Under the pieces are notes generated by a model that worked only from the letters and a program-made list of their open reading frames with translations, did no database searches and was not told the origin of the DNA. 64,000 nt of DNA. It comes from Planctomycetota bacterium. Its GTDB lineage: Bacteria; Planctomycetota; UBA8108; UBA1146. Below, one piece after another: positions 1 through 64,000 of the stretch; the stretch's first letter is position 1, and each line of letters starts with the position of its first letter. The translations under genes were made by a program, and so were the position numbers. The DNA lies in the NCBI GenBank assembly GCA_002711105.1, contig PAIH01000044.1, positions 33,658-97,657 on the forward strand, written 5' to 3'.

Positions 1-1
1 T

Positions 2-685
2 GTTCTTGAACAAAAGTCGGAATCGACCCAGACCATCTCCTGGACCGATACGGCCGGCGACTCTGAAGCAACGGCCACTGTGATGCCCGAAGAGGTTGTC
101 TCCGCCATTGCCGAGCAGATCGCACAAAATGTCAGTGCCCTGGGAATGATCGCTAGAGGAATTCCCACCTCGAGCCCCGATTCCAATTCGGCATCAAATG
201 TCAATCCTCAAGAACTCGATCAGCAGGTCAGAGATACACTGGCGGCTGTCCAGGAAGAGGAACGCGCCGAACGTAGCGAGAGAAATCAGGAACGGATGAT
301 GGAAAGGGCAGCGGAGAGGGCCGAAAGGACGGCCGAACGGTTGGGTCTGACAGGAAACCAGGCCGAAGAGTTCACCGCTTTGCTGACAGAACACTCTACC
401 GAGATGCATCAGATATGGAGCGAATCTCGCGAGCTTGATCTTGATCGAGGCGAGATGAGGAACTTCTTCGAACAAACACGCGAGGAACAGAACGCAGAAA
501 TCGAACAAGTCCTCAACGCCGATCAGTACGCCCAGTACCTCGAATTGCCACAGGGCAACAACTGGGGAAGACGTGGTGGCGGATCAGGCGGCGGTAACAA
601 TAACGGCGGCGGTAACAACAACGGCGGCGGTAACAACAACGGTGGCGGCAATAACAACGGCGGCGGTAACAACGGGGGTTTCTAA
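2..685 (+). CDS. Helical secreted/periplasmic protein with LTXXQ-like motifs (Spy/CpxP-like) and a C-terminal (GGGNNN)n tail; the 5' end is probably outside the window
   Basis: The frame is open from nt 2 with no stop before the GTG at 80. Motifs 'LGLTGNQAEEF' and 'LNADQYAQY' fit the LTXXQ pattern. The sequence is rich in E/R/A helical segments and ends in GGGNNN repeats. Confidence 0.5.
   Translation, partial: VLEQKSESTQTISWTDTAGDSEATATVMPEEVVSAIAEQIAQNVSALGMIARGIPTSSPDSNSASNVNPQELDQQVRDTLAAVQEEERAERSERNQERMMERAAERAERTAERLGLTGNQAEEFTALLTEHSTEMHQIWSESRELDLDRGEMRNFFEQTREEQNAEIEQVLNADQYAQYLELPQGNNWGRRGGGSGGGNNNGGGNNNGGGNNNGGGNNNGGGNNGGF
588..677 (+). repeat. Five tandem copies of an 18-nt unit (GGCGGCGGTAACAACAAC-like) encoding GGGNNN
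   Basis: Direct reading gives ggcggcggtaacaataac / ggcggcggtaacaacaac / ggcggcggtaacaacaac / ggtggcggcaataacaac / ggcggcggtaacaacggg. Confidence 0.9.
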
Positions 686-747
686 CCGGCCAGTTTGTCG
701 TTAATGGGTCCTTTCATGCCCGGGTCTAGAAGGGCTATGATCCTCCC

Positions 748-1215
748 ATGCTGAAGACGGAAAAGGACTACTCCGACCCGTTCGTGCGTCAACTGAGTTT
801 ATTTCTGGATAATCGCGTGGGTAAATTGCGCGAAATCCTTCGCTACCTCACCACTGAGGACATCCTTCTTCATGCCATCACAGTGATCGATAGCGCAGAC
901 CACGCCATCGTTCGCATCATTGTTGACCGAGTGGGCACCGCCCAACAGGTACTCATGGAAAACGGAGTACCCACTTCGCTGAATGCAATCCTCGCCGTCG
1001 AAGTTCCCAACGAACGGGCGGGTCTGAGGATGATCTGCCGCTCGCTGATCCAGGCTGAGATCAATATCCACTATGCTTATCCGATGCTGACTCGTCCGCA
1101 CGGCTTTGGTGTTTTCATCGTCCACGTCGATGAAAACAATACCGCCAGAGAGCTTCTCATCGACGATGGTTTCAAATTGCTAGACGAAAGTGATCTGGGG
1201 CTCGCAGGGATTTAG
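748..1215 (+). CDS. ACT-domain-like small-molecule-binding protein (two ACT-like halves)
   Basis: 155 aa. 'VRQLSLFLDNRVGKLREILRYL...HAITV' and 'LAVEVPNERAGLRMICRSLIQAEINIHYAY' resemble beta-alpha-beta-beta-alpha-beta ACT modules. The call rests on pattern only. Confidence 0.55.
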   Translation: MLKTEKDYSDPFVRQLSLFLDNRVGKLREILRYLTTEDILLHAITVIDSADHAIVRIIVDRVGTAQQVLMENGVPTSLNAILAVEVPNERAGLRMICRSLIQAEINIHYAYPMLTRPHGFGVFIVHVDENNTARELLIDDGFKLLDESDLGLAGI

Positions 1216-1326
1216 TTCGATTCTTCTCAAACCCCCGAAATCTTCAGCGGTCACAGAGCATTCGCATCGCCCATTCTGCAGGCGGACCTCCAGGTCGATA
1301 TTCTATTGGAGAAATACTCAGTCGGA

Positions 1327-1369
1327 CAAAAAAAGAAAACCTCTCGGCCCGAGGAGACAGGCCGAGAGG
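1327..1369 (-). terminator. Strong Rho-independent terminator on the minus strand
   Basis: A 10-bp GC-rich stem (cctctcggcc at 1340-1349, ggccgagagg at 1360-1369). On the minus strand it is followed by UUUUCUUUUUUUG, the reverse complement of 1327-1339. Confidence 0.8.
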
Positions 1370-1716
1370 CACGTGGACTCTGGTAAAACCATCGATCCAC
1401 GATGTGTCCCCCGATTCTCCCACGAAGATCCGCCGACCCGAAGGTCGGGAACGGTGCGCGCGTTTCTGCCGAAGCAGATCCAGGAGACATCCCCCGAGAT
1501 CGTCCTGAAAATACGCGGGTTGCACCAGAGAGAAACTCTTAGTAATTCCCAGGATACCCACATGTCAAAATTCAACTAGCCCTGACAGATCGCAGCAGGA
1601 ACATGACATCCAAAGTTATAACTGGATCGTTTGCAGAGGTGATGGTGGTGTTCTCTCAGATGCACAAGAACACGCGTTGGCACGATAGTCACTGTAACAG
1701 ATAGCCAGGAATGGCA

Positions 1717-2505
1717 TCATTCCAGAGGCTTCACACCCTCTCTTAGCCCTTCGATGGAAAGCTGAATGACATAACTGGCAAGTTGGTCGACCTCCTCAGG
1801 TTTGAGCACCTGGAGGGGCATCTTTGCCTGGGCATTGTCAAAAGTGGGCTGCTTCAGGTACCCATGTAACCACTGTGACATTTTGCGAAGTAGATCCGGT
1901 TCTTTTTCGATGGCGAGAAATTGTTCCTTCCTTGCCTCGTAACGATTGGGATCCTCCTTACGCATCATCTCCAGGTGATTCGTGAACAATTTCATGCGCT
2001 CAAGACGGCGTACCGACACCTGGATGAGTGGTGGTTGTAACACTCCCCCACGGCCATCTATCTTGTGACAAAGGATGCAGCGCTTCTTGGCCACCAAGTG
2101 ACCCAGTTTCGCCCTTCGCTGAAAGTCCGGCTCTTGCAACAGGGATAGATCCGGAAGGCCCTGCTGGAGCTGAGAGGGCTCCTTAGAAGTTGCCTGATTC
2201 GCATCGTCAAGCTGCCCATCATCGCCCTTGATCACGACCACGGGGTCTTTCCTGTCTGAAATCCCCTGCTTAGCAGAAGGCTCAGCTACATGCCCGGTAG
2301 ATTTCACGGGCTGCTCGATCACCGATTCAGGATTCGGTTCACTGGAAACTTGTTTCAGAGGCTGACTTGTATTGGCAGCGCTCCTGCCGTCACCACAGGA
2401 GGCGATGACGAGCCACGGCAGTGATAGCAAAACAGGGACAACCCTCCTGATGAAAACCCCCGCCCGAGGCTGTATTGGAGTTCCACCTGGGGCAATCTGC
2501 CGCAT
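1717..2505 (-). CDS. Mono-heme c-type cytochrome domain protein, probable lipoprotein
   Basis: CXXCH motif 'CILCHKIDGRGG'. The N-terminal signal has a lipobox-like 'LVIASCG'. Confidence 0.75.
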   Translation of the reverse strand: MRQIAPGGTPIQPRAGVFIRRVVPVLLSLPWLVIASCGDGRSAANTSQPLKQVSSEPNPESVIEQPVKSTGHVAEPSAKQGISDRKDPVVVIKGDDGQLDDANQATSKEPSQLQQGLPDLSLLQEPDFQRRAKLGHLVAKKRCILCHKIDGRGGVLQPPLIQVSVRRLERMKLFTNHLEMMRKEDPNRYEARKEQFLAIEKEPDLLRKMSQWLHGYLKQPTFDNAQAKMPLQVLKPEEVDQLASYVIQLSIEGLREGVKPLE

Positions 2506-2620
2506 CTTTCCTTCCTCTCCTTATCTGAGCCTAGTCCCCCGAGCCTATGGTGCAAGGTCATCGCTATCCTCTCCCACGATTCCGGTGGCAGTGATACGAT
2601 GCAAGCAGAGGAGGTGACTC

Positions 2621-3685
2621 ATGCTTTCTGTAGGATTGACTCTGATACTAGCCAGTTTCTTGCCAGTATCGGCTCCCTTCGATCTCGACGGTGAAATGAA
2701 GAGGGTTGAGGCGCTGGAAGCCCTTTTTGAAATCGAGGTAGACAAGAGCAATCAACGCTCCGCTGCAGAGCAATTCGAACCACGGTTCGAGACTCTCGCC
2801 AAGGAACTCTCCGGAACGGAAAGCGGTCTTCGTGCCGAGTTGTGGATCCTTAGAAACCACTGGTGGAAACGTTCGGCTGGAACGATGGAACAGGCGGCAA
2901 ACAAACAAGCCCAGCGTTTGATCGCTGAATATCCCGGATCACCTCAGCTCAGCAGTATCGCGGAGTTCAGATATCTCTATGGTCGTGAAAATGTCATTCC
3001 CCTCATGGATGCTTTGATCGCGGCCAGCCCCCATAACAGTGTCGATGCCTGGGCCATCCACGCAAAAATTTTTACTCTACGCCGCAGTAGAGATGAGAAA
3101 GCTCCCATCCAGTTGCGAAAAAATCTGGAATTGCTGCAAGATCGATACGCTGAGGTCCCGTTCCGAGATACCACCTTCGGAGTTCTCGCAACAGCGATGC
3201 TCTCTCCTCATCAAAAGGAAGATCTTGAGATTGGCAAAGTGGCTCCAGAAATCGAAGGCATCGATGTCGATGGGACTAAATTCCGGCTCTCCGACTACCG
3301 GGGGAAGATCGTACTGCTTGATTTCTGGGGTGACTGGTGAGGACCATGTCGGGCGATGTACCCACACGAGCGGTCGCTCGTGCAAAAATATAACGAACAC
3401 TTCGCAATAGTCGGCGTGAACTCAGATCGGGGTACGGATCGCCTCAAGGAAGCGATGGCACGCGAAAAAATCACGTGGAGTTCCTTTTATGACGGAGGAG
3501 GAACCGGAGGCCCCATCGCCTCTCGCTGGGGAGTTTCTGGCTGGCCAACACTATTCCTGCTCGACACCAAAGGCACCATCCGGCACAAAGGACTGCGTGG
3601 AGAAAAACTGGAAAATGCCATCAGAGAACTTTTACTGGAGATGGATGTAGAACTGCCCCCCGATCCACAAAAGAAGGAATCGTAA
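2621..3685 (+). CDS. TlpA/ResA-like thiol:disulfide oxidoreductase with in-frame UGA (putative selenocysteine) in a W-U-G-P-C active site; 354 aa if read through
   Basis: ORFs 2621-3340 and 3356-3685 are in the same frame and are joined by TGA (3338-3340) plus GGA CCA TGT CGG GCG. The joined product reads 'KIVLLDFWGDW-U-GPCRAMYPHERSLVQKY...VGVNSD...GWPTLFLLD', a thioredoxin-fold redoxin. Confidence 0.7.
3365..3382 (+). promoter_or_regulatory. Candidate bacterial SECIS minihelix
   Basis: A perfect 7-bp stem (CACGAGC / GCUCGUG) with a GGUC loop. The loop starts 31 nt after the UGA. Confidence 0.55.
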
Positions 3686-3706
3686 CAACACGCCACTCAC
3701 AAAAAT

Positions 3707-4450
3707 CTATCCCTGGGGCTTTTCTCTGCGGCGAATTGCGCGGTCGCGACGAACGAGACGAATCAAAGCGGAAAGCATCTTCATTCCATCCAGGATAGGG
3801 CTGACCGAACTGCTGCCGCCATCAGACCAGACGATGGGGATCTCTTCGATGACCAATCCCTGTCTACGCGCGGCCAGCAAAAGTTCAATGTCAAATGCAA
3901 ATCCCTCTTCCTGTAACTGATCGAAAATCGGAAGCAATTTCTCTCGCCGAAACATCTTGCAACCACACTGAGTATCTTTGACTGGCAGAGTCGTTGATAA
4001 ATGGACGACTTTCCGGAACAGAGCTCCAAGAATCACTCGCAAAATACCCTGCTGTACAGTGATCCTGGAACCATCTATGTGACGAGAACCACAGACCAGG
4101 TCAGCACCGGCATCGACAGCCTTCAAAAGAGCCGGAAGCATCTCTGGTGATGCGGAAAGATCAACATCTAGATAAGCAACCCTGTCTCCGCGTGCCGAAA
4201 GTACACCACGTCGAACGGCAGCCCCTTTGCCACGATGCCGATCGAGACATTCAAAGCGAAGTCGATCTTCTTGTTCGAGCCAGGGTGCCATGAAGGAAGT
4301 AGGGTCATCTGTACAACCGTCCGATACGATGATCAGTTCTCCACCATTCTCCTCTTCCAGGAACTCCAGAACCGTTTTGATCGTCTTCTTGAGTAGAGGA
4401 ACACCGTTACGAACCGGTATCACCACCGAGAGCACCGCTTCTCCTCTCAT
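3707..4450 (-). CDS. Family 2 glycosyltransferase (polyprenol/dolichol-phosphate hexosyltransferase-like)
   Basis: 'LSVVIPVRNG', 'IIVSDGCTDD' and 'YLDVDLS' are typical GT-A/GT2 motifs. Confidence 0.8.
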   Translation of the reverse strand: MRGEAVLSVVIPVRNGVPLLKKTIKTVLEFLEEENGGELIIVSDGCTDDPTSFMAPWLEQEDRLRFECLDRHRGKGAAVRRGVLSARGDRVAYLDVDLSASPEMLPALLKAVDAGADLVCGSRHIDGSRITVQQGILRVILGALFRKVVHLSTTLPVKDTQCGCKMFRREKLLPIFDQLQEEGFAFDIELLLAARRQGLVIEEIPIVWSDGGSSSVSPILDGMKMLSALIRLVRRDRAIRRREKPQG

Positions 4451-4575
4451 ACTTGCATACCAAGCTGAGTACTCTCGACCGAGTTCACACCTTGGATCTT
4501 GATGAGTGCACGAGGCGCCCCTGCGGGCAAGCCCGACCTTCTCTTTAACCGTGAATATGCCGTTTCCACCAGAAG

Positions 4576-5793
4576 ATGGGATTCTTAGGGGAATATCGAC
4601 TGTTTTTTGAAAGGCGAATCGGAGTGAAAAAGGAACCGCAAAACCGGATCGCCCTGGTTTTGGGAGGAGGAGGGGCTCGTGCCGCCTATCAAGCGGGTTT
4701 CCTGCGCTATATCGGCCGCAGACTGCCCCAGTTGCGCTTCGCCATCCTCTCCGGTACTTCCGCAGGCGCCATCAATGCAGTACATCTCGCCCGCTTTCAG
4801 GGATCTCTTCATCGAGCTACAGAGGATCTGAGAAGGTTATGGTCACAACTGACGATGGATCAGGTATTCAATGCAGATACCGGATCACTGGCCAAGATCG
4901 TCACACGCTGGGGTCTCCGTCTCATCAGTGGTGGTAGTTCATTTGCACCTACCACAAGAGGTCTTGTGGACACCAGTCCGCTCAAAAACTTTCTATGTAA
5001 TCAAACGAGTTGTCTGGAGAACGGCAAGATCCCAGGTATCGAAGAAAACATCCTTCGAGGACATCTCCATTCCCTCGCCATCACGACTACCGATTACAAT
5101 ACAGGACGTTCCGTCACCTGGATTCATGGCAAAAACCCGAAGGAATGGGAACGGACGTACCGATCGGGGATTCAGGCAAAGATCAGCATCGATCACGTTA
5201 TGGCCTCGTGCGCCATCCCCCTCGTATTTCCTGCAGTCAAGATTGGGGATTCATGGCACGGCGATGGTGGTGTTCGTCAAACCACCCCTCTATCACCGGT
5301 GATGCACATGGGTGCTGAGCGTATCCTCGCCATCTCTACCCGAAATCTGCCAGATGATGTGGAACCACAGAAAACAACTCCAAAAGGATACCCCCCTCCT
5401 GCACAGGTAGCGGGAATTTTGATGAATGCCGTCTTCCTCGATGCGCTGGAATTCGATTCCGGCAACGTTCAGAGGTTCAACAGGCTGCTGGAAAAACTGC
5501 CAGAAGAAGACCGGTGTGGTTTACGTCCGGTGGAGTTGCTTACAGCTCGTCCAAGTGAAGACCCGGGAGTACTGGCCAGAGAATTCGAGGCCCGTTTACC
5601 GGGCCCATTCCGTTTCCTCGAGAGAGGACTGGGAACTCAAGAAACAGAGAGTCATGACTTACTCTCACTGCTGATGTTCCAACCGGAATACATCGAGGCG
5701 TTAATCTCACTCGGAGAAAAAGACGCCCGAGAGCGCGCCGATGAGGTGATTCCCTTTCTCATCGGCGATCGTAAGGCGTCTGTCGTCTCCTAG
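4576..5793 (+). CDS. Patatin-like phospholipase
   Basis: Oxyanion 'GGGGARAAYQAG', nucleophile elbow 'GTSAGA' (GxSxG) and catalytic Asp motif 'DGGV'. Confidence 0.85.
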   Translation: MGFLGEYRLFFERRIGVKKEPQNRIALVLGGGGARAAYQAGFLRYIGRRLPQLRFAILSGTSAGAINAVHLARFQGSLHRATEDLRRLWSQLTMDQVFNADTGSLAKIVTRWGLRLISGGSSFAPTTRGLVDTSPLKNFLCNQTSCLENGKIPGIEENILRGHLHSLAITTTDYNTGRSVTWIHGKNPKEWERTYRSGIQAKISIDHVMASCAIPLVFPAVKIGDSWHGDGGVRQTTPLSPVMHMGAERILAISTRNLPDDVEPQKTTPKGYPPPAQVAGILMNAVFLDALEFDSGNVQRFNRLLEKLPEEDRCGLRPVELLTARPSEDPGVLAREFEARLPGPFRFLERGLGTQETESHDLLSLLMFQPEYIEALISLGEKDARERADEVIPFLIGDRKASVVS

Positions 5794-6206
5794 TCTCTGA
5801 TAACTTTACTTTTTAACTTGGTCGTATTCTGCAATTGAACACGTATCGCGTGCTGCTTTGCATCAGGAATGATGGCGTTACGAATGACGCCCATTCCATC
5901 CTGGTACCACAAGATCGCAGCGTTGCTATTTCCGGTAATCCCAACCAGCAAACCGTAGTGCTGTGGCAACAGTAGCTGGGTACGCTGTTCTGAATGTCCT
6001 CGTGCAGCTTTTGGCTTCCCCAGTCCGTCGAGACCGATAGAAATGTCGTAAGTCTCTTCTATGACATCGGACTCCCAGAGCCCGATCAATCCCTGGTAAT
6101 CTGCAGAAACAGGAACTCCCCCACCCACTAACCAACCGACAGTGATTCCGAACATTGCTCCAAATAGAAGCCCGACAAGGGAACCCTGAATCCAGACCTT
6201 CTTCAT
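5790..6206 (-). CDS. Hypothetical membrane-anchored protein
   Basis: 138-aa ORF with an N-terminal hydrophobic helix 'GSLVGLLFGAMFGITVGWLVGG'. No recognisable domain. Confidence 0.45.
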   Translation of the reverse strand: MKKVWIQGSLVGLLFGAMFGITVGWLVGGGVPVSADYQGLIGLWESDVIEETYDISIGLDGLGKPKAARGHSEQRTQLLLPQHYGLLVGITGNSNAAILWYQDGMGVIRNAIIPDAKQHAIRVQLQNTTKLKSKVIRD

Positions 6207-6380
6207 CGTATTTTCTCCTTACTCACAGAATTCTAGACGAATCTCACGGATCTCTGGTCTACAACATTAGATTATGGTCCAGGTGGTGCGGAAAGAATAG
6301 ACCACTGCAGGCAGGGTTGCTCAACGTATCGATCTACCCGACGATGTTCGCCAGTAAGTAACTCGAGTCACGGAGGCATC

Positions 6381-7466
6381 ATGATCACTTCTCTCTGCTC
6401 TCTAATCCTGCTTCTCGGCAGTAATGCTGACCTATCGGCTCTCTCACCTGAGGAACCTGCCGTGGCATCGATTGCCTTCTGGAATCTGGAAAATCTCTTC
6501 GACTACGAAGACGACCCGGAAAATCCAGGAGACGATGAGTTTCTGCCCGACAAGGAGTGGGACCAGAATCGATACGGTCGGAAGCTAGCGCACCTGGCTC
6601 GTGCTATCGATTCTCTCGACACGAATCTACTAGCCGTGTGCGAAGTGGAGAACCAACGCGTTCTGGAAGACCTGATCGCCGAATCGGTTCTTGTTTCCGA
6701 TGGCTGGTCCATCGCGCATATCGATTCTCCGGATCATCGAGGCATCGACCTGGCTCTGCTCTACCGCGCCCCTTTCCAGCTCGCCAATGCTGCAACACTT
6801 CATCCTATCGACATGGGTGAAGGGAACATCGCAACTCGAGGGGTTCTCGAAGTCCCGTTACAGGTATCTGGAAAACCTCTCACGGTTTTGGTCAATCACT
6901 GGCCTTCGCGTTATGGAGGAGCCGAAAAAAGTGCGCCGAAACGAGCTGCTGCAGCATTGACTGCAAGAGGCGTCATCGATGGCCATCTCGCCCTCGATCC
7001 CCTTGCAGATATCTTGGTCGTCGGAGATCTCAACGATGATCCATGGGATGCATCTGTATTGAGTGTGCTGAAAGCAGTCCGCGAACGACGTTCTGTCGAA
7101 CACCCTCTCAATTTATCTCCCACTCGAAATGGATCATTTTCCCCACGCCTCTGGAACCCTTCCTGGTCATTCGCATCCGGATCCGACACCGGGACTTACT
7201 ATTACTGGAGCGGTTGGACCTGGAACTGTTTTGATCAGATCATTGTTAGTCCAGGGATGCTTGATTCAAAAGGCATCACATTGGTGCGAGACTCCGTTGA
7301 AATTCACCATCCTGATTTCATGACTGATTCAGTTCTAAACGCCAGTCGGCCGGCTCGATTCCGTAAATTTCGCGGCAAATGGGAAGAGGGATACAGCGAT
7401 CATTTCCCCGTCAAAGCAAAGATTCAGATCGAAATCTCCACAGATCCGGAGTCCGATCGGAAATGA
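6381..7466 (+). CDS. Secreted endonuclease/exonuclease/phosphatase (EEP) family protein
   Basis: Signal peptide, then 'AFWNLENLFD', 'VNHWPSR', 'VVGDLND' and 'SDHFPV', which are EEP catalytic motifs. Confidence 0.8.
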   Translation: MITSLCSLILLLGSNADLSALSPEEPAVASIAFWNLENLFDYEDDPENPGDDEFLPDKEWDQNRYGRKLAHLARAIDSLDTNLLAVCEVENQRVLEDLIAESVLVSDGWSIAHIDSPDHRGIDLALLYRAPFQLANAATLHPIDMGEGNIATRGVLEVPLQVSGKPLTVLVNHWPSRYGGAEKSAPKRAAAALTARGVIDGHLALDPLADILVVGDLNDDPWDASVLSVLKAVRERRSVEHPLNLSPTRNGSFSPRLWNPSWSFASGSDTGTYYYWSGWTWNCFDQIIVSPGMLDSKGITLVRDSVEIHHPDFMTDSVLNASRPARFRKFRGKWEEGYSDHFPVKAKIQIEISTDPESDRK

Positions 7467-7639
7467 TAGCCAGCAGGGAATAACCGCCAGAGACCTGCTG
7501 TCAACCATTCCAATGGGTATCTTGAATGCCCACGATGTAATACCCTGCACGACGGTGATTTAACTTACTCCAGAAGAATGTTGATTTTGAAAAGTCGTTT
7601 CCCGATTTTTCCTGATCACTAAGAAAGGAAGCTATTTTC

Positions 7640-8299
7640 ATGCTTTCACTATTGTTGACAGTCGCCATCGGGGTGGTAACGCCCGTTGAGGATCCCATTC
7701 CTGCGACTGAAGCCTATCCCTTAGACATCTGTGCGGTGGCAGGTAAGAAACTGGGATCGATGGGAAAACCGATCGATTTCGTCCATGAGGGACGTCAAGT
7801 TCGATTCTGCTGCAGAGGTTGCGTACCAAAGTTCAAAGCAAACCCAGATCAGTATCTCGCGGAAGTTGACAAAAAAATCATCGCGGCTCAGAAGAAAAAC
7901 TACCCCGTCGACTATTGCTTACTCTCGAACGAAAAACTTGATGAGGACGCCAAGGAAGTCGTCATCAAAAACCGCCTTGTTCGCCTCTGCTGTGGAGGGT
8001 GTGCCAAGAAGATCAAAAAGAACCCAGAGCCAACCTTCACCCAGCTCGATTCTGCGATCAAGAAGAAGCAAGGCAAAAGCTACCCACTCACCACATGTGT
8101 CATCACCGGAAAAGATCTGGGTGGCACGGCCAAGGACATAATCGTAGGGAACACCCTGATCAAGGTCTGCTGCAAGGGATGCATCTCCAAGGTCGCAGCA
8201 AATCCCTCCAAGTACATCCAAATGGTAGGGGCCGACAAGAAAGCCGGTGCCAAGGACAAAAAGAAGGCCAAGGCGAAAAAACCCGTAACAGCTGGGTAA
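7640..8299 (+). CDS. Secreted protein with three ~60-aa Cys-rich repeats (TRASH/YHS-like C-x23-25-CC-x2-C) and a Lys-rich tail
   Basis: Three copies of 'YP(L/V)xxCxxxxxxL...(R/K)(F/L/V)CCxGCxxKxxxNP'. AAGGAAG RBS upstream. Signal-like N-terminus. Confidence 0.7.
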   Translation: MLSLLLTVAIGVVTPVEDPIPATEAYPLDICAVAGKKLGSMGKPIDFVHEGRQVRFCCRGCVPKFKANPDQYLAEVDKKIIAAQKKNYPVDYCLLSNEKLDEDAKEVVIKNRLVRLCCGGCAKKIKKNPEPTFTQLDSAIKKKQGKSYPLTTCVITGKDLGGTAKDIIVGNTLIKVCCKGCISKVAANPSKYIQMVGADKKAGAKDKKKAKAKKPVTAG

Positions 8300-8436
8300 T
8301 ATCGGTTCGTTACGATTCTTTGCAAAACTGGACGGCGTCATTCTTCGCTGAGGAGTGGCGCCGTAATTCTTCTGGCCAGTTCCCCACACATCGCTGATTT
8401 TTCCAGTACGATACGAAAAGAGCAGGAGGCAAAAAG

Positions 8437-8769
8437 ATGCCATTTAATGAAAATATTCAGAACTCGATCGTGAACCTGGTCGAGGCTTTCGAAGAACTAC
8501 AAAGCCACCTTGAAGAGAAACACTTCGGCAAGGTGATCGATGAAAATACGAACTTTGAAGAACTGCCTATCGAGAGTAGAGAAAATCTTGACAAAGATTT
8601 CACCCAGGTAGTATTCGACGTGTTCGAAGGACTTGAGGATCAGAAGAAAGTGGACATCCGCGACATAGAAGCGGTATCTACCATTCTTCTCGATGCCATA
8701 GATGAAGTCGCTCCGGAACTCTTCGAGGAGGTCTCAGACGAAGAGGCTGATCAGAAGGTCACGGACTAG
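8437..8769 (+). CDS. Hypothetical acidic protein
   Basis: 110-aa ORF, strongly acidic, with no motif recognised. Confidence 0.45.
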   Translation: MPFNENIQNSIVNLVEAFEELQSHLEEKHFGKVIDENTNFEELPIESRENLDKDFTQVVFDVFEGLEDQKKVDIRDIEAVSTILLDAIDEVAPELFEEVSDEEADQKVTD

Positions 8770-8956
8770 ATTCTTCCGCATCTCCCTGGAGTAGATCGAC
8801 CGGCAACATTCGAATCAACGAACTCAACTTTCCTTCTGTCGAGGTGAAGCGGGTTTCTAGTTGATCGATCTCCTGTTTCATCTTCTCGACCTTGCGCTCG
8901 GTAAATGCCAATCGAATCTCCAGATCAGCAAAGTAACTATCTTCTTGGTTAGCCAT
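8759..8956 (-). CDS. SlyX-like coiled-coil protein
   Basis: 'LEIRLAFTERKVEKM' matches the SlyX 'LExRLAFQE' signature. I chose the internal ATG at 8956 because GGAGGA lies about 6 nt upstream. Confidence 0.55.
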   Translation of the reverse strand: MANQEDSYFADLEIRLAFTERKVEKMKQEIDQLETRFTSTEGKLSSLIRMLPVDLLQGDAEESSP

Positions 8957-9033
8957 CGAGCTTCCTCCACGTTTCAAAGCTGAAACTTCTCCGGTGCTCG
9001 CCAATCCTCTCATGGTTTTCATTGAGATGGGAA

Positions 9034-9067
9034 GGGGCCGGAGAAGATCTTGGTCTTCTCCGGCCCC
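9034..9067 (-). terminator. 13-bp hairpin downstream of P1 (terminator-like, weak U tract)
   Basis: ggggccggagaag (9034-9046) pairs with cttctccggcccc (9055-9067). Confidence 0.5.
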
Positions 9068-9092
9068 TGCAACCCTGGCTTCTTACCAATTC

Positions 9093-12000
9093 TTACGGAC
9101 ATCCTCCATAAGTTTCGCAATCAAGACCATCCCCAGGAGTCATGTCGATTCCGCAGGTAATCGGTCCCGGAGCCGGTGGAGGGCCACCGTTCTGGAACTG
9201 GTAGTTCAGCACATAGATGATATCCGATATGTCATGCAAGCCATCGTCATTGGCATCTATTGCATCCGTGCAACCCGATGCAGGACCGCCAAGCATGAGG
9301 CTGTAAAGCATGAAGATCGCATCTGCAATATCCACACTTCCGTCGTCATTAGCATCACCACGGCGGAAACTCGGCTCACACTCATCCGGTAATCCATTTG
9401 CATTGGTATCAAGGCTCTCGCCACTTAGCAGATCACATGCATCTGGTACACCGTTATCATTGCAATCGGGACTAGTGCCGGTAGAAACGTCGCACACATC
9501 TGGTGTCCCGTTCTCGTCACAGTCGGGATCACACTCGTCAGGCGTTCCGTTCCCATCACAATCGGCAGAGGAACCTTCTGCGATATCACAGACATCTGGA
9601 TTTCCATTGCCGTTACAGTCATCTTGCGGAACAACAATCGTCACCGTCTGTTCGACAACCGTCGTGTTACCGTGATTATCAGTAGCGGTCCACTGTAGAA
9701 TCGTACTTCCATGATCATAGGTACCGCTCGCATCGTCCGTTCCATTGAGATCGTTGTATAGATCCACTACCACGCAGTTGTCGCTGGCATTCGGAGTCGG
9801 AATATTGAGTGTTGCAGTACAAGTACCCTCTGGAGCAGGAATCGTCAGATTTCCACTTGTCGTGATGGTCGGGGATTCATTATCAGAAACCGAAACCAGG
9901 AACTGAGCTGAAACTACGTTTCCGTTCGCATCTGACTGCGAGTAACTCACCGTAGTTGTTCCTACCGGGAAGAACTCGCCAGGCTGATGGCTGGTTATCA
10001 GTTCGCCAAGATCGCAGTTATCGGTGGCAGTTGGCGGATTCCAGTTAACACTAGCGCCACACACACCTGGATCGGTCAGCTGTGACAAATCACCCGGTAT
10101 ACCTTCAAGAACTGGATCTTCACTGTCAATTACAGTCACGATGAAGGTGTGCTGACTGAGGTTTCCATGCGCATCAGACAAGGACATGGTCACAAATGTA
10201 GTTCCGACGTTGAAGAATTCTCCTGGCTCATGGCTTGTTGTCAGGTTTGTCGTTCCACAGTTATCACTGACCTGTGCCGGTTCCCAAGTTGCGGTGGCAC
10301 CACAATCTCCAAGTCCTGACGCCATCGTCATACTTTCTGGCGCCAGGTCGAAGCTTGGTGCCTGATCATCACTCACGGTTATCGTGAACGAAGCTGTGGT
10401 CTCATTTCTTGAATCATCTGTAACGGTATAAGATACCGTAGTTGTACCAACAGGGAAAAACTCACCGGCTGAATGGGTGCTGGTAGTGCTGCTGGCTGGG
10501 CAGTTGTCTGCACTTGACGGCTCGGGCCAGCTAACTGTTGCCCCACACAAATCTGGCTCACTGGTAATCGAAATATCATCTGGCATGCCAAACAACTGAG
10601 GTGCTTCCATGTCAGTGACAGAAATCGAGAACTGGTGGCTTGCAGAGTTACCGTTAATATCTTGCAACGTCATCGTGACGACCGTCGTGCCAACGGGGAA
10701 CTGCATGCCAGACGGATAATCAGATCCGAGAGAAAGCACACCGCAGTTGTCACTGGTCTGCGGTGCATCCCAGACTGCGGTAGCAACACATTGTGCCGCA
10801 TTTGTATCGAGCTCCATGTCTCCAGGACTGGTAACAAAGCTAGGGGCTTCATCATCTGAGATGGAAATCTCAAAGGAACTGCTGACTGTAAGACCGTTTA
10901 TATCGGTGGCTGTGTACGTCACCGTTGTGTTACCCACCGAGAAGAAACTTCCTGACGGGTGACTGGTGAAGAGACTTGGACTCGGGCAGTTATCAGTGGT
11001 AGTGGGCGCGGTCCATTCGATGACCGCTCCACAAGCACCTGAATCGGCAGTCTGAGTGACCGAGGCAGGCATATCGTGAATCTGGGGTGCCTGCTCGTCT
11101 GTCACCGTAATACCAAATTCGTGGACCGTCGCCTGACCGTGAATGTCGGCTACAGTCATCGACACCGTGGTAGTTCCCAGCTGGAAGAAATCTCCCGACT
11201 GATGGCTGGAAGTCAGAGATTGAACCGCGCAGTTATCAGAAGTAACTGGGGCCTCCCAGCTCGCCGTTGAACCACACAGATCAGGATCAGTCCCTAGCTG
11301 CTGTGATTGCGGAGAGCTTTCAAACAACGGCGCTTCGTCATCTGTCACGGTAATCGTGAAGGAACCCAGTACTGTATTGTCGCTGGTATCTTCTACTGTG
11401 TATGTGACAAGAGTTTCTCCGACATCAAAGAAATCTCCTGGTTGATGGGTGCTGCTCAGGAGCTCTCCAGCGCAATTGTCTGTAGTAGTCGGAGGCGACC
11501 ACGTTACGCCAGCTCCACAAAGTCCAAGATCAGCAGTCTGGTTAATTCTTCCAGGCATATTGACCAGCTGTGGATTCTCGACGTCACTTACCGTCACGGA
11601 AAATGTATGGGTCGTGACGTTGTTATGGACGTCAGTCAAAGTCAACAGAACATCAGTTGTGCCTGTCGAGAAGAAATCGCCACTATTGTGTGACGTCTCG
11701 ATGGAAAGAACTCCACAGTTATCACTTGTGTTAGGTGCTTCCCAGCTAGCCTGGGCTCCGCACTGACCAGGATCTGAACCCATGGCCATACTTTCAGGAG
11801 CAGTGAGAAACTCTGGGTTTTGATCGTCAAGGACCGTTACCGTGAATGAATCTGCAGTCGTATGACCACTCAGATCTGTACTCGTGTAGGTAACAGTAGT
11901 ATCGCCCATTGCCAACAAGCTACCGCTGGCAATATCTGATCCGAAGGAAGTGACTCCGCAGTTGTCTGCTGAAGTGGGCTCCTCCCAGGTTGCAGTTGCT

Positions 12001-14399
12001 CCACAAACATCAGCATCATTGGTGAGTGTGAAGGAAGAAGGCATACCTGAGATTGTCGGATTTTCGTCATCCGTAACCGTAATTGTGAAAGATGCGGTGG
12101 CCAGGTTCCCTGACAAATCTTCGGCAGTGAACGAGACCTCTGCAGTTCCTACCGGGAATTGAGAACCAGAAAGATGTGACGCACTGACCAGTGGCGGAGG
12201 ACTGCAATTGTCGGTAGCCGCCGGGGTAATCCAGCTCACCGCTGTTGAGCAACTACCCGGATCTGCACTCGCCAGGATATTTTCAGGCACATTCAAGAAC
12301 TCAGGCGGTGTCGGGTCGACGGTGCCTGGATCTTCACACTCGTCCAGAACGCCATTGGTGTTGCAGTCGATCGAAGATCCTGCTGTCAACTGGCACTCAT
12401 CGGGTACCCCATTGCTGTCGCAATCGACCGTCAATCCCTGGTCAATGTCACAGGAATCGATCTGATCATTACCATTACAATCGAGTATCGGTGTGCTAAC
12501 CAGTTCACAAGCGTCAGGAATACCGTCTCCGTCGCAATCTGAGTCTCCGCCGGAGATCTGGCACACATCTAGCTGACCATCACTATCGCAATCAGGAGAA
12601 CCAGACAAAATTTCGCAGCCATCTGGAATACCATTCAGATCGCAATCGGTTTCCAGGCCAGTAGCGATATCGCAACTGTCAGGAACGCTGTTGGAATTGC
12701 AATCTTCGGTTCCTGCCAACAGATCGCAATCATCGGGAGTACCATTTTCATTGCAATCAGTCTCACAGTCATCGGGGAGTGCGTTCGAGTTGCAATCTCC
12801 GCTACTTCCCGAACTAATATCACAACTATCTGGGACTCCGTTATTGTTGCAATCGGGTGTACCCGTCAGAAGATTGCAGGTATCCGGAATTCCATCGCCG
12901 TCACAATCCAAGGAGGAGCCAGAGGTAATATCACAGAGATCTGGAACTCCATTACCATTGCAATCGAGCTTGGCACCGCTGGTAAGTTCACAACGGTCAT
13001 CCAAACCATTTCCGTCACAGTCCGGAGCATCTTCCGTATGGGTCATGAAAACTGCGGGAAAACCCGAAGCTACAACTCCTGCCCAATTACCATTTGTCGT
13101 GACCTGTGAACCATATCGATCACCATTGAGGGTGGTGACAGGTCGTAACGAATCTCTCAGCTCCCAACCCGTGCCAAGGCGACGGTACAGGTGGGCGGAT
13201 CCTTGTGAAGAATCTACATTTGGCTCGCCAACCAGCATTTGCTCTTCAGAGACCGCCAGAGATGTTCCATACCGATTAGTTTCAGGATGAGTACTCATCG
13301 TCTTGTCAACTTGTGTCCAAGTGGCCGCAGTTCGGTCGAAGGTATACACGGCTCCTACCGGACCCGCTCCAGCGGGACCGCCCAGGGCACCAGTAGCAGA
13401 GATCACGAGAGTTTCTCCTGTAGCCGCCAGGTTGGTTCCAAAACCAAGGTTCTGGATGCTGTCTATTGCCGACAGGCTCCCCTGCAATATCCAGATTCCT
13501 CCAAGATCGAGGTACATATGGACTCGTCCTGATCCAGCGGCAAATCCAGGAGCTCCGACAAAAGCCCAGCCACCCTCTGCCAGGGCAACCGAACCACCAG
13601 TCTCCTCACCACCACCCGGATTGAAGGGCGCTGTTTCGGTGAGATGCGCTGTCCGCTCCCAACCGGTACCGGTCTGGGACCAAACATCGGCGTATCCGGA
13701 AGGCTGTATCTGATCGGGATTGTTGGGATTTTCTGGTATCAACTGCGGCGCACCTACGATGATGTCAGACCCCAGCACTGCTACTGATCTACCGTACTCA
13801 TCACTTGGAGACGGTGTTTCGGCCATCAGTTTTGCAACCTGCATCCATCCCAGTTGAGTACGCGCAAAAACATAGGCAGCTCCTCTGGTCGCATCGCTGA
13901 GGGGTGCCCCTACAACGGCGATATCGCCGTCGATGGCCAAGGAACTTCCAAAGCCATCTTCGAATTCTTCATCCAGGGGAACCAACAGGCTACTGTTGAG
14001 CCACATGTTGCTCTGACGCTGATAAACTTCTACCAACCGTACAGCAGGAGGATCTAACGGATCAGGAACATCATCAGGGGCAAGTGGCTCAAACGGATCC
14101 GCCACGAGCAAGGTATCTCCCGACATAGCGATCACGCTCGAGAAACTACCAAACAACGAGTTCACCGGGATCGGCTCGCATACGTCCAAAATCCCGTTCA
14201 AATTACAATCCGCTAACGGATCGGCTGCACTTTCACACTCATCGGGAATCCCGTTACTGTTGCAATCTGAGCTGAACCCTGTAGCGATATCGCCAGCATC
14301 AATTTGGCCGTTGCTATTACAATCAGGAGTCTGCGCTTCGAGCGCAACCGGACCGACAAAAACTGTGAAGGCCAATACGGCCGAAAAGATAATACGCAT
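9093..14399 (-). CDS. Giant secreted modular protein P1 (~1768 aa): DCN repeats, FG-GAP propeller, DCN repeats, ~11 HYR domains, DCN repeats, dockerin-like C-terminal module
   Basis: One uninterrupted ORF. The track start at 14465 is TTG. The ATG at 14399 gives the signal peptide 'MRIIFSAVLAFTVFVGPVALEAQ'. Confidence 0.9.
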   Translation of the reverse strand: MRIIFSAVLAFTVFVGPVALEAQTPDCNSNGQIDAGDIATGFSSDCNSNGIPDECESAADPLADCNLNGILDVCEPIPVNSLFGSFSSVIAMSGDTLLVADPFEPLAPDDVPDPLDPPAVRLVEVYQRQSNMWLNSSLLVPLDEEFEDGFGSSLAIDGDIAVVGAPLSDATRGAAYVFARTQLGWMQVAKLMAETPSPSDEYGRSVAVLGSDIIVGAPQLIPENPNNPDQIQPSGYADVWSQTGTGWERTAHLTETAPFNPGGGEETGGSVALAEGGWAFVGAPGFAAGSGRVHMYLDLGGIWILQGSLSAIDSIQNLGFGTNLAATGETLVISATGALGGPAGAGPVGAVYTFDRTAATWTQVDKTMSTHPETNRYGTSLAVSEEQMLVGEPNVDSSQGSAHLYRRLGTGWELRDSLRPVTTLNGDRYGSQVTTNGNWAGVVASGFPAVFMTHTEDAPDCDGNGLDDRCELTSGAKLDCNGNGVPDLCDITSGSSLDCDGDGIPDTCNLLTGTPDCNNNGVPDSCDISSGSSGDCNSNALPDDCETDCNENGTPDDCDLLAGTEDCNSNSVPDSCDIATGLETDCDLNGIPDGCEILSGSPDCDSDGQLDVCQISGGDSDCDGDGIPDACELVSTPILDCNGNDQIDSCDIDQGLTVDCDSNGVPDECQLTAGSSIDCNTNGVLDECEDPGTVDPTPPEFLNVPENILASADPGSCSTAVSWITPAATDNCSPPPLVSASHLSGSQFPVGTAEVSFTAEDLSGNLATASFTITVTDDENPTISGMPSSFTLTNDADVCGATATWEEPTSADNCGVTSFGSDIASGSLLAMGDTTVTYTSTDLSGHTTADSFTVTVLDDQNPEFLTAPESMAMGSDPGQCGAQASWEAPNTSDNCGVLSIETSHNSGDFFSTGTTDVLLTLTDVHNNVTTHTFSVTVSDVENPQLVNMPGRINQTADLGLCGAGVTWSPPTTTDNCAGELLSSTHQPGDFFDVGETLVTYTVEDTSDNTVLGSFTITVTDDEAPLFESSPQSQQLGTDPDLCGSTASWEAPVTSDNCAVQSLTSSHQSGDFFQLGTTTVSMTVADIHGQATVHEFGITVTDEQAPQIHDMPASVTQTADSGACGAVIEWTAPTTTDNCPSPSLFTSHPSGSFFSVGNTTVTYTATDINGLTVSSSFEISISDDEAPSFVTSPGDMELDTNAAQCVATAVWDAPQTSDNCGVLSLGSDYPSGMQFPVGTTVVTMTLQDINGNSASHQFSISVTDMEAPQLFGMPDDISITSEPDLCGATVSWPEPSSADNCPASSTTSTHSAGEFFPVGTTTVSYTVTDDSRNETTASFTITVSDDQAPSFDLAPESMTMASGLGDCGATATWEPAQVSDNCGTTNLTTSHEPGEFFNVGTTFVTMSLSDAHGNLSQHTFIVTVIDSEDPVLEGIPGDLSQLTDPGVCGASVNWNPPTATDNCDLGELITSHQPGEFFPVGTTTVSYSQSDANGNVVSAQFLVSVSDNESPTITTSGNLTIPAPEGTCTATLNIPTPNASDNCVVVDLYNDLNGTDDASGTYDHGSTILQWTATDNHGNTTVVEQTVTIVVPQDDCNGNGNPDVCDIAEGSSADCDGNGTPDECDPDCDENGTPDVCDVSTGTSPDCNDNGVPDACDLLSGESLDTNANGLPDECEPSFRRGDANDDGSVDIADAIFMLYSLMLGGPASGCTDAIDANDDGLHDISDIIYVLNYQFQNGGPPPAPGPITCGIDMTPGDGLDCETYGGCP
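9096..9374 (-). other. Dockerin-like C-terminal module of P1, ending in ...CETYGGCP
   Basis: Two EF-hand-type loops, 'DANDDGSVDIAD' and 'DANDDGLHDISD', each followed by a hydrophobic helix. Then a Pro-rich linker and a Cys-rich tail. Confidence 0.7.
9640..12310 (-). repeat. HYR (hyalin repeat, Ig-like) domain array of P1, ~11 units of ~83 aa
   Basis: Recurrent 'D.E.P.i...P.d......(C)G A.v.W..P...DNC......sh..G..F.vGtT.VtYt..D..GN......F.vtV.D'. Confidence 0.8.
12310..13040 (-). repeat. DCNxNGxPDxC repeat array of P1 (~13 units of 18-19 aa)
   Basis: For example 'DCDGNGLDDRCE...DCNGNGVPDLCD...DCDGDGIPDTCN...'. Confidence 0.8.
13040..14170 (-). other. FG-GAP / integrin-alpha-like 7-blade beta-propeller of P1
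   Basis: Seven '(F/Y)G.s.a..g....vGAP......G..y.f' blades, e.g. 'GFGSSLAIDGDIAVVGAPLSDATRGAAYVF'. Confidence 0.7.
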
Positions 14400-14830
14400 G
14401 GGAATCCCACCCACTCCCTTTCCGATCGGAGATCCGATCCAGGGGCAATGCCGAATATTCGGCAAAATCCTTCGATAATCGAAAGCGATAACCCCGTACC
14501 CATTTCATTGCTGAGGAGCGAACTGACATAAATAGTCTGTGAAAGGTCGAAATAGCGGCCTTTCCACCAGGATCTGACGATCCACACCTCTAGTGATAAT
14601 CATCACATTTTCAAACTCTTTGCTTTTATACAGGTATGGGCATGTTAACAAAAGCAGAAAAACACCAGATCAACTAACCAAAGAGATATTTATAGTCTTT
14701 TTAGCTATGGGGTTATAGAAAATGCACTGAGAATTAAAAGCCGAATGTATTCAACATAAATAAAGTAACAAAGATAGACAGATCGCTAACATACGAGGTA
14801 ATACTCTGAGAAATAGGGGTAAACAAAACT

Positions 14831-14872
14831 GAGGCGTCGGATCCTGCTACACGAGCAGAACCTCGACGCCTC
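14831..14872 (-). terminator. Terminator hairpin downstream of P2
   Basis: gaggcgtcg (14831-14839) pairs with cgacgcctc (14864-14872), with an inner ctgct/agcag stem. On the minus strand it is followed by AGUUUUGUUU. Confidence 0.65.
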
Positions 14873-14885
14873 TCAAGCCCCAAGA

Positions 14886-17800
14886 TTATGGGCAAGCGTT
14901 GTAGAGCGCGCACCCCAGGCCATCAGAATCGGTCGGATCCACTCCACAACTATCGAAAGGTGGTGGAGGTGGACTCGTACCGTTGAACTGGAAACCGAGG
15001 ATGCTGATCACGTCAGAAACGTCGACAGTGCCATCGTCATTGGCATCTGCTGCGTCGTCGCAACTAGGATCGAGTCCTCCAGCAAAGAGGTTCACCAACA
15101 AGAAGACACCATCTGCAATGTTGACGATGCCATCGCCATTGCCATCACCTCTATAGAAGTTTACCTGACAAGAATCGGGGATTCCGTCACCATCGAGATC
15201 AGTGGCGGCTCCGCTCACCAAATCACATGCATCCGGGATTCCATTACTGTTGCAATCGTCAGCGATACCCTCAGAAATCTCGCACAAATCTGGAATGCTA
15301 TTCACATTGCAATCAGACAGTGTCCCATCAAGAAGATCGCAACTGTCTGGCACTTCGTTCTCATTACAATCATTGGCAACACCAGTAGAGATCTCGCAAC
15401 TATCTGGAACACCTGTACCGTTACAATCTTGCTCGACACCCAGATCGATTTCACAGCTGTCAATATCACCATCAAGATCACAATCAGCCCATGTGCCAGA
15501 AGCGATATCACAGGAGTCGGGAACACCATTCAAGTTGCAATCATTGGCAGTTCCAGTGAAGACTTCGCAGCTATCTGGCACTCCAGTGCCATCGCAATCA
15601 TCCTCTAGCCCGCTGGCAAGGTCGCAAGCGTCTGGGATTCCGTTGTTATTGCAATCAGCCACTTGGCCGTTACCAACGTCGCAGTTGTCAGGCACACCGT
15701 TTCCGTCACAATCGGAAGTACCATTACTGATGTCACAGGAATCGGGAATACCGTTGCTGTTGCAATCCGGAACGGCACCGGTTGAAACCTCGCAACTATC
15801 AGGAACCCCTGAGCTATTGCAATCTTCAGCGACACCATCTATCAAATCGCACGAATCTGGAATCCCGTTGCTATTGCAGTCAGGAGCAGCACCACTGGAA
15901 ATCTCACAGCTATCCGGCACTCCATTGGCGTCGCAATCAGAAGCAGTACCAGCTTCCAAATCACAGACATCGAGTGTTCCGTTAGCGTTGCAATCAGAAG
16001 AAACACCTGTCGCCAGGTCACATGTATCAAGTACCTGATTCTGGTTACAGTCAGTGTCCTGTCCTGTTGCGAGATCGCAATCGTCGAGGATCCCGTTAGA
16101 GTTACAATCCACTTCAGTGCCTGAAATCAACTCACAGGAATCAATGACTCCATCCAAATCGCAGTCTGTCGCACTACCTGCCGAAATCTGGCAGCTATCG
16201 ACAAACCCATCGAAATCGCAATCCAGTTCAACTCCTGATTCGATATCACAGCTATCAGGCTGGCCATTAGCATTGCAATCGAGGACTACCCCGGCGGATA
16301 TCTCACAAGAATCTGGAATTCCGCTCAGGTCGCAGTCTGTTTCAGTGCCCGAGGCAATTTCGCAACCGTCTAAGATTCCATCGCTGTCACAGTCCGCCTC
16401 TGTTCCATTGTTGATTTCGCAACTATCCGGCAGACCATCTTCATCGCAGTCAAGAGAACTACCTTGTTCGATTTCGCAATCGTTAGGTATCCCATCTCCG
16501 TCGCAATCTGGCTGACACTCATCAGGCACACCGTCCAAATTACAATCGAGACTGTTGCCTTCGACGATGTCGCAGACGTCAGGATTGTTATTGTTATTGC
16601 AGTCTGGAGAATCAATCAGAACGGTAACGATTCCAGCTGTGAATGACAAATTCCCGTTGGTATCGGTTGCAGTCCAGTTGATTAACGTATTTCCGCGAGG
16701 GTAGAAACCGGAAGCATTCGCAGTACCGTTGAAGTCATTTACGACTGTCACCTCTCCGCATGCATCAGTTGTTTCCAGTTCTGGAACCTCTACTAAAGCA
16801 CCGCATTCTCCCGCTGGAGCAGTTACAGTTAATGGCAGGGGTGGTGTGATCGTTGCACTTTCATCATCAATAACTGTGACATTGAAAGATTCGGACACAC
16901 TGTTTCCACTGATATCTATAGCAACGTATGTAACGAGAGTGGTTCCTACAGTGAAGAAGGATCCGGAATCATGACTCGACTCAAAACTTGCCAAACCACA
17001 ACCATCTATGCCTGTGGGTTCAAGCCAAGTAATACTCGCACCACAAATCCCAGCTTGTGTCGTGTAGGTAAGATCTGTCGGCAATCCCACTATCTGAGGA
17101 TCTTCATCATCTAGCACTGTAATTTGGAAAGAAGACGTGACTTGATTATCTGAACTGTCAGTGGCCACCACAATGACTGTTGTAGTTCCCACTCCATATT
17201 CCATTCCGGAATAGAAACTTGTCACAAGCTGGGCAACTTCACAATTGTCTGTAGCAGTTGGGAATTCCCAGTTCACTGCAGCAGCGCAATGTCCCGGGGG
17301 TGCAGTGACGATTTGATCCTCGGGTATTGAGGTGATGATCGGAAGTTCTGTATCCAGAACCGTGACCACGAAGCCAGAGGTCGTATCATTCCCAGAAGTA
17401 TCAGATGCGGTGTAGACGACTTCAGTAGCTCCTGCAGGGAAGAACTCACCCGAGCTGTGAGTTGAACTGAATGTAACCGTACCACAGGCATCCTCGATGG
17501 TCGGATCTTCCCAGGTCACCACGGCTCCACATTGGGAACTCGTGTTGTCGAGCTCGATGAAAGCTGGCAAACCGGAGATCTCCGGACCTTGAACATCAGC
17601 TACGTCGATATCGAATGAGTAAACGGCTTCGTTACCTGAGGTATCCGATACCAGATAGCTCACAGTGGTTACACCTACCGGGAAGAAATCTCCACTAGAG
17701 TGTGTTTGTGTAACTTCAGCTACTTCACAGTTATCGATGGATTCAGGTGCTCCCCATGTTGCAACAGCACCGCATTGGTCTTGAGCAGAACCAATTTCTA

Positions 17801-20800
17801 TTATCGACGGCAATCCGTGTAGAACTGGAGGCTCAAGATCCTCGACGGTCACCTGGAACGAACTATCAAAAGTGTTCCCGTGAGTATCGGTGGCGATATA
17901 GGTAACTGTCGTGCTTCCAAGGACAAAGAAACTGCTATTCTCGACATCTGATGTCAGGTTACCAACACCACAGTTGTCTGTAGCAGATGGTGAAATCCAC
18001 GAAACGTCTGTCCCGCAACTACCAGGATCATTGGAAACTACCATGTCAGCAGGCATTCCACTGATCTGAGGCGGCTCTTGATCACTAACCGTCACCATGA
18101 AAGCAACGGTTGTTATTAAATCGGCAGTGTCAGAAGCACTGTATGTGACAACAGTGTCTCCAATCGGGAACACGTCGCCAGGAACATGTGTAGACATGGT
18201 ATTGAAAACCGCACAGTTGTCAGTAAATGTAGGCAGTTCCCAGTCAACGATTGCAGTGCATTCGCCGATGTCCGTATTTGCCTCGATTATTTGAGGAAGA
18301 CCATCAATCTGGGGAACTTCTGTATCCAGTACGGTAACACTGAAAGTAACTTCAGCTGTATTTCCACTGGAATCAGTAGCTATGTAGGTGATCGAAGTTA
18401 CTCCGACCTCGAACAAATCTCCTGAAAGGTAGTTTGAATCCAAAATTTCCACTGTGCAGTTATCAGAAGCCACGGGTTCTTCCCACGAAACCAGAGCACC
18501 GCAAACGGACAGGTCATTTTCGACCGTGATGTCCAGGGGTGTCGAAGTTACAAGAGGAACTTCTGCATCCGTAACAGTTATGAAGAAGCTATGCGTGGAG
18601 ATATTACCGCTCAAGTCAGTAGCCAGTGTAGCCACTTCGGTGACTCCGACCGGGAACCGATCTCCACTGACATGGGTACTTTCGATCGATTCAACTCCAC
18701 AGTTATCAGTAGCAGATATCTCACTCCAGTCGACCGCGGCATCGCAAAGTCCAGCTTCACTGATCACCTGAATATCCGTCGGCGGGGCGATGAACTCGGG
18801 GAATTCAGAATCAACAACCGTCACATCGAAACCGGTGATTAAGATATTCCCGTTCACATCTATCGCGGTGTAAGTCACGGTAGTTACACCTGGGGTCATG
18901 AAAGTTCCGGAGGAGAAATCAGAGGTCAGGGATTCTACTCCGCAGTTGTCTACTGCAAATGGAAGATTCCATGTGACTAGCGACCCACAAATTCCTGGAT
19001 TGGTAACCGCGCCGAAATCAGTTGGTAGACCTATGATCGTCGGAATCTGTATGTCGGTCACCGTGACCAAGAAATCGAACTCTATCATATTCCCTGATGC
19101 ATCGATTGCCACCAAAGACACCACGGTATCACCAGAGGGGAAAACATCTCCGCTTGTATGGGTACTTGTGAAAGAAATCAATTCGCAATTGTCTTCTGCT
19201 AAAGGTGCATCCCATTCGGCGACCGCTGTGCACTCGTTGTTGGCCGTGTTCACAAGAACTCTATCAGGAATGTTCGAGATCACGGGCAACTCATCATCGA
19301 TCACTGTCACGGTGAATTCTGCAGTGTTCACAAGCCCTGCAGTATCTTCCGTTGTGTAGGTAACAGTAGTATTGCCGAGTTCAAACACATGCCCGGTCTG
19401 AATATCAGAACCGAGGCTCACGATCGAGCAGTTATCGGTAGCAGAAGGCTCTGGCCATTCAAATCCAGCAGAGCAAGTCCCTGGGAATATCGAGAGGACC
19501 ACGTCGACAGGCATGTCGTGAATCACTGGCACTTCTTCGTCCAGCACATCAACGGTGAAACTTGCCGTAGTGACATGACCTGCATTATCAGTAGCGGTGT
19601 ATGTAACCGTCGTCGATCCAACGATTAAGAAATCTCCAGGCTGCTGGGTACTTTCCACCGTAGAAATCTGACAATTATCGGTGACCGTTGGGGGTATCCA
19701 ATCGAATGTGGACCCACACTGTCCCGCTTGCGCAGAGAGCGAGACGTCAGCTGGCATATCAGCGATGGTCGGTGCTTCTGTATCCGTGACTGTTACTACG
19801 AATGAACTACTCGTCGAATTACCACTTGGATCCCCAACTGTGTAGGTCACCACGGTATTACCGACTTCAAACAATGTGCCACTCTGGATATCCGAGGAAA
19901 GCCCAACAATCTGACAGTTGTCAGCGGCTGTCGGCTCGACCCAATTGATGAGTGCTCCACAAACTCCTTCATCAGATTCTGTCGATATATTCTCCGGTAG
20001 ACCCAGAATCGAAGGGGCCTCATTATCGACGACAATCACGTTGAAGGTACTTATCGAGGTGTTTTCATTCACATCAGTAACGGTGATTTCGACCGTCGTG
20101 GTTCCTAGCTCAAAAAGATCACCAGGTTGGTGACTTGAGCTGTGCTCGAACACTCCGCAGTTATCACTGGATTCCTCTGAAACCCAGTTCACAACCGCAC
20201 TGCACAATCCAGGATCCGTATCGATCTGTATGTCGGCAGATACGCCAGAGATTTCTGGAAGTTCGTCATCGATCACGGTAACGACAAACTGCTGTTCGGT
20301 GATGTTTCCGGCCAGATCCTGAGCAGTGAATACCACTGTGGTTTCGCCGACAGGGAACAGATCGCCGGTGGTGTGAGTCTGTTGGAATACATCGACTTCG
20401 CAGTTATCAGTAACTTCAGGAGCGGACCATTCATGTGCTGCACCACAAACGCCTGAATCAGTCGAAAGTGTGACGTCTACTGGTACTGCATTGATCACTG
20501 GCTGTTCGTCATCCTCGACGAGGATCGTGAAACTAGCGCCAGTTTCATTCTCTGCCGTATCGATTGCTGTGTAGCTGACCGTTGTACTGCCGACATTGAA
20601 GAAGTCACCAGGCTGATGAGTACTCAATATCTGATCAACGGTGCAGTTATCGGTGATGGTTGGTGGTGTCCAATCAAAAGTGGACCCACATACACCTGAC
20701 TCGACGTTGAGCACAACATCGGAAGGCATATCAGAAATCACCGGAGCTTCATCTTCAGAAACGAAGATAAGGAAAGAATCCGAATGAGAATTGCCACTGG

Positions 20801-23800
20801 GGTCCTGCACGGAGTAGGTCACAACGGTAGGACCAACCTCGAAGAATGTCCCATTCGCAATGTCGGAGGTAAACTCAATCGCCTCGCAGTTATCGCTCGG
20901 GTTAGGTTCTGTCCAGGTAACTACCGCTCCGCATGAACCCAAATCGGTTCCGATGGTGAGGTCGTCTGGCATGTTGAGCAACTGTGGATTTTCATCATCT
21001 ATCACAGTAACTGTGAAGGATGCAGTGCTCACATTTCCGCTCGGATCAGTTACGCTGATCTCCACGGTAGTCAACCCAAGATCAAACGCGTCGCCGGGCA
21101 TTTTTGAAGAAACGTGTTCTTCTATCCAGCAATTGTCGCTAGAGGTTTCCTGGATCCAATCGACCACAGCTGTACAAAGACCCGGATCGGTAAAGACCTG
21201 GATATCTTCTGAGACGCCCGCTATCACCGGGAACTGATCATCAATCACGGTGACATTGAAAGTCTCTTCGTGAGTATTACCGCTGGTATCGGTGGCTACA
21301 TATCGAACTTCAGTCACACCCACAACAAAGTAAGTGTCCGAGGCGTAGTTGGAAGCCAAGATTTCCCCGGCGCAATTGTCTGACGTTGTCGGAGGAATCC
21401 ATGAAGCGACAGATTTGCATTCACCGACCTCGACAATTATCGTGATGTCTTCTGGAATGTCGAACAGCTGTGGATCTTCCATATCCGCAACCGTGACAGT
21501 GAACTGCTCTGTATGAGAATTCCCATGAATATCTACAGTATTTGCAGTAACCAGATACTCACCCTTGTCGAGGAAAGTACCATTTTCCAGGTCCAGATTT
21601 AGACTATCGACAGCGCAGTTATCAGTTGCGCTTGGCTCTTGCCAGCTGACAACAGCTCCGCAGATTCCTGGTTCCGTAGCCACCGTGAAATCTGTGGGAA
21701 CGCTACTGAATACAGGCGCCTCATCATCGGTAACGGTTACTGTAAAACTGGATTCCGCTGGATTCCCACTCGGATCAGATACCGAGTAAGTGACAACCGT
21801 TGATCCAACCTCAAAGAATGAACCGCTAGCAAGGTCTGGAGAGAGTGCAAGTTGCTGACAATTGTCAGTCGCTGTCGGCTCTGTCCACTCGGCAATGGCT
21901 CCGCAGATACCTTCTATTGCAGAAAGCGTGATGTCATCGGGAGTTCCTGCAATAACTGGAGATTCTTGATCAAGAACAACGATCGAGAAAGTGGCTGCAG
22001 ACTGATTGCCATGTATGTCAGAACCCTCAAGGAATACCGTACTGGTTCCCAGAGCAAAGACGTCTCCGGGTTGATGACTGATCGAGTAGTCCAGAAGCTC
22101 GCAGTTATCAGTGGGAACCGGAGGAACCCATTCAACTTGTGCAGTACAAGTTCCAGGATCACAACTCACGGTAATTACATCAGGTAATCCGTTGAAGACT
22201 GGGCCTTCCAGATCATTGACCGTGATCGTGAACTGATCGCTAACAACGTTTCCAGTTGGATCCTGAGCGGTGTAGATGACTGTTGTTTGGCCCAGAGGGA
22301 AAATATCACCAGGTTGATGATTGGAAACGAGCGCGTTGACCTCACAGTTATCGAACGTTTCCGGCAGATCCCAGAGGTGGGCTGCTCCGCAAACTCCGGG
22401 GTCATTTTCCAGTACCACATCTGCCGGCATGACCAAAATCTGTGGGCTTTCAAGATCAGCGACCTGGACCGTGAAACTATCTTCAGCTGACTGCCCTGCG
22501 TTATCTGTCACCAAATAGGTGACTGTCGTAAGTCCTTGAGGGAAGAAGTCGCCAGGCTGATGACTTGCAATGACTTCTGCAATCCCGCAGTTATCCAGGA
22601 AAGCCGGCACGTCCCAATCATGGCTCGAACCACATACACCAGGCTCAGCTCCTATGATGACATCCACGAGAACACCATCGATTGCGGGCCCTTGCGTATC
22701 GTCGATCGTGACAAGGAAGCTCTCTTCCTTGAGGTTACCACTCGTATCGGAAACAGAATAAGTCACAACGGTAGTTCCAACTTCGAAGAAGAAACCACTA
22801 GCGAAATTGGAACTGAGGCCAAGATCCTGGCAGTTGTCACTTGAGGTAGGTTCTTCCCACGTGGCTATTGCACCACAAAGAGAAGGCTCCGCTTCCAACG
22901 CGATATCTGCAGGCAAATCGCTGATCACAGGAAGTTCGGAATCCACAACCGTAACCGTGAAGCTGGCGGTTGCTATATTTCCACTGCCATCAATAGCGGT
23001 GTAAATCACTTCGGTAGAACCAACAGGGAATTCTGTCCCGCTGAGCTGACTCGTGTCCAGACTCAATATTCCAGAGCAATCACTCGCAGTAGGTTCAGTC
23101 CAGGTAGCTACTCCCAAACAGGATCCAGGACTGGAGTCGACCTGAACAACTGCTGGAAGATCTACGATTTGCGGTTGTTCCTGGTCCAGCACCGTAACCA
23201 CGAATGTATCAGTACTAGAATTCCCACTCGGGTCGATGGCGGTGTAGGTGACCAGGGTATCTCCGATGGAGAAAGGTCCACCATTCACAACGTCACTGGA
23301 AATTTCGTGAGAAACACAATCCGTTGCCGTGGGTTCGATCCAAGAAACAATAGCTTCACAGGATCCTTCTGGTGCAACGACCTCAAGATCTTGCGACATT
23401 TCCTGAATCACTGGAGCTTCCACATCTTCGACGGTAACAGCGAAACTCGCAGTGCCGATATTTCCACTCGTATCCTCAACGGTATATGTCACTACTGTGT
23501 TTCCGATCGCGAACGTCGATCCATTTGCGATGTCGGAGCTGAGCAGTAGTACCTGGCAATTATCGGTTGAAGTCGGGTCTTCCCAGACCACGGCCGCTGT
23601 ACAAATTCCAGTCTCATTGGCTACGCTAATATCAGCTGGCATGCCCAGAATCAGCGGAGCTTCAACGTCGATAACCAGTACCGTGAAATTAGCAGTCGAA
23701 ACGTTTCCGCTGCCATCGGTGGCGGTGTAAATCACTTCGGTAGAACCAACAGGGAATTCGGTCCCGTTCGGTTGGCTCGGGTCCAGACTCACTATCCCGG

Positions 23801-26800
23801 AGCAATCATTCGCAGTAGGTTCGGTCCAGGTTGCTACTCCAAGACAGGATCCCGGACTGGAGTCGACCTGAACAACTGTTGTGAGATCTACGATTTGCGG
23901 CTGTTCCTGGTCCAGCACCGAAATCGCAAAGGTCTCGGTTCTGATATTGCCACTCGGATCGGTGGCGGTGTAGGTGACCAGGGTTTCTCCAATGGCGAAA
24001 GAGCCACCATTCACGGCATCGCTGGAAATCTCGTAAGAGACGCAATCCGTAGCAGTGGGTTCCGTCCAGGAAACTAGAGTTTCGCAGAAACCTTCAGGTG
24101 CCACTGTCTCGATGTCCGCAGGCATCAGCGAGATCACAGGGGCTTCCACATCTTCAATGGTCACGGTGAAACTCGCCGTGCCATTATTGCCACTCGGATC
24201 TGAAACCGAATATGTCACCTGCGTAGTACCCAGTGGGAATATCGATCCACTGACTATGTCTGAAGACAGCTGCAGTGCCTGGCAATTATCAGAAGTGGTC
24301 GGCTGCTCCCAGGTCACTGTAGCACCGCAAACTGCAGGATCACTACCCTGAGTGATGTCAGCCGGCATACCCAGAATCATCGGGCTTTCATCGTCGATCA
24401 CCGTCACCGTAAAGGAATCGGAAACCGAATTCCCACTCAAATCAGTAACAACAATGTCGACGATTGTCGTGCCCAGTTCAAATACATCCTGTGGTTGCAT
24501 ACTCGAAGCGTGCTCGAGTATCCCGCAGTTGTCGCTAGAGGTTTCTTGAGCCCAGTCAACCGTGGCGGTACACAGACCAAAATCAGTACTGACCTGGAAG
24601 TCGGCAGGAACATCGTGGATCACGGGGAACTCTTCATCGAGTACCGTGACCGTGAAACTCTCTGTCTGAATGTTGCCTGTCGGATCTTGTGCCGTGTAGG
24701 CAATGTTGTTGACTCCGACCGGGAACGAATCTCCCGATTGAAAATTCGACATGAAAGAAAGAACTATGCAATTATCAGAAACCTCAGGGCTCACCCACTC
24801 ATGCTCGGCACTGCACGTTCCTGGATTTGCAACCAAAGTCATATCAGTAGGCAAGGCGGTGATAACTGGCAATTCGAGATCAACAACTGTGATCTCGAAG
24901 GATTCCGTAGAAACAAGTCCATTAGTATCACTGACGGTAAATGTCACAATCGTGGTTCCTACTTCGAATACGGAACCACTGGCATGATCTGATTCAATTT
25001 CAAGAGCTTGGCAATTGTCTGTTGCGGAAGGTTCATCCCAAATCACTGTAGCACCACACTGACCAGCTTCGTTCTGTACCAAACGGTCTTGCGGTAAAGA
25101 TGAAATCAGAGGAGCTTCTTCATCGAGAACTCGAACGATGAAACTAACAGCAGTTTCATTTTCATGGACATCTGTTGCTAGCAGAGTCACGACAGTATCT
25201 CCAACTTGGAATTCTTGCCCTGATTCGTGGCTCAAAATGGTGTCAGACATTCCACAGTTATCGGTAACGACTGGAGAATCCCAGGTGACGATAGAACTAC
25301 AAAGTCCTGCTGAGTTGGAACTCAACACTATTTCTTGAAGTCCGGTGAAAATCGGCCCTTCAGTATCTGTGACCGTGACCGAGAAGCTGGAAGAGTTTTC
25401 GTTACCAGCTGAATCGACCACGCTGTATGTCACCACGGTAGTTCCTACGGCGAAGAAAGATCCACTCGGTATATCTGAACCCAGTCCAGAAGCTGAACAG
25501 TTATCAGCATATATCGGTTCGGTCCAGGTAACGATCGCACCGCAAACACCTTCTTCAGTCGAGGTGGCTATATCGTCAGAAACACCAAAGACCTGTGGCA
25601 GTTCTTGATCTAAAACTCTGATGGTGAAACTAGCCGCTGTTTCATTACCGTGAATGTCTGTGGCCAGGAGATCGACCGCTGTATCCCCGAGGGCGAAAAT
25701 CTCTCCAGACTGATGACTGGAAGTAATTGTATCGACACCGCAATTGTCAGATACCTGCGGCTGATCCCAGCTCACGGTGGCTCCGCAAACCCCTGGGTCA
25801 CTATCAACAACAAGGAGATTTTGCAGCCCGACAAATTCAGGGTCCTCATCATCAGTAATCGAAATTGAGAAACTAGCTTCGCTCTCGTTTCCACTGGGAT
25901 CACTGACTGAGTAAGTAACTATGGTAGTTCCAACACTGTAGAAGGAACCATTCGGAATATCGGATCCAAAACCAACTATTTGACAGTTGTCAGTAGCAAC
26001 CGGTTCATCCCAGGTGATTGTTGCTCCGCATTGACCGGCGTCGATGCTTACTGCGATATTTGAAGGGACTCCAGAAAGCACAGGTTCCTGATCATCAAGG
26101 ACCGTTACCGTAAAGGAAGCAGACGCTTGATTACCATGTAAGTCCTCTGTGGAAATTTCTACGGTAGTGACTCCAGTTGTGAAGGAACTGCCAGATGCGT
26201 GAGTGATATCGAAGGTTGCAATTCCACAGTTGTCCTGTGAATCGGGGGCAATCCATTCAACAACAGTTGAACATTCATCTTGATCAGCAAAAATCACGGC
26301 GTTATCAGGGATCCGAATGATCTCAGGCGTTTCAGAATCTATCACCGTAATCAAAAATTGATCCGTGACTACGATTCCGGCCGAGTCCTCAACCGTGTAA
26401 CTAACCTCTGTAGTTCCAACCGAGAAAGAATCGCCTGGTTGGTGACTTGCTGCGAAGGAAACAACCTCACAGTTGTCGGAAGGAACCGGTTGAGTCCAAT
26501 CATTGGTGGCCGAGCATAGTCCAGCTTCCGCGGGGATCGTACGATCCGCCGGCATACCGTTTATTTTTGGATCCTCTTCATCATCTACGGTAATTTCGAT
26601 ACTGGCAATCGTGGTCTGACCTATCCCATCAAACACTACAAAATCGACGGTGGTGGTTCCAATCGGGAAGTACGCACCGGATTGATGTGAAACATCGAAA
26701 TCTGTGAGATTGCAATTATCCCAAGGGATCGGATCGTCCCATTCGACATTGGCACCACATTGCCCTTCGTCATTAGTTACGCTAATTGACAGTGGCATAT

Positions 26801-29666
26801 TGACGAGAATCGGCATTTCGATGTCATTTACGGTTACGACAAAACTAGATTCCGCTGTGTTTCCAGCAGCATCAACCAACGTGTAAGTAACCGTTGTTGA
26901 TCCAAGAGGAAACTGGAAACCAGAATCGTGCGTTCCAGTAAAACTGATTGTAGAGCAATTGTCAGATATCCCTGGCAATGCCCAGTTCACAACGGCAAAA
27001 CATTGTGCGGGATCATTACCAATACTCATATCTTCAGGAACTCCTGTTAAGGTCGGTAGCTGAGTATCCTGAACGGTAATCTCAAAACTGTGATCGGCTG
27101 CATTTCCATTCGCATCAAGAGCAGTAATGGTCACCGCTGTAGTTCCTACAGCGAATAAACTACCCGAATCGTGAGTATAGGAAATTGAGTCAATGGCACA
27201 ATTATCTTCGACTACAGGATCCACCCACGTAACGATTGCACCGCACAAATCTGGATCGTTTCCTAATGACATCGTTGACGGTGCAGAGGCGAATTCTGGA
27301 GATTGATTATCTTCGACATTGATCGTGAAAGTATCTGTCACGATGAGGCCACTAGAATCACTAACGGTATAAGTTACCTCGGTAGAACCCACCGAGAATA
27401 CTTCACCGCTTTGATGGCTAGAAAGAAATGAAGAAATCCCACAATCATCAGCTGAAGTAGGTTCGACCCACTCAACAACAGTTGTACATGTACCTGGATC
27501 TGTAACTGTCGAAATGTTACCTGGCATGTCAACGATCTCTGGGAAATGGTTATCCATGACTTCAACAATGAATGGGAAATCAGAAATGTTCCCGCTCAAA
27601 TCAATGACAGAGTAAGTAACTGTCGTAGATCCGACCGGGAATGTCGAACCAGGTGAATGTGTACTGGTAAGCGAAAAGATTCCGCAGTTATCGGTTGGTG
27701 TTGGTAAATTCCAGCTAACCTGTGCTTCGCAGGTGTCAATCGGAGCTTGTACGGTAATTAATGCAGTCACACCTTCTAGCCCTGGCGCCTCATCATCATT
27801 GACCAGCACCGTGAACATCGCCGTACTCACGTTGCCAGAAACATCTGTTGCGGTGTAAGTCACAATCGACAAACCCGGGGTAAAGAAATCCCCAGATTGA
27901 TGTGAAGAAACTAACGAAGCCATGCCGCAATCGTCAATAGCCCCAGGAAGATCCCAGGTGATAATTGCGCCGCACTGGCCCTCAGATGAAACGACAGAAA
28001 TCGGATCGGGCAAGTTGCTGATCACTGGATGGAATGGATCCGCATCTTCCTGACAGTCATCAGGAATACCGTCAATATTACAGTCCAGAGAAAATCCGTC
28101 GGCTATATCACAATCGTCAGGAACTCCATTGATATTGCAATCGAGTAAATCTCCAGAAGCTATCTGACACTCATCTGGGATTCCGTTTTCATCGCAATCA
28201 AGCTTGGTTCCATCTTCGAGTTCACATGAGTCGGGAATTCTATTGAGATTGCAATCTGGTTCTAATCCTTGAGTGACATCGCAAACGTCATCTTCAAGAT
28301 TCAGGTTGCAATCTGTGAACGCAGAAATCCAAACGGATTCTCCAAATTCTTCTCCAGCACATCCAACGAGGAGGAAAGGAATTTGACATGAAATGGAGGT
28401 GCCGAACTTATCGCCTGGATCCTGGTCGTTAACCGAAATCAGATTCTCAACTCGGCTCCATGCTCCATCCTCTTGACGAAGAATACAGACGTTTCCTTGG
28501 TCATCTCCTGCAAACGGAATACTGATGGCTACGGTTCGAACATCCAGTGCAACGGCACTACCAAAGAAACCCATCTCTTCAACCATAGTTGGTGCAAGTC
28601 TCTGAGGATTGATCCACATGTTGGCAAGCCGATCATAAAGATAGGCTGCTCCATCGGTTCCATCTTCTCCTGGAGCACCAACGATCAGGTGTTCCTGACT
28701 CATGTCCAAAGAAGTTCCGTATTGACCAAATGGCTGCGGTGTACCAGGTACTTTGGTGCCAGTTTCTATCCAAAGACCGGCAGCCTCTTCAAAAATGACA
28801 ACAGCTCCTGAGTTGGTCAAACCACTGGTATCTCGTCCAGGAGCTCCGCTTGCGATCTTGCCGTTGAACATTCTCACTGAAGATCCGAGGTGATCTCCCA
28901 CTTCTTCATTAGCGGCCTGGAGTTTTTGTTCCAACATCCACATGCCGGTGATTTGCGAAAAGACATAGACTGCTCCGGACCCATTGCCAGTTCCAGACAT
29001 CGTTGCACCGACGACTAATATTCCATCGTGAATGTCGACCGAGGTACCAAAAGACCAGCCTGGCTGAGCATCAAACGCTGTTACGGTGCCCTCGTAGTTC
29101 CACCAACCATTACCGACTCTCCGGTAAAGGTACACAGCACCACGACCAAGGAATTTTCCTGGCGCACCTACTGCAACGAGATCATCATCCACAGCAACAG
29201 AAGTACCAAAATGATCATCGATCCCGGCAGCGATGCCGAAGATCTTCATTTCTTCCATCCACTGGGTACCTATTCTTCGGAAAATATTCGCGGATCCTGT
29301 ATCCGTACCCATGAGATCATCAAATGGCGCACCAACAATTGTATATTGCGGGGTTGAATCTATGGACGATCCGAATCCTTGTCCAAAGGCTAGGCCCAGG
29401 CCAATAAGATCATCGATTCCTGGGTTACACTCATCCGGGATTCCGTCGAGGTTACAATCCTCGCTGGTGAGCAACTCGATGTCGCATTCATCGGGAATCA
29501 TGTTCCCGTTGCAATCATCACTGGTACCAAAATCGAGATCGCATTGATCGTCTACACCATTCTGATTGCAATCAACTGTAGGTTGACATTGGGCAGTCAG
29601 ATCAGATGAGATCAGTGCTATTCCGAACAACAAAGTAGTAATCAGATAGGCGACTCGGGGAAACAT
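14886..29666 (-). CDS. Giant secreted modular protein P2 (~4926 aa): DCN repeats, FG-GAP propeller, DCN repeats, ~45 HYR domains, 26 DCN repeats, dockerin-like C-terminal module
   Basis: One uninterrupted 14.8-kb ORF. The track start at 29687 is GTG. The ATG at 29666 has GGAGG 5 nt upstream and gives the signal peptide 'MFPRVAYLITTLLFGIALISSDLTAQ'. Confidence 0.9.
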   Translation of the reverse strand: MFPRVAYLITTLLFGIALISSDLTAQCQPTVDCNQNGVDDQCDLDFGTSDDCNGNMIPDECDIELLTSEDCNLDGIPDECNPGIDDLIGLGLAFGQGFGSSIDSTPQYTIVGAPFDDLMGTDTGSANIFRRIGTQWMEEMKIFGIAAGIDDHFGTSVAVDDDLVAVGAPGKFLGRGAVYLYRRVGNGWWNYEGTVTAFDAQPGWSFGTSVDIHDGILVVGATMSGTGNGSGAVYVFSQITGMWMLEQKLQAANEEVGDHLGSSVRMFNGKIASGAPGRDTSGLTNSGAVVIFEEAAGLWIETGTKVPGTPQPFGQYGTSLDMSQEHLIVGAPGEDGTDGAAYLYDRLANMWINPQRLAPTMVEEMGFFGSAVALDVRTVAISIPFAGDDQGNVCILRQEDGAWSRVENLISVNDQDPGDKFGTSISCQIPFLLVGCAGEEFGESVWISAFTDCNLNLEDDVCDVTQGLEPDCNLNRIPDSCELEDGTKLDCDENGIPDECQIASGDLLDCNINGVPDDCDIADGFSLDCNIDGIPDDCQEDADPFHPVISNLPDPISVVSSEGQCGAIITWDLPGAIDDCGMASLVSSHQSGDFFTPGLSIVTYTATDVSGNVSTAMFTVLVNDDEAPGLEGVTALITVQAPIDTCEAQVSWNLPTPTDNCGIFSLTSTHSPGSTFPVGSTTVTYSVIDLSGNISDFPFIVEVMDNHFPEIVDMPGNISTVTDPGTCTTVVEWVEPTSADDCGISSFLSSHQSGEVFSVGSTEVTYTVSDSSGLIVTDTFTINVEDNQSPEFASAPSTMSLGNDPDLCGAIVTWVDPVVEDNCAIDSISYTHDSGSLFAVGTTAVTITALDANGNAADHSFEITVQDTQLPTLTGVPEDMSIGNDPAQCFAVVNWALPGISDNCSTISFTGTHDSGFQFPLGSTTVTYTLVDAAGNTAESSFVVTVNDIEMPILVNMPLSISVTNDEGQCGANVEWDDPIPWDNCNLTDFDVSHQSGAYFPIGTTTVDFVVFDGIGQTTIASIEITVDDEEDPKINGMPADRTIPAEAGLCSATNDWTQPVPSDNCEVVSFAASHQPGDSFSVGTTEVSYTVEDSAGIVVTDQFLITVIDSETPEIIRIPDNAVIFADQDECSTVVEWIAPDSQDNCGIATFDITHASGSSFTTGVTTVEISTEDLHGNQASASFTVTVLDDQEPVLSGVPSNIAVSIDAGQCGATITWDEPVATDNCQIVGFGSDIPNGSFYSVGTTIVTYSVSDPSGNESEASFSISITDDEDPEFVGLQNLLVVDSDPGVCGATVSWDQPQVSDNCGVDTITSSHQSGEIFALGDTAVDLLATDIHGNETAASFTIRVLDQELPQVFGVSDDIATSTEEGVCGAIVTWTEPIYADNCSASGLGSDIPSGSFFAVGTTVVTYSVVDSAGNENSSSFSVTVTDTEGPIFTGLQEIVLSSNSAGLCSSIVTWDSPVVTDNCGMSDTILSHESGQEFQVGDTVVTLLATDVHENETAVSFIVRVLDEEAPLISSLPQDRLVQNEAGQCGATVIWDEPSATDNCQALEIESDHASGSVFEVGTTIVTFTVSDTNGLVSTESFEITVVDLELPVITALPTDMTLVANPGTCSAEHEWVSPEVSDNCIVLSFMSNFQSGDSFPVGVNNIAYTAQDPTGNIQTESFTVTVLDEEFPVIHDVPADFQVSTDFGLCTATVDWAQETSSDNCGILEHASSMQPQDVFELGTTIVDIVVTDLSGNSVSDSFTVTVIDDESPMILGMPADITQGSDPAVCGATVTWEQPTTSDNCQALQLSSDIVSGSIFPLGTTQVTYSVSDPSGNNGTASFTVTIEDVEAPVISLMPADIETVAPEGFCETLVSWTEPTATDCVSYEISSDAVNGGSFAIGETLVTYTATDPSGNIRTETFAISVLDQEQPQIVDLTTVVQVDSSPGSCLGVATWTEPTANDCSGIVSLDPSQPNGTEFPVGSTEVIYTATDGSGNVSTANFTVLVIDVEAPLILGMPADISVANETGICTAAVVWEDPTSTDNCQVLLLSSDIANGSTFAIGNTVVTYTVEDTSGNIGTASFAVTVEDVEAPVIQEMSQDLEVVAPEGSCEAIVSWIEPTATDCVSHEISSDVVNGGPFSIGDTLVTYTAIDPSGNSSTDTFVVTVLDQEQPQIVDLPAVVQVDSSPGSCLGVATWTEPTASDCSGILSLDTSQLSGTEFPVGSTEVIYTAIDGSGNIATASFTVTVVDSELPVISDLPADIALEAEPSLCGAIATWEEPTSSDNCQDLGLSSNFASGFFFEVGTTVVTYSVSDTSGNLKEESFLVTIDDTQGPAIDGVLVDVIIGAEPGVCGSSHDWDVPAFLDNCGIAEVIASHQPGDFFPQGLTTVTYLVTDNAGQSAEDSFTVQVADLESPQILVMPADVVLENDPGVCGAAHLWDLPETFDNCEVNALVSNHQPGDIFPLGQTTVIYTAQDPTGNVVSDQFTITVNDLEGPVFNGLPDVITVSCDPGTCTAQVEWVPPVPTDNCELLDYSISHQPGDVFALGTSTVFLEGSDIHGNQSAATFSIVVLDQESPVIAGTPDDITLSAIEGICGAIAEWTEPTATDNCQQLALSPDLASGSFFEVGSTVVTYSVSDPSGNPAESSFTVTVTDDEAPVFSSVPTDFTVATEPGICGAVVSWQEPSATDNCAVDSLNLDLENGTFLDKGEYLVTANTVDIHGNSHTEQFTVTVADMEDPQLFDIPEDITIIVEVGECKSVASWIPPTTSDNCAGEILASNYASDTYFVVGVTEVRYVATDTSGNTHEETFNVTVIDDQFPVIAGVSEDIQVFTDPGLCTAVVDWIQETSSDNCWIEEHVSSKMPGDAFDLGLTTVEISVTDPSGNVSTASFTVTVIDDENPQLLNMPDDLTIGTDLGSCGAVVTWTEPNPSDNCEAIEFTSDIANGTFFEVGPTVVTYSVQDPSGNSHSDSFLIFVSEDEAPVISDMPSDVVLNVESGVCGSTFDWTPPTITDNCTVDQILSTHQPGDFFNVGSTTVSYTAIDTAENETGASFTILVEDDEQPVINAVPVDVTLSTDSGVCGAAHEWSAPEVTDNCEVDVFQQTHTTGDLFPVGETTVVFTAQDLAGNITEQQFVVTVIDDELPEISGVSADIQIDTDPGLCSAVVNWVSEESSDNCGVFEHSSSHQPGDLFELGTTTVEITVTDVNENTSISTFNVIVVDNEAPSILGLPENISTESDEGVCGALINWVEPTAADNCQIVGLSSDIQSGTLFEVGNTVVTYTVGDPSGNSTSSSFVVTVTDTEAPTIADMPADVSLSAQAGQCGSTFDWIPPTVTDNCQISTVESTQQPGDFLIVGSTTVTYTATDNAGHVTTASFTVDVLDEEVPVIHDMPVDVVLSIFPGTCSAGFEWPEPSATDNCSIVSLGSDIQTGHVFELGNTTVTYTTEDTAGLVNTAEFTVTVIDDELPVISNIPDRVLVNTANNECTAVAEWDAPLAEDNCELISFTSTHTSGDVFPSGDTVVSLVAIDASGNMIEFDFLVTVTDIQIPTIIGLPTDFGAVTNPGICGSLVTWNLPFAVDNCGVESLTSDFSSGTFMTPGVTTVTYTAIDVNGNILITGFDVTVVDSEFPEFIAPPTDIQVISEAGLCDAAVDWSEISATDNCGVESIESTHVSGDRFPVGVTEVATLATDLSGNISTHSFFITVTDAEVPLVTSTPLDITVENDLSVCGALVSWEEPVASDNCTVEILDSNYLSGDLFEVGVTSITYIATDSSGNTAEVTFSVTVLDTEVPQIDGLPQIIEANTDIGECTAIVDWELPTFTDNCAVFNTMSTHVPGDVFPIGDTVVTYSASDTADLITTVAFMVTVSDQEPPQISGMPADMVVSNDPGSCGTDVSWISPSATDNCGVGNLTSDVENSSFFVLGSTTVTYIATDTHGNTFDSSFQVTVEDLEPPVLHGLPSIIEIGSAQDQCGAVATWGAPESIDNCEVAEVTQTHSSGDFFPVGVTTVSYLVSDTSGNEAVYSFDIDVADVQGPEISGLPAFIELDNTSSQCGAVVTWEDPTIEDACGTVTFSSTHSSGEFFPAGATEVVYTASDTSGNDTTSGFVVTVLDTELPIITSIPEDQIVTAPPGHCAAAVNWEFPTATDNCEVAQLVTSFYSGMEYGVGTTTVIVVATDSSDNQVTSSFQITVLDDEDPQIVGLPTDLTYTTQAGICGASITWLEPTGIDGCGLASFESSHDSGSFFTVGTTLVTYVAIDISGNSVSESFNVTVIDDESATITPPLPLTVTAPAGECGALVEVPELETTDACGEVTVVNDFNGTANASGFYPRGNTLINWTATDTNGNLSFTAGIVTVLIDSPDCNNNNNPDVCDIVEGNSLDCNLDGVPDECQPDCDGDGIPNDCEIEQGSSLDCDEDGLPDSCEINNGTEADCDSDGILDGCEIASGTETDCDLSGIPDSCEISAGVVLDCNANGQPDSCDIESGVELDCDFDGFVDSCQISAGSATDCDLDGVIDSCELISGTEVDCNSNGILDDCDLATGQDTDCNQNQVLDTCDLATGVSSDCNANGTLDVCDLEAGTASDCDANGVPDSCEISSGAAPDCNSNGIPDSCDLIDGVAEDCNSSGVPDSCEVSTGAVPDCNSNGIPDSCDISNGTSDCDGNGVPDNCDVGNGQVADCNNNGIPDACDLASGLEDDCDGTGVPDSCEVFTGTANDCNLNGVPDSCDIASGTWADCDLDGDIDSCEIDLGVEQDCNGTGVPDSCEISTGVANDCNENEVPDSCDLLDGTLSDCNVNSIPDLCEISEGIADDCNSNGIPDACDLVSGAATDLDGDGIPDSCQVNFYRGDGNGDGIVNIADGVFLLVNLFAGGLDPSCDDAADANDDGTVDVSDVISILGFQFNGTSPPPPPFDSCGVDPTDSDGLGCALYNACP
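14889..15164 (-). other. Dockerin-like C-terminal module of P2, ending in ...CALYNACP
   Basis: 'GDGNGDGIVNIAD' and 'DANDDGTVDVSD' loops, a PPPPP linker, then 'CGVDPTDSDGLGC'. Confidence 0.7.
15165..16615 (-). repeat. 26 tandem DCNxNGxPDxC(D/E) repeats of ~18.6 aa in P2
   Basis: Counted by eye from 'DCNNNNNPDVCD' to 'DLDGDGIPDSC'. Confidence 0.85.
16640..28040 (-). repeat. HYR domain array of P2, ~45 units
   Basis: The count is array length divided by the ~249-nt period. The consensus is the same as in P1. Confidence 0.8.
28320..29426 (-). other. FG-GAP-like beta-propeller of P2
   Basis: 'GFGSSIDSTPQYTIVGAPFDD', 'HFGTSVAVDDDLVAVGAPG...GAVYLY' and further blades. Confidence 0.7.
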
Positions 29667-29760
29667 CGCACCTCCAAGATGGAGCACACTTCAGTTATCT
29701 AGTCAGACGAACTTCTTCACTCAAATGTTCTGAAGTCGGCATTGGGCTTTTACTTACTTG

Positions 29761-29792
29761 TCTCTGGCACCCAGCTTCCTGGGCGCCGGAGA
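29761..29792 (-). terminator. Imperfect 14-bp hairpin between P3 and P2 (weak terminator or attenuator)
   Basis: tctctggcacccag-cttc-ctgggcgccggaga, with one wobble, one mismatch and no clear U tract. Confidence 0.3.
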
Positions 29793-29809
29793 CTTAACGG
29801 GTCAATTAG

Positions 29810-32800
29810 TTAGGGACAGATGGAGTAAGAATCGCAACCGATGCTTACACCGTCCGGGTCGAGTCCACAGAAGCCGTAAGGATCTGCAGGTGGCGCACTA
29901 GCCAAGAACAGGTGCTGCAGTAGGTAAATTACATCACTGATGTCTAGACTCTCGTCATCATTGCAGTCTCCGGTGTCGAGGCAGCTCAGTTCTGGACCGA
30001 TTCCGACAACGTACTCAAGGATGTAAATCGGATCGGTAAGGTCTACGTTTCCAGTGCCATTTGCATCTCCACGTCGGAAAGGCTGCTCGCACTCATCTGG
30101 CGTGCCATTACTGTTCGTATCTGCGCTTCCTCCGGAGGTGATGTCACAATCGTCCGGAGTGCCATTGCCATTGCAATCGGCTTCGCATTCATCAGGTATT
30201 CCATTCATGTTGCAATCGTTAGCTGCACCACTGGCAATCTCACAAATGTCTGGCTGGCCATTCTCATTGCAATCGGTCTCGTCAACGACGACCGTCACAG
30301 ATTGCGTTGTAGTGGCTTCATTTCCGTAAACATCAGTAACGATCCAGGTAATGACAGTCGTACCAAGATCGTATGTGCCAGAGGCATCTGAAGTACCTGT
30401 GTAATCATTGGTCACCGAACCAACTTGACAGTTATCTGCCGTTGCAGGTGCCGGAATATCAAGCTCGGAATTACACGTTTCTGAGGTAGCCACGACCGTG
30501 ATATCCCCGGAGCTCTCAATTGTTGGATCTTCTTCGTCAAGTACAGTGACATTGAAAGAGCTGGTGACACTATTTCCGGAAGCATCCGTCACTGTTATCT
30601 GCACTTCCGTACTGCCAACCTCGAACGAATCTCCAGAGTCATGAGTCAAATCTAGACTCTCTCCGGGACAGTTGTCTTCGGAGCTAGGCGCAAGCCATTC
30701 GACCGAAGCAGCACACTGACCAGGATCATTGTTTGTGGTGATGTTCGCTGGAACAGCAAGGATCTGTGGAAGCTCAGAGTCCTGAACGGAAATTGTAAAG
30801 CCACCAACGGCTTTGTTTCCGTACTGATCAACCGCAGTAATTGTTACAGTAGTCGTTCCAATCGGGAATGCAGATCCTGAGGAATGACTACTCTGCAAAT
30901 CGACAGTATCGCAATTGTCCTGTGCACTCGGCAAAGCCCAATCGACCGTTGCTTCGCACTGTCCCTGATCATTCGAAACTGAAACATTTTCCGGAATGTT
31001 GAGTAACTCTGGATCCTCATTGTCCATAACAGTTACTTCGAAGGAAGCGATCGTACGATTCCCCGCAGTGTCAGTTGCTGCGAAAGTTACCGGAGTGGTT
31101 CCTACAGGGAAGTAAGTTCCTGGTACGTGGGTTTCCTCGAAGACCAAGATCGCACAATTGTCTGTGGAGGTAGCTTGCTGCCATGTAACTAAGGCACCGC
31201 AAACTCCAGGATCGTTGGACACGGTGATGTTAGCGGGCACATCCAGGATTACTGGATATTCTTCATCCACCACGACAACGGTGAAACTACCGCTTGTATC
31301 GTTACCGTGGATATCGACGCTGGTGTACGTCACGTCTGTCGATCCAACTGCGAAGGTGTCGCCAGGAAGATGGGTAGACGTCATTTCAGAAACACCACAG
31401 TTATCAGTCGACGTCGGATCATCCCAGAGAGCAGTAGCCGAACAGAAGCCAAGTTCTGAACTGTACATGAGATCGCCAGGTAGATCGTGAATCATCGGGT
31501 TTTCTGCGTCAGTGATTGTGATTGTGAAGGATTCCGTGGCCAAGTTTCCATGGATGTCGGTCGTGGTCAGGGTCACTTCTGTGGTACCAACTGCGAAGAA
31601 ACCTCCGCTGCTGTGAGTTGTTTCCGTCGACTGGATGCCGCAGTTGTCAATAGTTGTCGGCTCAGTCCATGTCACGATCGCACCGCAATGACTTTCATCG
31701 TTTTGTTGATCCATATCAGCAGGCGTGCCGATGATTTGAGGAAGTTCTTGATCTTCAACCGTGACGATGAAGCTATCGCTGTGTGAGTTTCCATGGATGT
31801 CGGTCGCTGTGTACGTCACGACTGTCTCACCGACTGGAAGGGCTGTACCACTTGCAACAGTGGATATAAGTGTGTCCACTGCACAGTTGTCACTTGTAAG
31901 TGGATCGTCCCAGTTGGCAATTCCCTCGCAAAGACCAGGCTCTGTCGGAATCGTGATTCGTTCCGGCAAATCGATGATCTGTGGAGCTTCTACATCCGTA
32001 ACAGTGACGGAGAACGCAACGGTCGTCGTATTACCGTACAGATCAGCGGTGCTGTAGCTCACATCCGTGGTCCCAACCGGGAAAGAATCTCCTGGCTGAT
32101 GTGTAGCAGTACTGTCCTGAATACCACAATTATCGGTGATTGCAGGGTCGTCCCACATTGCTGTCGCTGTACAGACACCAGGCTCCGTGTTGTACGTGAG
32201 CCCATCCGGAAGACCAGCGATGACTGGATTTTCAGTATCTTCGATCGTCACCACGAAAGCCGCCGAGGTGGTGTTTCCGTGTATATCTGTAGCAATCAAC
32301 ATCACCGCAGTGGTTCCTACATCAAAGAAATCTCCACTGGAATGACTCATTTCGAATGTGTCGATCCCGCAGTTATCTTCAGCTGAAGGTGCTGCCCACG
32401 TTGTGATGGCGCCACATTCTCCAGCATCATTTTGTGAAGTTACATCAGCTGGAATATCGAGTATCTGTGGCGATTCTTGATCAACAACTTCAATGATGAA
32501 CAGCTCTGTTGTCTGGTTATCGTGAATATCCGTAGCGGTAACAGTGACAGTTGTCTCACCTACGGGGAATTGAACTCCTGAGCTATGGCTCAAAGTAATG
32601 CTAGAAACTGCGCAGTTATCCGTTGCTATCGGATCATCCCAAGAAACTGACGCGCTACAGAGTCCTGATTCACTGGAAGAGGTGACGCGCTCCGGAAGAT
32701 CTACAAACACTGGGTTCTCATCATCTGTGATAGTGATGAGGAAGTTATCTGAGGTAACATTTCCATGAATGTCGCTCGTAGTGTAAGTAACCAGGGTCTC

Positions 32801-35800
32801 TCCAACCGGGAAACTCTGTCCTGATTGATGATCCGATTCCAGGCTTTCGATTTCACAGTTGTCCGTACTCGTTACCGTATCCCAGTTGACGACAGCAGAA
32901 CAAAGTCCTGCTTCTGCAGTCATTTCCATGTCTGAAGGCATGCCTACCAGGATTGGTGCTTCGTCATCAGTGATGGTCACCTTGAATTTATCAGCAACCA
33001 CGTTTCCATGACTATCCATAGCCGTGTAGATCACATCGCTGCTACCAACAGGGAAGAAATCGCCAGGCTGATGACTCGAATCTAGTGTGACTTCAATACA
33101 GTTGTCCGATGCTGTCGGCTCAGTCCATGTAACTGAAGCACCACATAAGCCAGACTCTGCTGTAGCAGTGAAATCGAGGGGCATTCCCGCGATTTCAGGA
33201 TCTTGGTCGTCATCAACGGTGACCAAGAAACTAGCAGTTTGAACATTCTCGTGAACATCCGTTGCGGTCAGAGTGACTTCGGTGGTTCCAACCTCGAAGA
33301 AGTCGCCACTGGCATGGCTGCTCGTGAAAGTCAAAATCGCACAGTTATCAGAAGCATCGGGCTCAACCCAGGTAACACTCGCGCCGCATTCGTCCAAATC
33401 GTTCGAATTGGCACTGTCCGCAGGCACATTAGTGATCTGAGGAACTTCTTGATCTTCTACGGTAACAATGAAGGCCTGGCTGGTGGTGTTGCCATGAATA
33501 TCGGTCACGGTGTAAACCACATCCGTGTCACCGACAGGAAGCATCGAACCACTTTCGACGCTCACCTCTAGCATCGCCACACCGCAGTTATCAGAAGTAT
33601 CTGGATCTTCCCATGAGGTAGTTCCTTCACAAATCCCGGGTTCCGTTGGGATCGTGATTCGCTCGGGAAGATTGATGATCAGAGGATCTTCAACATCTGT
33701 GACTGTTACTAACATGACATCCTCGGTCGTATTTCCGTGGATATCGGTCAGTGTGATCGTCACCTCGGTAGTACCAACGTCGAAGTAGGTATCTGGATCA
33801 TGGCTGGACAAGAGACTTTGGACTCCACAGTTATCTTCGCCTGTAGGCGCAGTCCAAGTCGCAAGAGCAGAGCAAAGACCAGCCTCCGAGCCCAATTGAA
33901 TGTCTTCTGGCATTCCAATAATGGCTGGAGCCTGTGTATCCGTAACAACAACATTGAAAGTACTTGTCGTGATGTTGAAGTGATTGTCGGTTGCAGTAAG
34001 TGTTACTTGTGTAGTTCCGACCGGGAAAACATCTCCGGAGTCGTGAGTAGATTCAAAACTAAGAACACCACAATTATCCGTAGCACTTGGAGGATCCCAG
34101 GTCGCAGCTGCGGTGCAAAGTCCGAGCTCCGCATCAATCTCAACTATTGCCGGAGCATCCAAAATCTCCGCCATTTCATTATCCAGCACAGTCACAACGA
34201 ATGAATGAGTTGCGATGTTTCCGTAGATATCCATGGCAGTGTAAGTCACTTCAGTCGGACCAACTGGGAACACGGTACCTGGCAAGTGAGTGGTACCAAG
34301 GCTCATTATCTGACAGTTGTCCGCAGGAATTGGGGTATCCCAATTTGTGACTGCGGAACAAAGCCCAGGATCGTTGGGAAGACTAATCTCGTCAGGAGCC
34401 TCAACAAATGTCGGAGCTTCCTCGTCAACAATCGTCACTGTCAAAACAGCAGTGTTTTGATTGTTGTGAATATCTGTTGCTGTGTAAGTCACAAGGGTAT
34501 CGCCGACACTGAATATCCACCCTGACTCATGTGAAGAAGTCAGCTCAGAAATACCGCAATTATCTGCAGCAGTTGGAGATTCCCAGGTCGCAATTCCATC
34601 ACAGCTTCCCTCACTATTGGTGAAGGAAACCGACGCAACTAATCCGGAGATAGTCGGAATCTCATCGTCTTCGATGGTGACAAAGAAACTCGCGGTTGAT
34701 TGCAATCCAGAATCATCAGTTGCGGTGTAAGTAACTTCGGTCATTCCCACGGGGAAAATATCACCAGGAGCATGATCAGGTTCAAGAGAGCTAACAATAC
34801 AGTTATCACTTGCAGTCGGGGCTTCCCAGGTAGCTGCAGCGCCGCATTGGCCTGTCTCGTTACTCATCACAATGTCAGCTGGCATATCTGAAATGACCGG
34901 GTGCTCAATATCGTCGATCGTGACGATGAATGAGTCCTTGGTGACATTGTTGTTCACATCCGTCAGGGTGTAGGTAACCGTGGTCATTCCAACTTGGAAT
35001 GTTGATCCCGGTTCGTTTGTCGTTTCGAGTGAAGCGATTCCACAGTTGTCATCGAAGACAGGATCTGCCCAAGCTACCGTGGCTCCACAAACCCCAGGTA
35101 GACTGTCAGTGGAAATATCCGCTGGTAATCCAGAAAGAGTCGGGGCCTGATCATCTACGACAGTGACGCTGAATGATTCCAGTGCGATGTTGCCGTAGAT
35201 ATCAGTAGCAGTGTATGTAACCACAGTAGTTCCGACGGGATAGTCGGTTTGAGGCTGGTGATTAGCCACCAGAGTAGCTGCCTCACAATTATCGCTAGCA
35301 TCAGGAAGTTCCCAATCGACATTGGCAGTGCACAGTCCCGGCTCGGCAGTAACCGAAATGTCTTCTGGCATCCTGGCAATCGATGGAGCTTCCGAATCAA
35401 GAACCTCGACATTGAAAGCGAAATCCAGGACATTCCCATTGCCATCATCGACACTCAAGGTGACGTTGGTAACACCGATATCGAAGAGGTGTCCAGACGA
35501 ATGGCTTATCGTGACAAGCAGGCTATCGCAATTATCACTGGCTTCTGGAGCCATCCACTCGTAAACCGCTCCGCATACTCCAGTGTCATTATCGATAATC
35601 ACAGAAGAAGGAACACCTGTGACTACAGGATCTTCGTCATCGATAACAGTCATCTCGAATGAAGATTCGCTTTGGTTGCCCTGTGCATCCGTTGCGGTGT
35701 ATGTAACAAGTGTTACACCAACGGGGAATGCATCACCCGGGTTAAGATTTGAAGACACAGTCGATCCGGGGCAATTATCTTCAATTGTCGGAGCTGCCCA

Positions 35801-38545
35801 AGAAACAAGAGCTGTGCAACCTCCTGGGTTCGTATTTACGATTACCGTTCCAGGTAAACCCTGAATCGTCGGTAAATCGACATCATTAACGACAACATCG
35901 AAAGCATGAGTGGTGATGTTTCCACTAGAGTCTTCTGCGACATATGTAACCTGAGTAGTTCCAACAGGAAAACTAGAGCCGGAAGCAATAGTTGGTTGGA
36001 AGTTAGTTACATCGCAGTTGTCATCCGAAGTGGGCTCAGACCAAGTAACGACGGCCTGGCACTCACCTGGTATGTTATCGACTTGCGTATTTTCAGGTGC
36101 AGAGCCAATGGTTGGGAATTGATCATCGACGACTGTGACATCAAAAGTATGTCCCGTAACATTGCCGCTCACATCTGTGACCACGTATGAAACTGGAGTG
36201 CTTCCTACTGGAAATGAATCTCCGGATTCATGCGTTGTGACAATGGAGCCAACACCGCAATCATCTGAAATTGTTGGCTCATCCCAAGAAACAACAGTTT
36301 CGCACAATCCCATTTCTGCAGGAATCGAAATGGATTCTGGAAGTCCGTCGATCGTCGGCGGACTAAGATCGGTATCCACTTCGCAAACATCAGGAACCAG
36401 GTTTTCGTCGCAATCGACCGCACCTTCAGCAACGTCACACTCATCAGGGTTCTGATTCAAATCGCAATCACCACTGGAATTGCTCGCGATGTCACAACTA
36501 TCGATGACACCGTTGGAGTTACAGTCTGGTTGTGAACCACTACTAAGTTCGCACTCATCAGGAATCAGATTCCCATTACAGTCCGGCGAAGTTCCGAAAG
36601 CGATGTCGCAAATATCCGGGACCGAATTGCTATTACAATCTTCGGAGGTTCCTTCATCTAGTTCACAAAGATCGATATTTCCATTCGAGTTGCAATCTTC
36701 TGCAACTCCTAAAAGGATTTCGCAAACATCTAGAACCAGATTTGTATTGCAGTCGAGAGCAACGCCAGTACCAATATCGCAACTATCAGGAATCGCATTC
36801 ACATTGCAATCAACCGCGAATCCGAAAGCGATATCACACTGGTCAAGGATGCCGTTAGCATTGCAATCGAAAGCCAGTCCGTCTGTAATTTCGCAGCCGT
36901 CTTCCACTCCGTTGAAATTGCAATCGTTTTCGCAATCATCCGGAATCGCATTGGCGTTACAGTCTGGCGAAGCACCAGAAGCAATGTCGCATGAATCGAC
37001 TACTCCGTTTGAATTGCAATCTGGCTCGGAGCCGTCATCCAATTGGCACTGGTCGGGAATTCCATCCTGATTACAGTCGGAAACTTCGCCACTGTCGATC
37101 TGGCAAGAATCTAGCACTCCATCCAAATTGCAATCGAGTTCTGTTCCCTGGAAAATATCGCAGGGGTCATCGACTCCATTTAGATTACAGTCTTCAAGAT
37201 CTATTCGGCGATCTGCAACAGCAAATTCAGAGGTTAATGACACACCGCAACACCACCGCCCAGCAGCTGCAACCGTGGAACCAAATTTGTTACCACTGAC
37301 CAAAACTGATGGAAACCAACTTTCTGAGTCATATCCACCTGACGAATTCTTTTCGTAGATGAAGATTGCACCGGTGTTACCGTTTGCCTTCCACGCTCCT
37401 GCGACCATGTAGGTAGTTGTGATCGCAACATCAATTCCAAGTTGTGCGTTTTGTAACCCTTGTGACAACTTTCCAGATTGCGTGTATACGAAAGAAGTTC
37501 TTTCGAAGTGATAGGCTGCCCCATCTGCACTGTCTGCAATCGGAGCACCGACCAGCAGGTGGCTATCCGACAGATCAATCGCACTTCCAAACTCGGAGCC
37601 TGACTGTGGATCTTGCGCTGTCAATTTCTGAGTGAAAATCCAACTTGTCGGCGAGACGCTCGTGTAAAGGTAAACGGCACCAACTTGATCCAAGAAACCA
37701 AGATCAGCTTCTTCATCACCGACTGCGATGAAATCGCCATCTATGGCAACACTTCCACCGAATCGTTTCGCTGAATTAGGATCGTTGGATTGAATGATTT
37801 GATCTTCAGTCCAAGTATTTCCATCGAAACTGAAGATGTATGCGGCACCCGAATCGGAATTTGAAAGTGCTGCCCAGGCACCTATGACCGCTCGCTCTTC
37901 AGATATACCAACAGAGATTCCAAATTCGTCATTATCTGTTCCATTAGACGCTTGGATCTTTTGCTCAAAGTTCCAGCTGGATCCATCGTGCCGGTATATG
38001 TAAGCAGCACCGACGCTGCCTTGTGCTGCTCCACCATCAAGTCCCGGAGCTCCTACGATCAAAAGGTTTCCACTCAAAGATACGGTTTGACCGAATTCTG
38101 CGCCGTCGTCTGGGTCTGGAGCTATCAAGATGGCATCCTCAACCCAACGACTGCCGATGTTTCTGTAAAGGTGAACGGCTCCCGCATCGAGACCGGAGTA
38201 CTGCGACTCCGGTGCACCGAGAGCTAACCAATTCCCAGACATTTCTGCAGATTGACCAAACTGATCAGATGCCAAGACTGGAGTTAGAACATCTTCCAAG
38301 TCAGCCTCACATGCATCTAGAACAGAATCTTGATTGCAATCGAGAGAAGGATCTTGTGCGATCTGGCATTCGTCTGGAATCCCATCTCCGTCACAATCGT
38401 CACTTGAGTTTTCTGCGATATCACAACTGTCTGCAGATCCATTGGCATTACAGTCCACGGTGGGCTCGCATTGAGCGTCAACCTTGGAACTGAATCCAAT
38501 CGCCACACACAGAATGACCAGGAAGGCGAGGGGCAACGACTTCAT
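29810..38545 (-). CDS. Giant secreted modular protein P3 (2911 aa): DCN repeats, FG-GAP propeller, ~14 DCN repeats, ~24 HYR domains, DCN repeats, dockerin-like C-terminal module
   Basis: One uninterrupted ORF. ATG start with GGAGG 9 nt upstream. Signal peptide 'MKSLPLAFLVILCVAIGFSSKVDAQ'. Confidence 0.9.
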   Translation of the reverse strand: MKSLPLAFLVILCVAIGFSSKVDAQCEPTVDCNANGSADSCDIAENSSDDCDGDGIPDECQIAQDPSLDCNQDSVLDACEADLEDVLTPVLASDQFGQSAEMSGNWLALGAPESQYSGLDAGAVHLYRNIGSRWVEDAILIAPDPDDGAEFGQTVSLSGNLLIVGAPGLDGGAAQGSVGAAYIYRHDGSSWNFEQKIQASNGTDNDEFGISVGISEERAVIGAWAALSNSDSGAAYIFSFDGNTWTEDQIIQSNDPNSAKRFGGSVAIDGDFIAVGDEEADLGFLDQVGAVYLYTSVSPTSWIFTQKLTAQDPQSGSEFGSAIDLSDSHLLVGAPIADSADGAAYHFERTSFVYTQSGKLSQGLQNAQLGIDVAITTTYMVAGAWKANGNTGAIFIYEKNSSGGYDSESWFPSVLVSGNKFGSTVAAAGRWCCGVSLTSEFAVADRRIDLEDCNLNGVDDPCDIFQGTELDCNLDGVLDSCQIDSGEVSDCNQDGIPDQCQLDDGSEPDCNSNGVVDSCDIASGASPDCNANAIPDDCENDCNFNGVEDGCEITDGLAFDCNANGILDQCDIAFGFAVDCNVNAIPDSCDIGTGVALDCNTNLVLDVCEILLGVAEDCNSNGNIDLCELDEGTSEDCNSNSVPDICDIAFGTSPDCNGNLIPDECELSSGSQPDCNSNGVIDSCDIASNSSGDCDLNQNPDECDVAEGAVDCDENLVPDVCEVDTDLSPPTIDGLPESISIPAEMGLCETVVSWDEPTISDDCGVGSIVTTHESGDSFPVGSTPVSYVVTDVSGNVTGHTFDVTVVDDQFPTIGSAPENTQVDNIPGECQAVVTWSEPTSDDNCDVTNFQPTIASGSSFPVGTTQVTYVAEDSSGNITTHAFDVVVNDVDLPTIQGLPGTVIVNTNPGGCTALVSWAAPTIEDNCPGSTVSSNLNPGDAFPVGVTLVTYTATDAQGNQSESSFEMTVIDDEDPVVTGVPSSVIIDNDTGVCGAVYEWMAPEASDNCDSLLVTISHSSGHLFDIGVTNVTLSVDDGNGNVLDFAFNVEVLDSEAPSIARMPEDISVTAEPGLCTANVDWELPDASDNCEAATLVANHQPQTDYPVGTTVVTYTATDIYGNIALESFSVTVVDDQAPTLSGLPADISTDSLPGVCGATVAWADPVFDDNCGIASLETTNEPGSTFQVGMTTVTYTLTDVNNNVTKDSFIVTIDDIEHPVISDMPADIVMSNETGQCGAAATWEAPTASDNCIVSSLEPDHAPGDIFPVGMTEVTYTATDDSGLQSTASFFVTIEDDEIPTISGLVASVSFTNSEGSCDGIATWESPTAADNCGISELTSSHESGWIFSVGDTLVTYTATDIHNNQNTAVLTVTIVDEEAPTFVEAPDEISLPNDPGLCSAVTNWDTPIPADNCQIMSLGTTHLPGTVFPVGPTEVTYTAMDIYGNIATHSFVVTVLDNEMAEILDAPAIVEIDAELGLCTAAATWDPPSATDNCGVLSFESTHDSGDVFPVGTTQVTLTATDNHFNITTSTFNVVVTDTQAPAIIGMPEDIQLGSEAGLCSALATWTAPTGEDNCGVQSLLSSHDPDTYFDVGTTEVTITLTDIHGNTTEDVMLVTVTDVEDPLIINLPERITIPTEPGICEGTTSWEDPDTSDNCGVAMLEVSVESGSMLPVGDTDVVYTVTDIHGNTTSQAFIVTVEDQEVPQITNVPADSANSNDLDECGASVTWVEPDASDNCAILTFTSSHASGDFFEVGTTEVTLTATDVHENVQTASFLVTVDDDQDPEIAGMPLDFTATAESGLCGASVTWTEPTASDNCIEVTLDSSHQPGDFFPVGSSDVIYTAMDSHGNVVADKFKVTITDDEAPILVGMPSDMEMTAEAGLCSAVVNWDTVTSTDNCEIESLESDHQSGQSFPVGETLVTYTTSDIHGNVTSDNFLITITDDENPVFVDLPERVTSSSESGLCSASVSWDDPIATDNCAVSSITLSHSSGVQFPVGETTVTVTATDIHDNQTTELFIIEVVDQESPQILDIPADVTSQNDAGECGAITTWAAPSAEDNCGIDTFEMSHSSGDFFDVGTTAVMLIATDIHGNTTSAAFVVTIEDTENPVIAGLPDGLTYNTEPGVCTATAMWDDPAITDNCGIQDSTATHQPGDSFPVGTTDVSYSTADLYGNTTTVAFSVTVTDVEAPQIIDLPERITIPTEPGLCEGIANWDDPLTSDNCAVDTLISTVASGTALPVGETVVTYTATDIHGNSHSDSFIVTVEDQELPQIIGTPADMDQQNDESHCGAIVTWTEPTTIDNCGIQSTETTHSSGGFFAVGTTEVTLTTTDIHGNLATESFTITITDAENPMIHDLPGDLMYSSELGFCSATALWDDPTSTDNCGVSEMTSTHLPGDTFAVGSTDVTYTSVDIHGNDTSGSFTVVVVDEEYPVILDVPANITVSNDPGVCGALVTWQQATSTDNCAILVFEETHVPGTYFPVGTTPVTFAATDTAGNRTIASFEVTVMDNEDPELLNIPENVSVSNDQGQCEATVDWALPSAQDNCDTVDLQSSHSSGSAFPIGTTTVTITAVDQYGNKAVGGFTISVQDSELPQILAVPANITTNNDPGQCAASVEWLAPSSEDNCPGESLDLTHDSGDSFEVGSTEVQITVTDASGNSVTSSFNVTVLDEEDPTIESSGDITVVATSETCNSELDIPAPATADNCQVGSVTNDYTGTSDASGTYDLGTTVITWIVTDVYGNEATTTQSVTVVVDETDCNENGQPDICEIASGAANDCNMNGIPDECEADCNGNGTPDDCDITSGGSADTNSNGTPDECEQPFRRGDANGTGNVDLTDPIYILEYVVGIGPELSCLDTGDCNDDESLDISDVIYLLQHLFLASAPPADPYGFCGLDPDGVSIGCDSYSICP
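29813..30085 (-). other. Dockerin-like C-terminal module of P3, ending in ...CDSYSICP
   Basis: 'GDANGTGNVDLTD' and 'DCNDDESLDISD' loops, then 'CGLDPDGVSIGC'. Confidence 0.65.
30290..36375 (-). repeat. HYR domain array of P3, ~24 units
   Basis: Same consensus as P1 and P2. The count is array length divided by the period. Confidence 0.8.
36375..37200 (-). repeat. DCN repeat array of P3
   Basis: 'DCNLNGVDDPCD...DCNLDGVLDSCQ...DCNQDGIPDQCQ...' and further units. Confidence 0.8.
37200..38299 (-). other. FG-GAP-like beta-propeller of P3
   Basis: 'QFGQSAEMSGNWLALGAPES...GAVHLY', 'EFGQTVSLSGNLLIVGAPG' and further blades. Confidence 0.7.
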
Positions 38546-38856
38546 GGCTCTATACCTCCAGCAGTCCCGTGCTATTCACGGGCAGGAATTTGTTGACCGG
38601 AGTAGGGACATTCCCTCTCCAGAAAAACAGGGTTTCTAATTGTCTTTGAATCAGCAGAATCGTTATCGGTCGCGTAGAAAGACCGAGACCCATTCCGCGT
38701 CATTTAATGGAAGAAGAGAACTCTAATTTATCGCTAAACCCATATCTGGCTAGCGTAGAAACCCACAGATAGCACTCTATTGCTCGGAATAAAAAAACTT
38801 TGAGGGGTATCCATCGTCGCTTCAAACCCGGCAAGAAATGCCGGACGGAGAGAACT

Positions 38857-39201
38857 TCAAGGCCCCGGAGCGAGGAAAACTAAAACCAACAGTTGATCAG
38901 GTCCGTCATTACGGACTCCATGAGGAACATCCGCTGGTGCCACCAGCATCTGACCTGCAACTAGCTGTATTTCGCGACCTTCCAGGAGAAACTGACCCAC
39001 GCCGGCACTCACCAGATACACCTTGTCCATATCCGAATGTGCATGGAGAGCATGTTCCTGGCCTACTTCGAAGCAATTCAGCCCGACCAAAAGCCGTTCT
39101 GAGTGGAAGATCGTACTCTTGGCCATCTGGGTTGAACTCGATCTGGCATGATCCTGTGGCTGAATCTTGCTGGGATGTTTGATTCCCTGTTCCCGTGACA
39201 A
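38857..39201 (-). CDS. Cupin_2 domain protein, last gene of the hem operon
   Basis: 'GQEHALHAHSDMDKVYLVSAGVG...VAPADVPHGVRN' carries the cupin His/Glu motifs. It starts 4 nt after the hemY stop. Confidence 0.75.
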   Translation of the reverse strand: MSREQGIKHPSKIQPQDHARSSSTQMAKSTIFHSERLLVGLNCFEVGQEHALHAHSDMDKVYLVSAGVGQFLLEGREIQLVAGQMLVAPADVPHGVRNDGPDQLLVLVFLAPGP

Positions 39202-39205
39202 TCGA

Positions 39206-40606
39206 TTACTCCTGTCTTGAGGCTAGATGAGAGACAACCTGAAGGGCAGCATCCTCGCCGGAGCGAGCACAGGATTCCAGTGAGATCCCGTCCATATAAC
39301 CACCCGCCACCACCAACTCAGGGTGTGATAATAGCTCAGACCGGATCGTGGTGACCCTCTTGCCATGTCCCAGGCACTGCTGAGGAATCGCTGCAGTAGC
39401 TTTCCCAACGGCCGTCATCACTGGAATCAACCCCTGGCCGTGGACACTTTGCAAAGCAGATATTGCTCGATCCACCAGTAGGCGGTCCGATTCGTCGACA
39501 ACTCCAGGATCTCGGGTCCCACCGAGAAATATTGTCGCCAGAGATTTGGTATCAGGCGCTCTCCACGGGAAAATCGAGGAAGACCAGATGGTTCCGAGGA
39601 TAGGCAGTCCTTGATCCCTCGGAACCAGGAATCCAAACCCATCGGGGCGCTTGCTACAAGATTCAGGATCGTAACCAATCTGTACGAGCGTCATCGAAGC
39701 ATACGGTATCTGATTCAGTGCTTCCGCTACCCGTGGAAAACAAGGCGTCAGGAGACGACCGGCAACAAATGCCGGTAGTGCCATGATCACACCATCCACT
39801 TGAATCGTATCGGTTGGATACGCCCCATCGAGAAAGAGCTTCCAACCGTTTTTTGATCTTTCCACTGCGGTAACCGGTGTATCGGGATGAAAGCGATCTC
39901 CCAATTCCAGGGCCAACGCGGACGGTAAAGATTCCATCCCTTGTTGGAGAGTTCCGGTGCCCTGAAAAGGAACCCCTGTCGGACGCGGGGAGCGAAGAAA
40001 TCCCATCAGAACACTCCCGTAGCGCTGCTCCCATTCCTTCAAACGAGGAGAAAAGGAATTCAGTTCGAGTTGCTCTGGAATCCCTCCGCAGATACCCGCC
40101 ACCATCGCATCTGCAAGATAACGGCAGGCCTCGACTCCGAAACGACGTCGAAAAAAGCTTCTCACCGACTCTTCCTCGTCACCGCCTCTACCGATGAGAG
40201 GCTCCGCCACAAGCCTCGCCCAACCCAAAGGTGAAAGAGCACGTGAAAAGGGAATCAGAAGGGGGTTCGACGGGAGTGCTCTGAGAGAATTGTCGCGCCA
40301 TATGTAGCGCTTGCTGGCGTTCTTTCTGGCACTTCTCCAGGAATCTCCGAGGCCAACTTGCTCGGCAAGGCGGATCAAGGTCGGACTGGTTGGAAGTACC
40401 GAATGAGGACCCCACTCAAGAATCCAATCATCCTCATGAGTAGTCCGAATCCAACCTCCCGGTCGCGAAGAAGACTCGAACAGATGTACTTCGGCCCCAC
40501 TTTGACGAGCCTGCATTGCAGCGGCAAGTCCCGTGATGCCCCCTCCGATGACTGCGATGCTGTACCCGCGGTCACGCAGGATTTCAGGTGTAGGAACGGA
40601 TCTCAT
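39206..40606 (-). CDS. hemY: HemY-type FAD-dependent protoporphyrinogen/coproporphyrinogen oxidase
   Basis: N-terminal dinucleotide fold 'IAVIGGGITGLAAA', ~466 aa, located in the hem operon. Confidence 0.85.
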   Translation of the reverse strand: MRSVPTPEILRDRGYSIAVIGGGITGLAAAMQARQSGAEVHLFESSSRPGGWIRTTHEDDWILEWGPHSVLPTSPTLIRLAEQVGLGDSWRSARKNASKRYIWRDNSLRALPSNPLLIPFSRALSPLGWARLVAEPLIGRGGDEEESVRSFFRRRFGVEACRYLADAMVAGICGGIPEQLELNSFSPRLKEWEQRYGSVLMGFLRSPRPTGVPFQGTGTLQQGMESLPSALALELGDRFHPDTPVTAVERSKNGWKLFLDGAYPTDTIQVDGVIMALPAFVAGRLLTPCFPRVAEALNQIPYASMTLVQIGYDPESCSKRPDGFGFLVPRDQGLPILGTIWSSSIFPWRAPDTKSLATIFLGGTRDPGVVDESDRLLVDRAISALQSVHGQGLIPVMTAVGKATAAIPQQCLGHGKRVTTIRSELLSHPELVVAGGYMDGISLESCARSGEDAALQVVSHLASRQE

Positions 40607-41624
40607 CTACTACCGCCTGAACATTCGCCACCGGTGTCGGTGGCAGAATTCCGTGTCCCAAATTGAAGACATGTCCGGGATGGCCCCGGAAGGCATCGAG
40701 CAATTCTCTGACTCGGCACCTCAGATCTTCTTCAGAAGCGAACAGTGCCTGAGGTGGCAAATTACCCTGCAGAGCACAACGATCACCGAAGATGGTAAGT
40801 GCCTGCTCGGGAGGTGTCATCTCATCGAGACCTACCGCTTCGACTCCAACTTCATTCACCATCTTCGCGATCTTCTCAAGATGATTTCCGGCACCCCGGA
40901 TGAAGAGGATTCGTGGAACACCGCACCCATCGAGTCCCTCCATGATTCTACGGCAATAATGCAGGGAAAATTCTTCGAAGGCCTGATGACCTAACATACC
41001 TCCCCATGAATCGAATAGTTGTAGCGCATTAGCTCCTGCCTCAACTTGTGCCAGAAGATATGCGATCACCGTATCCGCGATCTTCTCCATCAGTAAATGG
41101 AGATCCGCAGGACTCTCATAGATCATTCTCTGAGCTGCAGCAAATGTTCGGCTGGGAGATCCCTCCAGTGCATAACAAGAAAGAGTCCAAGGAGCACCGG
41201 CAAACCCTATCACTGGAACTTTCCCATTCACCCGCCCGTGTACTGCTCGAATCACATCCATCACAAACCCTGTGGATTCTACGGGATCAGGAATTTTTAA
41301 TGCCTCGATAGCAGCGCGATCTCGCAACGGGTCCGACATGCACGGCCCTCTATCCCCAAATTCGACTTCTAGTCCCATCGCTTCCAGGGGAACAAGAATA
41401 TCGCTGAAGATGATAACCGCATCGACGTCGAGAACTTCCAGAGGCTCGACACTCACCTCTGCAGCGAGCTCTGGTGTTTTGCAGAGCTGTAGGAAGTCAA
41501 TCCCACCTCTGATTCTTTGATATCCAGGTAAATAACGTCCTGCCTGCCGCATGAACCAAACTGGTGTTCTCTCAGTAGGTTGTCTCCTGAGAGTCCTGAT
41601 CAGCAGTGAGTTTTCGTTGCTCAA
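40584..41624 (-). CDS. hemE: Uroporphyrinogen decarboxylase
   Basis: Signature 'RTPVWFMRQAGRYLPGY'. 346 aa. Confidence 0.95.
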   Translation of the reverse strand: MSNENSLLIRTLRRQPTERTPVWFMRQAGRYLPGYQRIRGGIDFLQLCKTPELAAEVSVEPLEVLDVDAVIIFSDILVPLEAMGLEVEFGDRGPCMSDPLRDRAAIEALKIPDPVESTGFVMDVIRAVHGRVNGKVPVIGFAGAPWTLSCYALEGSPSRTFAAAQRMIYESPADLHLLMEKIADTVIAYLLAQVEAGANALQLFDSWGGMLGHQAFEEFSLHYCRRIMEGLDGCGVPRILFIRGAGNHLEKIAKMVNEVGVEAVGLDEMTPPEQALTIFGDRCALQGNLPPQALFASEEDLRCRVRELLDAFRGHPGHVFNLGHGILPPTPVANVQAVVDEIRSYT

Positions 41625-41640
41625 GTGAGACCCCTTCCCC

Positions 41641-42621
41641 CTAGCGATTTTCTATCAGAGAAACCGCTTTCTCGGCTCCATATGTCACTATGATCGAGGC
41701 TCCAGCCCTTCTTAACGAATCGAGGCTCTCAAGGTACGCCTGATCACCATCAATCCAACCCTTGTCAGCAGCTGCCTGAAGTTGAGCCCACTCTCCGCTG
41801 ACATGATAGGAGGCAACCGGAACTTCAAAAGCATCGTGAATTCTGGCCACGATGTCCAGATAAGGAAGTCCGGGCTTCACCATGACTATGTCGGCTCCCT
41901 CATCGATATCGAGAGCCACTTCCTGCATCGCTTCACGTGAATTTCTCGAATCCATCTGATATCCACGCCGATCTCCAGAGGACGGAGTGCTCTGTGCGGC
42001 ATCCCGGAATGGGCCATAGAAGGCCGAGGCGTACTTGGCGGCATAGGACAATATCAGCACGTTTTGGTGTTCTGCAGCGTCCAACCGTTCTCGAATTGCC
42101 TGCACTTGCCCATCTGCCATCGCAGAGGGTGCAACAATGTCACATCCAGCATCCGCCAGGACCTGTGCCTGATGTGCCAGAACATCCAGAGTCGCATCAT
42201 TGTCTACATCTCCATTCTGGAGAATTCCGCAATGACCATGATCTGTGAATTCGCAGAGGCACACATCTCCAATGATAATGAGCTCGGAAGCAGCTTCACT
42301 GATCGCTCGAATTGCTCTAGGAACTACTCCCGCGGGATCGACAGAGCCTGACCCTTCCGGGTCCTTATTATCGGGAACACCAAATAGCATGACCGCTGGC
42401 ACTCCAGCATCTTGAATCTGTTTGGCTCGTTCTCCGATCCTGTCGCAAGAAAATTGCGCCTGTCCGGGAAGTGACCCAATGGGACGCTCGATCGCATCCC
42501 CGTCACAGACGAAGAGGGGCTGGACGAGGCCGTGACGAGTGACGTGGGTCTCGGCAAGCATCTCACGCATTGCACGATTCTGTCTTAACCTACGCATTCT
42601 CCGGAATGGAAAACTCGACAT
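41641..42621 (-). CDS. hemB: Porphobilinogen synthase (ALA dehydratase), Zn-type
   Basis: 'FRRMRRLR' N-terminus and Cys-rich metal site 'DVCLCEFTDHGHCG'. Confidence 0.95.
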   Translation of the reverse strand: MSSFPFRRMRRLRQNRAMREMLAETHVTRHGLVQPLFVCDGDAIERPIGSLPGQAQFSCDRIGERAKQIQDAGVPAVMLFGVPDNKDPEGSGSVDPAGVVPRAIRAISEAASELIIIGDVCLCEFTDHGHCGILQNGDVDNDATLDVLAHQAQVLADAGCDIVAPSAMADGQVQAIRERLDAAEHQNVLILSYAAKYASAFYGPFRDAAQSTPSSGDRRGYQMDSRNSREAMQEVALDIDEGADIVMVKPGLPYLDIVARIHDAFEVPVASYHVSGEWAQLQAAADKGWIDGDQAYLESLDSLRRAGASIIVTYGAEKAVSLIENR

Positions 42622-42666
42622 TTGAAGCCTGCTCTCATTCCTCGTTTTGTGGCTTTGCCACGAATT

Positions 42667-43464
42667 TCATTTGGACCATTTCATCGTACCACCACCAAGG
42701 AGATTTGCGCAGGCAACGACGAGATCTGTGGATGTTGCTCGTTCTGCAATTTCAATCTGTGCCCAACCTTGAACCTGCAATTCGTTTGCAGTAGTCACCC
42801 CTGCAGCCACGGCGGGAACCTCTAGCAATGAATCTTTCGTGTCCCCAGCTCGAGATAATACGGCTCGAACCGAGGCAGGACTGCTAAATATGATGCCTGA
42901 CCAGGACCCTTGAACGTCGGTTTTCCAGCTCTTTGGATCGAGATCAGCTTCCACCTGTGTCTTTGAAGCTTCAACCCTGGAAGTCGTGAATTCTGCAGCC
43001 GATAAACGGTCAATGATGATGGGAAGCCCCGCGTCACTGGTGTAGTGAATCACCTCACAGCGATTGAATGTTGAGATCACCTGAGTTACTAGCTCCTCAG
43101 CACCCATTCCTTGCCCCTCCACATCAACCTCATAACCGCCAGCACGAATTGCTGCTGCAGTGGCAGGACCAACAGCAGCCCAATGCACCGACTTCAAGTG
43201 ATGGTGATCTTCCTGCTCTATCAAGGAAAAGAAATGCTGGACGGTCGTAGCGCTGGTGAAAACCAGCAAGCCATCCTGGCTGAAATTCGCCAGTGACGAA
43301 CGAACCGATTCGCTCTCGGCTTCGACCAGTTCCAGAGCTGGAGCGAGAAGAACCTCAGCTCCTTCGATGGTCAGTGCGTCACACCAGCTTGCAGCGCGAT
43401 TCCTGGGCCGGGTCAATATCCACCGGGAACCGCTGAGATGCCCGCCAGACATTATTGATCCCAT
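42667..43464 (-). CDS. hemD: Uroporphyrinogen-III synthase
   Basis: 'ILTRPRNRA...L...GAEVLLAPALE...LLVFTSATTV' pattern. It sits between hemC and hemB. An alternative ATG at 43452 overlaps the hemC stop as TAATG. Confidence 0.8.
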   Translation of the reverse strand: MGSIMSGGHLSGSRWILTRPRNRAASWCDALTIEGAEVLLAPALELVEAESESVRSSLANFSQDGLLVFTSATTVQHFFSLIEQEDHHHLKSVHWAAVGPATAAAIRAGGYEVDVEGQGMGAEELVTQVISTFNRCEVIHYTSDAGLPIIIDRLSAAEFTTSRVEASKTQVEADLDPKSWKTDVQGSWSGIIFSSPASVRAVLSRAGDTKDSLLEVPAVAAGVTTANELQVQGWAQIEIAERATSTDLVVACANLLGGGTMKWSK

Positions 43465-44381
43465 TCCGCAGCCAGCTGAGCGAGGATTTCATCACCGCCT
43501 GCTTTTTTGATCAGCTCGGCCAATTTCTCTCCCAGGCCCACGGGATCATCAAAGGATCCTTCAAGACCGAGACGAATCAGTCGTGAACCATCGGGAAGAC
43601 CCAAAGCTCCGCAGATGGTGATCTGATGTTCCGAACTGACAGCGTAAGCACCCACCGGAAGATGACAACCACCACCAAATGCCAAGAGAAGACTTCTCTC
43701 CGCCTCCACGCAACGTCGCGTCGGTAGATGATCCAGCTCAGAAATGATGCTGATCAACTCTTCATGATTAGACCTGACCTCAATCGCCAGGGCTCCTTGA
43801 CCCGGAGCTGGTGTGATTTCGGTCGGCAACAAGCTGGAACGAATTCGATCTTCCAGCCCCAATCTCTTCAACCCAGCACACGCGAGCATCAATCCCGCAT
43901 CTCCTCGTTCGGCATGAAGACGAAGTCTGGTATCTACATTCCCCCGAATTCCGGCAACTTTCAGATGCGGATACTTATGTAAAATCTGGGCACTGCGTCG
44001 CAGGGATCCCGTTGCGATCACGCCCCCTGCAGGGACATCAACCATTCCCGGATAATCACTCGAAATCCACGCATCGAGAGGGTCCTCTCGGGGCGGAATT
44101 GCTGCAATCGTCAATTCAGGAGGTTGTACCACCGGGAGGTCTTTCAATGAGTGCACCGCTACATCAATTTCTTCCCTGGCCAACGCACTCTCTACCTCAG
44201 CGGTGAATACACCTGGCGAACCGACCTCATGCAGAGGAGTGACCTGATCTTGATCTCCTCCGGTTTCAATCAGTACTGTTTCTATAGTGACCCCGGGGGA
44301 AACTTCTTTGATCCGGTCAGCCACCCACCCTGACTGAGTCCGGGCAAGGGCACTCGATCTTGTTCCTAACCTGATCTTCAA
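43452..44381 (-). CDS. hemC: Hydroxymethylbilane synthase (porphobilinogen deaminase)
   Basis: 'IRLGTRSSALARTQ' N-terminus. 309 aa. Confidence 0.95.
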   Translation of the reverse strand: MKIRLGTRSSALARTQSGWVADRIKEVSPGVTIETVLIETGGDQDQVTPLHEVGSPGVFTAEVESALAREEIDVAVHSLKDLPVVQPPELTIAAIPPREDPLDAWISSDYPGMVDVPAGGVIATGSLRRSAQILHKYPHLKVAGIRGNVDTRLRLHAERGDAGLMLACAGLKRLGLEDRIRSSLLPTEITPAPGQGALAIEVRSNHEELISIISELDHLPTRRCVEAERSLLLAFGGGCHLPVGAYAVSSEHQITICGALGLPDGSRLIRLGLEGSFDDPVGLGEKLAELIKKAGGDEILAQLAAEWDQ

Positions 44382-45655
44382 GATGAATCCTCGCCCTCTG
44401 CCCGATCTTCAAGCTGAAACAGCGATTCCAATCGTTGCAGAAAGCGCGGTTCTAGATCTTCTCCTTGCGATCTTAGATCTTCTGTTGGTTTGTGAAGAAC
44501 TCTCTTCACCAGTCTATGAAGTAGAACTCGCAAGTGCTCATGGGTCTCGGAATCAACCTCATCTTTGAGAAGTTCTAATTCCAAATCACAAGCTTCCTTC
44601 ATCGCATTTCGAAGCGCCAATAAAGCAGGTTCAGAACGGAGCCCACTAAGCCACAGCTCAAAGCGATGAGCTTCATGATCGACAATCTCTAGTGCTTCAG
44701 GAATGGCGTTACGACGCTCGTCCAGGTTTTCTTCAATGAGTCGGGCCAGGTCATCGAGATTATGCAAAAACACCTGTGGCAAATTACCGCAACCCGGTTC
44801 GATATCTCGAGGTAGTCCGAGATCGACGAGGAGTAAAGATTTTCGCCGGTTTACTATTTCGGCAGCCAGTTCTTTTTCTTTGAGGATGGGGGCCTGAGAT
44901 CCTGTCGAACAGATGACAACATCACTCTTGGAAACCGTAGCGGACAACTTATCCAGAGAACCCGCTTCGCCTCCAAACCTGGCTGCAAGAAGTTCGGCTC
45001 GTTCAGGACTACGATTTAAAATCGTTAATTTCTTATTCTTAACACCCTCCAAATTCTTCAATACTAATTCGGAGATTTCACCAGCGCCGATGATACCGAA
45101 ACTTAATCCATCTAAGGAACCGTGAATTTTTCTGGCTATTCTGAGGGCACCATAGGCCACTGATAGAGCACCGTCGCCAAGGCGAGTCTCAGAACGCACT
45201 CGTTTCCCACAACGTAAAGCGCGTTCCCACAAACGCAGTATTACTTTTCCTGAAACCCCAGCTTCGTCCGAGAGCTCTTTTGCAACACGGACTTGTCCAA
45301 GAATCTCACTCTCTCCGATGATCTGACTTTCAAGCCCAGCAGCAACACGCACCAATCTCTTGACTGCTACTTTATGTGGATGAATGGCTGCACAGCGGAC
45401 AGGAACGCGAAAACCACGTTCTTGCTGCCATGTCTCCAGGATTGAATCAAGAATCTCAAATCCGATGTGCGAGTTTTTTGCCAGGATGTATAGCTCAGTA
45501 CGATTGCAGGTGGAAAGCAGTAAGGCATCATCGATCTGGTAGCGATGTCGAAATTGTGAAAGGAACTGAATCGAATCCTCTCGCGAAAACGCAATCTTCT
45601 CACGCACCTCAATAGGTAAAATAGTGTGGTCCAACGCCAGACAGTTAATTTTCAT
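44378..45655 (-). CDS. hemA: Glutamyl-tRNA reductase
   Basis: 'STCNRTELY' catalytic-Cys motif. I chose the ATG at 45655 ('MKINCLALDH'), which forms an ATGA overlap with the upstream gene's stop. The longer track ORF is probably an artefact. Confidence 0.9.
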   Translation of the reverse strand: MKINCLALDHTILPIEVREKIAFSREDSIQFLSQFRHRYQIDDALLLSTCNRTELYILAKNSHIGFEILDSILETWQQERGFRVPVRCAAIHPHKVAVKRLVRVAAGLESQIIGESEILGQVRVAKELSDEAGVSGKVILRLWERALRCGKRVRSETRLGDGALSVAYGALRIARKIHGSLDGLSFGIIGAGEISELVLKNLEGVKNKKLTILNRSPERAELLAARFGGEAGSLDKLSATVSKSDVVICSTGSQAPILKEKELAAEIVNRRKSLLLVDLGLPRDIEPGCGNLPQVFLHNLDDLARLIEENLDERRNAIPEALEIVDHEAHRFELWLSGLRSEPALLALRNAMKEACDLELELLKDEVDSETHEHLRVLLHRLVKRVLHKPTEDLRSQGEDLEPRFLQRLESLFQLEDRAEGEDSS

Positions 45656-46287
45656 TGCGCGTGAAACCCATAAATTGCAATCCACCCGATGATAAAAATG
45701 ACTCCGCAAAAGCCGAGCAATGATAGCCATGCTCTCACTGCCAACATCGACCCTGTTGACCGAGGAACCAAGGCAAGCAGGCCAAATACAAACCACAAAA
45801 CCAAGGTTACGACCACTTCTGGGTTCAGCAACTCGGAAACAGCCTGATTCATAAATAACGAAGTCGACAATGTCAAAGTGAGGGCTGCGGCCGCGATTCC
45901 GGTAGAAATCCTATTAAGTCGCGATAGTTCTTCCAGGGATGAAAGTCGCTGAAATAGAAAGCCGAAGCGGCCGTTCTTGATGGCATTGCAGAGCATGATC
46001 CAGAGTACTCCGTGAACACCAGCAATCGCGACTCCCGCCACTCCAACAAGAGCAGAAAAGGCGTGTATCGATGTCAGTGAATCGATGGACTGTTGGCGAT
46101 CCTCAGTCATTCCTAAACTGAAGCTAACACTGGCAATCTGAAGGATGAACACTAATAAAAAACTATAAATCAGAGTGGATCGATCCCCCGAGAACTTGAC
46201 TAAAAATAAATGGAGGACCGCAATACACCACGCCAACAGCGAGAAAGCCTCCCACTGACTGGCCACAGGGCAAGCTCCAACCTGCAC
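45652..46287 (-). CDS. Cytochrome c assembly (CcsA/HemX-like) integral membrane protein; the true start may be up to 63 codons upstream
   Basis: Multi-TM protein with 'IHAFSALVGVAGVAIAG...LSSLEELSRL' resembling the CcsA/HemX family. It lies directly upstream of hemA, as hemX does in other bacteria. Confidence 0.7.
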   Translation of the reverse strand: MQVGACPVASQWEAFSLLAWCIAVLHLFLVKFSGDRSTLIYSFLLVFILQIASVSFSLGMTEDRQQSIDSLTSIHAFSALVGVAGVAIAGVHGVLWIMLCNAIKNGRFGFLFQRLSSLEELSRLNRISTGIAAAALTLTLSTSLFMNQAVSELLNPEVVVTLVLWFVFGLLALVPRSTGSMLAVRAWLSLLGFCGVIFIIGWIAIYGFHAQ

Positions 46288-46476
46288 ACCCTGAAGAACC
46301 AGAGCCAGCAGATGTAATGAGGTAGTACCCCAGATCCAGTTGCTTATCGTCCCGGATCCTTTGGATTCACCGATGAGAACACGACGTTCTCCTGCAAGGA
46401 TGACCCCATACAGAACCGTCAGCAGGACAGCAAAGCCGTTGGTGAGGAACTCGATGGAGGCCTCTCTCCCACGCCG

Positions 46477-48051
46477 CTATCTGTCAAGAGCGGCGATGAT
46501 CTCGTTTTCCAGGCCGGGGAAAGAGTTCATGTAGTCGAGTCGCTCCTGGCGAATTCTCTCAACGTGAGCCATGTACTCGTCGCCACGCCCCTGCTCATGG
46601 TACAGGAAACGAGGTTCGAGGATTCCACGATCTTCGGCATTGATTCCAGGAACCTTCGTTGCGATCTGGTAACCGAAATCAGGATCTTCTTGCCAAGAAA
46701 TCGTACCCTCGGCGATTCCCTTCACGATGGCACTAGAGTGACTGATCCGGACCTTTTGGGAACGATCGTCAGCATCGGGTCCGCCAACCCGACCAGTGTT
46801 CATGAGGAATACATCCATCGGGTGACTTCTGAGTAACTCCAGGAAGCGATTTCCCTGCTGGGAATGAAGTAGGGGGAAGAAAGGATTGGTACCAGGTACC
46901 CGGAGGAACTTACCCTCCTCATCCTTACCGCCAGCACTGGTGCCCTGAGTCTCTCCAAGCATGAAGTAAGCTGCGGCCTGCTTGGCATCGAGTTTGCAAA
47001 CCCCAGGAATGATGTTCTCGTTTCGATTCAAGATCAGAAGGAAATCGGCTTTGGGAACTTCTTGAGCGTCGATGGCGCCGGAGATGTCCTGCATACGGAT
47101 CACTGCGCGACCATTTTGGGTGTAAGACTCATCGAAGAAATCAACGTCACCAGATTCCTCCTGAGCAACATTCTCCAGATAGGACTCGCCACGACAGACT
47201 GCCGCATGAATGGTCGGTTCGTCATCGGAGGAAAGAGCAAAGGTCTTTGCAAAACAACCATTTTCTGTCCCCTGGATGGTCCCATCCTCCATCAGAGCAA
47301 CAAAGTCGTCCTGTACAGGACCCGACCCGTTCTGACGAGTAAATGTGGTCGTCGTTTTTCCTGTTCCACTCAGGCCTACAATGAGCGCTACCTTCTGCTC
47401 ATCACCAACCGGAATCATCTTACATCCAGCGTGAAGAGCTAATCCCCCCTGACCATAGATCTTCGAGTTCCACATCCGGAGCCCACCCTTTTTCGATTCT
47501 CCGAAATAATCGGAGTTCATCACGCGGGTCAGGCCTGCTTCAAGATCGACAGAGATACAACGTTCATCCGGATAGCCTTCAGCCACAACACTGGGTGTAT
47601 AAATGACTGTCAATTGCGGTTCCCACGCATCGTCTTCACTACCGTCGAGCGGGTAATAGAGCAGATTTTGCATCGCCGCAATGTTGGCGTAAGCCTTCTC
47701 CATCCAGAGGCGAGCGGCGGTTCGATACCTTGGATGATTACCAATGTACCCATCGATGCAGATCATCTCGGCATTTTTGACAAAGTCGTCTTGCAATACT
47801 GCCAGTCTCTCACCCTCTTTACGGGAGATGCATTGATCACTGTGCAATGACTGGTTGTCATCGATGATATATGTCGATTTCTTGGAACGAGAATCGACCT
47901 CGGTATGAACATTGTAGTTGTCAAATTTAGTGAGACGTGCATTTGGCATCTTCGCAGTCAGCTCGCGCAAGAACTCCGCGGTGGGACGAAAAATCGTCTC
48001 CCTCGGTTCGATCTTGATTCGATTCAAGGTGGCCATGCCTCTCCTTTTCAA
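46477..48051 (-). CDS. pckA: Phosphoenolpyruvate carboxykinase (ATP)
   Basis: Kinase-1a motif 'GLSGTGKTT'. ~524 aa. Confidence 0.85.
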   Translation of the reverse strand: MKRRGMATLNRIKIEPRETIFRPTAEFLRELTAKMPNARLTKFDNYNVHTEVDSRSKKSTYIIDDNQSLHSDQCISRKEGERLAVLQDDFVKNAEMICIDGYIGNHPRYRTAARLWMEKAYANIAAMQNLLYYPLDGSEDDAWEPQLTVIYTPSVVAEGYPDERCISVDLEAGLTRVMNSDYFGESKKGGLRMWNSKIYGQGGLALHAGCKMIPVGDEQKVALIVGLSGTGKTTTTFTRQNGSGPVQDDFVALMEDGTIQGTENGCFAKTFALSSDDEPTIHAAVCRGESYLENVAQEESGDVDFFDESYTQNGRAVIRMQDISGAIDAQEVPKADFLLILNRNENIIPGVCKLDAKQAAAYFMLGETQGTSAGGKDEEGKFLRVPGTNPFFPLLHSQQGNRFLELLRSHPMDVFLMNTGRVGGPDADDRSQKVRISHSSAIVKGIAEGTISWQEDPDFGYQIATKVPGINAEDRGILEPRFLYHEQGRGDEYMAHVERIRQERLDYMNSFPGLENEIIAALDR

Positions 48052-48262
48052 ATACTAGACTGTCGATCTCAACTGTGGCCAACAATGGAACTAGGCTACC
48101 ATCGGGCTCCTGGACAGCACACCAAAGTGAAAGGAATCATGAAAACTCAAAAAGTCGTCCAAACAGGTCCATGCCACTCATCTGAGGGACTTTGGGCTTC
48201 CGCGGCATCAAACCTGCATCTCGCAAAGTGCCTCAATTGAGATGTAATCGACAGCTCAGATT

Positions 48263-48517
48263 CTAGTCACTTCCCGCCCAGGAGACCTCCGGGCAGCGCT
48301 CATCCGCCAGGTCAGCGGTTTCAGGATCGACTCCATCTCGAGGACTACATTTCTTGAGAATAGTGAGCGCCTCCTCTAGAGAATCCCACTGCCCTTTCAA
48401 CCGTGCGTCTTTTCGGCAAACCGGCGGGAAATCGATCCTCCAGGCCACCTCGCCTTTTCCCATCGAAACTGAGGTGACCTTCAGTCCACCTTCTGCGTGA
48501 CTAGTCATCTTCGCCAT
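48263..48517 (-). CDS. Hypothetical small protein
   Basis: 84-aa ORF with no motif. Confidence 0.3.
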   Translation of the reverse strand: MAKMTSHAEGGLKVTSVSMGKGEVAWRIDFPPVCRKDARLKGQWDSLEEALTILKKCSPRDGVDPETADLADERCPEVSWAGSD

Positions 48518-48712
48518 GCCTTTCAGGAAACTTCATCAGCGGATTCGTCAGACTGGCTCTTTGCCGGCCCCGCCTGATACATGAGATATTATTCGAGGAA
48601 GGCTCCGCCCCAAACCATTTCTGCGGCCTACTTGCCCCTTGCATGAATCGCAGTCAACATCCCCCTTCCCTAACAGACGTTAGTGTAATGGCACAGATTC
48701 CTCGGAGTTCAC

Positions 48713-49570
48713 ATGCCCCTGTACGATGCGCTGATTCTCGATCTGGACGGTACTTTACTTGAAGATACGGGAAATATCGCACCTCGCACTCGCAATGCCC
48801 TACGTCGAATTTCTGACCAAGGGATACATGTGATGATCGCAACGGGGCGATCGGAACAATCCGCAAAACCAGTGATCGAGGATCTGGGTATTCTCAATCC
48901 GACCCTTATCTACAACGGCGCAGCCATCTGGTGCCCAAAAGAACAACGGCTCCTGGAAGAACGGAACCTGTCCGGCGAACATCTTGAATGTCTGCTCCGC
49001 TACGCCGAGACCGAAAAGCTTCTTCCGGTAGTCATGTGTGCTGGATCGAAGCGCGCGCTCTCTCCTCGAAGTGAAACTCTCAATTATGCTCTCCACGATA
49101 TGAAATACATCGAGATCGTCCCCGAGTCTGAAATGCGTATCGACCGTCCGATTCGACTTTCTCTCTTCTCTGATCGACATCAGGACACGGAAAGCTTTGC
49201 CAAAAAGGTGCGCGAACTATCTCCAACCGAAGTCTATCTAACATGGTTCCCCCTCAATCTGCTGCCATCACATCGCGATAGCCCACTCCAGGTTGTCGAT
49301 GTGCAACCACAGTGCGATGGAAAAAGAGAGGCACTTCGTTTCCTTCAAGAAAACAACGGCATACCTCCTGATCGTTGTGTCGCGATAGGCGATGCCCCTA
49401 ATGATATTCCGATGGTCGAAGCTGCTGGGTTGGGTGTTGCGATGGGAAATGGAATGGATGAGTTGAAGGCAAAAGCAGATCGTGTCATTGGATCCAACAA
49501 TAGTTCTGCGATCGCAGAACTGGTCGATGAGCTATGGCCTGGAAAATCTACAGCTGAAGAAACTTCTTGA
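48713..49570 (+). CDS. HAD-IIB (Cof-type) phosphatase
   Basis: 'LILDLDGTLL' motif I and 'GDAPNDIPM' motif IV. Confidence 0.85.
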   Translation: MPLYDALILDLDGTLLEDTGNIAPRTRNALRRISDQGIHVMIATGRSEQSAKPVIEDLGILNPTLIYNGAAIWCPKEQRLLEERNLSGEHLECLLRYAETEKLLPVVMCAGSKRALSPRSETLNYALHDMKYIEIVPESEMRIDRPIRLSLFSDRHQDTESFAKKVRELSPTEVYLTWFPLNLLPSHRDSPLQVVDVQPQCDGKREALRFLQENNGIPPDRCVAIGDAPNDIPMVEAAGLGVAMGNGMDELKAKADRVIGSNNSSAIAELVDELWPGKSTAEETS

Positions 49571-49571
49571 A

Positions 49572-50555
49572 CTAGATTTCTTTTCCGGTGTAGAGGCCCG
49601 CCACTTGTTCGGCATACCCGTTATAGAGGAGTGTTGCTCTCCTTCTTCCCGTCCCGATGTCTCGCTCCATCGCCTGACTCCATCGGGGGTGTGGCTTTGA
49701 CGGGTCGACATTGGAGAAGAAACCGTATTCTCTCGGGAGTGCCTGGTTCCAGAAGGTTCCCGGGCGCTTCTCGGTGAACTCGATTCTGACGATGGATTTT
49801 GGTGACTTGTATCCGTATTTCCAGGGCACCACGACACGCCAAGGAGCTCCATGTTGCATCGGTAATCCGTGTCCAAAGATACCAACGCAGACCATCGCAA
49901 GATCGTGTCGAGCTTCGTCAAGACGAAGAGCCTCGAAATAAGGCCAGGGCCATTGCTTGTCCATTTGGCCCGGCAGTCGATCTTCATCCAGAATCGTTAC
50001 GAAGCGGATGTACTTGGCTTTACCCAGAGGCTTACACCGATCAATCAATTTACTCAGTGGATATCCGATCCACGGAACTTGCATGGCCCAGGTCTCGACA
50101 CAGCGGAACCGATAAACTCTCTCTTCGAGCGGAGCCAGCTTCAGCAGATCCTCAAAATCAAGGGTAAAGGGTTTCTCAACATCCCCGGCAATCTCGATCT
50201 TCCACGGATCGACCTTGAAGTTTCGGGCCATTCTCCAGACTCCGGATTTCTTGGTCGTGAACTCGTAGAAGTTGTTATATACAGAGGCGATCTTCTCCGG
50301 AGTGAGAGTGCGCGGTTCGATGGTGTATTTCTCTGATCTCTTGGCTGGAAACAATTCCTTACCCAGATCACCGATGGCAGCACGAAAGGCCTCGCTGGTA
50401 TCAACCTGACCGGCCAAGGTTCCGGACATCCCACTGAGCCAGTTGACTAAACCGAGTGTCGAAAGACCGACAACTCCCAGTCCCATACCCCGGATGATGG
50501 TTCTTCGATCAAGATAGTGACCCTCAGGAGTGCTGGAGCTCTGATCTTGAACCAT
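49572..50555 (-). CDS. msrP: Molybdopterin-dependent protein-methionine-sulfoxide reductase catalytic subunit (YedY/MsrP-like)
   Basis: Tat signal 'DRRTIIRGMGLGVVG' and 'YNNFYEF' motif. I chose the ATG at 50555 because AAGGA lies upstream. Confidence 0.8.
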   Translation of the reverse strand: MVQDQSSSTPEGHYLDRRTIIRGMGLGVVGLSTLGLVNWLSGMSGTLAGQVDTSEAFRAAIGDLGKELFPAKRSEKYTIEPRTLTPEKIASVYNNFYEFTTKKSGVWRMARNFKVDPWKIEIAGDVEKPFTLDFEDLLKLAPLEERVYRFRCVETWAMQVPWIGYPLSKLIDRCKPLGKAKYIRFVTILDEDRLPGQMDKQWPWPYFEALRLDEARHDLAMVCVGIFGHGLPMQHGAPWRVVVPWKYGYKSPKSIVRIEFTEKRPGTFWNQALPREYGFFSNVDPSKPHPRWSQAMERDIGTGRRRATLLYNGYAEQVAGLYTGKEI

Positions 50556-50690
50556 CGCCTGATTTCCTTTCTCAAAAGACACGGAACACGAACCCGCAAT
50601 CGCTGTCCTGGGTCTCCAGGCTATCTCATCATCTTGTATGCTCAAGCCAACAGAAGACCGTGAATCGGCTTTCTTTCCGAGTTGACGAAA

Positions 50691-52013
50691 CTAGTCGCCA
50701 ATCGGTTCCGAGGTGGTAGAGGCCACCTCAAGAGGGAGACGTACCGTCATGACCTGGGTTCCACCTTTTACCCCCGTGGCGGTCCACGCCACGACCACAG
50801 CTCCCTTCGATATCGCTACGAGCCTCGGATAGCCACTACTTCTACCAGAAGAGATCTGGGCAATCCGATGTGAGGAACCCAGAGGTTTTCCAGGTATCCA
50901 GCGTCGGACTCGCACTGCTGCGCCCTCTCCCTCTCGTTCAATCCAGCACACCACATAAGAACCGTCGGTAAGGCCTGCCAGATCCACGCGACCTATCGGT
51001 CGCCCGTCATCAAGACGCTGGGGTTTCGACGATTCTGTCACGGAACTATCCGACATGAGCATCCCCAGCACCGCTCCCTGCGGCGAAGGCTTGCCCAGCA
51101 CCCGCTCAGCCCCAGTGAACCAAACAACTGCACTACTACCGGCAGCGCGGGCAATCGCAGGGCCATTAACAGGACACCCTTCCTGTACCCAGTCATCCTC
51201 GTGAACCAAACCGCGAGCGGAGATCTCGCCATCCGAATCTTTCAGCCAAGAGATGTCGCGAACTTCGAGAAAATCTCGATCCCGATATACCAGCAATACT
51301 TGCTTTTCATCGACAACAACGTCAAGCGGACAGCAATCGCATACCCGGTCATCGAGCAACCGATCCGTTCCCCTGTTGCCATCTGCTTCAATAACCGTTG
51401 CTCGTAAAGTCATCGCTTTTCCCGAATTACCAGCCATCGCCCGACCATCTAGCCAGGCGAGATAAAACTGATCGCCCATCGACCGTAGTGCTACAAAGCC
51501 ATGTTCTGTTGGAGAGGTATCCCTGTGAGGAATGATCGGGTCACCCCAGGTTCTGCCTCGATCACGAGATATGCTGACCTTGACCCCGTATGAATAGGTC
51601 TCGGCAGAGATCCGGTCTAGCCAGTGAACAGCTATGGTTCCATCGTCAAGCACCGCAGCCGAAGGAAAGTCTGCCCAGTTCACGAACCACCCTTTCCCCT
51701 GCGCTGCGGTCAGTGGCTCACTCCAACCATTCTGCTCCAACATGGCGATCTGAAGGCGATCCCCCTTGCCGCCAGGAACCGGTTCTACCCACGAAAGCAG
51801 TGCTTGACCGGCAGCATCTACGGTCAGATTAGGGAGTGCAGATCCAGGTAATGCAGAAACCCTCAGAGGTTCGACATTCAATGAAACTTCATCGCGCTTG
51901 GTCGCCTCATCGTCGAGGGCCCAAAGCAACGGTTCCTTGGCGACAAATCCGCCAAGGAGAAGCACAAGAAACACAAGAAGCTTTGATCGATTAATAACCT
52001 GCTGCATGACCAT
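50691..52013 (-). CDS. Secreted BNR/Asp-box (sialidase-like beta-propeller) protein
   Basis: Asp-box 'SRDRGRTW' (SxDxGxTW) and a signal peptide 'LLVFLVLLLGG'. Confidence 0.6.
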   Translation of the reverse strand: MVMQQVINRSKLLVFLVLLLGGFVAKEPLLWALDDEATKRDEVSLNVEPLRVSALPGSALPNLTVDAAGQALLSWVEPVPGGKGDRLQIAMLEQNGWSEPLTAAQGKGWFVNWADFPSAAVLDDGTIAVHWLDRISAETYSYGVKVSISRDRGRTWGDPIIPHRDTSPTEHGFVALRSMGDQFYLAWLDGRAMAGNSGKAMTLRATVIEADGNRGTDRLLDDRVCDCCPLDVVVDEKQVLLVYRDRDFLEVRDISWLKDSDGEISARGLVHEDDWVQEGCPVNGPAIARAAGSSAVVWFTGAERVLGKPSPQGAVLGMLMSDSSVTESSKPQRLDDGRPIGRVDLAGLTDGSYVVCWIEREGEGAAVRVRRWIPGKPLGSSHRIAQISSGRSSGYPRLVAISKGAVVVAWTATGVKGGTQVMTVRLPLEVASTTSEPIGD

Positions 52014-53697
52014 CTTTTCTCGATTCGCTGGCACCAACCCACACTCCTTTTTCCGCATCCTTCATCACAGCTTGATATCCACCGAAGAGGCCCTTGCGAC
52101 TTCCAATTCGATGACCACGTTTTCGAAGTTCCTCGATCACCGCAGGAAGGAATCCTGATTCTAGAGCCACTTCCCCACCATCCTCCATGATGGAACCGGT
52201 CGGTTGAGAAGATCCCACGTGAACTACCCGTGGAGCATCGCCGGCTTCCTGTAGGTTCATTCCAAAATCGATGATGTTCATCAAAACCCACACCTGCGCC
52301 TGCGGCTGAGTCGCCCCCCCCATGACGCCAAAGGAAAGCCATGGTTCTCCAGCTCGAGTGACAAAGCCCGGGATGATGGTGTGGAAAGGCCGTTTGCCAG
52401 GAGCATAAACATTGGCGTGGCCATCCTCGAGGCAGAATAATTCGCCCCGGTCTTGCAAACCAAATCCGAGACCTGTCGGACAAACTCCACTGCCGATGCC
52501 ACGGTAGTTGCTCTGGATCAACGACACCATGTTGCCAGCAGAATCTGCCACTGAGAGATAAACCGTATCGCCGCGCTCGGTCTGGGGTCTTCCCGTGTCG
52601 ATTCTCTTCATCGCTTTGGCGGCATCGATCTTGTCGCGCATTTGATTGCCGTGTTCTTTGGAAATCAGCCGCTCCATCGGAACATCGTGAAAATCCATAT
52701 CGGCGTAATCTCGCGCACGATCTTCAAAGACAAGCTTCTTGGCCTCGATGAAGTGATGAAGGAGATCAGCACTGCCAAACCCCCACTGCTTGACTGGATA
52801 TCCTTCCATGATGTTCAGTAGTTCCAGCACTGCGATCCCCTGGCCATTGGGTGGTAGCTGCCACACTTCCACACCACGATAGCTGGTACTCACTGGATCG
52901 ATCCACTCACCCCGATGGGAGGCAAGATCTTCCACTGTGATGTAACCGCCGTGTTTCTGGATGAAGGAAGCGATCTGCTCTGCCACTCGATGCTCGTAGA
53001 ATCCGGAACGACCGTTGGCAGCGATCTCAGACAGAGTGCTGGCGAGGTTGGGGTTCTTCCACAACTCTCCCACGCCAGGCGCCTTGCCATCTGTAGTAAA
53101 AGTCTCACGAAACCCAGGTTGCTCCCCAAGCACCCGGGCACTGATCTGCCAATAATGAGCAATCAATTCGGTAACGGGAAAGCCTTCTCGGGCATGTCGG
53201 ATGGCAGGTGCCAGAACCTGATCGAGAGTTAGAGATCCAAACCGCTCGTGCAATTGGACCCAACCATCGACACAACCCGGAACTGAGATGGGAAGGGTTC
53301 CATGAGGGGGTATCTCCTTTTTCCCCAGAGCTTTAACCTCCTCGCGGAGTTTCTCCAACGAGAGCGAACGAGGAGATCGTCCAGAACCGTTAAATCCATG
53401 TAACTTCTTTTCCTTGGCATCCCAGACGATGGCAAACAAATCTCCTCCGATGCCATTGCCGGTCGGCTCCATCAACCCGAGGCATGCGTTGGCTGCAATA
53501 GCAGCGTCGACTGCACTACCTCCCGCCCTGAGGATTTCCAGAGCTGCTTCAGTAGCCAGGGGATGACTGGTAGCGGCCATGCCGTGGACGGCATAGACCT
53601 CTGAACGGGTCGCAAATGAACGACCGGTGATGCGATCTCCTCCGGAGATTCTCGCTGATATGCTCAATACCAAGAGGAACAGCACCAGGAATTTCAT
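51991..53697 (-). CDS. ggt: Gamma-glutamyltransferase
   Basis: 'GGDLFAIVWD' and the autoprocessing region 'GDTVYLSVADSAGNMVSLIQSN'. I chose the ATG at 53697, which gives the signal peptide 'MKFLVLFLLVLSISA'. Confidence 0.9.
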   Translation of the reverse strand: MKFLVLFLLVLSISARISGGDRITGRSFATRSEVYAVHGMAATSHPLATEAALEILRAGGSAVDAAIAANACLGLMEPTGNGIGGDLFAIVWDAKEKKLHGFNGSGRSPRSLSLEKLREEVKALGKKEIPPHGTLPISVPGCVDGWVQLHERFGSLTLDQVLAPAIRHAREGFPVTELIAHYWQISARVLGEQPGFRETFTTDGKAPGVGELWKNPNLASTLSEIAANGRSGFYEHRVAEQIASFIQKHGGYITVEDLASHRGEWIDPVSTSYRGVEVWQLPPNGQGIAVLELLNIMEGYPVKQWGFGSADLLHHFIEAKKLVFEDRARDYADMDFHDVPMERLISKEHGNQMRDKIDAAKAMKRIDTGRPQTERGDTVYLSVADSAGNMVSLIQSNYRGIGSGVCPTGLGFGLQDRGELFCLEDGHANVYAPGKRPFHTIIPGFVTRAGEPWLSFGVMGGATQPQAQVWVLMNIIDFGMNLQEAGDAPRVVHVGSSQPTGSIMEDGGEVALESGFLPAVIEELRKRGHRIGSRKGLFGGYQAVMKDAEKGVWVGASESRKDGHAAGY

Positions 53698-53904
53698 TTT
53701 CGCGTTTCTCCCGTCTGATCTTTTATGCCCAGGGTGAGACATCCTAATGGTGATAGAAGGAACACGAAAGCGAGGGAACCCGATACTCCCAGAGAGGTAT
53801 TGGCACTCAGCAGCAGAAATATGCCGCTGCAAGAGCGTCAACAGTGGTTCAATCTCCAGCGGTGGCTTATTCTCCCTGTCACCAAACCGCTAGCAGGAGC
53901 TGTA

Positions 53905-55188
53905 ATGTCAAACGATAACAACCAGAAGCTCTTTCAAGAGGCTTGCCAGATCATTCCAGGCGGAGTGAATAGTCCTGTACGCGCTTTTGGTTCTGTCGGA
54001 GGAACTCCCCGCTTTATCTCAAGGGCTGAAGGCTGTCGGATTTTCGATACGGAGGGACAGGAATACATCGACTTTGTCGGTTCCTGGGGCCCGATGATCC
54101 TCGGTCATGCACACCCTCCGATCCTCGATGCCATCGCGAGGACACTGAAGAATGGAACCTCTTTCGGAGCCCCAACGGCGGCAGAAACAGAACTCGCTTC
54201 TCTGATCATTGAAATGGTTCCTTCTGCACAGATGGTGCGGCTCGTTTCCAGTGGAACCGAGGCAACGATGTCAGCTCTCAGGTTGGCACGCGGCATCACC
54301 GGGAGAGATCTCTGTATCAAGTTCGAGGGTTGCTATCACGGACATGGAGATTCATTCCTGGTCGCCGCAGGATCAGGGGCGGCTACTCACGGTCATCCGT
54401 CGAGCCCAGGGGTTCCCGCCAGTACCGCCGATTTGACCGCGGTCATCCCCTACAACGATGTGGAAGCGGTGCGAACCCTGATGGCCGCCAACGGCGATCA
54501 GGTGGCGGCCATCATCGTCGAACCGATCGCCGGCAACATGGGCTGCGTTTTGCCAGTACCAGGTTTCCTGGAACAGCTGCGGGAACTCTGCACTCAACAC
54601 GGATCATTACTGATCTTCGATGAAGTGATGACCGGTTTCCGGGTCCACGCGGGGGGAGCTCAAAGCTTACTGGGGATCGATCCTGATCTGACCACTCTGG
54701 GTAAAATCGTCGGAGGAGGCATGCCGATGGGTGTCATCTGTGGATCGAGGGAAGTCATGGAGAACTTCTCCCCCACAGGCTCCGTGTACCAGGCCGGTAC
54801 CTTGAGTGGAAATCCCCTCTCGGTGGCCGCGGGAATCGCCTTGCTGACAGAATTGCGGGACCGGGCAGACGAAATCTATCCGGCACTGGAAGCCAAGGGC
54901 CAGCAATTGCAAGAAGGGTGGCAACAAGCGCTCGATCGACACGGTATCGCCCACTGCTGGAATCGGGCTGGATCGATGTTCGGTCTCTTCTTCACAGAAG
55001 GCCCAGTCAACAACTTCAGCGACGCTTCTGGGGCCGACGAGCAGCTGTTCCGCCGCTTCTTCCACGGCATGTTGGCGGCGGGAGTTGCTATCGCCCCCTC
55101 CCCTTACGAAGCAGGATTTTTGTCGATGGCTCATTCTGCCCAGGACATCGATCACAGCACCACAGTCATCGAAAACCTTTCCCTCTAG
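53905..55188 (+). CDS. hemL: Glutamate-1-semialdehyde 2,1-aminomutase
   Basis: 'IIPGGVNSPVRAF' signature. I chose the ATG at 53905 ('MSNDNNQKLF'). Confidence 0.95.
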   Translation: MSNDNNQKLFQEACQIIPGGVNSPVRAFGSVGGTPRFISRAEGCRIFDTEGQEYIDFVGSWGPMILGHAHPPILDAIARTLKNGTSFGAPTAAETELASLIIEMVPSAQMVRLVSSGTEATMSALRLARGITGRDLCIKFEGCYHGHGDSFLVAAGSGAATHGHPSSPGVPASTADLTAVIPYNDVEAVRTLMAANGDQVAAIIVEPIAGNMGCVLPVPGFLEQLRELCTQHGSLLIFDEVMTGFRVHAGGAQSLLGIDPDLTTLGKIVGGGMPMGVICGSREVMENFSPTGSVYQAGTLSGNPLSVAAGIALLTELRDRADEIYPALEAKGQQLQEGWQQALDRHGIAHCWNRAGSMFGLFFTEGPVNNFSDASGADEQLFRRFFHGMLAAGVAIAPSPYEAGFLSMAHSAQDIDHSTTVIENLSL

Positions 55189-55195
55189 TGGAGAC

Positions 55196-55233
55196 AAAAA
55201 AGAGCCCCTCGACCTTATCGATCGAGGGGCTCT
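55196..55233 (-). terminator. 12-bp hairpin between convergent hemL and P5, with a U tract on the minus strand
   Basis: agagcccctcga (55201-55212) pairs with tcgaggggctct (55222-55233). The A-run 55196-55200 reads as U's for the minus-strand transcript. Confidence 0.8.
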
Positions 55234-55258
55234 TGAAGTTACAGAGTAACTTTAAACT

Positions 55259-56509
55259 CTAAATGTCGTCTGCATCTCCGTCACAACCTAGACCATCGCC
55301 ATTGGTTGGATCGAGATCGGCAACCGGGAACGGAGCCAGCGGCGCAGCCCCTTCGAGGAAGCGGTAGTTGAAGATGTAGATCATGTCGGACGAATCGATC
55401 GCCCCATCATCGTTGCTATCGCAAGCATCGTCGCATGTCGGATCGGGACCACCCTGGAACAGGAAGTTGAGCCCGAATACACCGTCCGCGATGTTGACGA
55501 TGGCGTCATTGTTGCAGTCACTACGCAGGAATACGTTGTAGTTCACCACACTCACTGATCCGTGGACCAGAGTCGGTTGAGCCTGAGTGGTCTGCCCGGT
55601 AACGACTTTGTTGTCCTGTGGAGGAGTTCCGATTCCATCAGTCCACGTAATGGCACTTGTGCCTTCAGCAGCCGAGTCCCAACCAAGTGAAACGAGATCA
55701 GTCTGAGCTCCCGCTGGAATCAGGTTATCCAGAGGAGGTGTTTGGTCCGCAATCATTCCCATGACGATTTCGCCAGCAAGAATACCACCTGTCTGAACCA
55801 GGAAGACCTCGGCGGCGAATATGGCGTCCACGCCTGTGTTCGTGATAATCGCAGAATCGTAGACAACGTTCATCTGAACGGCATCCACTGCCGGCATGGT
55901 GACGTTATTAAGACTCAGAGTACTAGCAGCACTACCACCAAGGATCGTACCCACGTCGTCTGCGATTAGCTGGTTCGGGTTGATCACATTGACACATCCG
56001 CCACTCATAGCAGGAACAACGCTGGCACCATCATACACGACAACTGCAGAAACGGGAGGCGCCCCGAGAGTGCTGCAGTATTCTGCGCAACTGGTAGTAG
56101 CACCAACTATGTCGTACGTCACATCAAGCATTCCGAAACCAACCGTACCTGCAGGAAGAACGACGATGCCGAAGAAGTCGAGGACGATTCCCTGGGTTGG
56201 GCCCCCGGCATAGATACTGATCGCCGAAAAACCGCCGGTACCCATTAACAAATCCGTATCAGCGTGATCTTGCGCATCAATGACCGTCAGATCTGCAGGA
56301 TCAGTGCAGGATCCGAAAGACCAGCCCTGAAGATCTCCGCCAGGGTTATCCAGCAGGCAAGTCAATACGACTGTATCGCCTGGTGATCCCGAGGCATCAG
56401 TCATCGAATAGCTAAAATCTGAACCACCACCAGCATTCGCCGTGACGGCAACCGCCAGGAAAACGGTCAAGACCACAAACCCTGTCATGAATTTACGAAG
56501 CATTTGCAT
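55259..56509 (-). CDS. Secreted protein P5 (~416 aa): two cohesin-like modules plus a dockerin-like C-terminal module
   Basis: The ATG at 56509 has GAAAGGA upstream. Signal peptide 'MQMLRKFMTGFVVLTVFLAVAVTANA'. 'SGSPGDTVVLTCLLDNPGGDLQGWSFG' and 'VQMNVVYDSAIIT' resemble cohesin strands. Confidence 0.75.
   Translation of the reverse strand: MQMLRKFMTGFVVLTVFLAVAVTANAGGGSDFSYSMTDASGSPGDTVVLTCLLDNPGGDLQGWSFGSCTDPADLTVIDAQDHADTDLLMGTGGFSAISIYAGGPTQGIVLDFFGIVVLPAGTVGFGMLDVTYDIVGATTSCAEYCSTLGAPPVSAVVVYDGASVVPAMSGGCVNVINPNQLIADDVGTILGGSAASTLSLNNVTMPAVDAVQMNVVYDSAIITNTGVDAIFAAEVFLVQTGGILAGEIVMGMIADQTPPLDNLIPAGAQTDLVSLGWDSAAEGTSAITWTDGIGTPPQDNKVVTGQTTQAQPTLVHGSVSVVNYNVFLRSDCNNDAIVNIADGVFGLNFLFQGGPDPTCDDACDSNDDGAIDSSDMIYIFNYRFLEGAAPLAPFPVADLDPTNGDGLGCDGDADDI
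55262..55534 (-). other. Dockerin-like C-terminal module of P5 (lacks the terminal C-x-x-Y-x-x-C-P)
   Basis: 'DCNNDAIVNIAD' and 'DSNDDGAIDSSD' loops. Ends in 'GLGCDGDADDI'. Confidence 0.65.
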
Positions 56510-57263
56510 CGTTCCTTTCGCTGTCGCTCCAGGGCATCGACCAGACACCCGTTGCACACCCCATGTTTTTTCTTAGACACACCTCAGTAATACCTTGATC
56601 TTTGATTTTCAGACACCAACGCCCAAAAACTACACGATCAAAAGCACTCTCTCGGACCCAATAACAGACCCGACATGTCTCCACAAAAATCAAATCTCAG
56701 ACGACAGATCACACCCGTCGTGCCCGAACTAAATGCAAGGACCACGATTGACCGGACAAAGATGAGAAAACGGTGTGCACGCAAAGAACAAAGAACAGTT
56801 CACAGCGCACACCATTCCACCTCCTCGGAGCTCGACACCACAGTTATCGCCAAAGCGAAGGGCGGAACTCCACGGTCAACGTCGCAGAAGAAAGCAAGAG
56901 GAAGGAAAAACCGGATCCCAGGAGGGGACCGATGGAAACCTACACAATTATCTTTGTCCTACAAGAGCCCAAGCTCCATCGAGTATATCGACTTATCGGT
57001 CCATGCCAAGTAGCGAGCCCTATGACTGACATGACTTAAATCTGGATCAAGACTCTGGATTCTATTCATGAGGACGACCACGACTCCGTAAACCCCGACC
57101 CATCCGGAAAGGAGTGAGGAGTGAGGAGCAAACCAGGCCTTGGCTCACGAGTAAGCCATGGCCGTTCTCGCAAATAGTGGATAATGCGGAAGTTGGGGCA
57201 AAGGAAACTGAGCCCCTCCATGTCCACTACCCACTTCGATGTAAACGTTGAAGACTCCCCATG

Positions 57264-60200
57264 TCAATCATTCTTACTGCATACAAACTCGAGCAGATCG
57301 CGTAATTCATCCCCACTGAGAATCCAGTGAATCTCCGGCATCGCAGAAATACCGTTGTCGGTCTCATAACCCTCCAGAATCACGGCAGAGGGGTCGACCA
57401 GGCTCTGTAACATCTCCTCGCGTGACCTGCTGTCGACAAGATTATCCAGGGGCGGACCGGCGACTCCGCCTCTTCCTTGACGTGAATGACACCTCTGACA
57501 CTGGCCCACGGGGTGGTCGACGAAGATTTCTCGTCCTCGATCTCGATTTCCACCGGCCAACGCCCAGCGATGATCGGCGAGCCGGTCTATCCCTTCCCCC
57601 TCCTGGATCCTGGCAGCGCGATTTTTGAGCTGCTCCGAATCGCTCATGCTTGCGGCGATCAGTACATCCAGATGCAACTCAGCCTCGAGATCATCCTTCT
57701 CGAGCGCATCGAGCCATGCTGTGAGAAGCGCTGTCGCCGAGGTCTCCCTCTCGGCTCCGATTGCCCGAATCGCCAACTGGCGAATCTCCATCTCGTTGGC
57801 ATCAGTGGTCAATTGTTCCAGTTTTTGCACCCGAACGCTCTGGTCCTCCTCGAATCGCTCCGCCTCGACACGAAGTTCCGCAATCCCTGCAGATCGAGAT
57901 CGATCTAGAGCAATTCCTGCACGTTCAGGATAATGCTCGACGATCTGGCGCAGAGCCTGGATTCTGAATGAGGTCTGTTGTGAAGCGTCGGCAAGGATTG
58001 TCTCGTTGACCGACAGGGGAAGATCAATGCCGTGAACGCTGGCAGCCTGTTGAGCAACGCCCGCCAGGTGATTTCCCTTTTGAATCAAATCCAGCAATGG
58101 GGCGGATATCTCGGATCGAATCGCCTCCGAACTTCTTGACGGTCCACCGTAGGGACGAATCGTACCCCTGACGAGGTCTCTCGGTCCTGGTTCTACCCAG
58201 TTGAGCACTGCCTCGATCGCCAGTCTCCCTGCCTTTCTCGGAATGTCATCGCGACCAGCAAGACTAACCAACGCAGCGGCATGCCTCGTATCTCCATGGC
58301 GCAAGGCCGCGTCAATCACTCTCCTCAGATAAGGAAGTCGATGATCTCTCATCGATTCCAATGCTCCTTTTGGAGCTCCGGCGTGAAACAAAACACGGTC
58401 CGCAAGAGCTGGCATCGCACCCAGCACATGGAGATCGTGAATGGCACGTGCCGCCTCAGTGGCGATCTGAGCATCCTCGTCCGCCAGAAATATCGAGATC
58501 ACCGGATGCACACCGGGAGACCTACGCCCAATGTCTCCACCTGGATGAGCAAAGAGAAAACCAGGGTGATGTTTCTTGCGTAACGCCAGCAAGACAGCGA
58601 GACGTACTTCTCGATTGTCAGACGTCGCATAATTCATCAGATCCCCAAGCCTCGCCGATCCGGCAAGACCCATCACCGCAGCATGGCGGAGCAAAGGATC
58701 GGTTGGGCCCTCATCACGGGCCATTTCCATCAACCGATCGGTGGCATCTCGAACTCCGATTCGACCGAGAGCGAGTGCGGCATGGAACTTGACCCTGGCT
58801 GCAGGATCATCGAGCAATCGCACTAACCGAGAACTCGACTGCCAGTGCCGAAGATCACCCAGTACCCGGGCTACCTGAGTTCGCACCTCCTCCTCATCGT
58901 CATCGCAAAGGCTTGCCAGCGAGAGAAGCTGCTGGAAACGGTCTTCGCCGCCACGAACCCATTGCCCCACCCCCCAGATGCCATGCAAACGTGCTTGTAA
59001 GCTGACCCCGTTTCGAGCGGCCTCGTTCAACACCGATAGCTCTTCTTCACCTCCAGCGGCAAGATGGAACTGTATTCGCTGCCGGACTCTCCGATCTGGA
59101 TGGCCCAAAAGACTGGCGAGTTGCTGTGCAGACAGCGACTTCAACTCGATGGTGAGCCAGTGACCGACCCGATGTTGCTGATTGGTTAGCTGGCTTTCCG
59201 GATGCCAGACCTCGATCAGACGTCCTCGATCTGTCGAAACCCAGCCTCCACCCCAGGCAGAGATCCACATCTTGCCATCGGGAGTGAAATCGACGTCGGT
59301 ACAGAGCACCTTGTTAACGAACACCTCCGGATCCGCCAATCGGAATCCTGCTCCTTGTTCCTCAAGGCGGAATCTCCAAACCGATGAACTGCCGGGGCTA
59401 CCACGAAAATCACAGAGGAAGAAACTATCGCGGAATTGTTCCGGTAGCCCGGTTCCCGGGTAATGAACAAAACCAGAAGGGCCACTGGTCAGGTGAGCAA
59501 TGGGAGCCAGAGACCAAACCGGCTGAACGGGGTGATCGAGTTGCCAGATCCCCTCCTGATTCCAGGGGCCTCGCTGGTTGGAACCTTCCAGCGTCTGGTA
59601 CTCCATCCTCCAACCGGTTTCTCCGCCCCACACGATCTGAACCAGGCGTGCTCTGTCGCCTGCATCCGAATTGTTGTCCCCGGTGAATAGATCTCCCTTG
59701 TTATCGAAAGCCAGTTCCTGCGGGTTGCGAAGTCCGACGTGGACCACCTCAAGATCACTCCCGTCCGGTTCACAACGAAACACAGCACCAGCACCAGGAT
59801 CAGCGAGTAAGCGTCCATCGGAAGTTACCAGATGATAACCACGATCTCCGATCGACCAGTAAATGCGACCATCGGGGCCCCGAACCACACCGTGCATATC
59901 GTGACCACGAAGGGCAATTCGAACGCCAAATCCTCTTTGAAACGAAACCTGTTGATCGGCGACACCGTCATCGTCCTTGTCGTGGGCCAACCACATATCC
60001 GGGATATTGGAAATCCACGCACGACCCTCCTCGATAAGAACTCCTGCCAGAGTGCCATCGAGTGGCTGATTGTAGGGTGGAGTGAACAAATTCCTCGCGT
60101 CCAGGATGCCATCTCCATCGCTATCGATGAGACGGGTCAGTCGATCATCATGAGCTGTGTAATAATTCATACCACCCTGTCGACGATCCTTGTGCTTCTC

Positions 60201-60578
60201 GTACATGGCCAGCCGGTCTTCAACCGTCTGCAGTGCAAGGTCATCCAACAACCAGTATGGACTCGATCTATTGTCCTCAACGCCATTCTCTTGACGCGCA
60301 GATTCACAGACATAGGCCCGGCCTCGTTCGTCGATCGCGAACGCCACCGGATCCCTCACCAGTGGCTCGGCTGCCACCAGTCTTTTCTGAAAACCATTCG
60401 GGATCTCTATCCGCTCCAGAGAATCGATGGCCTGCTGAGGCCATCGATCAACAGCATCGTCATTGGCAACCGTTTGGGATACCGGATCATTGACAGGGAA
60501 ACTGGAAAGAACTAGCGAGATGAAATACGTACAGAGCACGGCACCTCCAGAACTCGAAAACCACGAGGGATCTGACAC
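57264..60578 (-). CDS. PVC-type membrane-bound dehydrogenase-like beta-propeller, HEAT repeats and C-terminal cytochrome c domain protein (1104 aa)
   Basis: N-terminal 'GFQKRLVAAEPLVRDPVAFAIDERGRAYV' and C-terminal 'CQRCHSRQGRGGVAGPPL' (CXXCH). GTG start. Confidence 0.8.
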   Translation of the reverse strand: MSDPSWFSSSGGAVLCTYFISLVLSSFPVNDPVSQTVANDDAVDRWPQQAIDSLERIEIPNGFQKRLVAAEPLVRDPVAFAIDERGRAYVCESARQENGVEDNRSSPYWLLDDLALQTVEDRLAMYEKHKDRRQGGMNYYTAHDDRLTRLIDSDGDGILDARNLFTPPYNQPLDGTLAGVLIEEGRAWISNIPDMWLAHDKDDDGVADQQVSFQRGFGVRIALRGHDMHGVVRGPDGRIYWSIGDRGYHLVTSDGRLLADPGAGAVFRCEPDGSDLEVVHVGLRNPQELAFDNKGDLFTGDNNSDAGDRARLVQIVWGGETGWRMEYQTLEGSNQRGPWNQEGIWQLDHPVQPVWSLAPIAHLTSGPSGFVHYPGTGLPEQFRDSFFLCDFRGSPGSSSVWRFRLEEQGAGFRLADPEVFVNKVLCTDVDFTPDGKMWISAWGGGWVSTDRGRLIEVWHPESQLTNQQHRVGHWLTIELKSLSAQQLASLLGHPDRRVRQRIQFHLAAGGEEELSVLNEAARNGVSLQARLHGIWGVGQWVRGGEDRFQQLLSLASLCDDDEEEVRTQVARVLGDLRHWQSSSRLVRLLDDPAARVKFHAALALGRIGVRDATDRLMEMARDEGPTDPLLRHAAVMGLAGSARLGDLMNYATSDNREVRLAVLLALRKKHHPGFLFAHPGGDIGRRSPGVHPVISIFLADEDAQIATEAARAIHDLHVLGAMPALADRVLFHAGAPKGALESMRDHRLPYLRRVIDAALRHGDTRHAAALVSLAGRDDIPRKAGRLAIEAVLNWVEPGPRDLVRGTIRPYGGPSRSSEAIRSEISAPLLDLIQKGNHLAGVAQQAASVHGIDLPLSVNETILADASQQTSFRIQALRQIVEHYPERAGIALDRSRSAGIAELRVEAERFEEDQSVRVQKLEQLTTDANEMEIRQLAIRAIGAERETSATALLTAWLDALEKDDLEAELHLDVLIAASMSDSEQLKNRAARIQEGEGIDRLADHRWALAGGNRDRGREIFVDHPVGQCQRCHSRQGRGGVAGPPLDNLVDSRSREEMLQSLVDPSAVILEGYETDNGISAMPEIHWILSGDELRDLLEFVCSKND

Positions 60579-60645
60579 CCTTCATAGGAACTTGACCGGG
60601 GGGGGTCAAGGAGGTCGACCGTTTCATTGTTCTCGAAGGTCCGAC

Positions 60646-60681
60646 GAAAAAAGGCTCCGACAGCCAAAAGCCGTCGGAGCC
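60646..60681 (-). terminator. Rho-independent terminator downstream of P4
   Basis: ggctccgac (60653-60661) pairs with gtcggagcc (60673-60681). The A6 run 60647-60652 reads as U6 on the minus strand. Confidence 0.75.
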
Positions 60682-60712
60682 TTCAAATTCACCGTAAGTT
60701 ACCCGAGTAAAA

Positions 60713-63700
60713 TCAGGGGCAACTCTGATAACTATCGCAATCAAGACCATCTGGAGTCGGATCTACTCCACAGGAGCCCCAAGGGGCTGCAGGTGGTGGG
60801 CCGCTCAGGAACAGGGCGGTGAAGTGGTAGATCGCATCCGCAATCTGCACCTGGCCATCGTCGTTCTCGTCGAGAGCATCCATACACGTGGGTTCAGCTG
60901 CTCCTGAGAAGATGTATCCAAGTATGTAGATCGCATCCGAAATGTCGTAGACACCGTCGTCATTGGTATCGCCCCTGAGGAACGAAGCCTGACATTCTTC
61001 CACGGTGACGGTGAAGAACTCGGTCGTGGTGTTTCCTGCTTCGTCGATAGCAGTCACCTCGATATCGGTGGAACCGACGAGGAACGTCGAGCCAGAGGGT
61101 AACGATGTAGTGATCGAACCTCCTGGGCAGTTATCGATGAAGTCCGGCTCAAGCCAGGTCGCCACTGCTGTACATCCTCCGGGATCTGGTACCAGATTAA
61201 TCGGAGCAGGTAGATTCACGATTTGTGGGTCCTCGCCATCGAAGACAACAACAACTAACTCGTGAGTGGTTGCGTTCTCATTTACATCCACAGCGATATA
61301 GAGAACCGTACTCTCTCCAACCGGGAAGAAGCTACCCGGAGGTGTGTTGGCCTGGACGGTATCGATCTCGCAGTTATCTGTGATGACAGGGTCAGACCAG
61401 AAGGCATTGGCTCCACACTGTCCCGGGTAACTGGGAACCTCGATCAAATGCGGCAGTCCACTGATGACTGGACCGTCTTTATCGACCACATTGACGTTGA
61501 AACTGGCACTGGAAACATTGCCGTAGACGTCGGTCGCCGTGTAGGTAACCAGGGTATCCCCGGCTTCAAAGAAAGAACCGCTCGACATCGAGGCTGCCAA
61601 ACTGGCCAGGTCGCTACAATCAGTTGCGCTGGGCTCGTCCCAGGCGACCACCGCGCCACAAAGAGCGACGTCGTTGGTCAGCACCATGTCAGCTGGCATA
61701 TCCGAGATCAGTGGCGGCTCTATATCCAGAACAGTCACAGTAAAGAAGGATTCGGCAATGTTGTTCTGGATATCGATAGCTGTATACACAATGACGTGAA
61801 TACCTATCGGGATCTCACTCCCTGGCTCGATGGTTGTAGTTACGATTACTTCCGTGCAATCCGTTACCGTGGGTGGTGTCCAGCTCACAGGTATCGTGCA
61901 GCTCCCAAGCGGAGCCTCGACGGTGATGTCGCCAGGCATATCCGAGATCACCGGTGTATCTCCATCGAGCATGTTGATCAGGGTGATATAACTCGCTTCG
62001 TTTCCGGCATCATCGGTTGCAGTATGAATCACATCAGTGGCACCAATCGGGAAGACCGTGCCGGACTCATGACTGCTCGTTGACGTCGCACCACCACAAA
62101 GGTCCGCTGGTATCGGCGGATTCCAAGTCGCCACTCCATCGCACTGACCAGGAGTCGTGTAGAAGATCAACTCAGACGGCAGATTAACGAAGAAAGGCGC
62201 TTCGGCATCTTGGATGGTCACTTCGAAACTGGATTCGGAGATGTTCCCGGCAATATCTTCTGCAGTATAAGTCACCAGCTGGGTACCGATTGGGAACACA
62301 TTTCCACTTGAATAATTAGAGGTCAAGGTCACCTCGGAACAGTCCTCTACTTGTGGAGTTTCCCAGGTGGCAATCCCCGCACAGTTCCCCTCGATATTGT
62401 CGAAGAAAAGGTTTTCAGGAGTTCCCAGGATGACCGGAGCTCCCACATCGACCACCGTAACCGTAAAGCCGACTGTGGAGATGTTGCCACTACCATCGGT
62501 CGCGGTGTAAATCACCGTTGTCTCACCTATGGGGAATTCGGATCCGCTCGGAAGACTCGGAACCAAAGTCAAGATCCCGGAACAATCGTTCGCAGTAGGT
62601 TCGGCCCAGCTCGCCACTCCCACACATGTTCCCGGATTAGAATTGACCTGGATCGGCGGTGGAAGTTGGGAAATCAGAGGCGACTCTTGGTCAAGTACGG
62701 TGACCGTGAAACTGGCTGTTCCAACATTTCCACTCGGATCGGTCGCCGAGTATGTCACCACATTCTCACCTATGGTGAAGGAATCCCCACTGACTGAGCT
62801 ACTAGTGAGTTCGAAAGAAACGCAATCTGTTGCTGTGGGTTCCGACCATGAAGCCGTAGCTTCACAGGAACCTTCCGGTGCCACCACTTCGCTGTCCGCC
62901 GGCATATTGAACAGTACCGGAGCTTCCACATCCTGAACCGTAACGAGGAAACTGGCGGTATTCTGGTTTCCTTCGCTATCGGTAGCGGTGTAAGTCACTG
63001 TCGTTGTTCCAATGAAGAACTCGCTGCCACTGGGATGATCCACTATCAGCTCACTGAAAACACAGTCAGCAGAAGTAGCTTCAGACCAAATCACAGCGAC
63101 ACTGCAACTTCCAGCACCGTTATCAACGGTGATATCAGCTGGAACTCCGAGAATCTGTGGAATTTCTCCGTCTACCACAGTGATCAAGAAGTTAGCTGCT
63201 GACGAGTTACCGTACTCATCGGTGAATGTGTAGGTGGCTATGTGATTACCTATCGGAAGAAGTGATCCATTTTGGATGTCGCTGGAGGGAGTGACCAAAC
63301 TGCAGTCGGAAGTGCTTGGTTCGGTCCAGCTGACGCTGACTTCACAAGAATCAGTCGGTGTAGAAATCTGGATGTTCGATGGCATCTGCAGAATCGACGG
63401 TGGAGTCGTATCCATGACAGTAACCGTGAAACTTGCAAAAACTGGATTCTGAGCATCGTCAGTGGCCGTATAGGTCACCACGGTATCGCCAACCGGGAAC
63501 AGATCCCCGGGTTGATGGGTCGAAGAGACCACCAGTTCGGCTGTACAGATGTCGCTGAAGGTAGGAGCATCCCATGTTGCTGGAAGTTCACAATCTCCTG
63601 CTGGGTTCGCGATGACAATCGGCGATGCAGGTGCCGTAACCACGGTTGGATCTTCTTGGTCGATGACCGTGACCGTGAAGGTTCTTGAATCAACGTTCCC

Positions 63701-64000
63701 CGCATCATCGGTGGCATCTGCCTGCACGATGGTAACACCAAGATCAAAAGTATCTCCGGAGGCATGACTCAGAACAATCTGTGGAATTGAGCAATTGTCC
63801 TGCGCATCCACGTCGGTCCAGGTAACAGCAGCACTGCAGGTGCCGGTTTCATTACCGACCAGTACGCCAGGTGGGAAAGAAGTAAACTCTGGAGCATCGT
63901 CATCCGCAACGGTGACGGTAAAGCTACCCAAGGATTCATTCCCATCGATATCCAATGCCGTATATGTCACCACCGTATCACCGAGCTGGAAAATAGATCC
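60713..64000 (-). CDS. Giant HYR-repeat protein P4, 3' part only (at least 1095 aa in the window), with a dockerin-like C-terminal module
   Basis: The frame stays open to nt 64000. The track 'M' at 63973 is an internal GTG within '...FQLGDTVVTYTA'. Confidence 0.9.
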   Translation of the reverse strand, partial: GSIFQLGDTVVTYTALDIDGNESLGSFTVTVADDDAPEFTSFPPGVLVGNETGTCSAAVTWTDVDAQDNCSIPQIVLSHASGDTFDLGVTIVQADATDDAGNVDSRTFTVTVIDQEDPTVVTAPASPIVIANPAGDCELPATWDAPTFSDICTAELVVSSTHQPGDLFPVGDTVVTYTATDDAQNPVFASFTVTVMDTTPPSILQMPSNIQISTPTDSCEVSVSWTEPSTSDCSLVTPSSDIQNGSLLPIGNHIATYTFTDEYGNSSAANFLITVVDGEIPQILGVPADITVDNGAGSCSVAVIWSEATSADCVFSELIVDHPSGSEFFIGTTTVTYTATDSEGNQNTASFLVTVQDVEAPVLFNMPADSEVVAPEGSCEATASWSEPTATDCVSFELTSSSVSGDSFTIGENVVTYSATDPSGNVGTASFTVTVLDQESPLISQLPPPIQVNSNPGTCVGVASWAEPTANDCSGILTLVPSLPSGSEFPIGETTVIYTATDGSGNISTVGFTVTVVDVGAPVILGTPENLFFDNIEGNCAGIATWETPQVEDCSEVTLTSNYSSGNVFPIGTQLVTYTAEDIAGNISESSFEVTIQDAEAPFFVNLPSELIFYTTPGQCDGVATWNPPIPADLCGGATSTSSHESGTVFPIGATDVIHTATDDAGNEASYITLINMLDGDTPVISDMPGDITVEAPLGSCTIPVSWTPPTVTDCTEVIVTTTIEPGSEIPIGIHVIVYTAIDIQNNIAESFFTVTVLDIEPPLISDMPADMVLTNDVALCGAVVAWDEPSATDCSDLASLAASMSSGSFFEAGDTLVTYTATDVYGNVSSASFNVNVVDKDGPVISGLPHLIEVPSYPGQCGANAFWSDPVITDNCEIDTVQANTPPGSFFPVGESTVLYIAVDVNENATTHELVVVVFDGEDPQIVNLPAPINLVPDPGGCTAVATWLEPDFIDNCPGGSITTSLPSGSTFLVGSTDIEVTAIDEAGNTTTEFFTVTVEECQASFLRGDTNDDGVYDISDAIYILGYIFSGAAEPTCMDALDENDDGQVQIADAIYHFTALFLSGPPPAAPWGSCGVDPTPDGLDCDSYQSCP
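60716..60988 (-). other. Dockerin-like C-terminal module of P4, ending in ...CDSYQSCP
   Basis: 'GDTNDDGVYDISD' and 'DENDDGQVQIAD' loops, then 'CGVDPTPDGLDC'. Confidence 0.7.
61005..64000 (-). repeat. HYR domain array of P4 (at least 12 units in the window), joined directly to the dockerin-like module without a DCN spacer
   Basis: Same HYR consensus. Several units carry 'TDC' in place of 'DNC'. Confidence 0.8.

Follow-up and report, generated by a model that had tools for sequence, protein, structure and literature searches.

P5, a secreted planctomycete protein of Coh-Coh-Doc architecture and a possible adaptor for dockerin-tailed giant proteins

Few known non-covalent protein connectors are as strong as cohesin-dockerin pairs. 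To our knowledge, these pairs are understood almost only from the cellulosomes of anaerobic Firmicutes; non-cellulosomal cohesins and dockerins were reportedly described by Peer et al. in 2009. The stretch of planctomycete DNA analysed here (64 kb, hereafter the window) encodes four giant proteins, P1 to P4, and a further protein, P5, for which a sequence-only reading had proposed the role of a scaffoldin: two cohesin-like modules would bind the tails of the giants, and a tail of the same kind would bind P5 itself or another cohesin. The question raised by this locus is whether P5 is built of cohesins and a dockerin and, if so, what it might connect.

The features of P5 and of the giants are collected in Table 1. 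The ORF list also offers an alternative, longer P5 of 432 aa that starts at an upstream GTG at 56557. The ATG at 56509 was favoured over this GTG because the AGGA core of the ribosome-binding site lies 4-7 nt 5' of it and because the P5 homologues are 410-417 aa in length. The residue ranges originally given for the two modules (46-190 and 200-345) fit the 432-aa numbering but not the 416-aa numbering used here, in which they become 30-178 and 179-324. The signal peptide has no lipobox cysteine and was modelled by AlphaFold2 as a helix (residues 4-24) of low pLDDT; its probable cleavage site was placed by the A-x-A rule. P5 itself shows no visible anchor, and no Pfam or NCBIfam domain was found in it besides the cohesins and the dockerin. 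Downstream of the gene, a terminator-like hairpin lies 25 nt past the stop codon, inside the 70-bp convergent gap to hemL. It is plausible as a terminator only because of its stem length and position, since terminator-like sites are no more frequent around the gene than expected from shuffling. An Rfam scan of the whole window, including the 750-bp region upstream of P5, returned zero matches. P5 appears to form its own, monocistronic transcription unit.

Table 1. Features of P5 and of the giant genes, with positions numbered from the first nucleotide of the window
Feature	Position	Strand	Basis or description
P5 coding sequence	55259..56509	(-)	416 aa and a stop codon; signal peptide followed by two cohesins and a dockerin
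Shine-Dalgarno-like AAAGGA	56513..56518	(-)	read from sequence
Sec-type signal peptide, P5 residues 1-26 (MQMLRKFMTGFVVLTVFLAVAVTANA, then GG)	56432..56509	(-)	sequence
Cohesin module 1, residues 30-178	55976..56422	(-)	profile, hhalign, model; QGWSFG-C strand conserved; C68, C145
Cohesin module 2, residues 179-324	55538..55975	(-)	orthologue profile vs PDB
Dockerin module plus C-terminal extension, residues 325-416	55262..55537	(-)	Pfam, PDB, model
Ca2+-binding loop 1, residues 331-342 (DCNNDAIVNIAD)	55484..55519	(-)	ligands D1, N3, D5, N9, D12
Ca2+-binding loop 2, residues 364-375 (DSNDDGAIDSSD)	55385..55420	(-)	ligands D1, N3, D5, D9, D12
Intrinsic-terminator-like hairpin	55200..55234	(-)	consensus scan; 15-bp stem, 9 G-C pairs, then T run
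Giant P4, HYR-repeat protein	60713-63973+	(-)	5' end beyond window; twelve HYR domains
Giant P4 dockerin tail	60716..61015	(-)	tail HMM E 1e-48
Giant P3	29810-38545	(-)	2911 aa; 24 HYR plus FG-GAP
Giant P3 dockerin tail	29813..30112	(-)	tail HMM, tail profile vs PDB
Giant P2	14886-29687	(-)	4933 aa
Giant P2 dockerin tail	14889..15188	(-)	tail HMM, tail profile vs PDB
Giant P1	9093-14465	(-)	1790 aa; 10 HYR plus FG-GAP
Giant P1 dockerin tail	9096..9395	(-)	tail HMM, tail profile vs PDB

The repeat strings on which the cohesin assignment had been based were all found in P5, at residues 40-66 (SGSPGDTVVLTCLLDNPGGDLQGWSFG), 72-77 (DLTVID), 127-136 (MLDVTYDIVG), 170-177 (GGCVNVIN), 191-226 (GGSAASTLSLNNVTMPAVDAVQMNVVYDSAIITNTG) and 315-323 (VHGSVSVVN). 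The internal repeat lies beyond chance, with a Smith-Waterman score of 65 against 33.4 +/- 5.9 in shuffled sequences, none of the 500 shuffles reaching 65. The profiles of module 1 and module 2 were aligned by hhalign over 137 columns with a probability of 99.2% (E 1.3e-19) at 19% identity.

Single-sequence searches with P5 in Pfam and, by phmmer, in the PDB gave sub-threshold cohesin and dockerin matches only. Pfam Cohesin (PF00963) was matched at residues 197-229 alone with 14.6 bits (E 0.038; gathering threshold 24.1 bits), Dockerin_1 (PF00404) with 17.5 bits (E 0.0047; gathering threshold 22.9 bits), and the PDB dockerin 2y3n_B at E 0.001, and an NCBIfam search with the single P5 sequence found no family. 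Since these searches were not decisive, the analysis turned to profiles of orthologues and to structure prediction. Among 45 P5 orthologues, 26 matched Pfam Cohesin at E<=0.01 (best 1.7e-8) and 29 matched Dockerin_1 (best 1.3e-6). The full-length profile built from the 45 orthologues retrieved cohesins and dockerins only, among the 21 PDB chains listed at E<=10. With this profile, module 2 matched the Acetivibrio (A.) cellulolyticus ScaB cohesin 3l8q_A at E 3.1e-8 and the ScaB cohesins 1qzn, 3f2l, 1zv9 and 3bwz at about 1e-5 (up to 1.4e-5), all within profile positions 177-294, and module 1 matched the Ruminococcus (R.) flavefaciens ScaC cohesin 5lxv_A at E 2.4e-5. The latter was also the single PDB match at E<=1 of a profile made from module 1 only (E 0.0012).

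The AlphaFold2 model of P5 (mean pLDDT 88.8; pTM 0.64, so that the domain arrangement is moderately defined) contains two all-beta modules at residues 33-175 and 180-322, which have the nine-stranded jelly-roll of about 140-150 residues typical of cohesins. The best Foldseek match of the model was the ScaB cohesin dyad 3l8q (E 4.5e-13), which bears out the predicted cohesin fold. Single cohesins superposed on it with TM 0.75-0.81 and rmsd 2.2-2.8 Å; for 6kge_A, 5nrm_A, 2vn5_A and 3ul4_A, with the module not assigned, the values were 0.79-0.81 and 2.3-2.8 Å. The identity of P5 to the matched cohesins was 12-19%. The orthologue profile, the module-1 profile, hhalign and Foldseek thus agree with the earlier assignment, and support, for each of the two P5 modules, a cohesin fold as well as a relationship in sequence, at family level, to cohesins defined by experiment.

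The tail was analysed in P5 and the giants together. An HMM of the tail, run against the six-frame translation of the window, matched exactly five ORFs, the four giants and P5, each with an E-value of 1e-43 to 1e-49; the window thus contains five dockerin tails versus two cohesin modules only. In all five tails a 12-residue Ca2+ loop (ligands at positions 1, 3, 5, 9 and 12) with a helix is duplicated at a spacing of 21 residues, and the sole departure from the ligand pattern is a T at position 5 in loop 1 of P3. This is the duplicated segment of about 22 residues with an EF-hand-like loop that defines dockerins. Helices follow the loops in the AlphaFold2 models of both the P5 tail (residues 340-351, 360-363 and 373-384) and the P4 tail. 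Against the PDB, the tail profile matched the dockerins 2mte_A and 1daq_A at 7.6e-6 and 2y3n_B at 1e-5, and the P5 orthologue profile matched 2y3n_B at 2.3e-4. For the P4 tail model (pLDDT 88.4), the best 30 Foldseek PDB matches were all dockerins (30/30), with TM 0.65-0.84, rmsd 1.7-2.4 Å and a probability of 0.96-1.0; the E-values were merely 0.014-0.2 because the domain is small. The giants, searched as whole proteins, gave zero matches to Pfam Dockerin_1 at E<=0.01. Through the PDB profile matches, the P4 tail model and the two canonical Ca loops, the earlier description of the tail as dockerin-like was confirmed, and the fold and sequence relationship to solved dockerins supports its identification as a dockerin in P5 and in the giants.

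The tail nevertheless goes beyond the limit of about 60-70 residues that applies to dockerins, with an extra 30-32 residues after the second helix. This extension is rich in cysteine and proline, contains four conserved cysteines, is modelled with a pLDDT of 92-94 and has the pattern PPxxP...CGxDP...C..Y..CP in the giants. The tail is an extended dockerin variant, the extension being absent from canonical dockerins. In P5, two of the four conserved cysteines of the giants are missing (the CGxDP cysteine and that of the terminal CP), and C332 and C363 are present instead, a pattern that is nearly invariant in the P5 orthologues. The loops are conserved among these orthologues as well: N333, D335 and D342 are invariant or nearly so in loop 1, and in loop 2 D364 and D375 are invariant and N366, D367 and D368 nearly invariant. 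The claim that P5 and the giants carry the same tail therefore holds in so far as one HMM finds it in all five ORFs, but it does not extend to the details, since the P5 tail is 42-52% identical to those of the giants and differs in its cysteines. Judged from its sequence, the P5 tail is best regarded as a distinct subtype, homologous to the tails of the giants rather than identical.

A database search with the tail profile retrieved 415 proteins. Most of the best 120 of the 415 are short-contig fragments of 80-170 aa, so the search says little about the range of cargo; some of the small tail proteins are genuine stand-alone secreted tails. The tail is located at the extreme C-terminus in 264 of 271 distinct tails, and the dockerin is N-terminal in at least four proteins. 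It is also found on unrelated cargo (proteases, an NHL protein and an Rhs-type protein) and by itself in small proteins. The N-terminal occurrences and the unrelated cargo are the behaviour of an interaction module rather than of a signal for C-terminal sorting. As the main reading, a PEP-CTERM- or sortase-type signal was rejected, because the tail has no hydrophobic end, and the full dockerin fold and the N-terminal occurrence in four proteins also count against it.

The genes around P5 were housekeeping genes of haem biosynthesis, hemL and ggt. The interval between the giants and P5 contains hemA, hemC, hemD, hemB, hemE, an amine-oxidase-type gene and PEPCK, together with a HAD hydrolase, a molybdopterin oxidoreductase, GGT and hemL. 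A dedicated operon or secretion system near P5 was rejected on the basis of these neighbours, and secretion or anchoring genes near P5 were not present in the window. P5 is not part of a dedicated locus, which qualifies the sequence-only reading. The expected co-occurrence of P5 orthologues with tail-bearing proteins was observed, a tail-bearing HYR giant being located about 4 kb upstream of the P5 orthologue in 15 of 18 loci. In the three most distant of the 18 loci, hemL-ggt is kept and the giant is absent. The linkage of P5 to the giant may be plain synteny, as hemL and ggt are conserved equally well.

P5 is a conserved single-copy gene in a Coh(1-3)-Doc family of marine Planctomycetota, all members of which are currently annotated as hypothetical protein only; identical P5 sequences are present in Tara Oceans assemblies. 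The family forms 387 clusters at 50% identity, with length classes that fit one, two or three cohesins plus the tail, and its members consist of cohesins and a dockerin, usually with no further domain. Arrays of 5-9 tandem paralogues, each with 1-3 cohesins and a dockerin, were found in related marine Planctomycetota genomes, and at least 13 of the 15 MAGs holding a P5 orthologue contain paralogous Coh-Doc loci. Cohesins and this dockerin have expanded jointly, within the same MAGs and the same proteins. Among the related MAG loci there are also genes for an M4 metalloprotease and for a trypsin-like protease (L076, L060), each with cohesin(s) and the tail, and for a lipoprotein-like protein of about 1700 aa (L035:10931-16027, where the arrays end) with a dockerin match and weak cohesin-HMM matches. 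A Pfam scan of five array proteins detected no LTD domain. Because of the many Coh(1-3)-Doc paralogues per genome, P5 is not the sole candidate partner for the tails of the giants, and the paralogous cohesins, dozens per genome, could be the true partners.

Since both modules are cohesin-like and the tail is a dockerin, a Coh-Coh-Doc adaptor-scaffoldin architecture is supported for P5. As in adaptor scaffoldins, a secreted non-catalytic protein combines cohesins with a dockerin of its own, and dockerin-bearing partners are encoded in the same genome, four of them, the giants, within the 64-kb window. No CBM or glycoside hydrolase was found, either on P5 or among its candidate cargo, and in the window the tail is borne by HYR/FG-GAP giants; P5 is therefore not a cellulosomal scaffoldin. 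The original interpretation as a whole is partly supported.

P5 is best explained as a Sec-secreted, non-catalytic and non-cellulosomal adaptor. It consists of two rigidly linked cohesins with a Ca2+-binding dockerin directly behind them. The spacers between the two cohesins and between cohesin 2 and the dockerin are only 3-4 residues long, which leaves essentially no linker before the dockerin. The cohesins would capture further secreted proteins of this organism by their dockerin tails, and the dockerin of P5, an orthologue-conserved subtype, would plug P5 into a cohesin on another protein. Taken jointly, capture and docking are given slightly better than an even chance. The most obvious candidate partners of the cohesins would be the HYR/FG-GAP giants and, first among them, the syntenic P4, a pairing that we infer from sequence and models. 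Each P5 would then act as a 2-in/1-out branching connector in a Ca2+-dependent network of cohesins and dockerins, and outside the cell this network would display giant adhesin-like proteins or cross-link them. A wider proposal, which is put forward tentatively and with clearly less confidence, is a self-assembling, branched extracellular scaffold made entirely of Coh(1-3)-Doc proteins, which would be tethered by a large lipoprotein and would display non-enzymatic giants (HYR/FG-GAP adhesins), proteases and Rhs-type toxins. Its subunits would be the single-copy P5 and the arrays of 5-9 paralogues, each docking through its disulfide-braced extended dockerin and offering one to three further cohesins, and it might serve as a 'surface matrix' for particle attachment or antagonism, not for polysaccharide digestion.

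The same architecture could also arise from homotypic self-assembly, in which the P5 dockerin binds the cohesins of a neighbouring molecule, either another P5 or a close paralogue. This would make P5 a structural subunit of head-to-tail or branched polymers (fibre, sheath or matrix) and not a scaffold for the giants, whose tails would bind elsewhere. The combination of cohesins and a dockerin in each family member and the tandem arrays of 5-9 paralogues come nearer to polymer subunits than to a classical scaffoldin with separate enzyme cargo, and the near-absence of linkers suggests a rigid building block. However, the tail proteins that have no cohesin (the giants, the NHL and Rhs-type proteins and the stand-alone tails) need a receptor, and two cohesins per dockerin in P5 leave spare sites, so self-assembly of this kind is considered unlikely. 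An intramolecular clasp, with the dockerin folded back on cohesin 1 of its own chain to give a closed, non-assembling protein, is highly improbable: cohesins and dockerin do share one chain and their arrangement in the whole-chain model is moderately defined, but on steric grounds the 3-4 residue spacers should leave little freedom to fold back, and tail-only proteins are left unexplained.

Cohesin binding itself is questioned if the tail is a Ca2+-stabilised module for envelope attachment or a function related to export. The cohesin-like modules would then bind a non-protein ligand or be merely structural, and P5 and the giants would have only a localisation tag in common. The extreme C-terminal position of almost all tails resembles that of sorting or anchoring domains, the conserved and confidently modelled Cys/Pro-rich extension of about 30 residues has no counterpart in canonical dockerins, and for the majority of non-cellulosomal dockerins no binding partner is known to have been demonstrated. 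Against this stand the lack of a hydrophobic or transmembrane end and of any known sorting motif, the N-terminal tails, the complete dockerin fold with both Ca loops, the absence of tail-linked secretion genes from the window and the joint expansion of cohesins and dockerin in the same genomes and proteins. An envelope module of this type is thus rather improbable, and the adaptor reading is preferred.

The best solved-structure matches of P5, ScaB 3l8q and ScaC 5lxv, come from cellulosome adaptor scaffoldins. P5 shares with R. flavefaciens ScaC/ScaA and A. cellulolyticus ScaB the secreted, non-catalytic design with cohesin(s) and a C-terminal dockerin, by which these adaptors attach to a further scaffoldin. 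However, the hosts of cellulosome scaffoldins are anaerobic cellulolytic Firmicutes, whereas that of P5 is a marine planctomycete, and the P5 cohesins are only 12-19% identical to those of the ScaC/ScaA/ScaB type. P5 also lacks a CBM, an X module and Pro/Thr-rich linkers, its candidate cargo consists of HYR/FG-GAP giants rather than glycoside hydrolases, and its dockerin, unlike the cellulosomal ones, has conserved cysteines and a C-terminal extension of 30 residues. The Archaeoglobus fulgidus cohesin 2xdh and the C. perfringens NagH/NagJ structures 2ozn and 2w1n were among the Foldseek matches of the P5 and tail models. The A. fulgidus system and the NagH/NagJ toxin system of Clostridium perfringens are cohesin-dockerin assemblies unrelated to cellulose breakdown, as proposed here for P5, but are without the cysteine-rich dockerin extension. 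The A. fulgidus cohesin protein also carries a dockerin, and we know of no reported expansion of Coh(n)-Doc paralogue arrays in A. fulgidus or C. perfringens.

In Planctomycetes, an assembly of cohesin, dockerin and HYR domains has already been proposed from the freshwater Nemodlikiaceae, as the non-cellulolytic 'planctosome' (Andrei et al. 2019, ISME J, PMC6461901). In the passages of that paper considered here, the proposal is based on sequence and structure prediction only and includes an adaptor with dockerin, HYR domain and cohesin on one chain, dockerin-bearing M12/M14 peptidase cargo and an LTD-containing cohesin anchor (PMC6461901). The window likewise encodes planctomycete cohesin and dockerin proteins with HYR domains, but HYR and cohesins are on separate proteins, the giants having HYR and a dockerin and P5 cohesins and a dockerin. 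Neither an LTD anchor nor an M12/M14 peptidase with a dockerin was seen in the window. Tandem Coh(1-3)-Doc arrays, present in P5-related genomes, are not mentioned for the planctosome in those passages, and the likeness between the marine P5 lineage and the freshwater lineage is one of architecture, not of sequence comparison (PMC6461901).

In summary, the analysis shows a joint expansion of cohesins and dockerins in abundant, uncultured marine Planctomycetota, the attachment of these modules to giant adhesin-like proteins instead of cellulases, and a cysteine-rich dockerin extension not seen in solved dockerins. If the proposed binding is true, additional orthogonal cohesin-dockerin pairs would become available for protein engineering, and the hypothetical 'planctosome' would be placed on a testable footing, as the modules, of about 150 and 100 residues, are small and well-behaved. 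It would also offer a concrete molecular model for the organisation of the very large proteins on the surface of these bacteria, for instance in particle attachment.

P5, the candidate scaffoldin of the sequence-only reading, is a secreted protein in which two cohesin modules are followed by a dockerin with intact Ca2+ sites. As judged from sequence comparison, the internal repeat is real: the Smith-Waterman score between modules 1 and 2 was 65, which was reached in 0 of 500 shuffles (33.4 +/- 5.9), and hhalign of the two module profiles (45 orthologues) gave a probability of 99.2% (E 1.3e-19, 137 columns, 19% identity). As a single sequence, P5 matched Pfam Cohesin marginally (E 0.038; 14.6 bits, under the cutoff of 24.1) and had no match in NCBIfam. 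The homologue search returned 59 proteins (about 47 of full length), every one of Planctomycetota MAG or metagenome origin and either unnamed or annotated as "hypothetical". When a profile of 45 homologues was run against all PDB sequences, the 21 chains listed were exclusively cohesins and dockerins; the ScaB cohesins of A. cellulolyticus aligned to module 2 (3l8q_A at 3.1e-8, four others at about 1e-5), the R. flavefaciens ScaC cohesin 5lxv_A to module 1 (2.4e-5), and the dockerin 2y3n_B to the tail (2.3e-4). The profile of module 1 alone found one match at E<=1, the cohesin 5lxv_A (0.0012). Pfam Cohesin was matched by 26 of the 45 family members (best 1.7e-8) and Dockerin_1 by 29 (best 1.3e-6). 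The cohesin identity of the modules is clear at the family level, whereas it is marginal from P5 alone.

The AlphaFold2 model built from the orthologue alignment (mean pLDDT 88.8, pTM 0.64) showed a pair of all-beta modules followed by three helices, and its superposition on cohesins bore out the fold that had been read from the sequence. In the Foldseek search against the PDB, the best match was the type II cohesin dyad 3l8q (E 4.5e-13), followed by CipA Coh-X-Doc fragments; single cohesins, including the non-cellulosomal A. fulgidus cohesin 2xdh, matched with target-normalised TM of 0.75-0.81 and rmsd of 2.2-2.8 Å. The domain assignments by themselves are held with very high confidence.

In a six-frame translation of the window, the tail HMM picked out five ORFs and no others, namely the four giants (P1-P4) and P5. 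Cohesin modules were found only in P5, giving a tally of two cohesins against five dockerins. Every one of the tails contains a pair of 12-residue loops, spaced by 21 residues and each followed by a helix, with the canonical Ca2+ ligands D1, N3, D5, D/N/Q9, and D12; the sole departure is T at position 5 in the first loop of P3, and orthologues show little or no variation at the ligand positions. The tail of the giants starts with a conserved F-x-R-G-D, the D of the RGD tripeptide being the first Ca2+ ligand. Dockerins were the best PDB matches of the tail profile (2mte_A and 1daq_A, 7.6e-6; 2y3n_B, 1e-5), above generic EF-hand proteins. The last 110 residues of P4 were modelled with a pLDDT of 88.4, and the top 30 Foldseek matches were all dockerins (TM 0.65-0.84, rmsd 1.7-2.4 Å, probability 0.96-1.0), with E-values that are modest (0.014-0.2) because the domain is small. 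Beyond the second helix lies a conserved extension of 30-32 residues (PPxxP…CGxDP…C..Y..CP; pLDDT 92-94), not canonical for dockerins, with four nearly invariant cysteines.

The tail of P5 had been taken to be the same as that of the giants. It is indeed a homologous dockerin, but it shares just 42-52% identity with the giants' tails and has neither the CGxDP cysteine nor the terminal CP, with C332 (loop 1 position 2) and C363 in their place; the set C332, C359, C363, and C409 is nearly invariant across P5 orthologues. It is therefore a distinct conserved subtype. In cellulosomes, differing dockerin subtypes usually mean differing cohesin specificity. The P5 subtype would fit an adaptor whose own dockerin is directed to a cohesin other than those that P5 offers. 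An intramolecular clasp, which would pair this dockerin with cohesin 1 of the same chain, seems very improbable.

The ATG is preferred as the start codon of P5 to a GTG located 48 nt upstream (432 aa), because it is preceded by AAAGGA and the homologues are 410-417 aa long. All sequence strings quoted earlier were found in P5; the module ranges quoted with them (residues 46-190 and 200-345) agree with the 432-aa numbering but are shifted in the favoured 416-aa numbering. A hairpin with a 15-bp stem and a T run lies 25 nt past the stop codon, and the ~750 bp upstream are non-coding; P5 thus looks like a separate transcription unit. The Rfam scan gave no match in this upstream region, its single promoter-like site was not above the count in shuffled sequence, and the plus-strand ORFs listed within it appear spurious.

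Feature coordinates in the window, in P5, and in related Planctomycetota MAG loci (L numbers)
Feature	Position	Strand	Remark
P1	9093-14465	-	giant
P2	14886-29687	-	giant, 4933 aa
P3	29810-38545	-	giant
Haem biosynthesis cluster	39206-45796	-	near-complete
Gamma-glutamyltranspeptidase ORF	51991-53841	-	listed start TTG
hemL	53725-55188	+	convergent to P5
P5 ORF	55259-56509	-	416 aa from ATG
P5 signal peptide	residues 1-26		416-aa numbering; …VTANA before GG, no lipobox
P5 module 1	residues about 30-178		416-aa numbering
P5 module 2	residues about 179-324		416-aa numbering
P5 tail	residues 325-416		416-aa numbering
Non-coding region upstream of P5	56510-57263
PVC-type haem-binding CxxCH protein	57264-60578	-	1104 aa; TIGR02604, 133 bits, over cutoff
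P4	60713-63973+	-	giant
Coh-Doc paralogue arrays	L053:479-16673; L035:871-16027; L068:8414-21605; also L052, L028	same-strand
~1700-aa lipoprotein-like protein	L035:10931-16027		also last array gene in L028, L029, L030, L034, L036, L048, L057
M4 thermolysin-type metalloprotease	L076:86-4393		cohesin + tail
Trypsin-like protease	L060:3609-7547		two cohesins + tail
Rhs/YD-type protein, 2055 aa	L074:9668-15832		dockerin module N-terminal
1009-aa protein	L073:9746-12772		dockerin module N-terminal
NHL-repeat protein			tail, no cohesin

The dockerin-tailed giants encoded close to P5 are HYR-repeat and FG-GAP proteins; the HYR counts cover P1 (10), P3 (24), and P4 (12), leaving out P2. In P1-P3, tandem short cysteine-rich repeats, DCNxNGxPDxC(D/E), occur directly past the signal peptide and directly ahead of the dockerin tail. 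As described earlier, P5 and P4 are one gene apart; the CxxCH protein encoded between them additionally carries HEAT repeats and, at its C terminus, a cytochrome c-like domain, and occupies the same position in most P5 orthologue loci. The interval between P1-P3 and P5 is housekeeping (haem biosynthesis operon, PEPCK, HAD hydrolase, molybdopterin oxidoreductase, GGT, hemL), and no secretion or anchoring genes linked to P5 were seen in the gene content of the window. The haem cluster comprises hemA (GlutR), hemC, hemD, hemB (ALAD), hemE (URO-D), and an amine-oxidase-type gene, probably protoporphyrinogen oxidase; together with hemL it sets apart the two groups of giant genes. With its listed start, the gamma-glutamyltranspeptidase ORF runs into the hemL ORF of the opposite strand; translation more probably begins at a Met further downstream, ahead of a signal-peptide-like stretch (MKFLVLFLLVLSISA).

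Identical P5 is present on contigs of Tara Oceans and other marine assemblies, and the closest relative in the scan of GTDB species genomes had 62% identity. The good matches in that scan were all marine-type Planctomycetota MAGs (e.g., UBA1146, TMED53, and MCMED-G47); a few matching records carry other phylum labels. A clear P5 orthologue was found in 19 loci, the window included. Eighteen of these loci extend 5 kb or more upstream, and in 15 of the 18 a tail-bearing giant ends ~4 kb upstream, so P5 orthologues do co-occur with proteins that carry the tail. The three loci without an upstream tail-bearing giant (L001, L002, and L016) have the orthologues furthest removed from P5 (about 49% identity); in L001 and L002, hemL and ggt are visibly retained beside the P5 orthologue. 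The neighbouring housekeeping genes keep their synteny to the same degree, so this co-occurrence argues only weakly for a functional link.

The chief new finding is that P5 has paralogues. Of the 15 MAGs holding the single-copy P5 orthologue, at least 13 also have paralogous loci (30-36% identity). Many of these are tandem arrays in which 5-9 genes lie on the same strand (nine genes in L053; seven or eight in each of L035, L048, and L068), and every array gene codes for a signal peptide and the tail together with 1-3 cohesin modules. Used by itself in an exhaustive phmmer search, the P5 cohesin region retrieved 387 clusters (50% identity), 138 of them at E<=1e-10, with lengths peaking near 270, 430, and 600 aa, as would fit one, two, or three cohesins plus a tail. 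Several arrays close with a ~1700-aa protein that has a lipoprotein-type signal (…AFAMSGC), Big_5, FG-GAP, and TIG domains, a Pfam Dockerin_1 match (E 2e-4), and weak cohesin-HMM matches; it is a possible, if weak, candidate for the membrane anchor of the network. Subunits with cohesins and tail on one chain might also polymerise homotypically, although we regard this as doubtful.

The tail was also found on cohesin-free proteins and, jointly with cohesins, on enzymes; toxin-like proteins carry the module too. The fetched loci gave 271 distinct tails: 264 at the extreme C terminus, four N-terminal, and three with about 140 further residues behind them. Some secreted proteins of 90-165 aa are barely more than a tail. 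Four stand-alone secreted proteins from the tail-profile search (P0081, P0074, P0076, and P0162; 118-165 aa) have hardly anything beyond a signal peptide and the dockerin-like tail, and one bears the source name "dockerin type I domain-containing protein", the only such name among the proteins found. A tail serving for attachment or export, unconnected with the cohesins, is an improbable reading; cohesins and the tail-type dockerin have jointly expanded in the lineage. We somewhat favour the reading that the P5 cohesins would capture dockerin tails in a Ca2+-dependent manner, the syntenic HYR giant P4 being the first candidate, and that P5 would act as a 2-in/1-out adaptor from tail-bearing proteins to another cohesin-bearing protein. 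To our knowledge, binding is Ca2+-dependent in every characterised cohesin-dockerin pair.

In architecture, P5 belongs with the adaptor scaffoldins ScaC, ScaA, and ScaB. Unlike cellulosomal scaffoldins, it has no CBM and no glycoside hydrolase cargo, its host is a marine planctomycete, and its dockerin is extended. An HYR-linked cohesin-dockerin complex without a cellulolytic role is not a new idea for Planctomycetes: it was put forward for freshwater Nemodlikiaceae as the "planctosome" hypothesis, likewise without experimental support (PMC6461901), and is cited again in PMC11840708. What is new here is the unannotated marine Coh-Doc family of P5, its extended dockerin of disulfide type, the placement of the HYR giants, as candidate cargo, on proteins separate from the pure Coh-Doc connectors, and the arrays of Coh-Doc paralogues.
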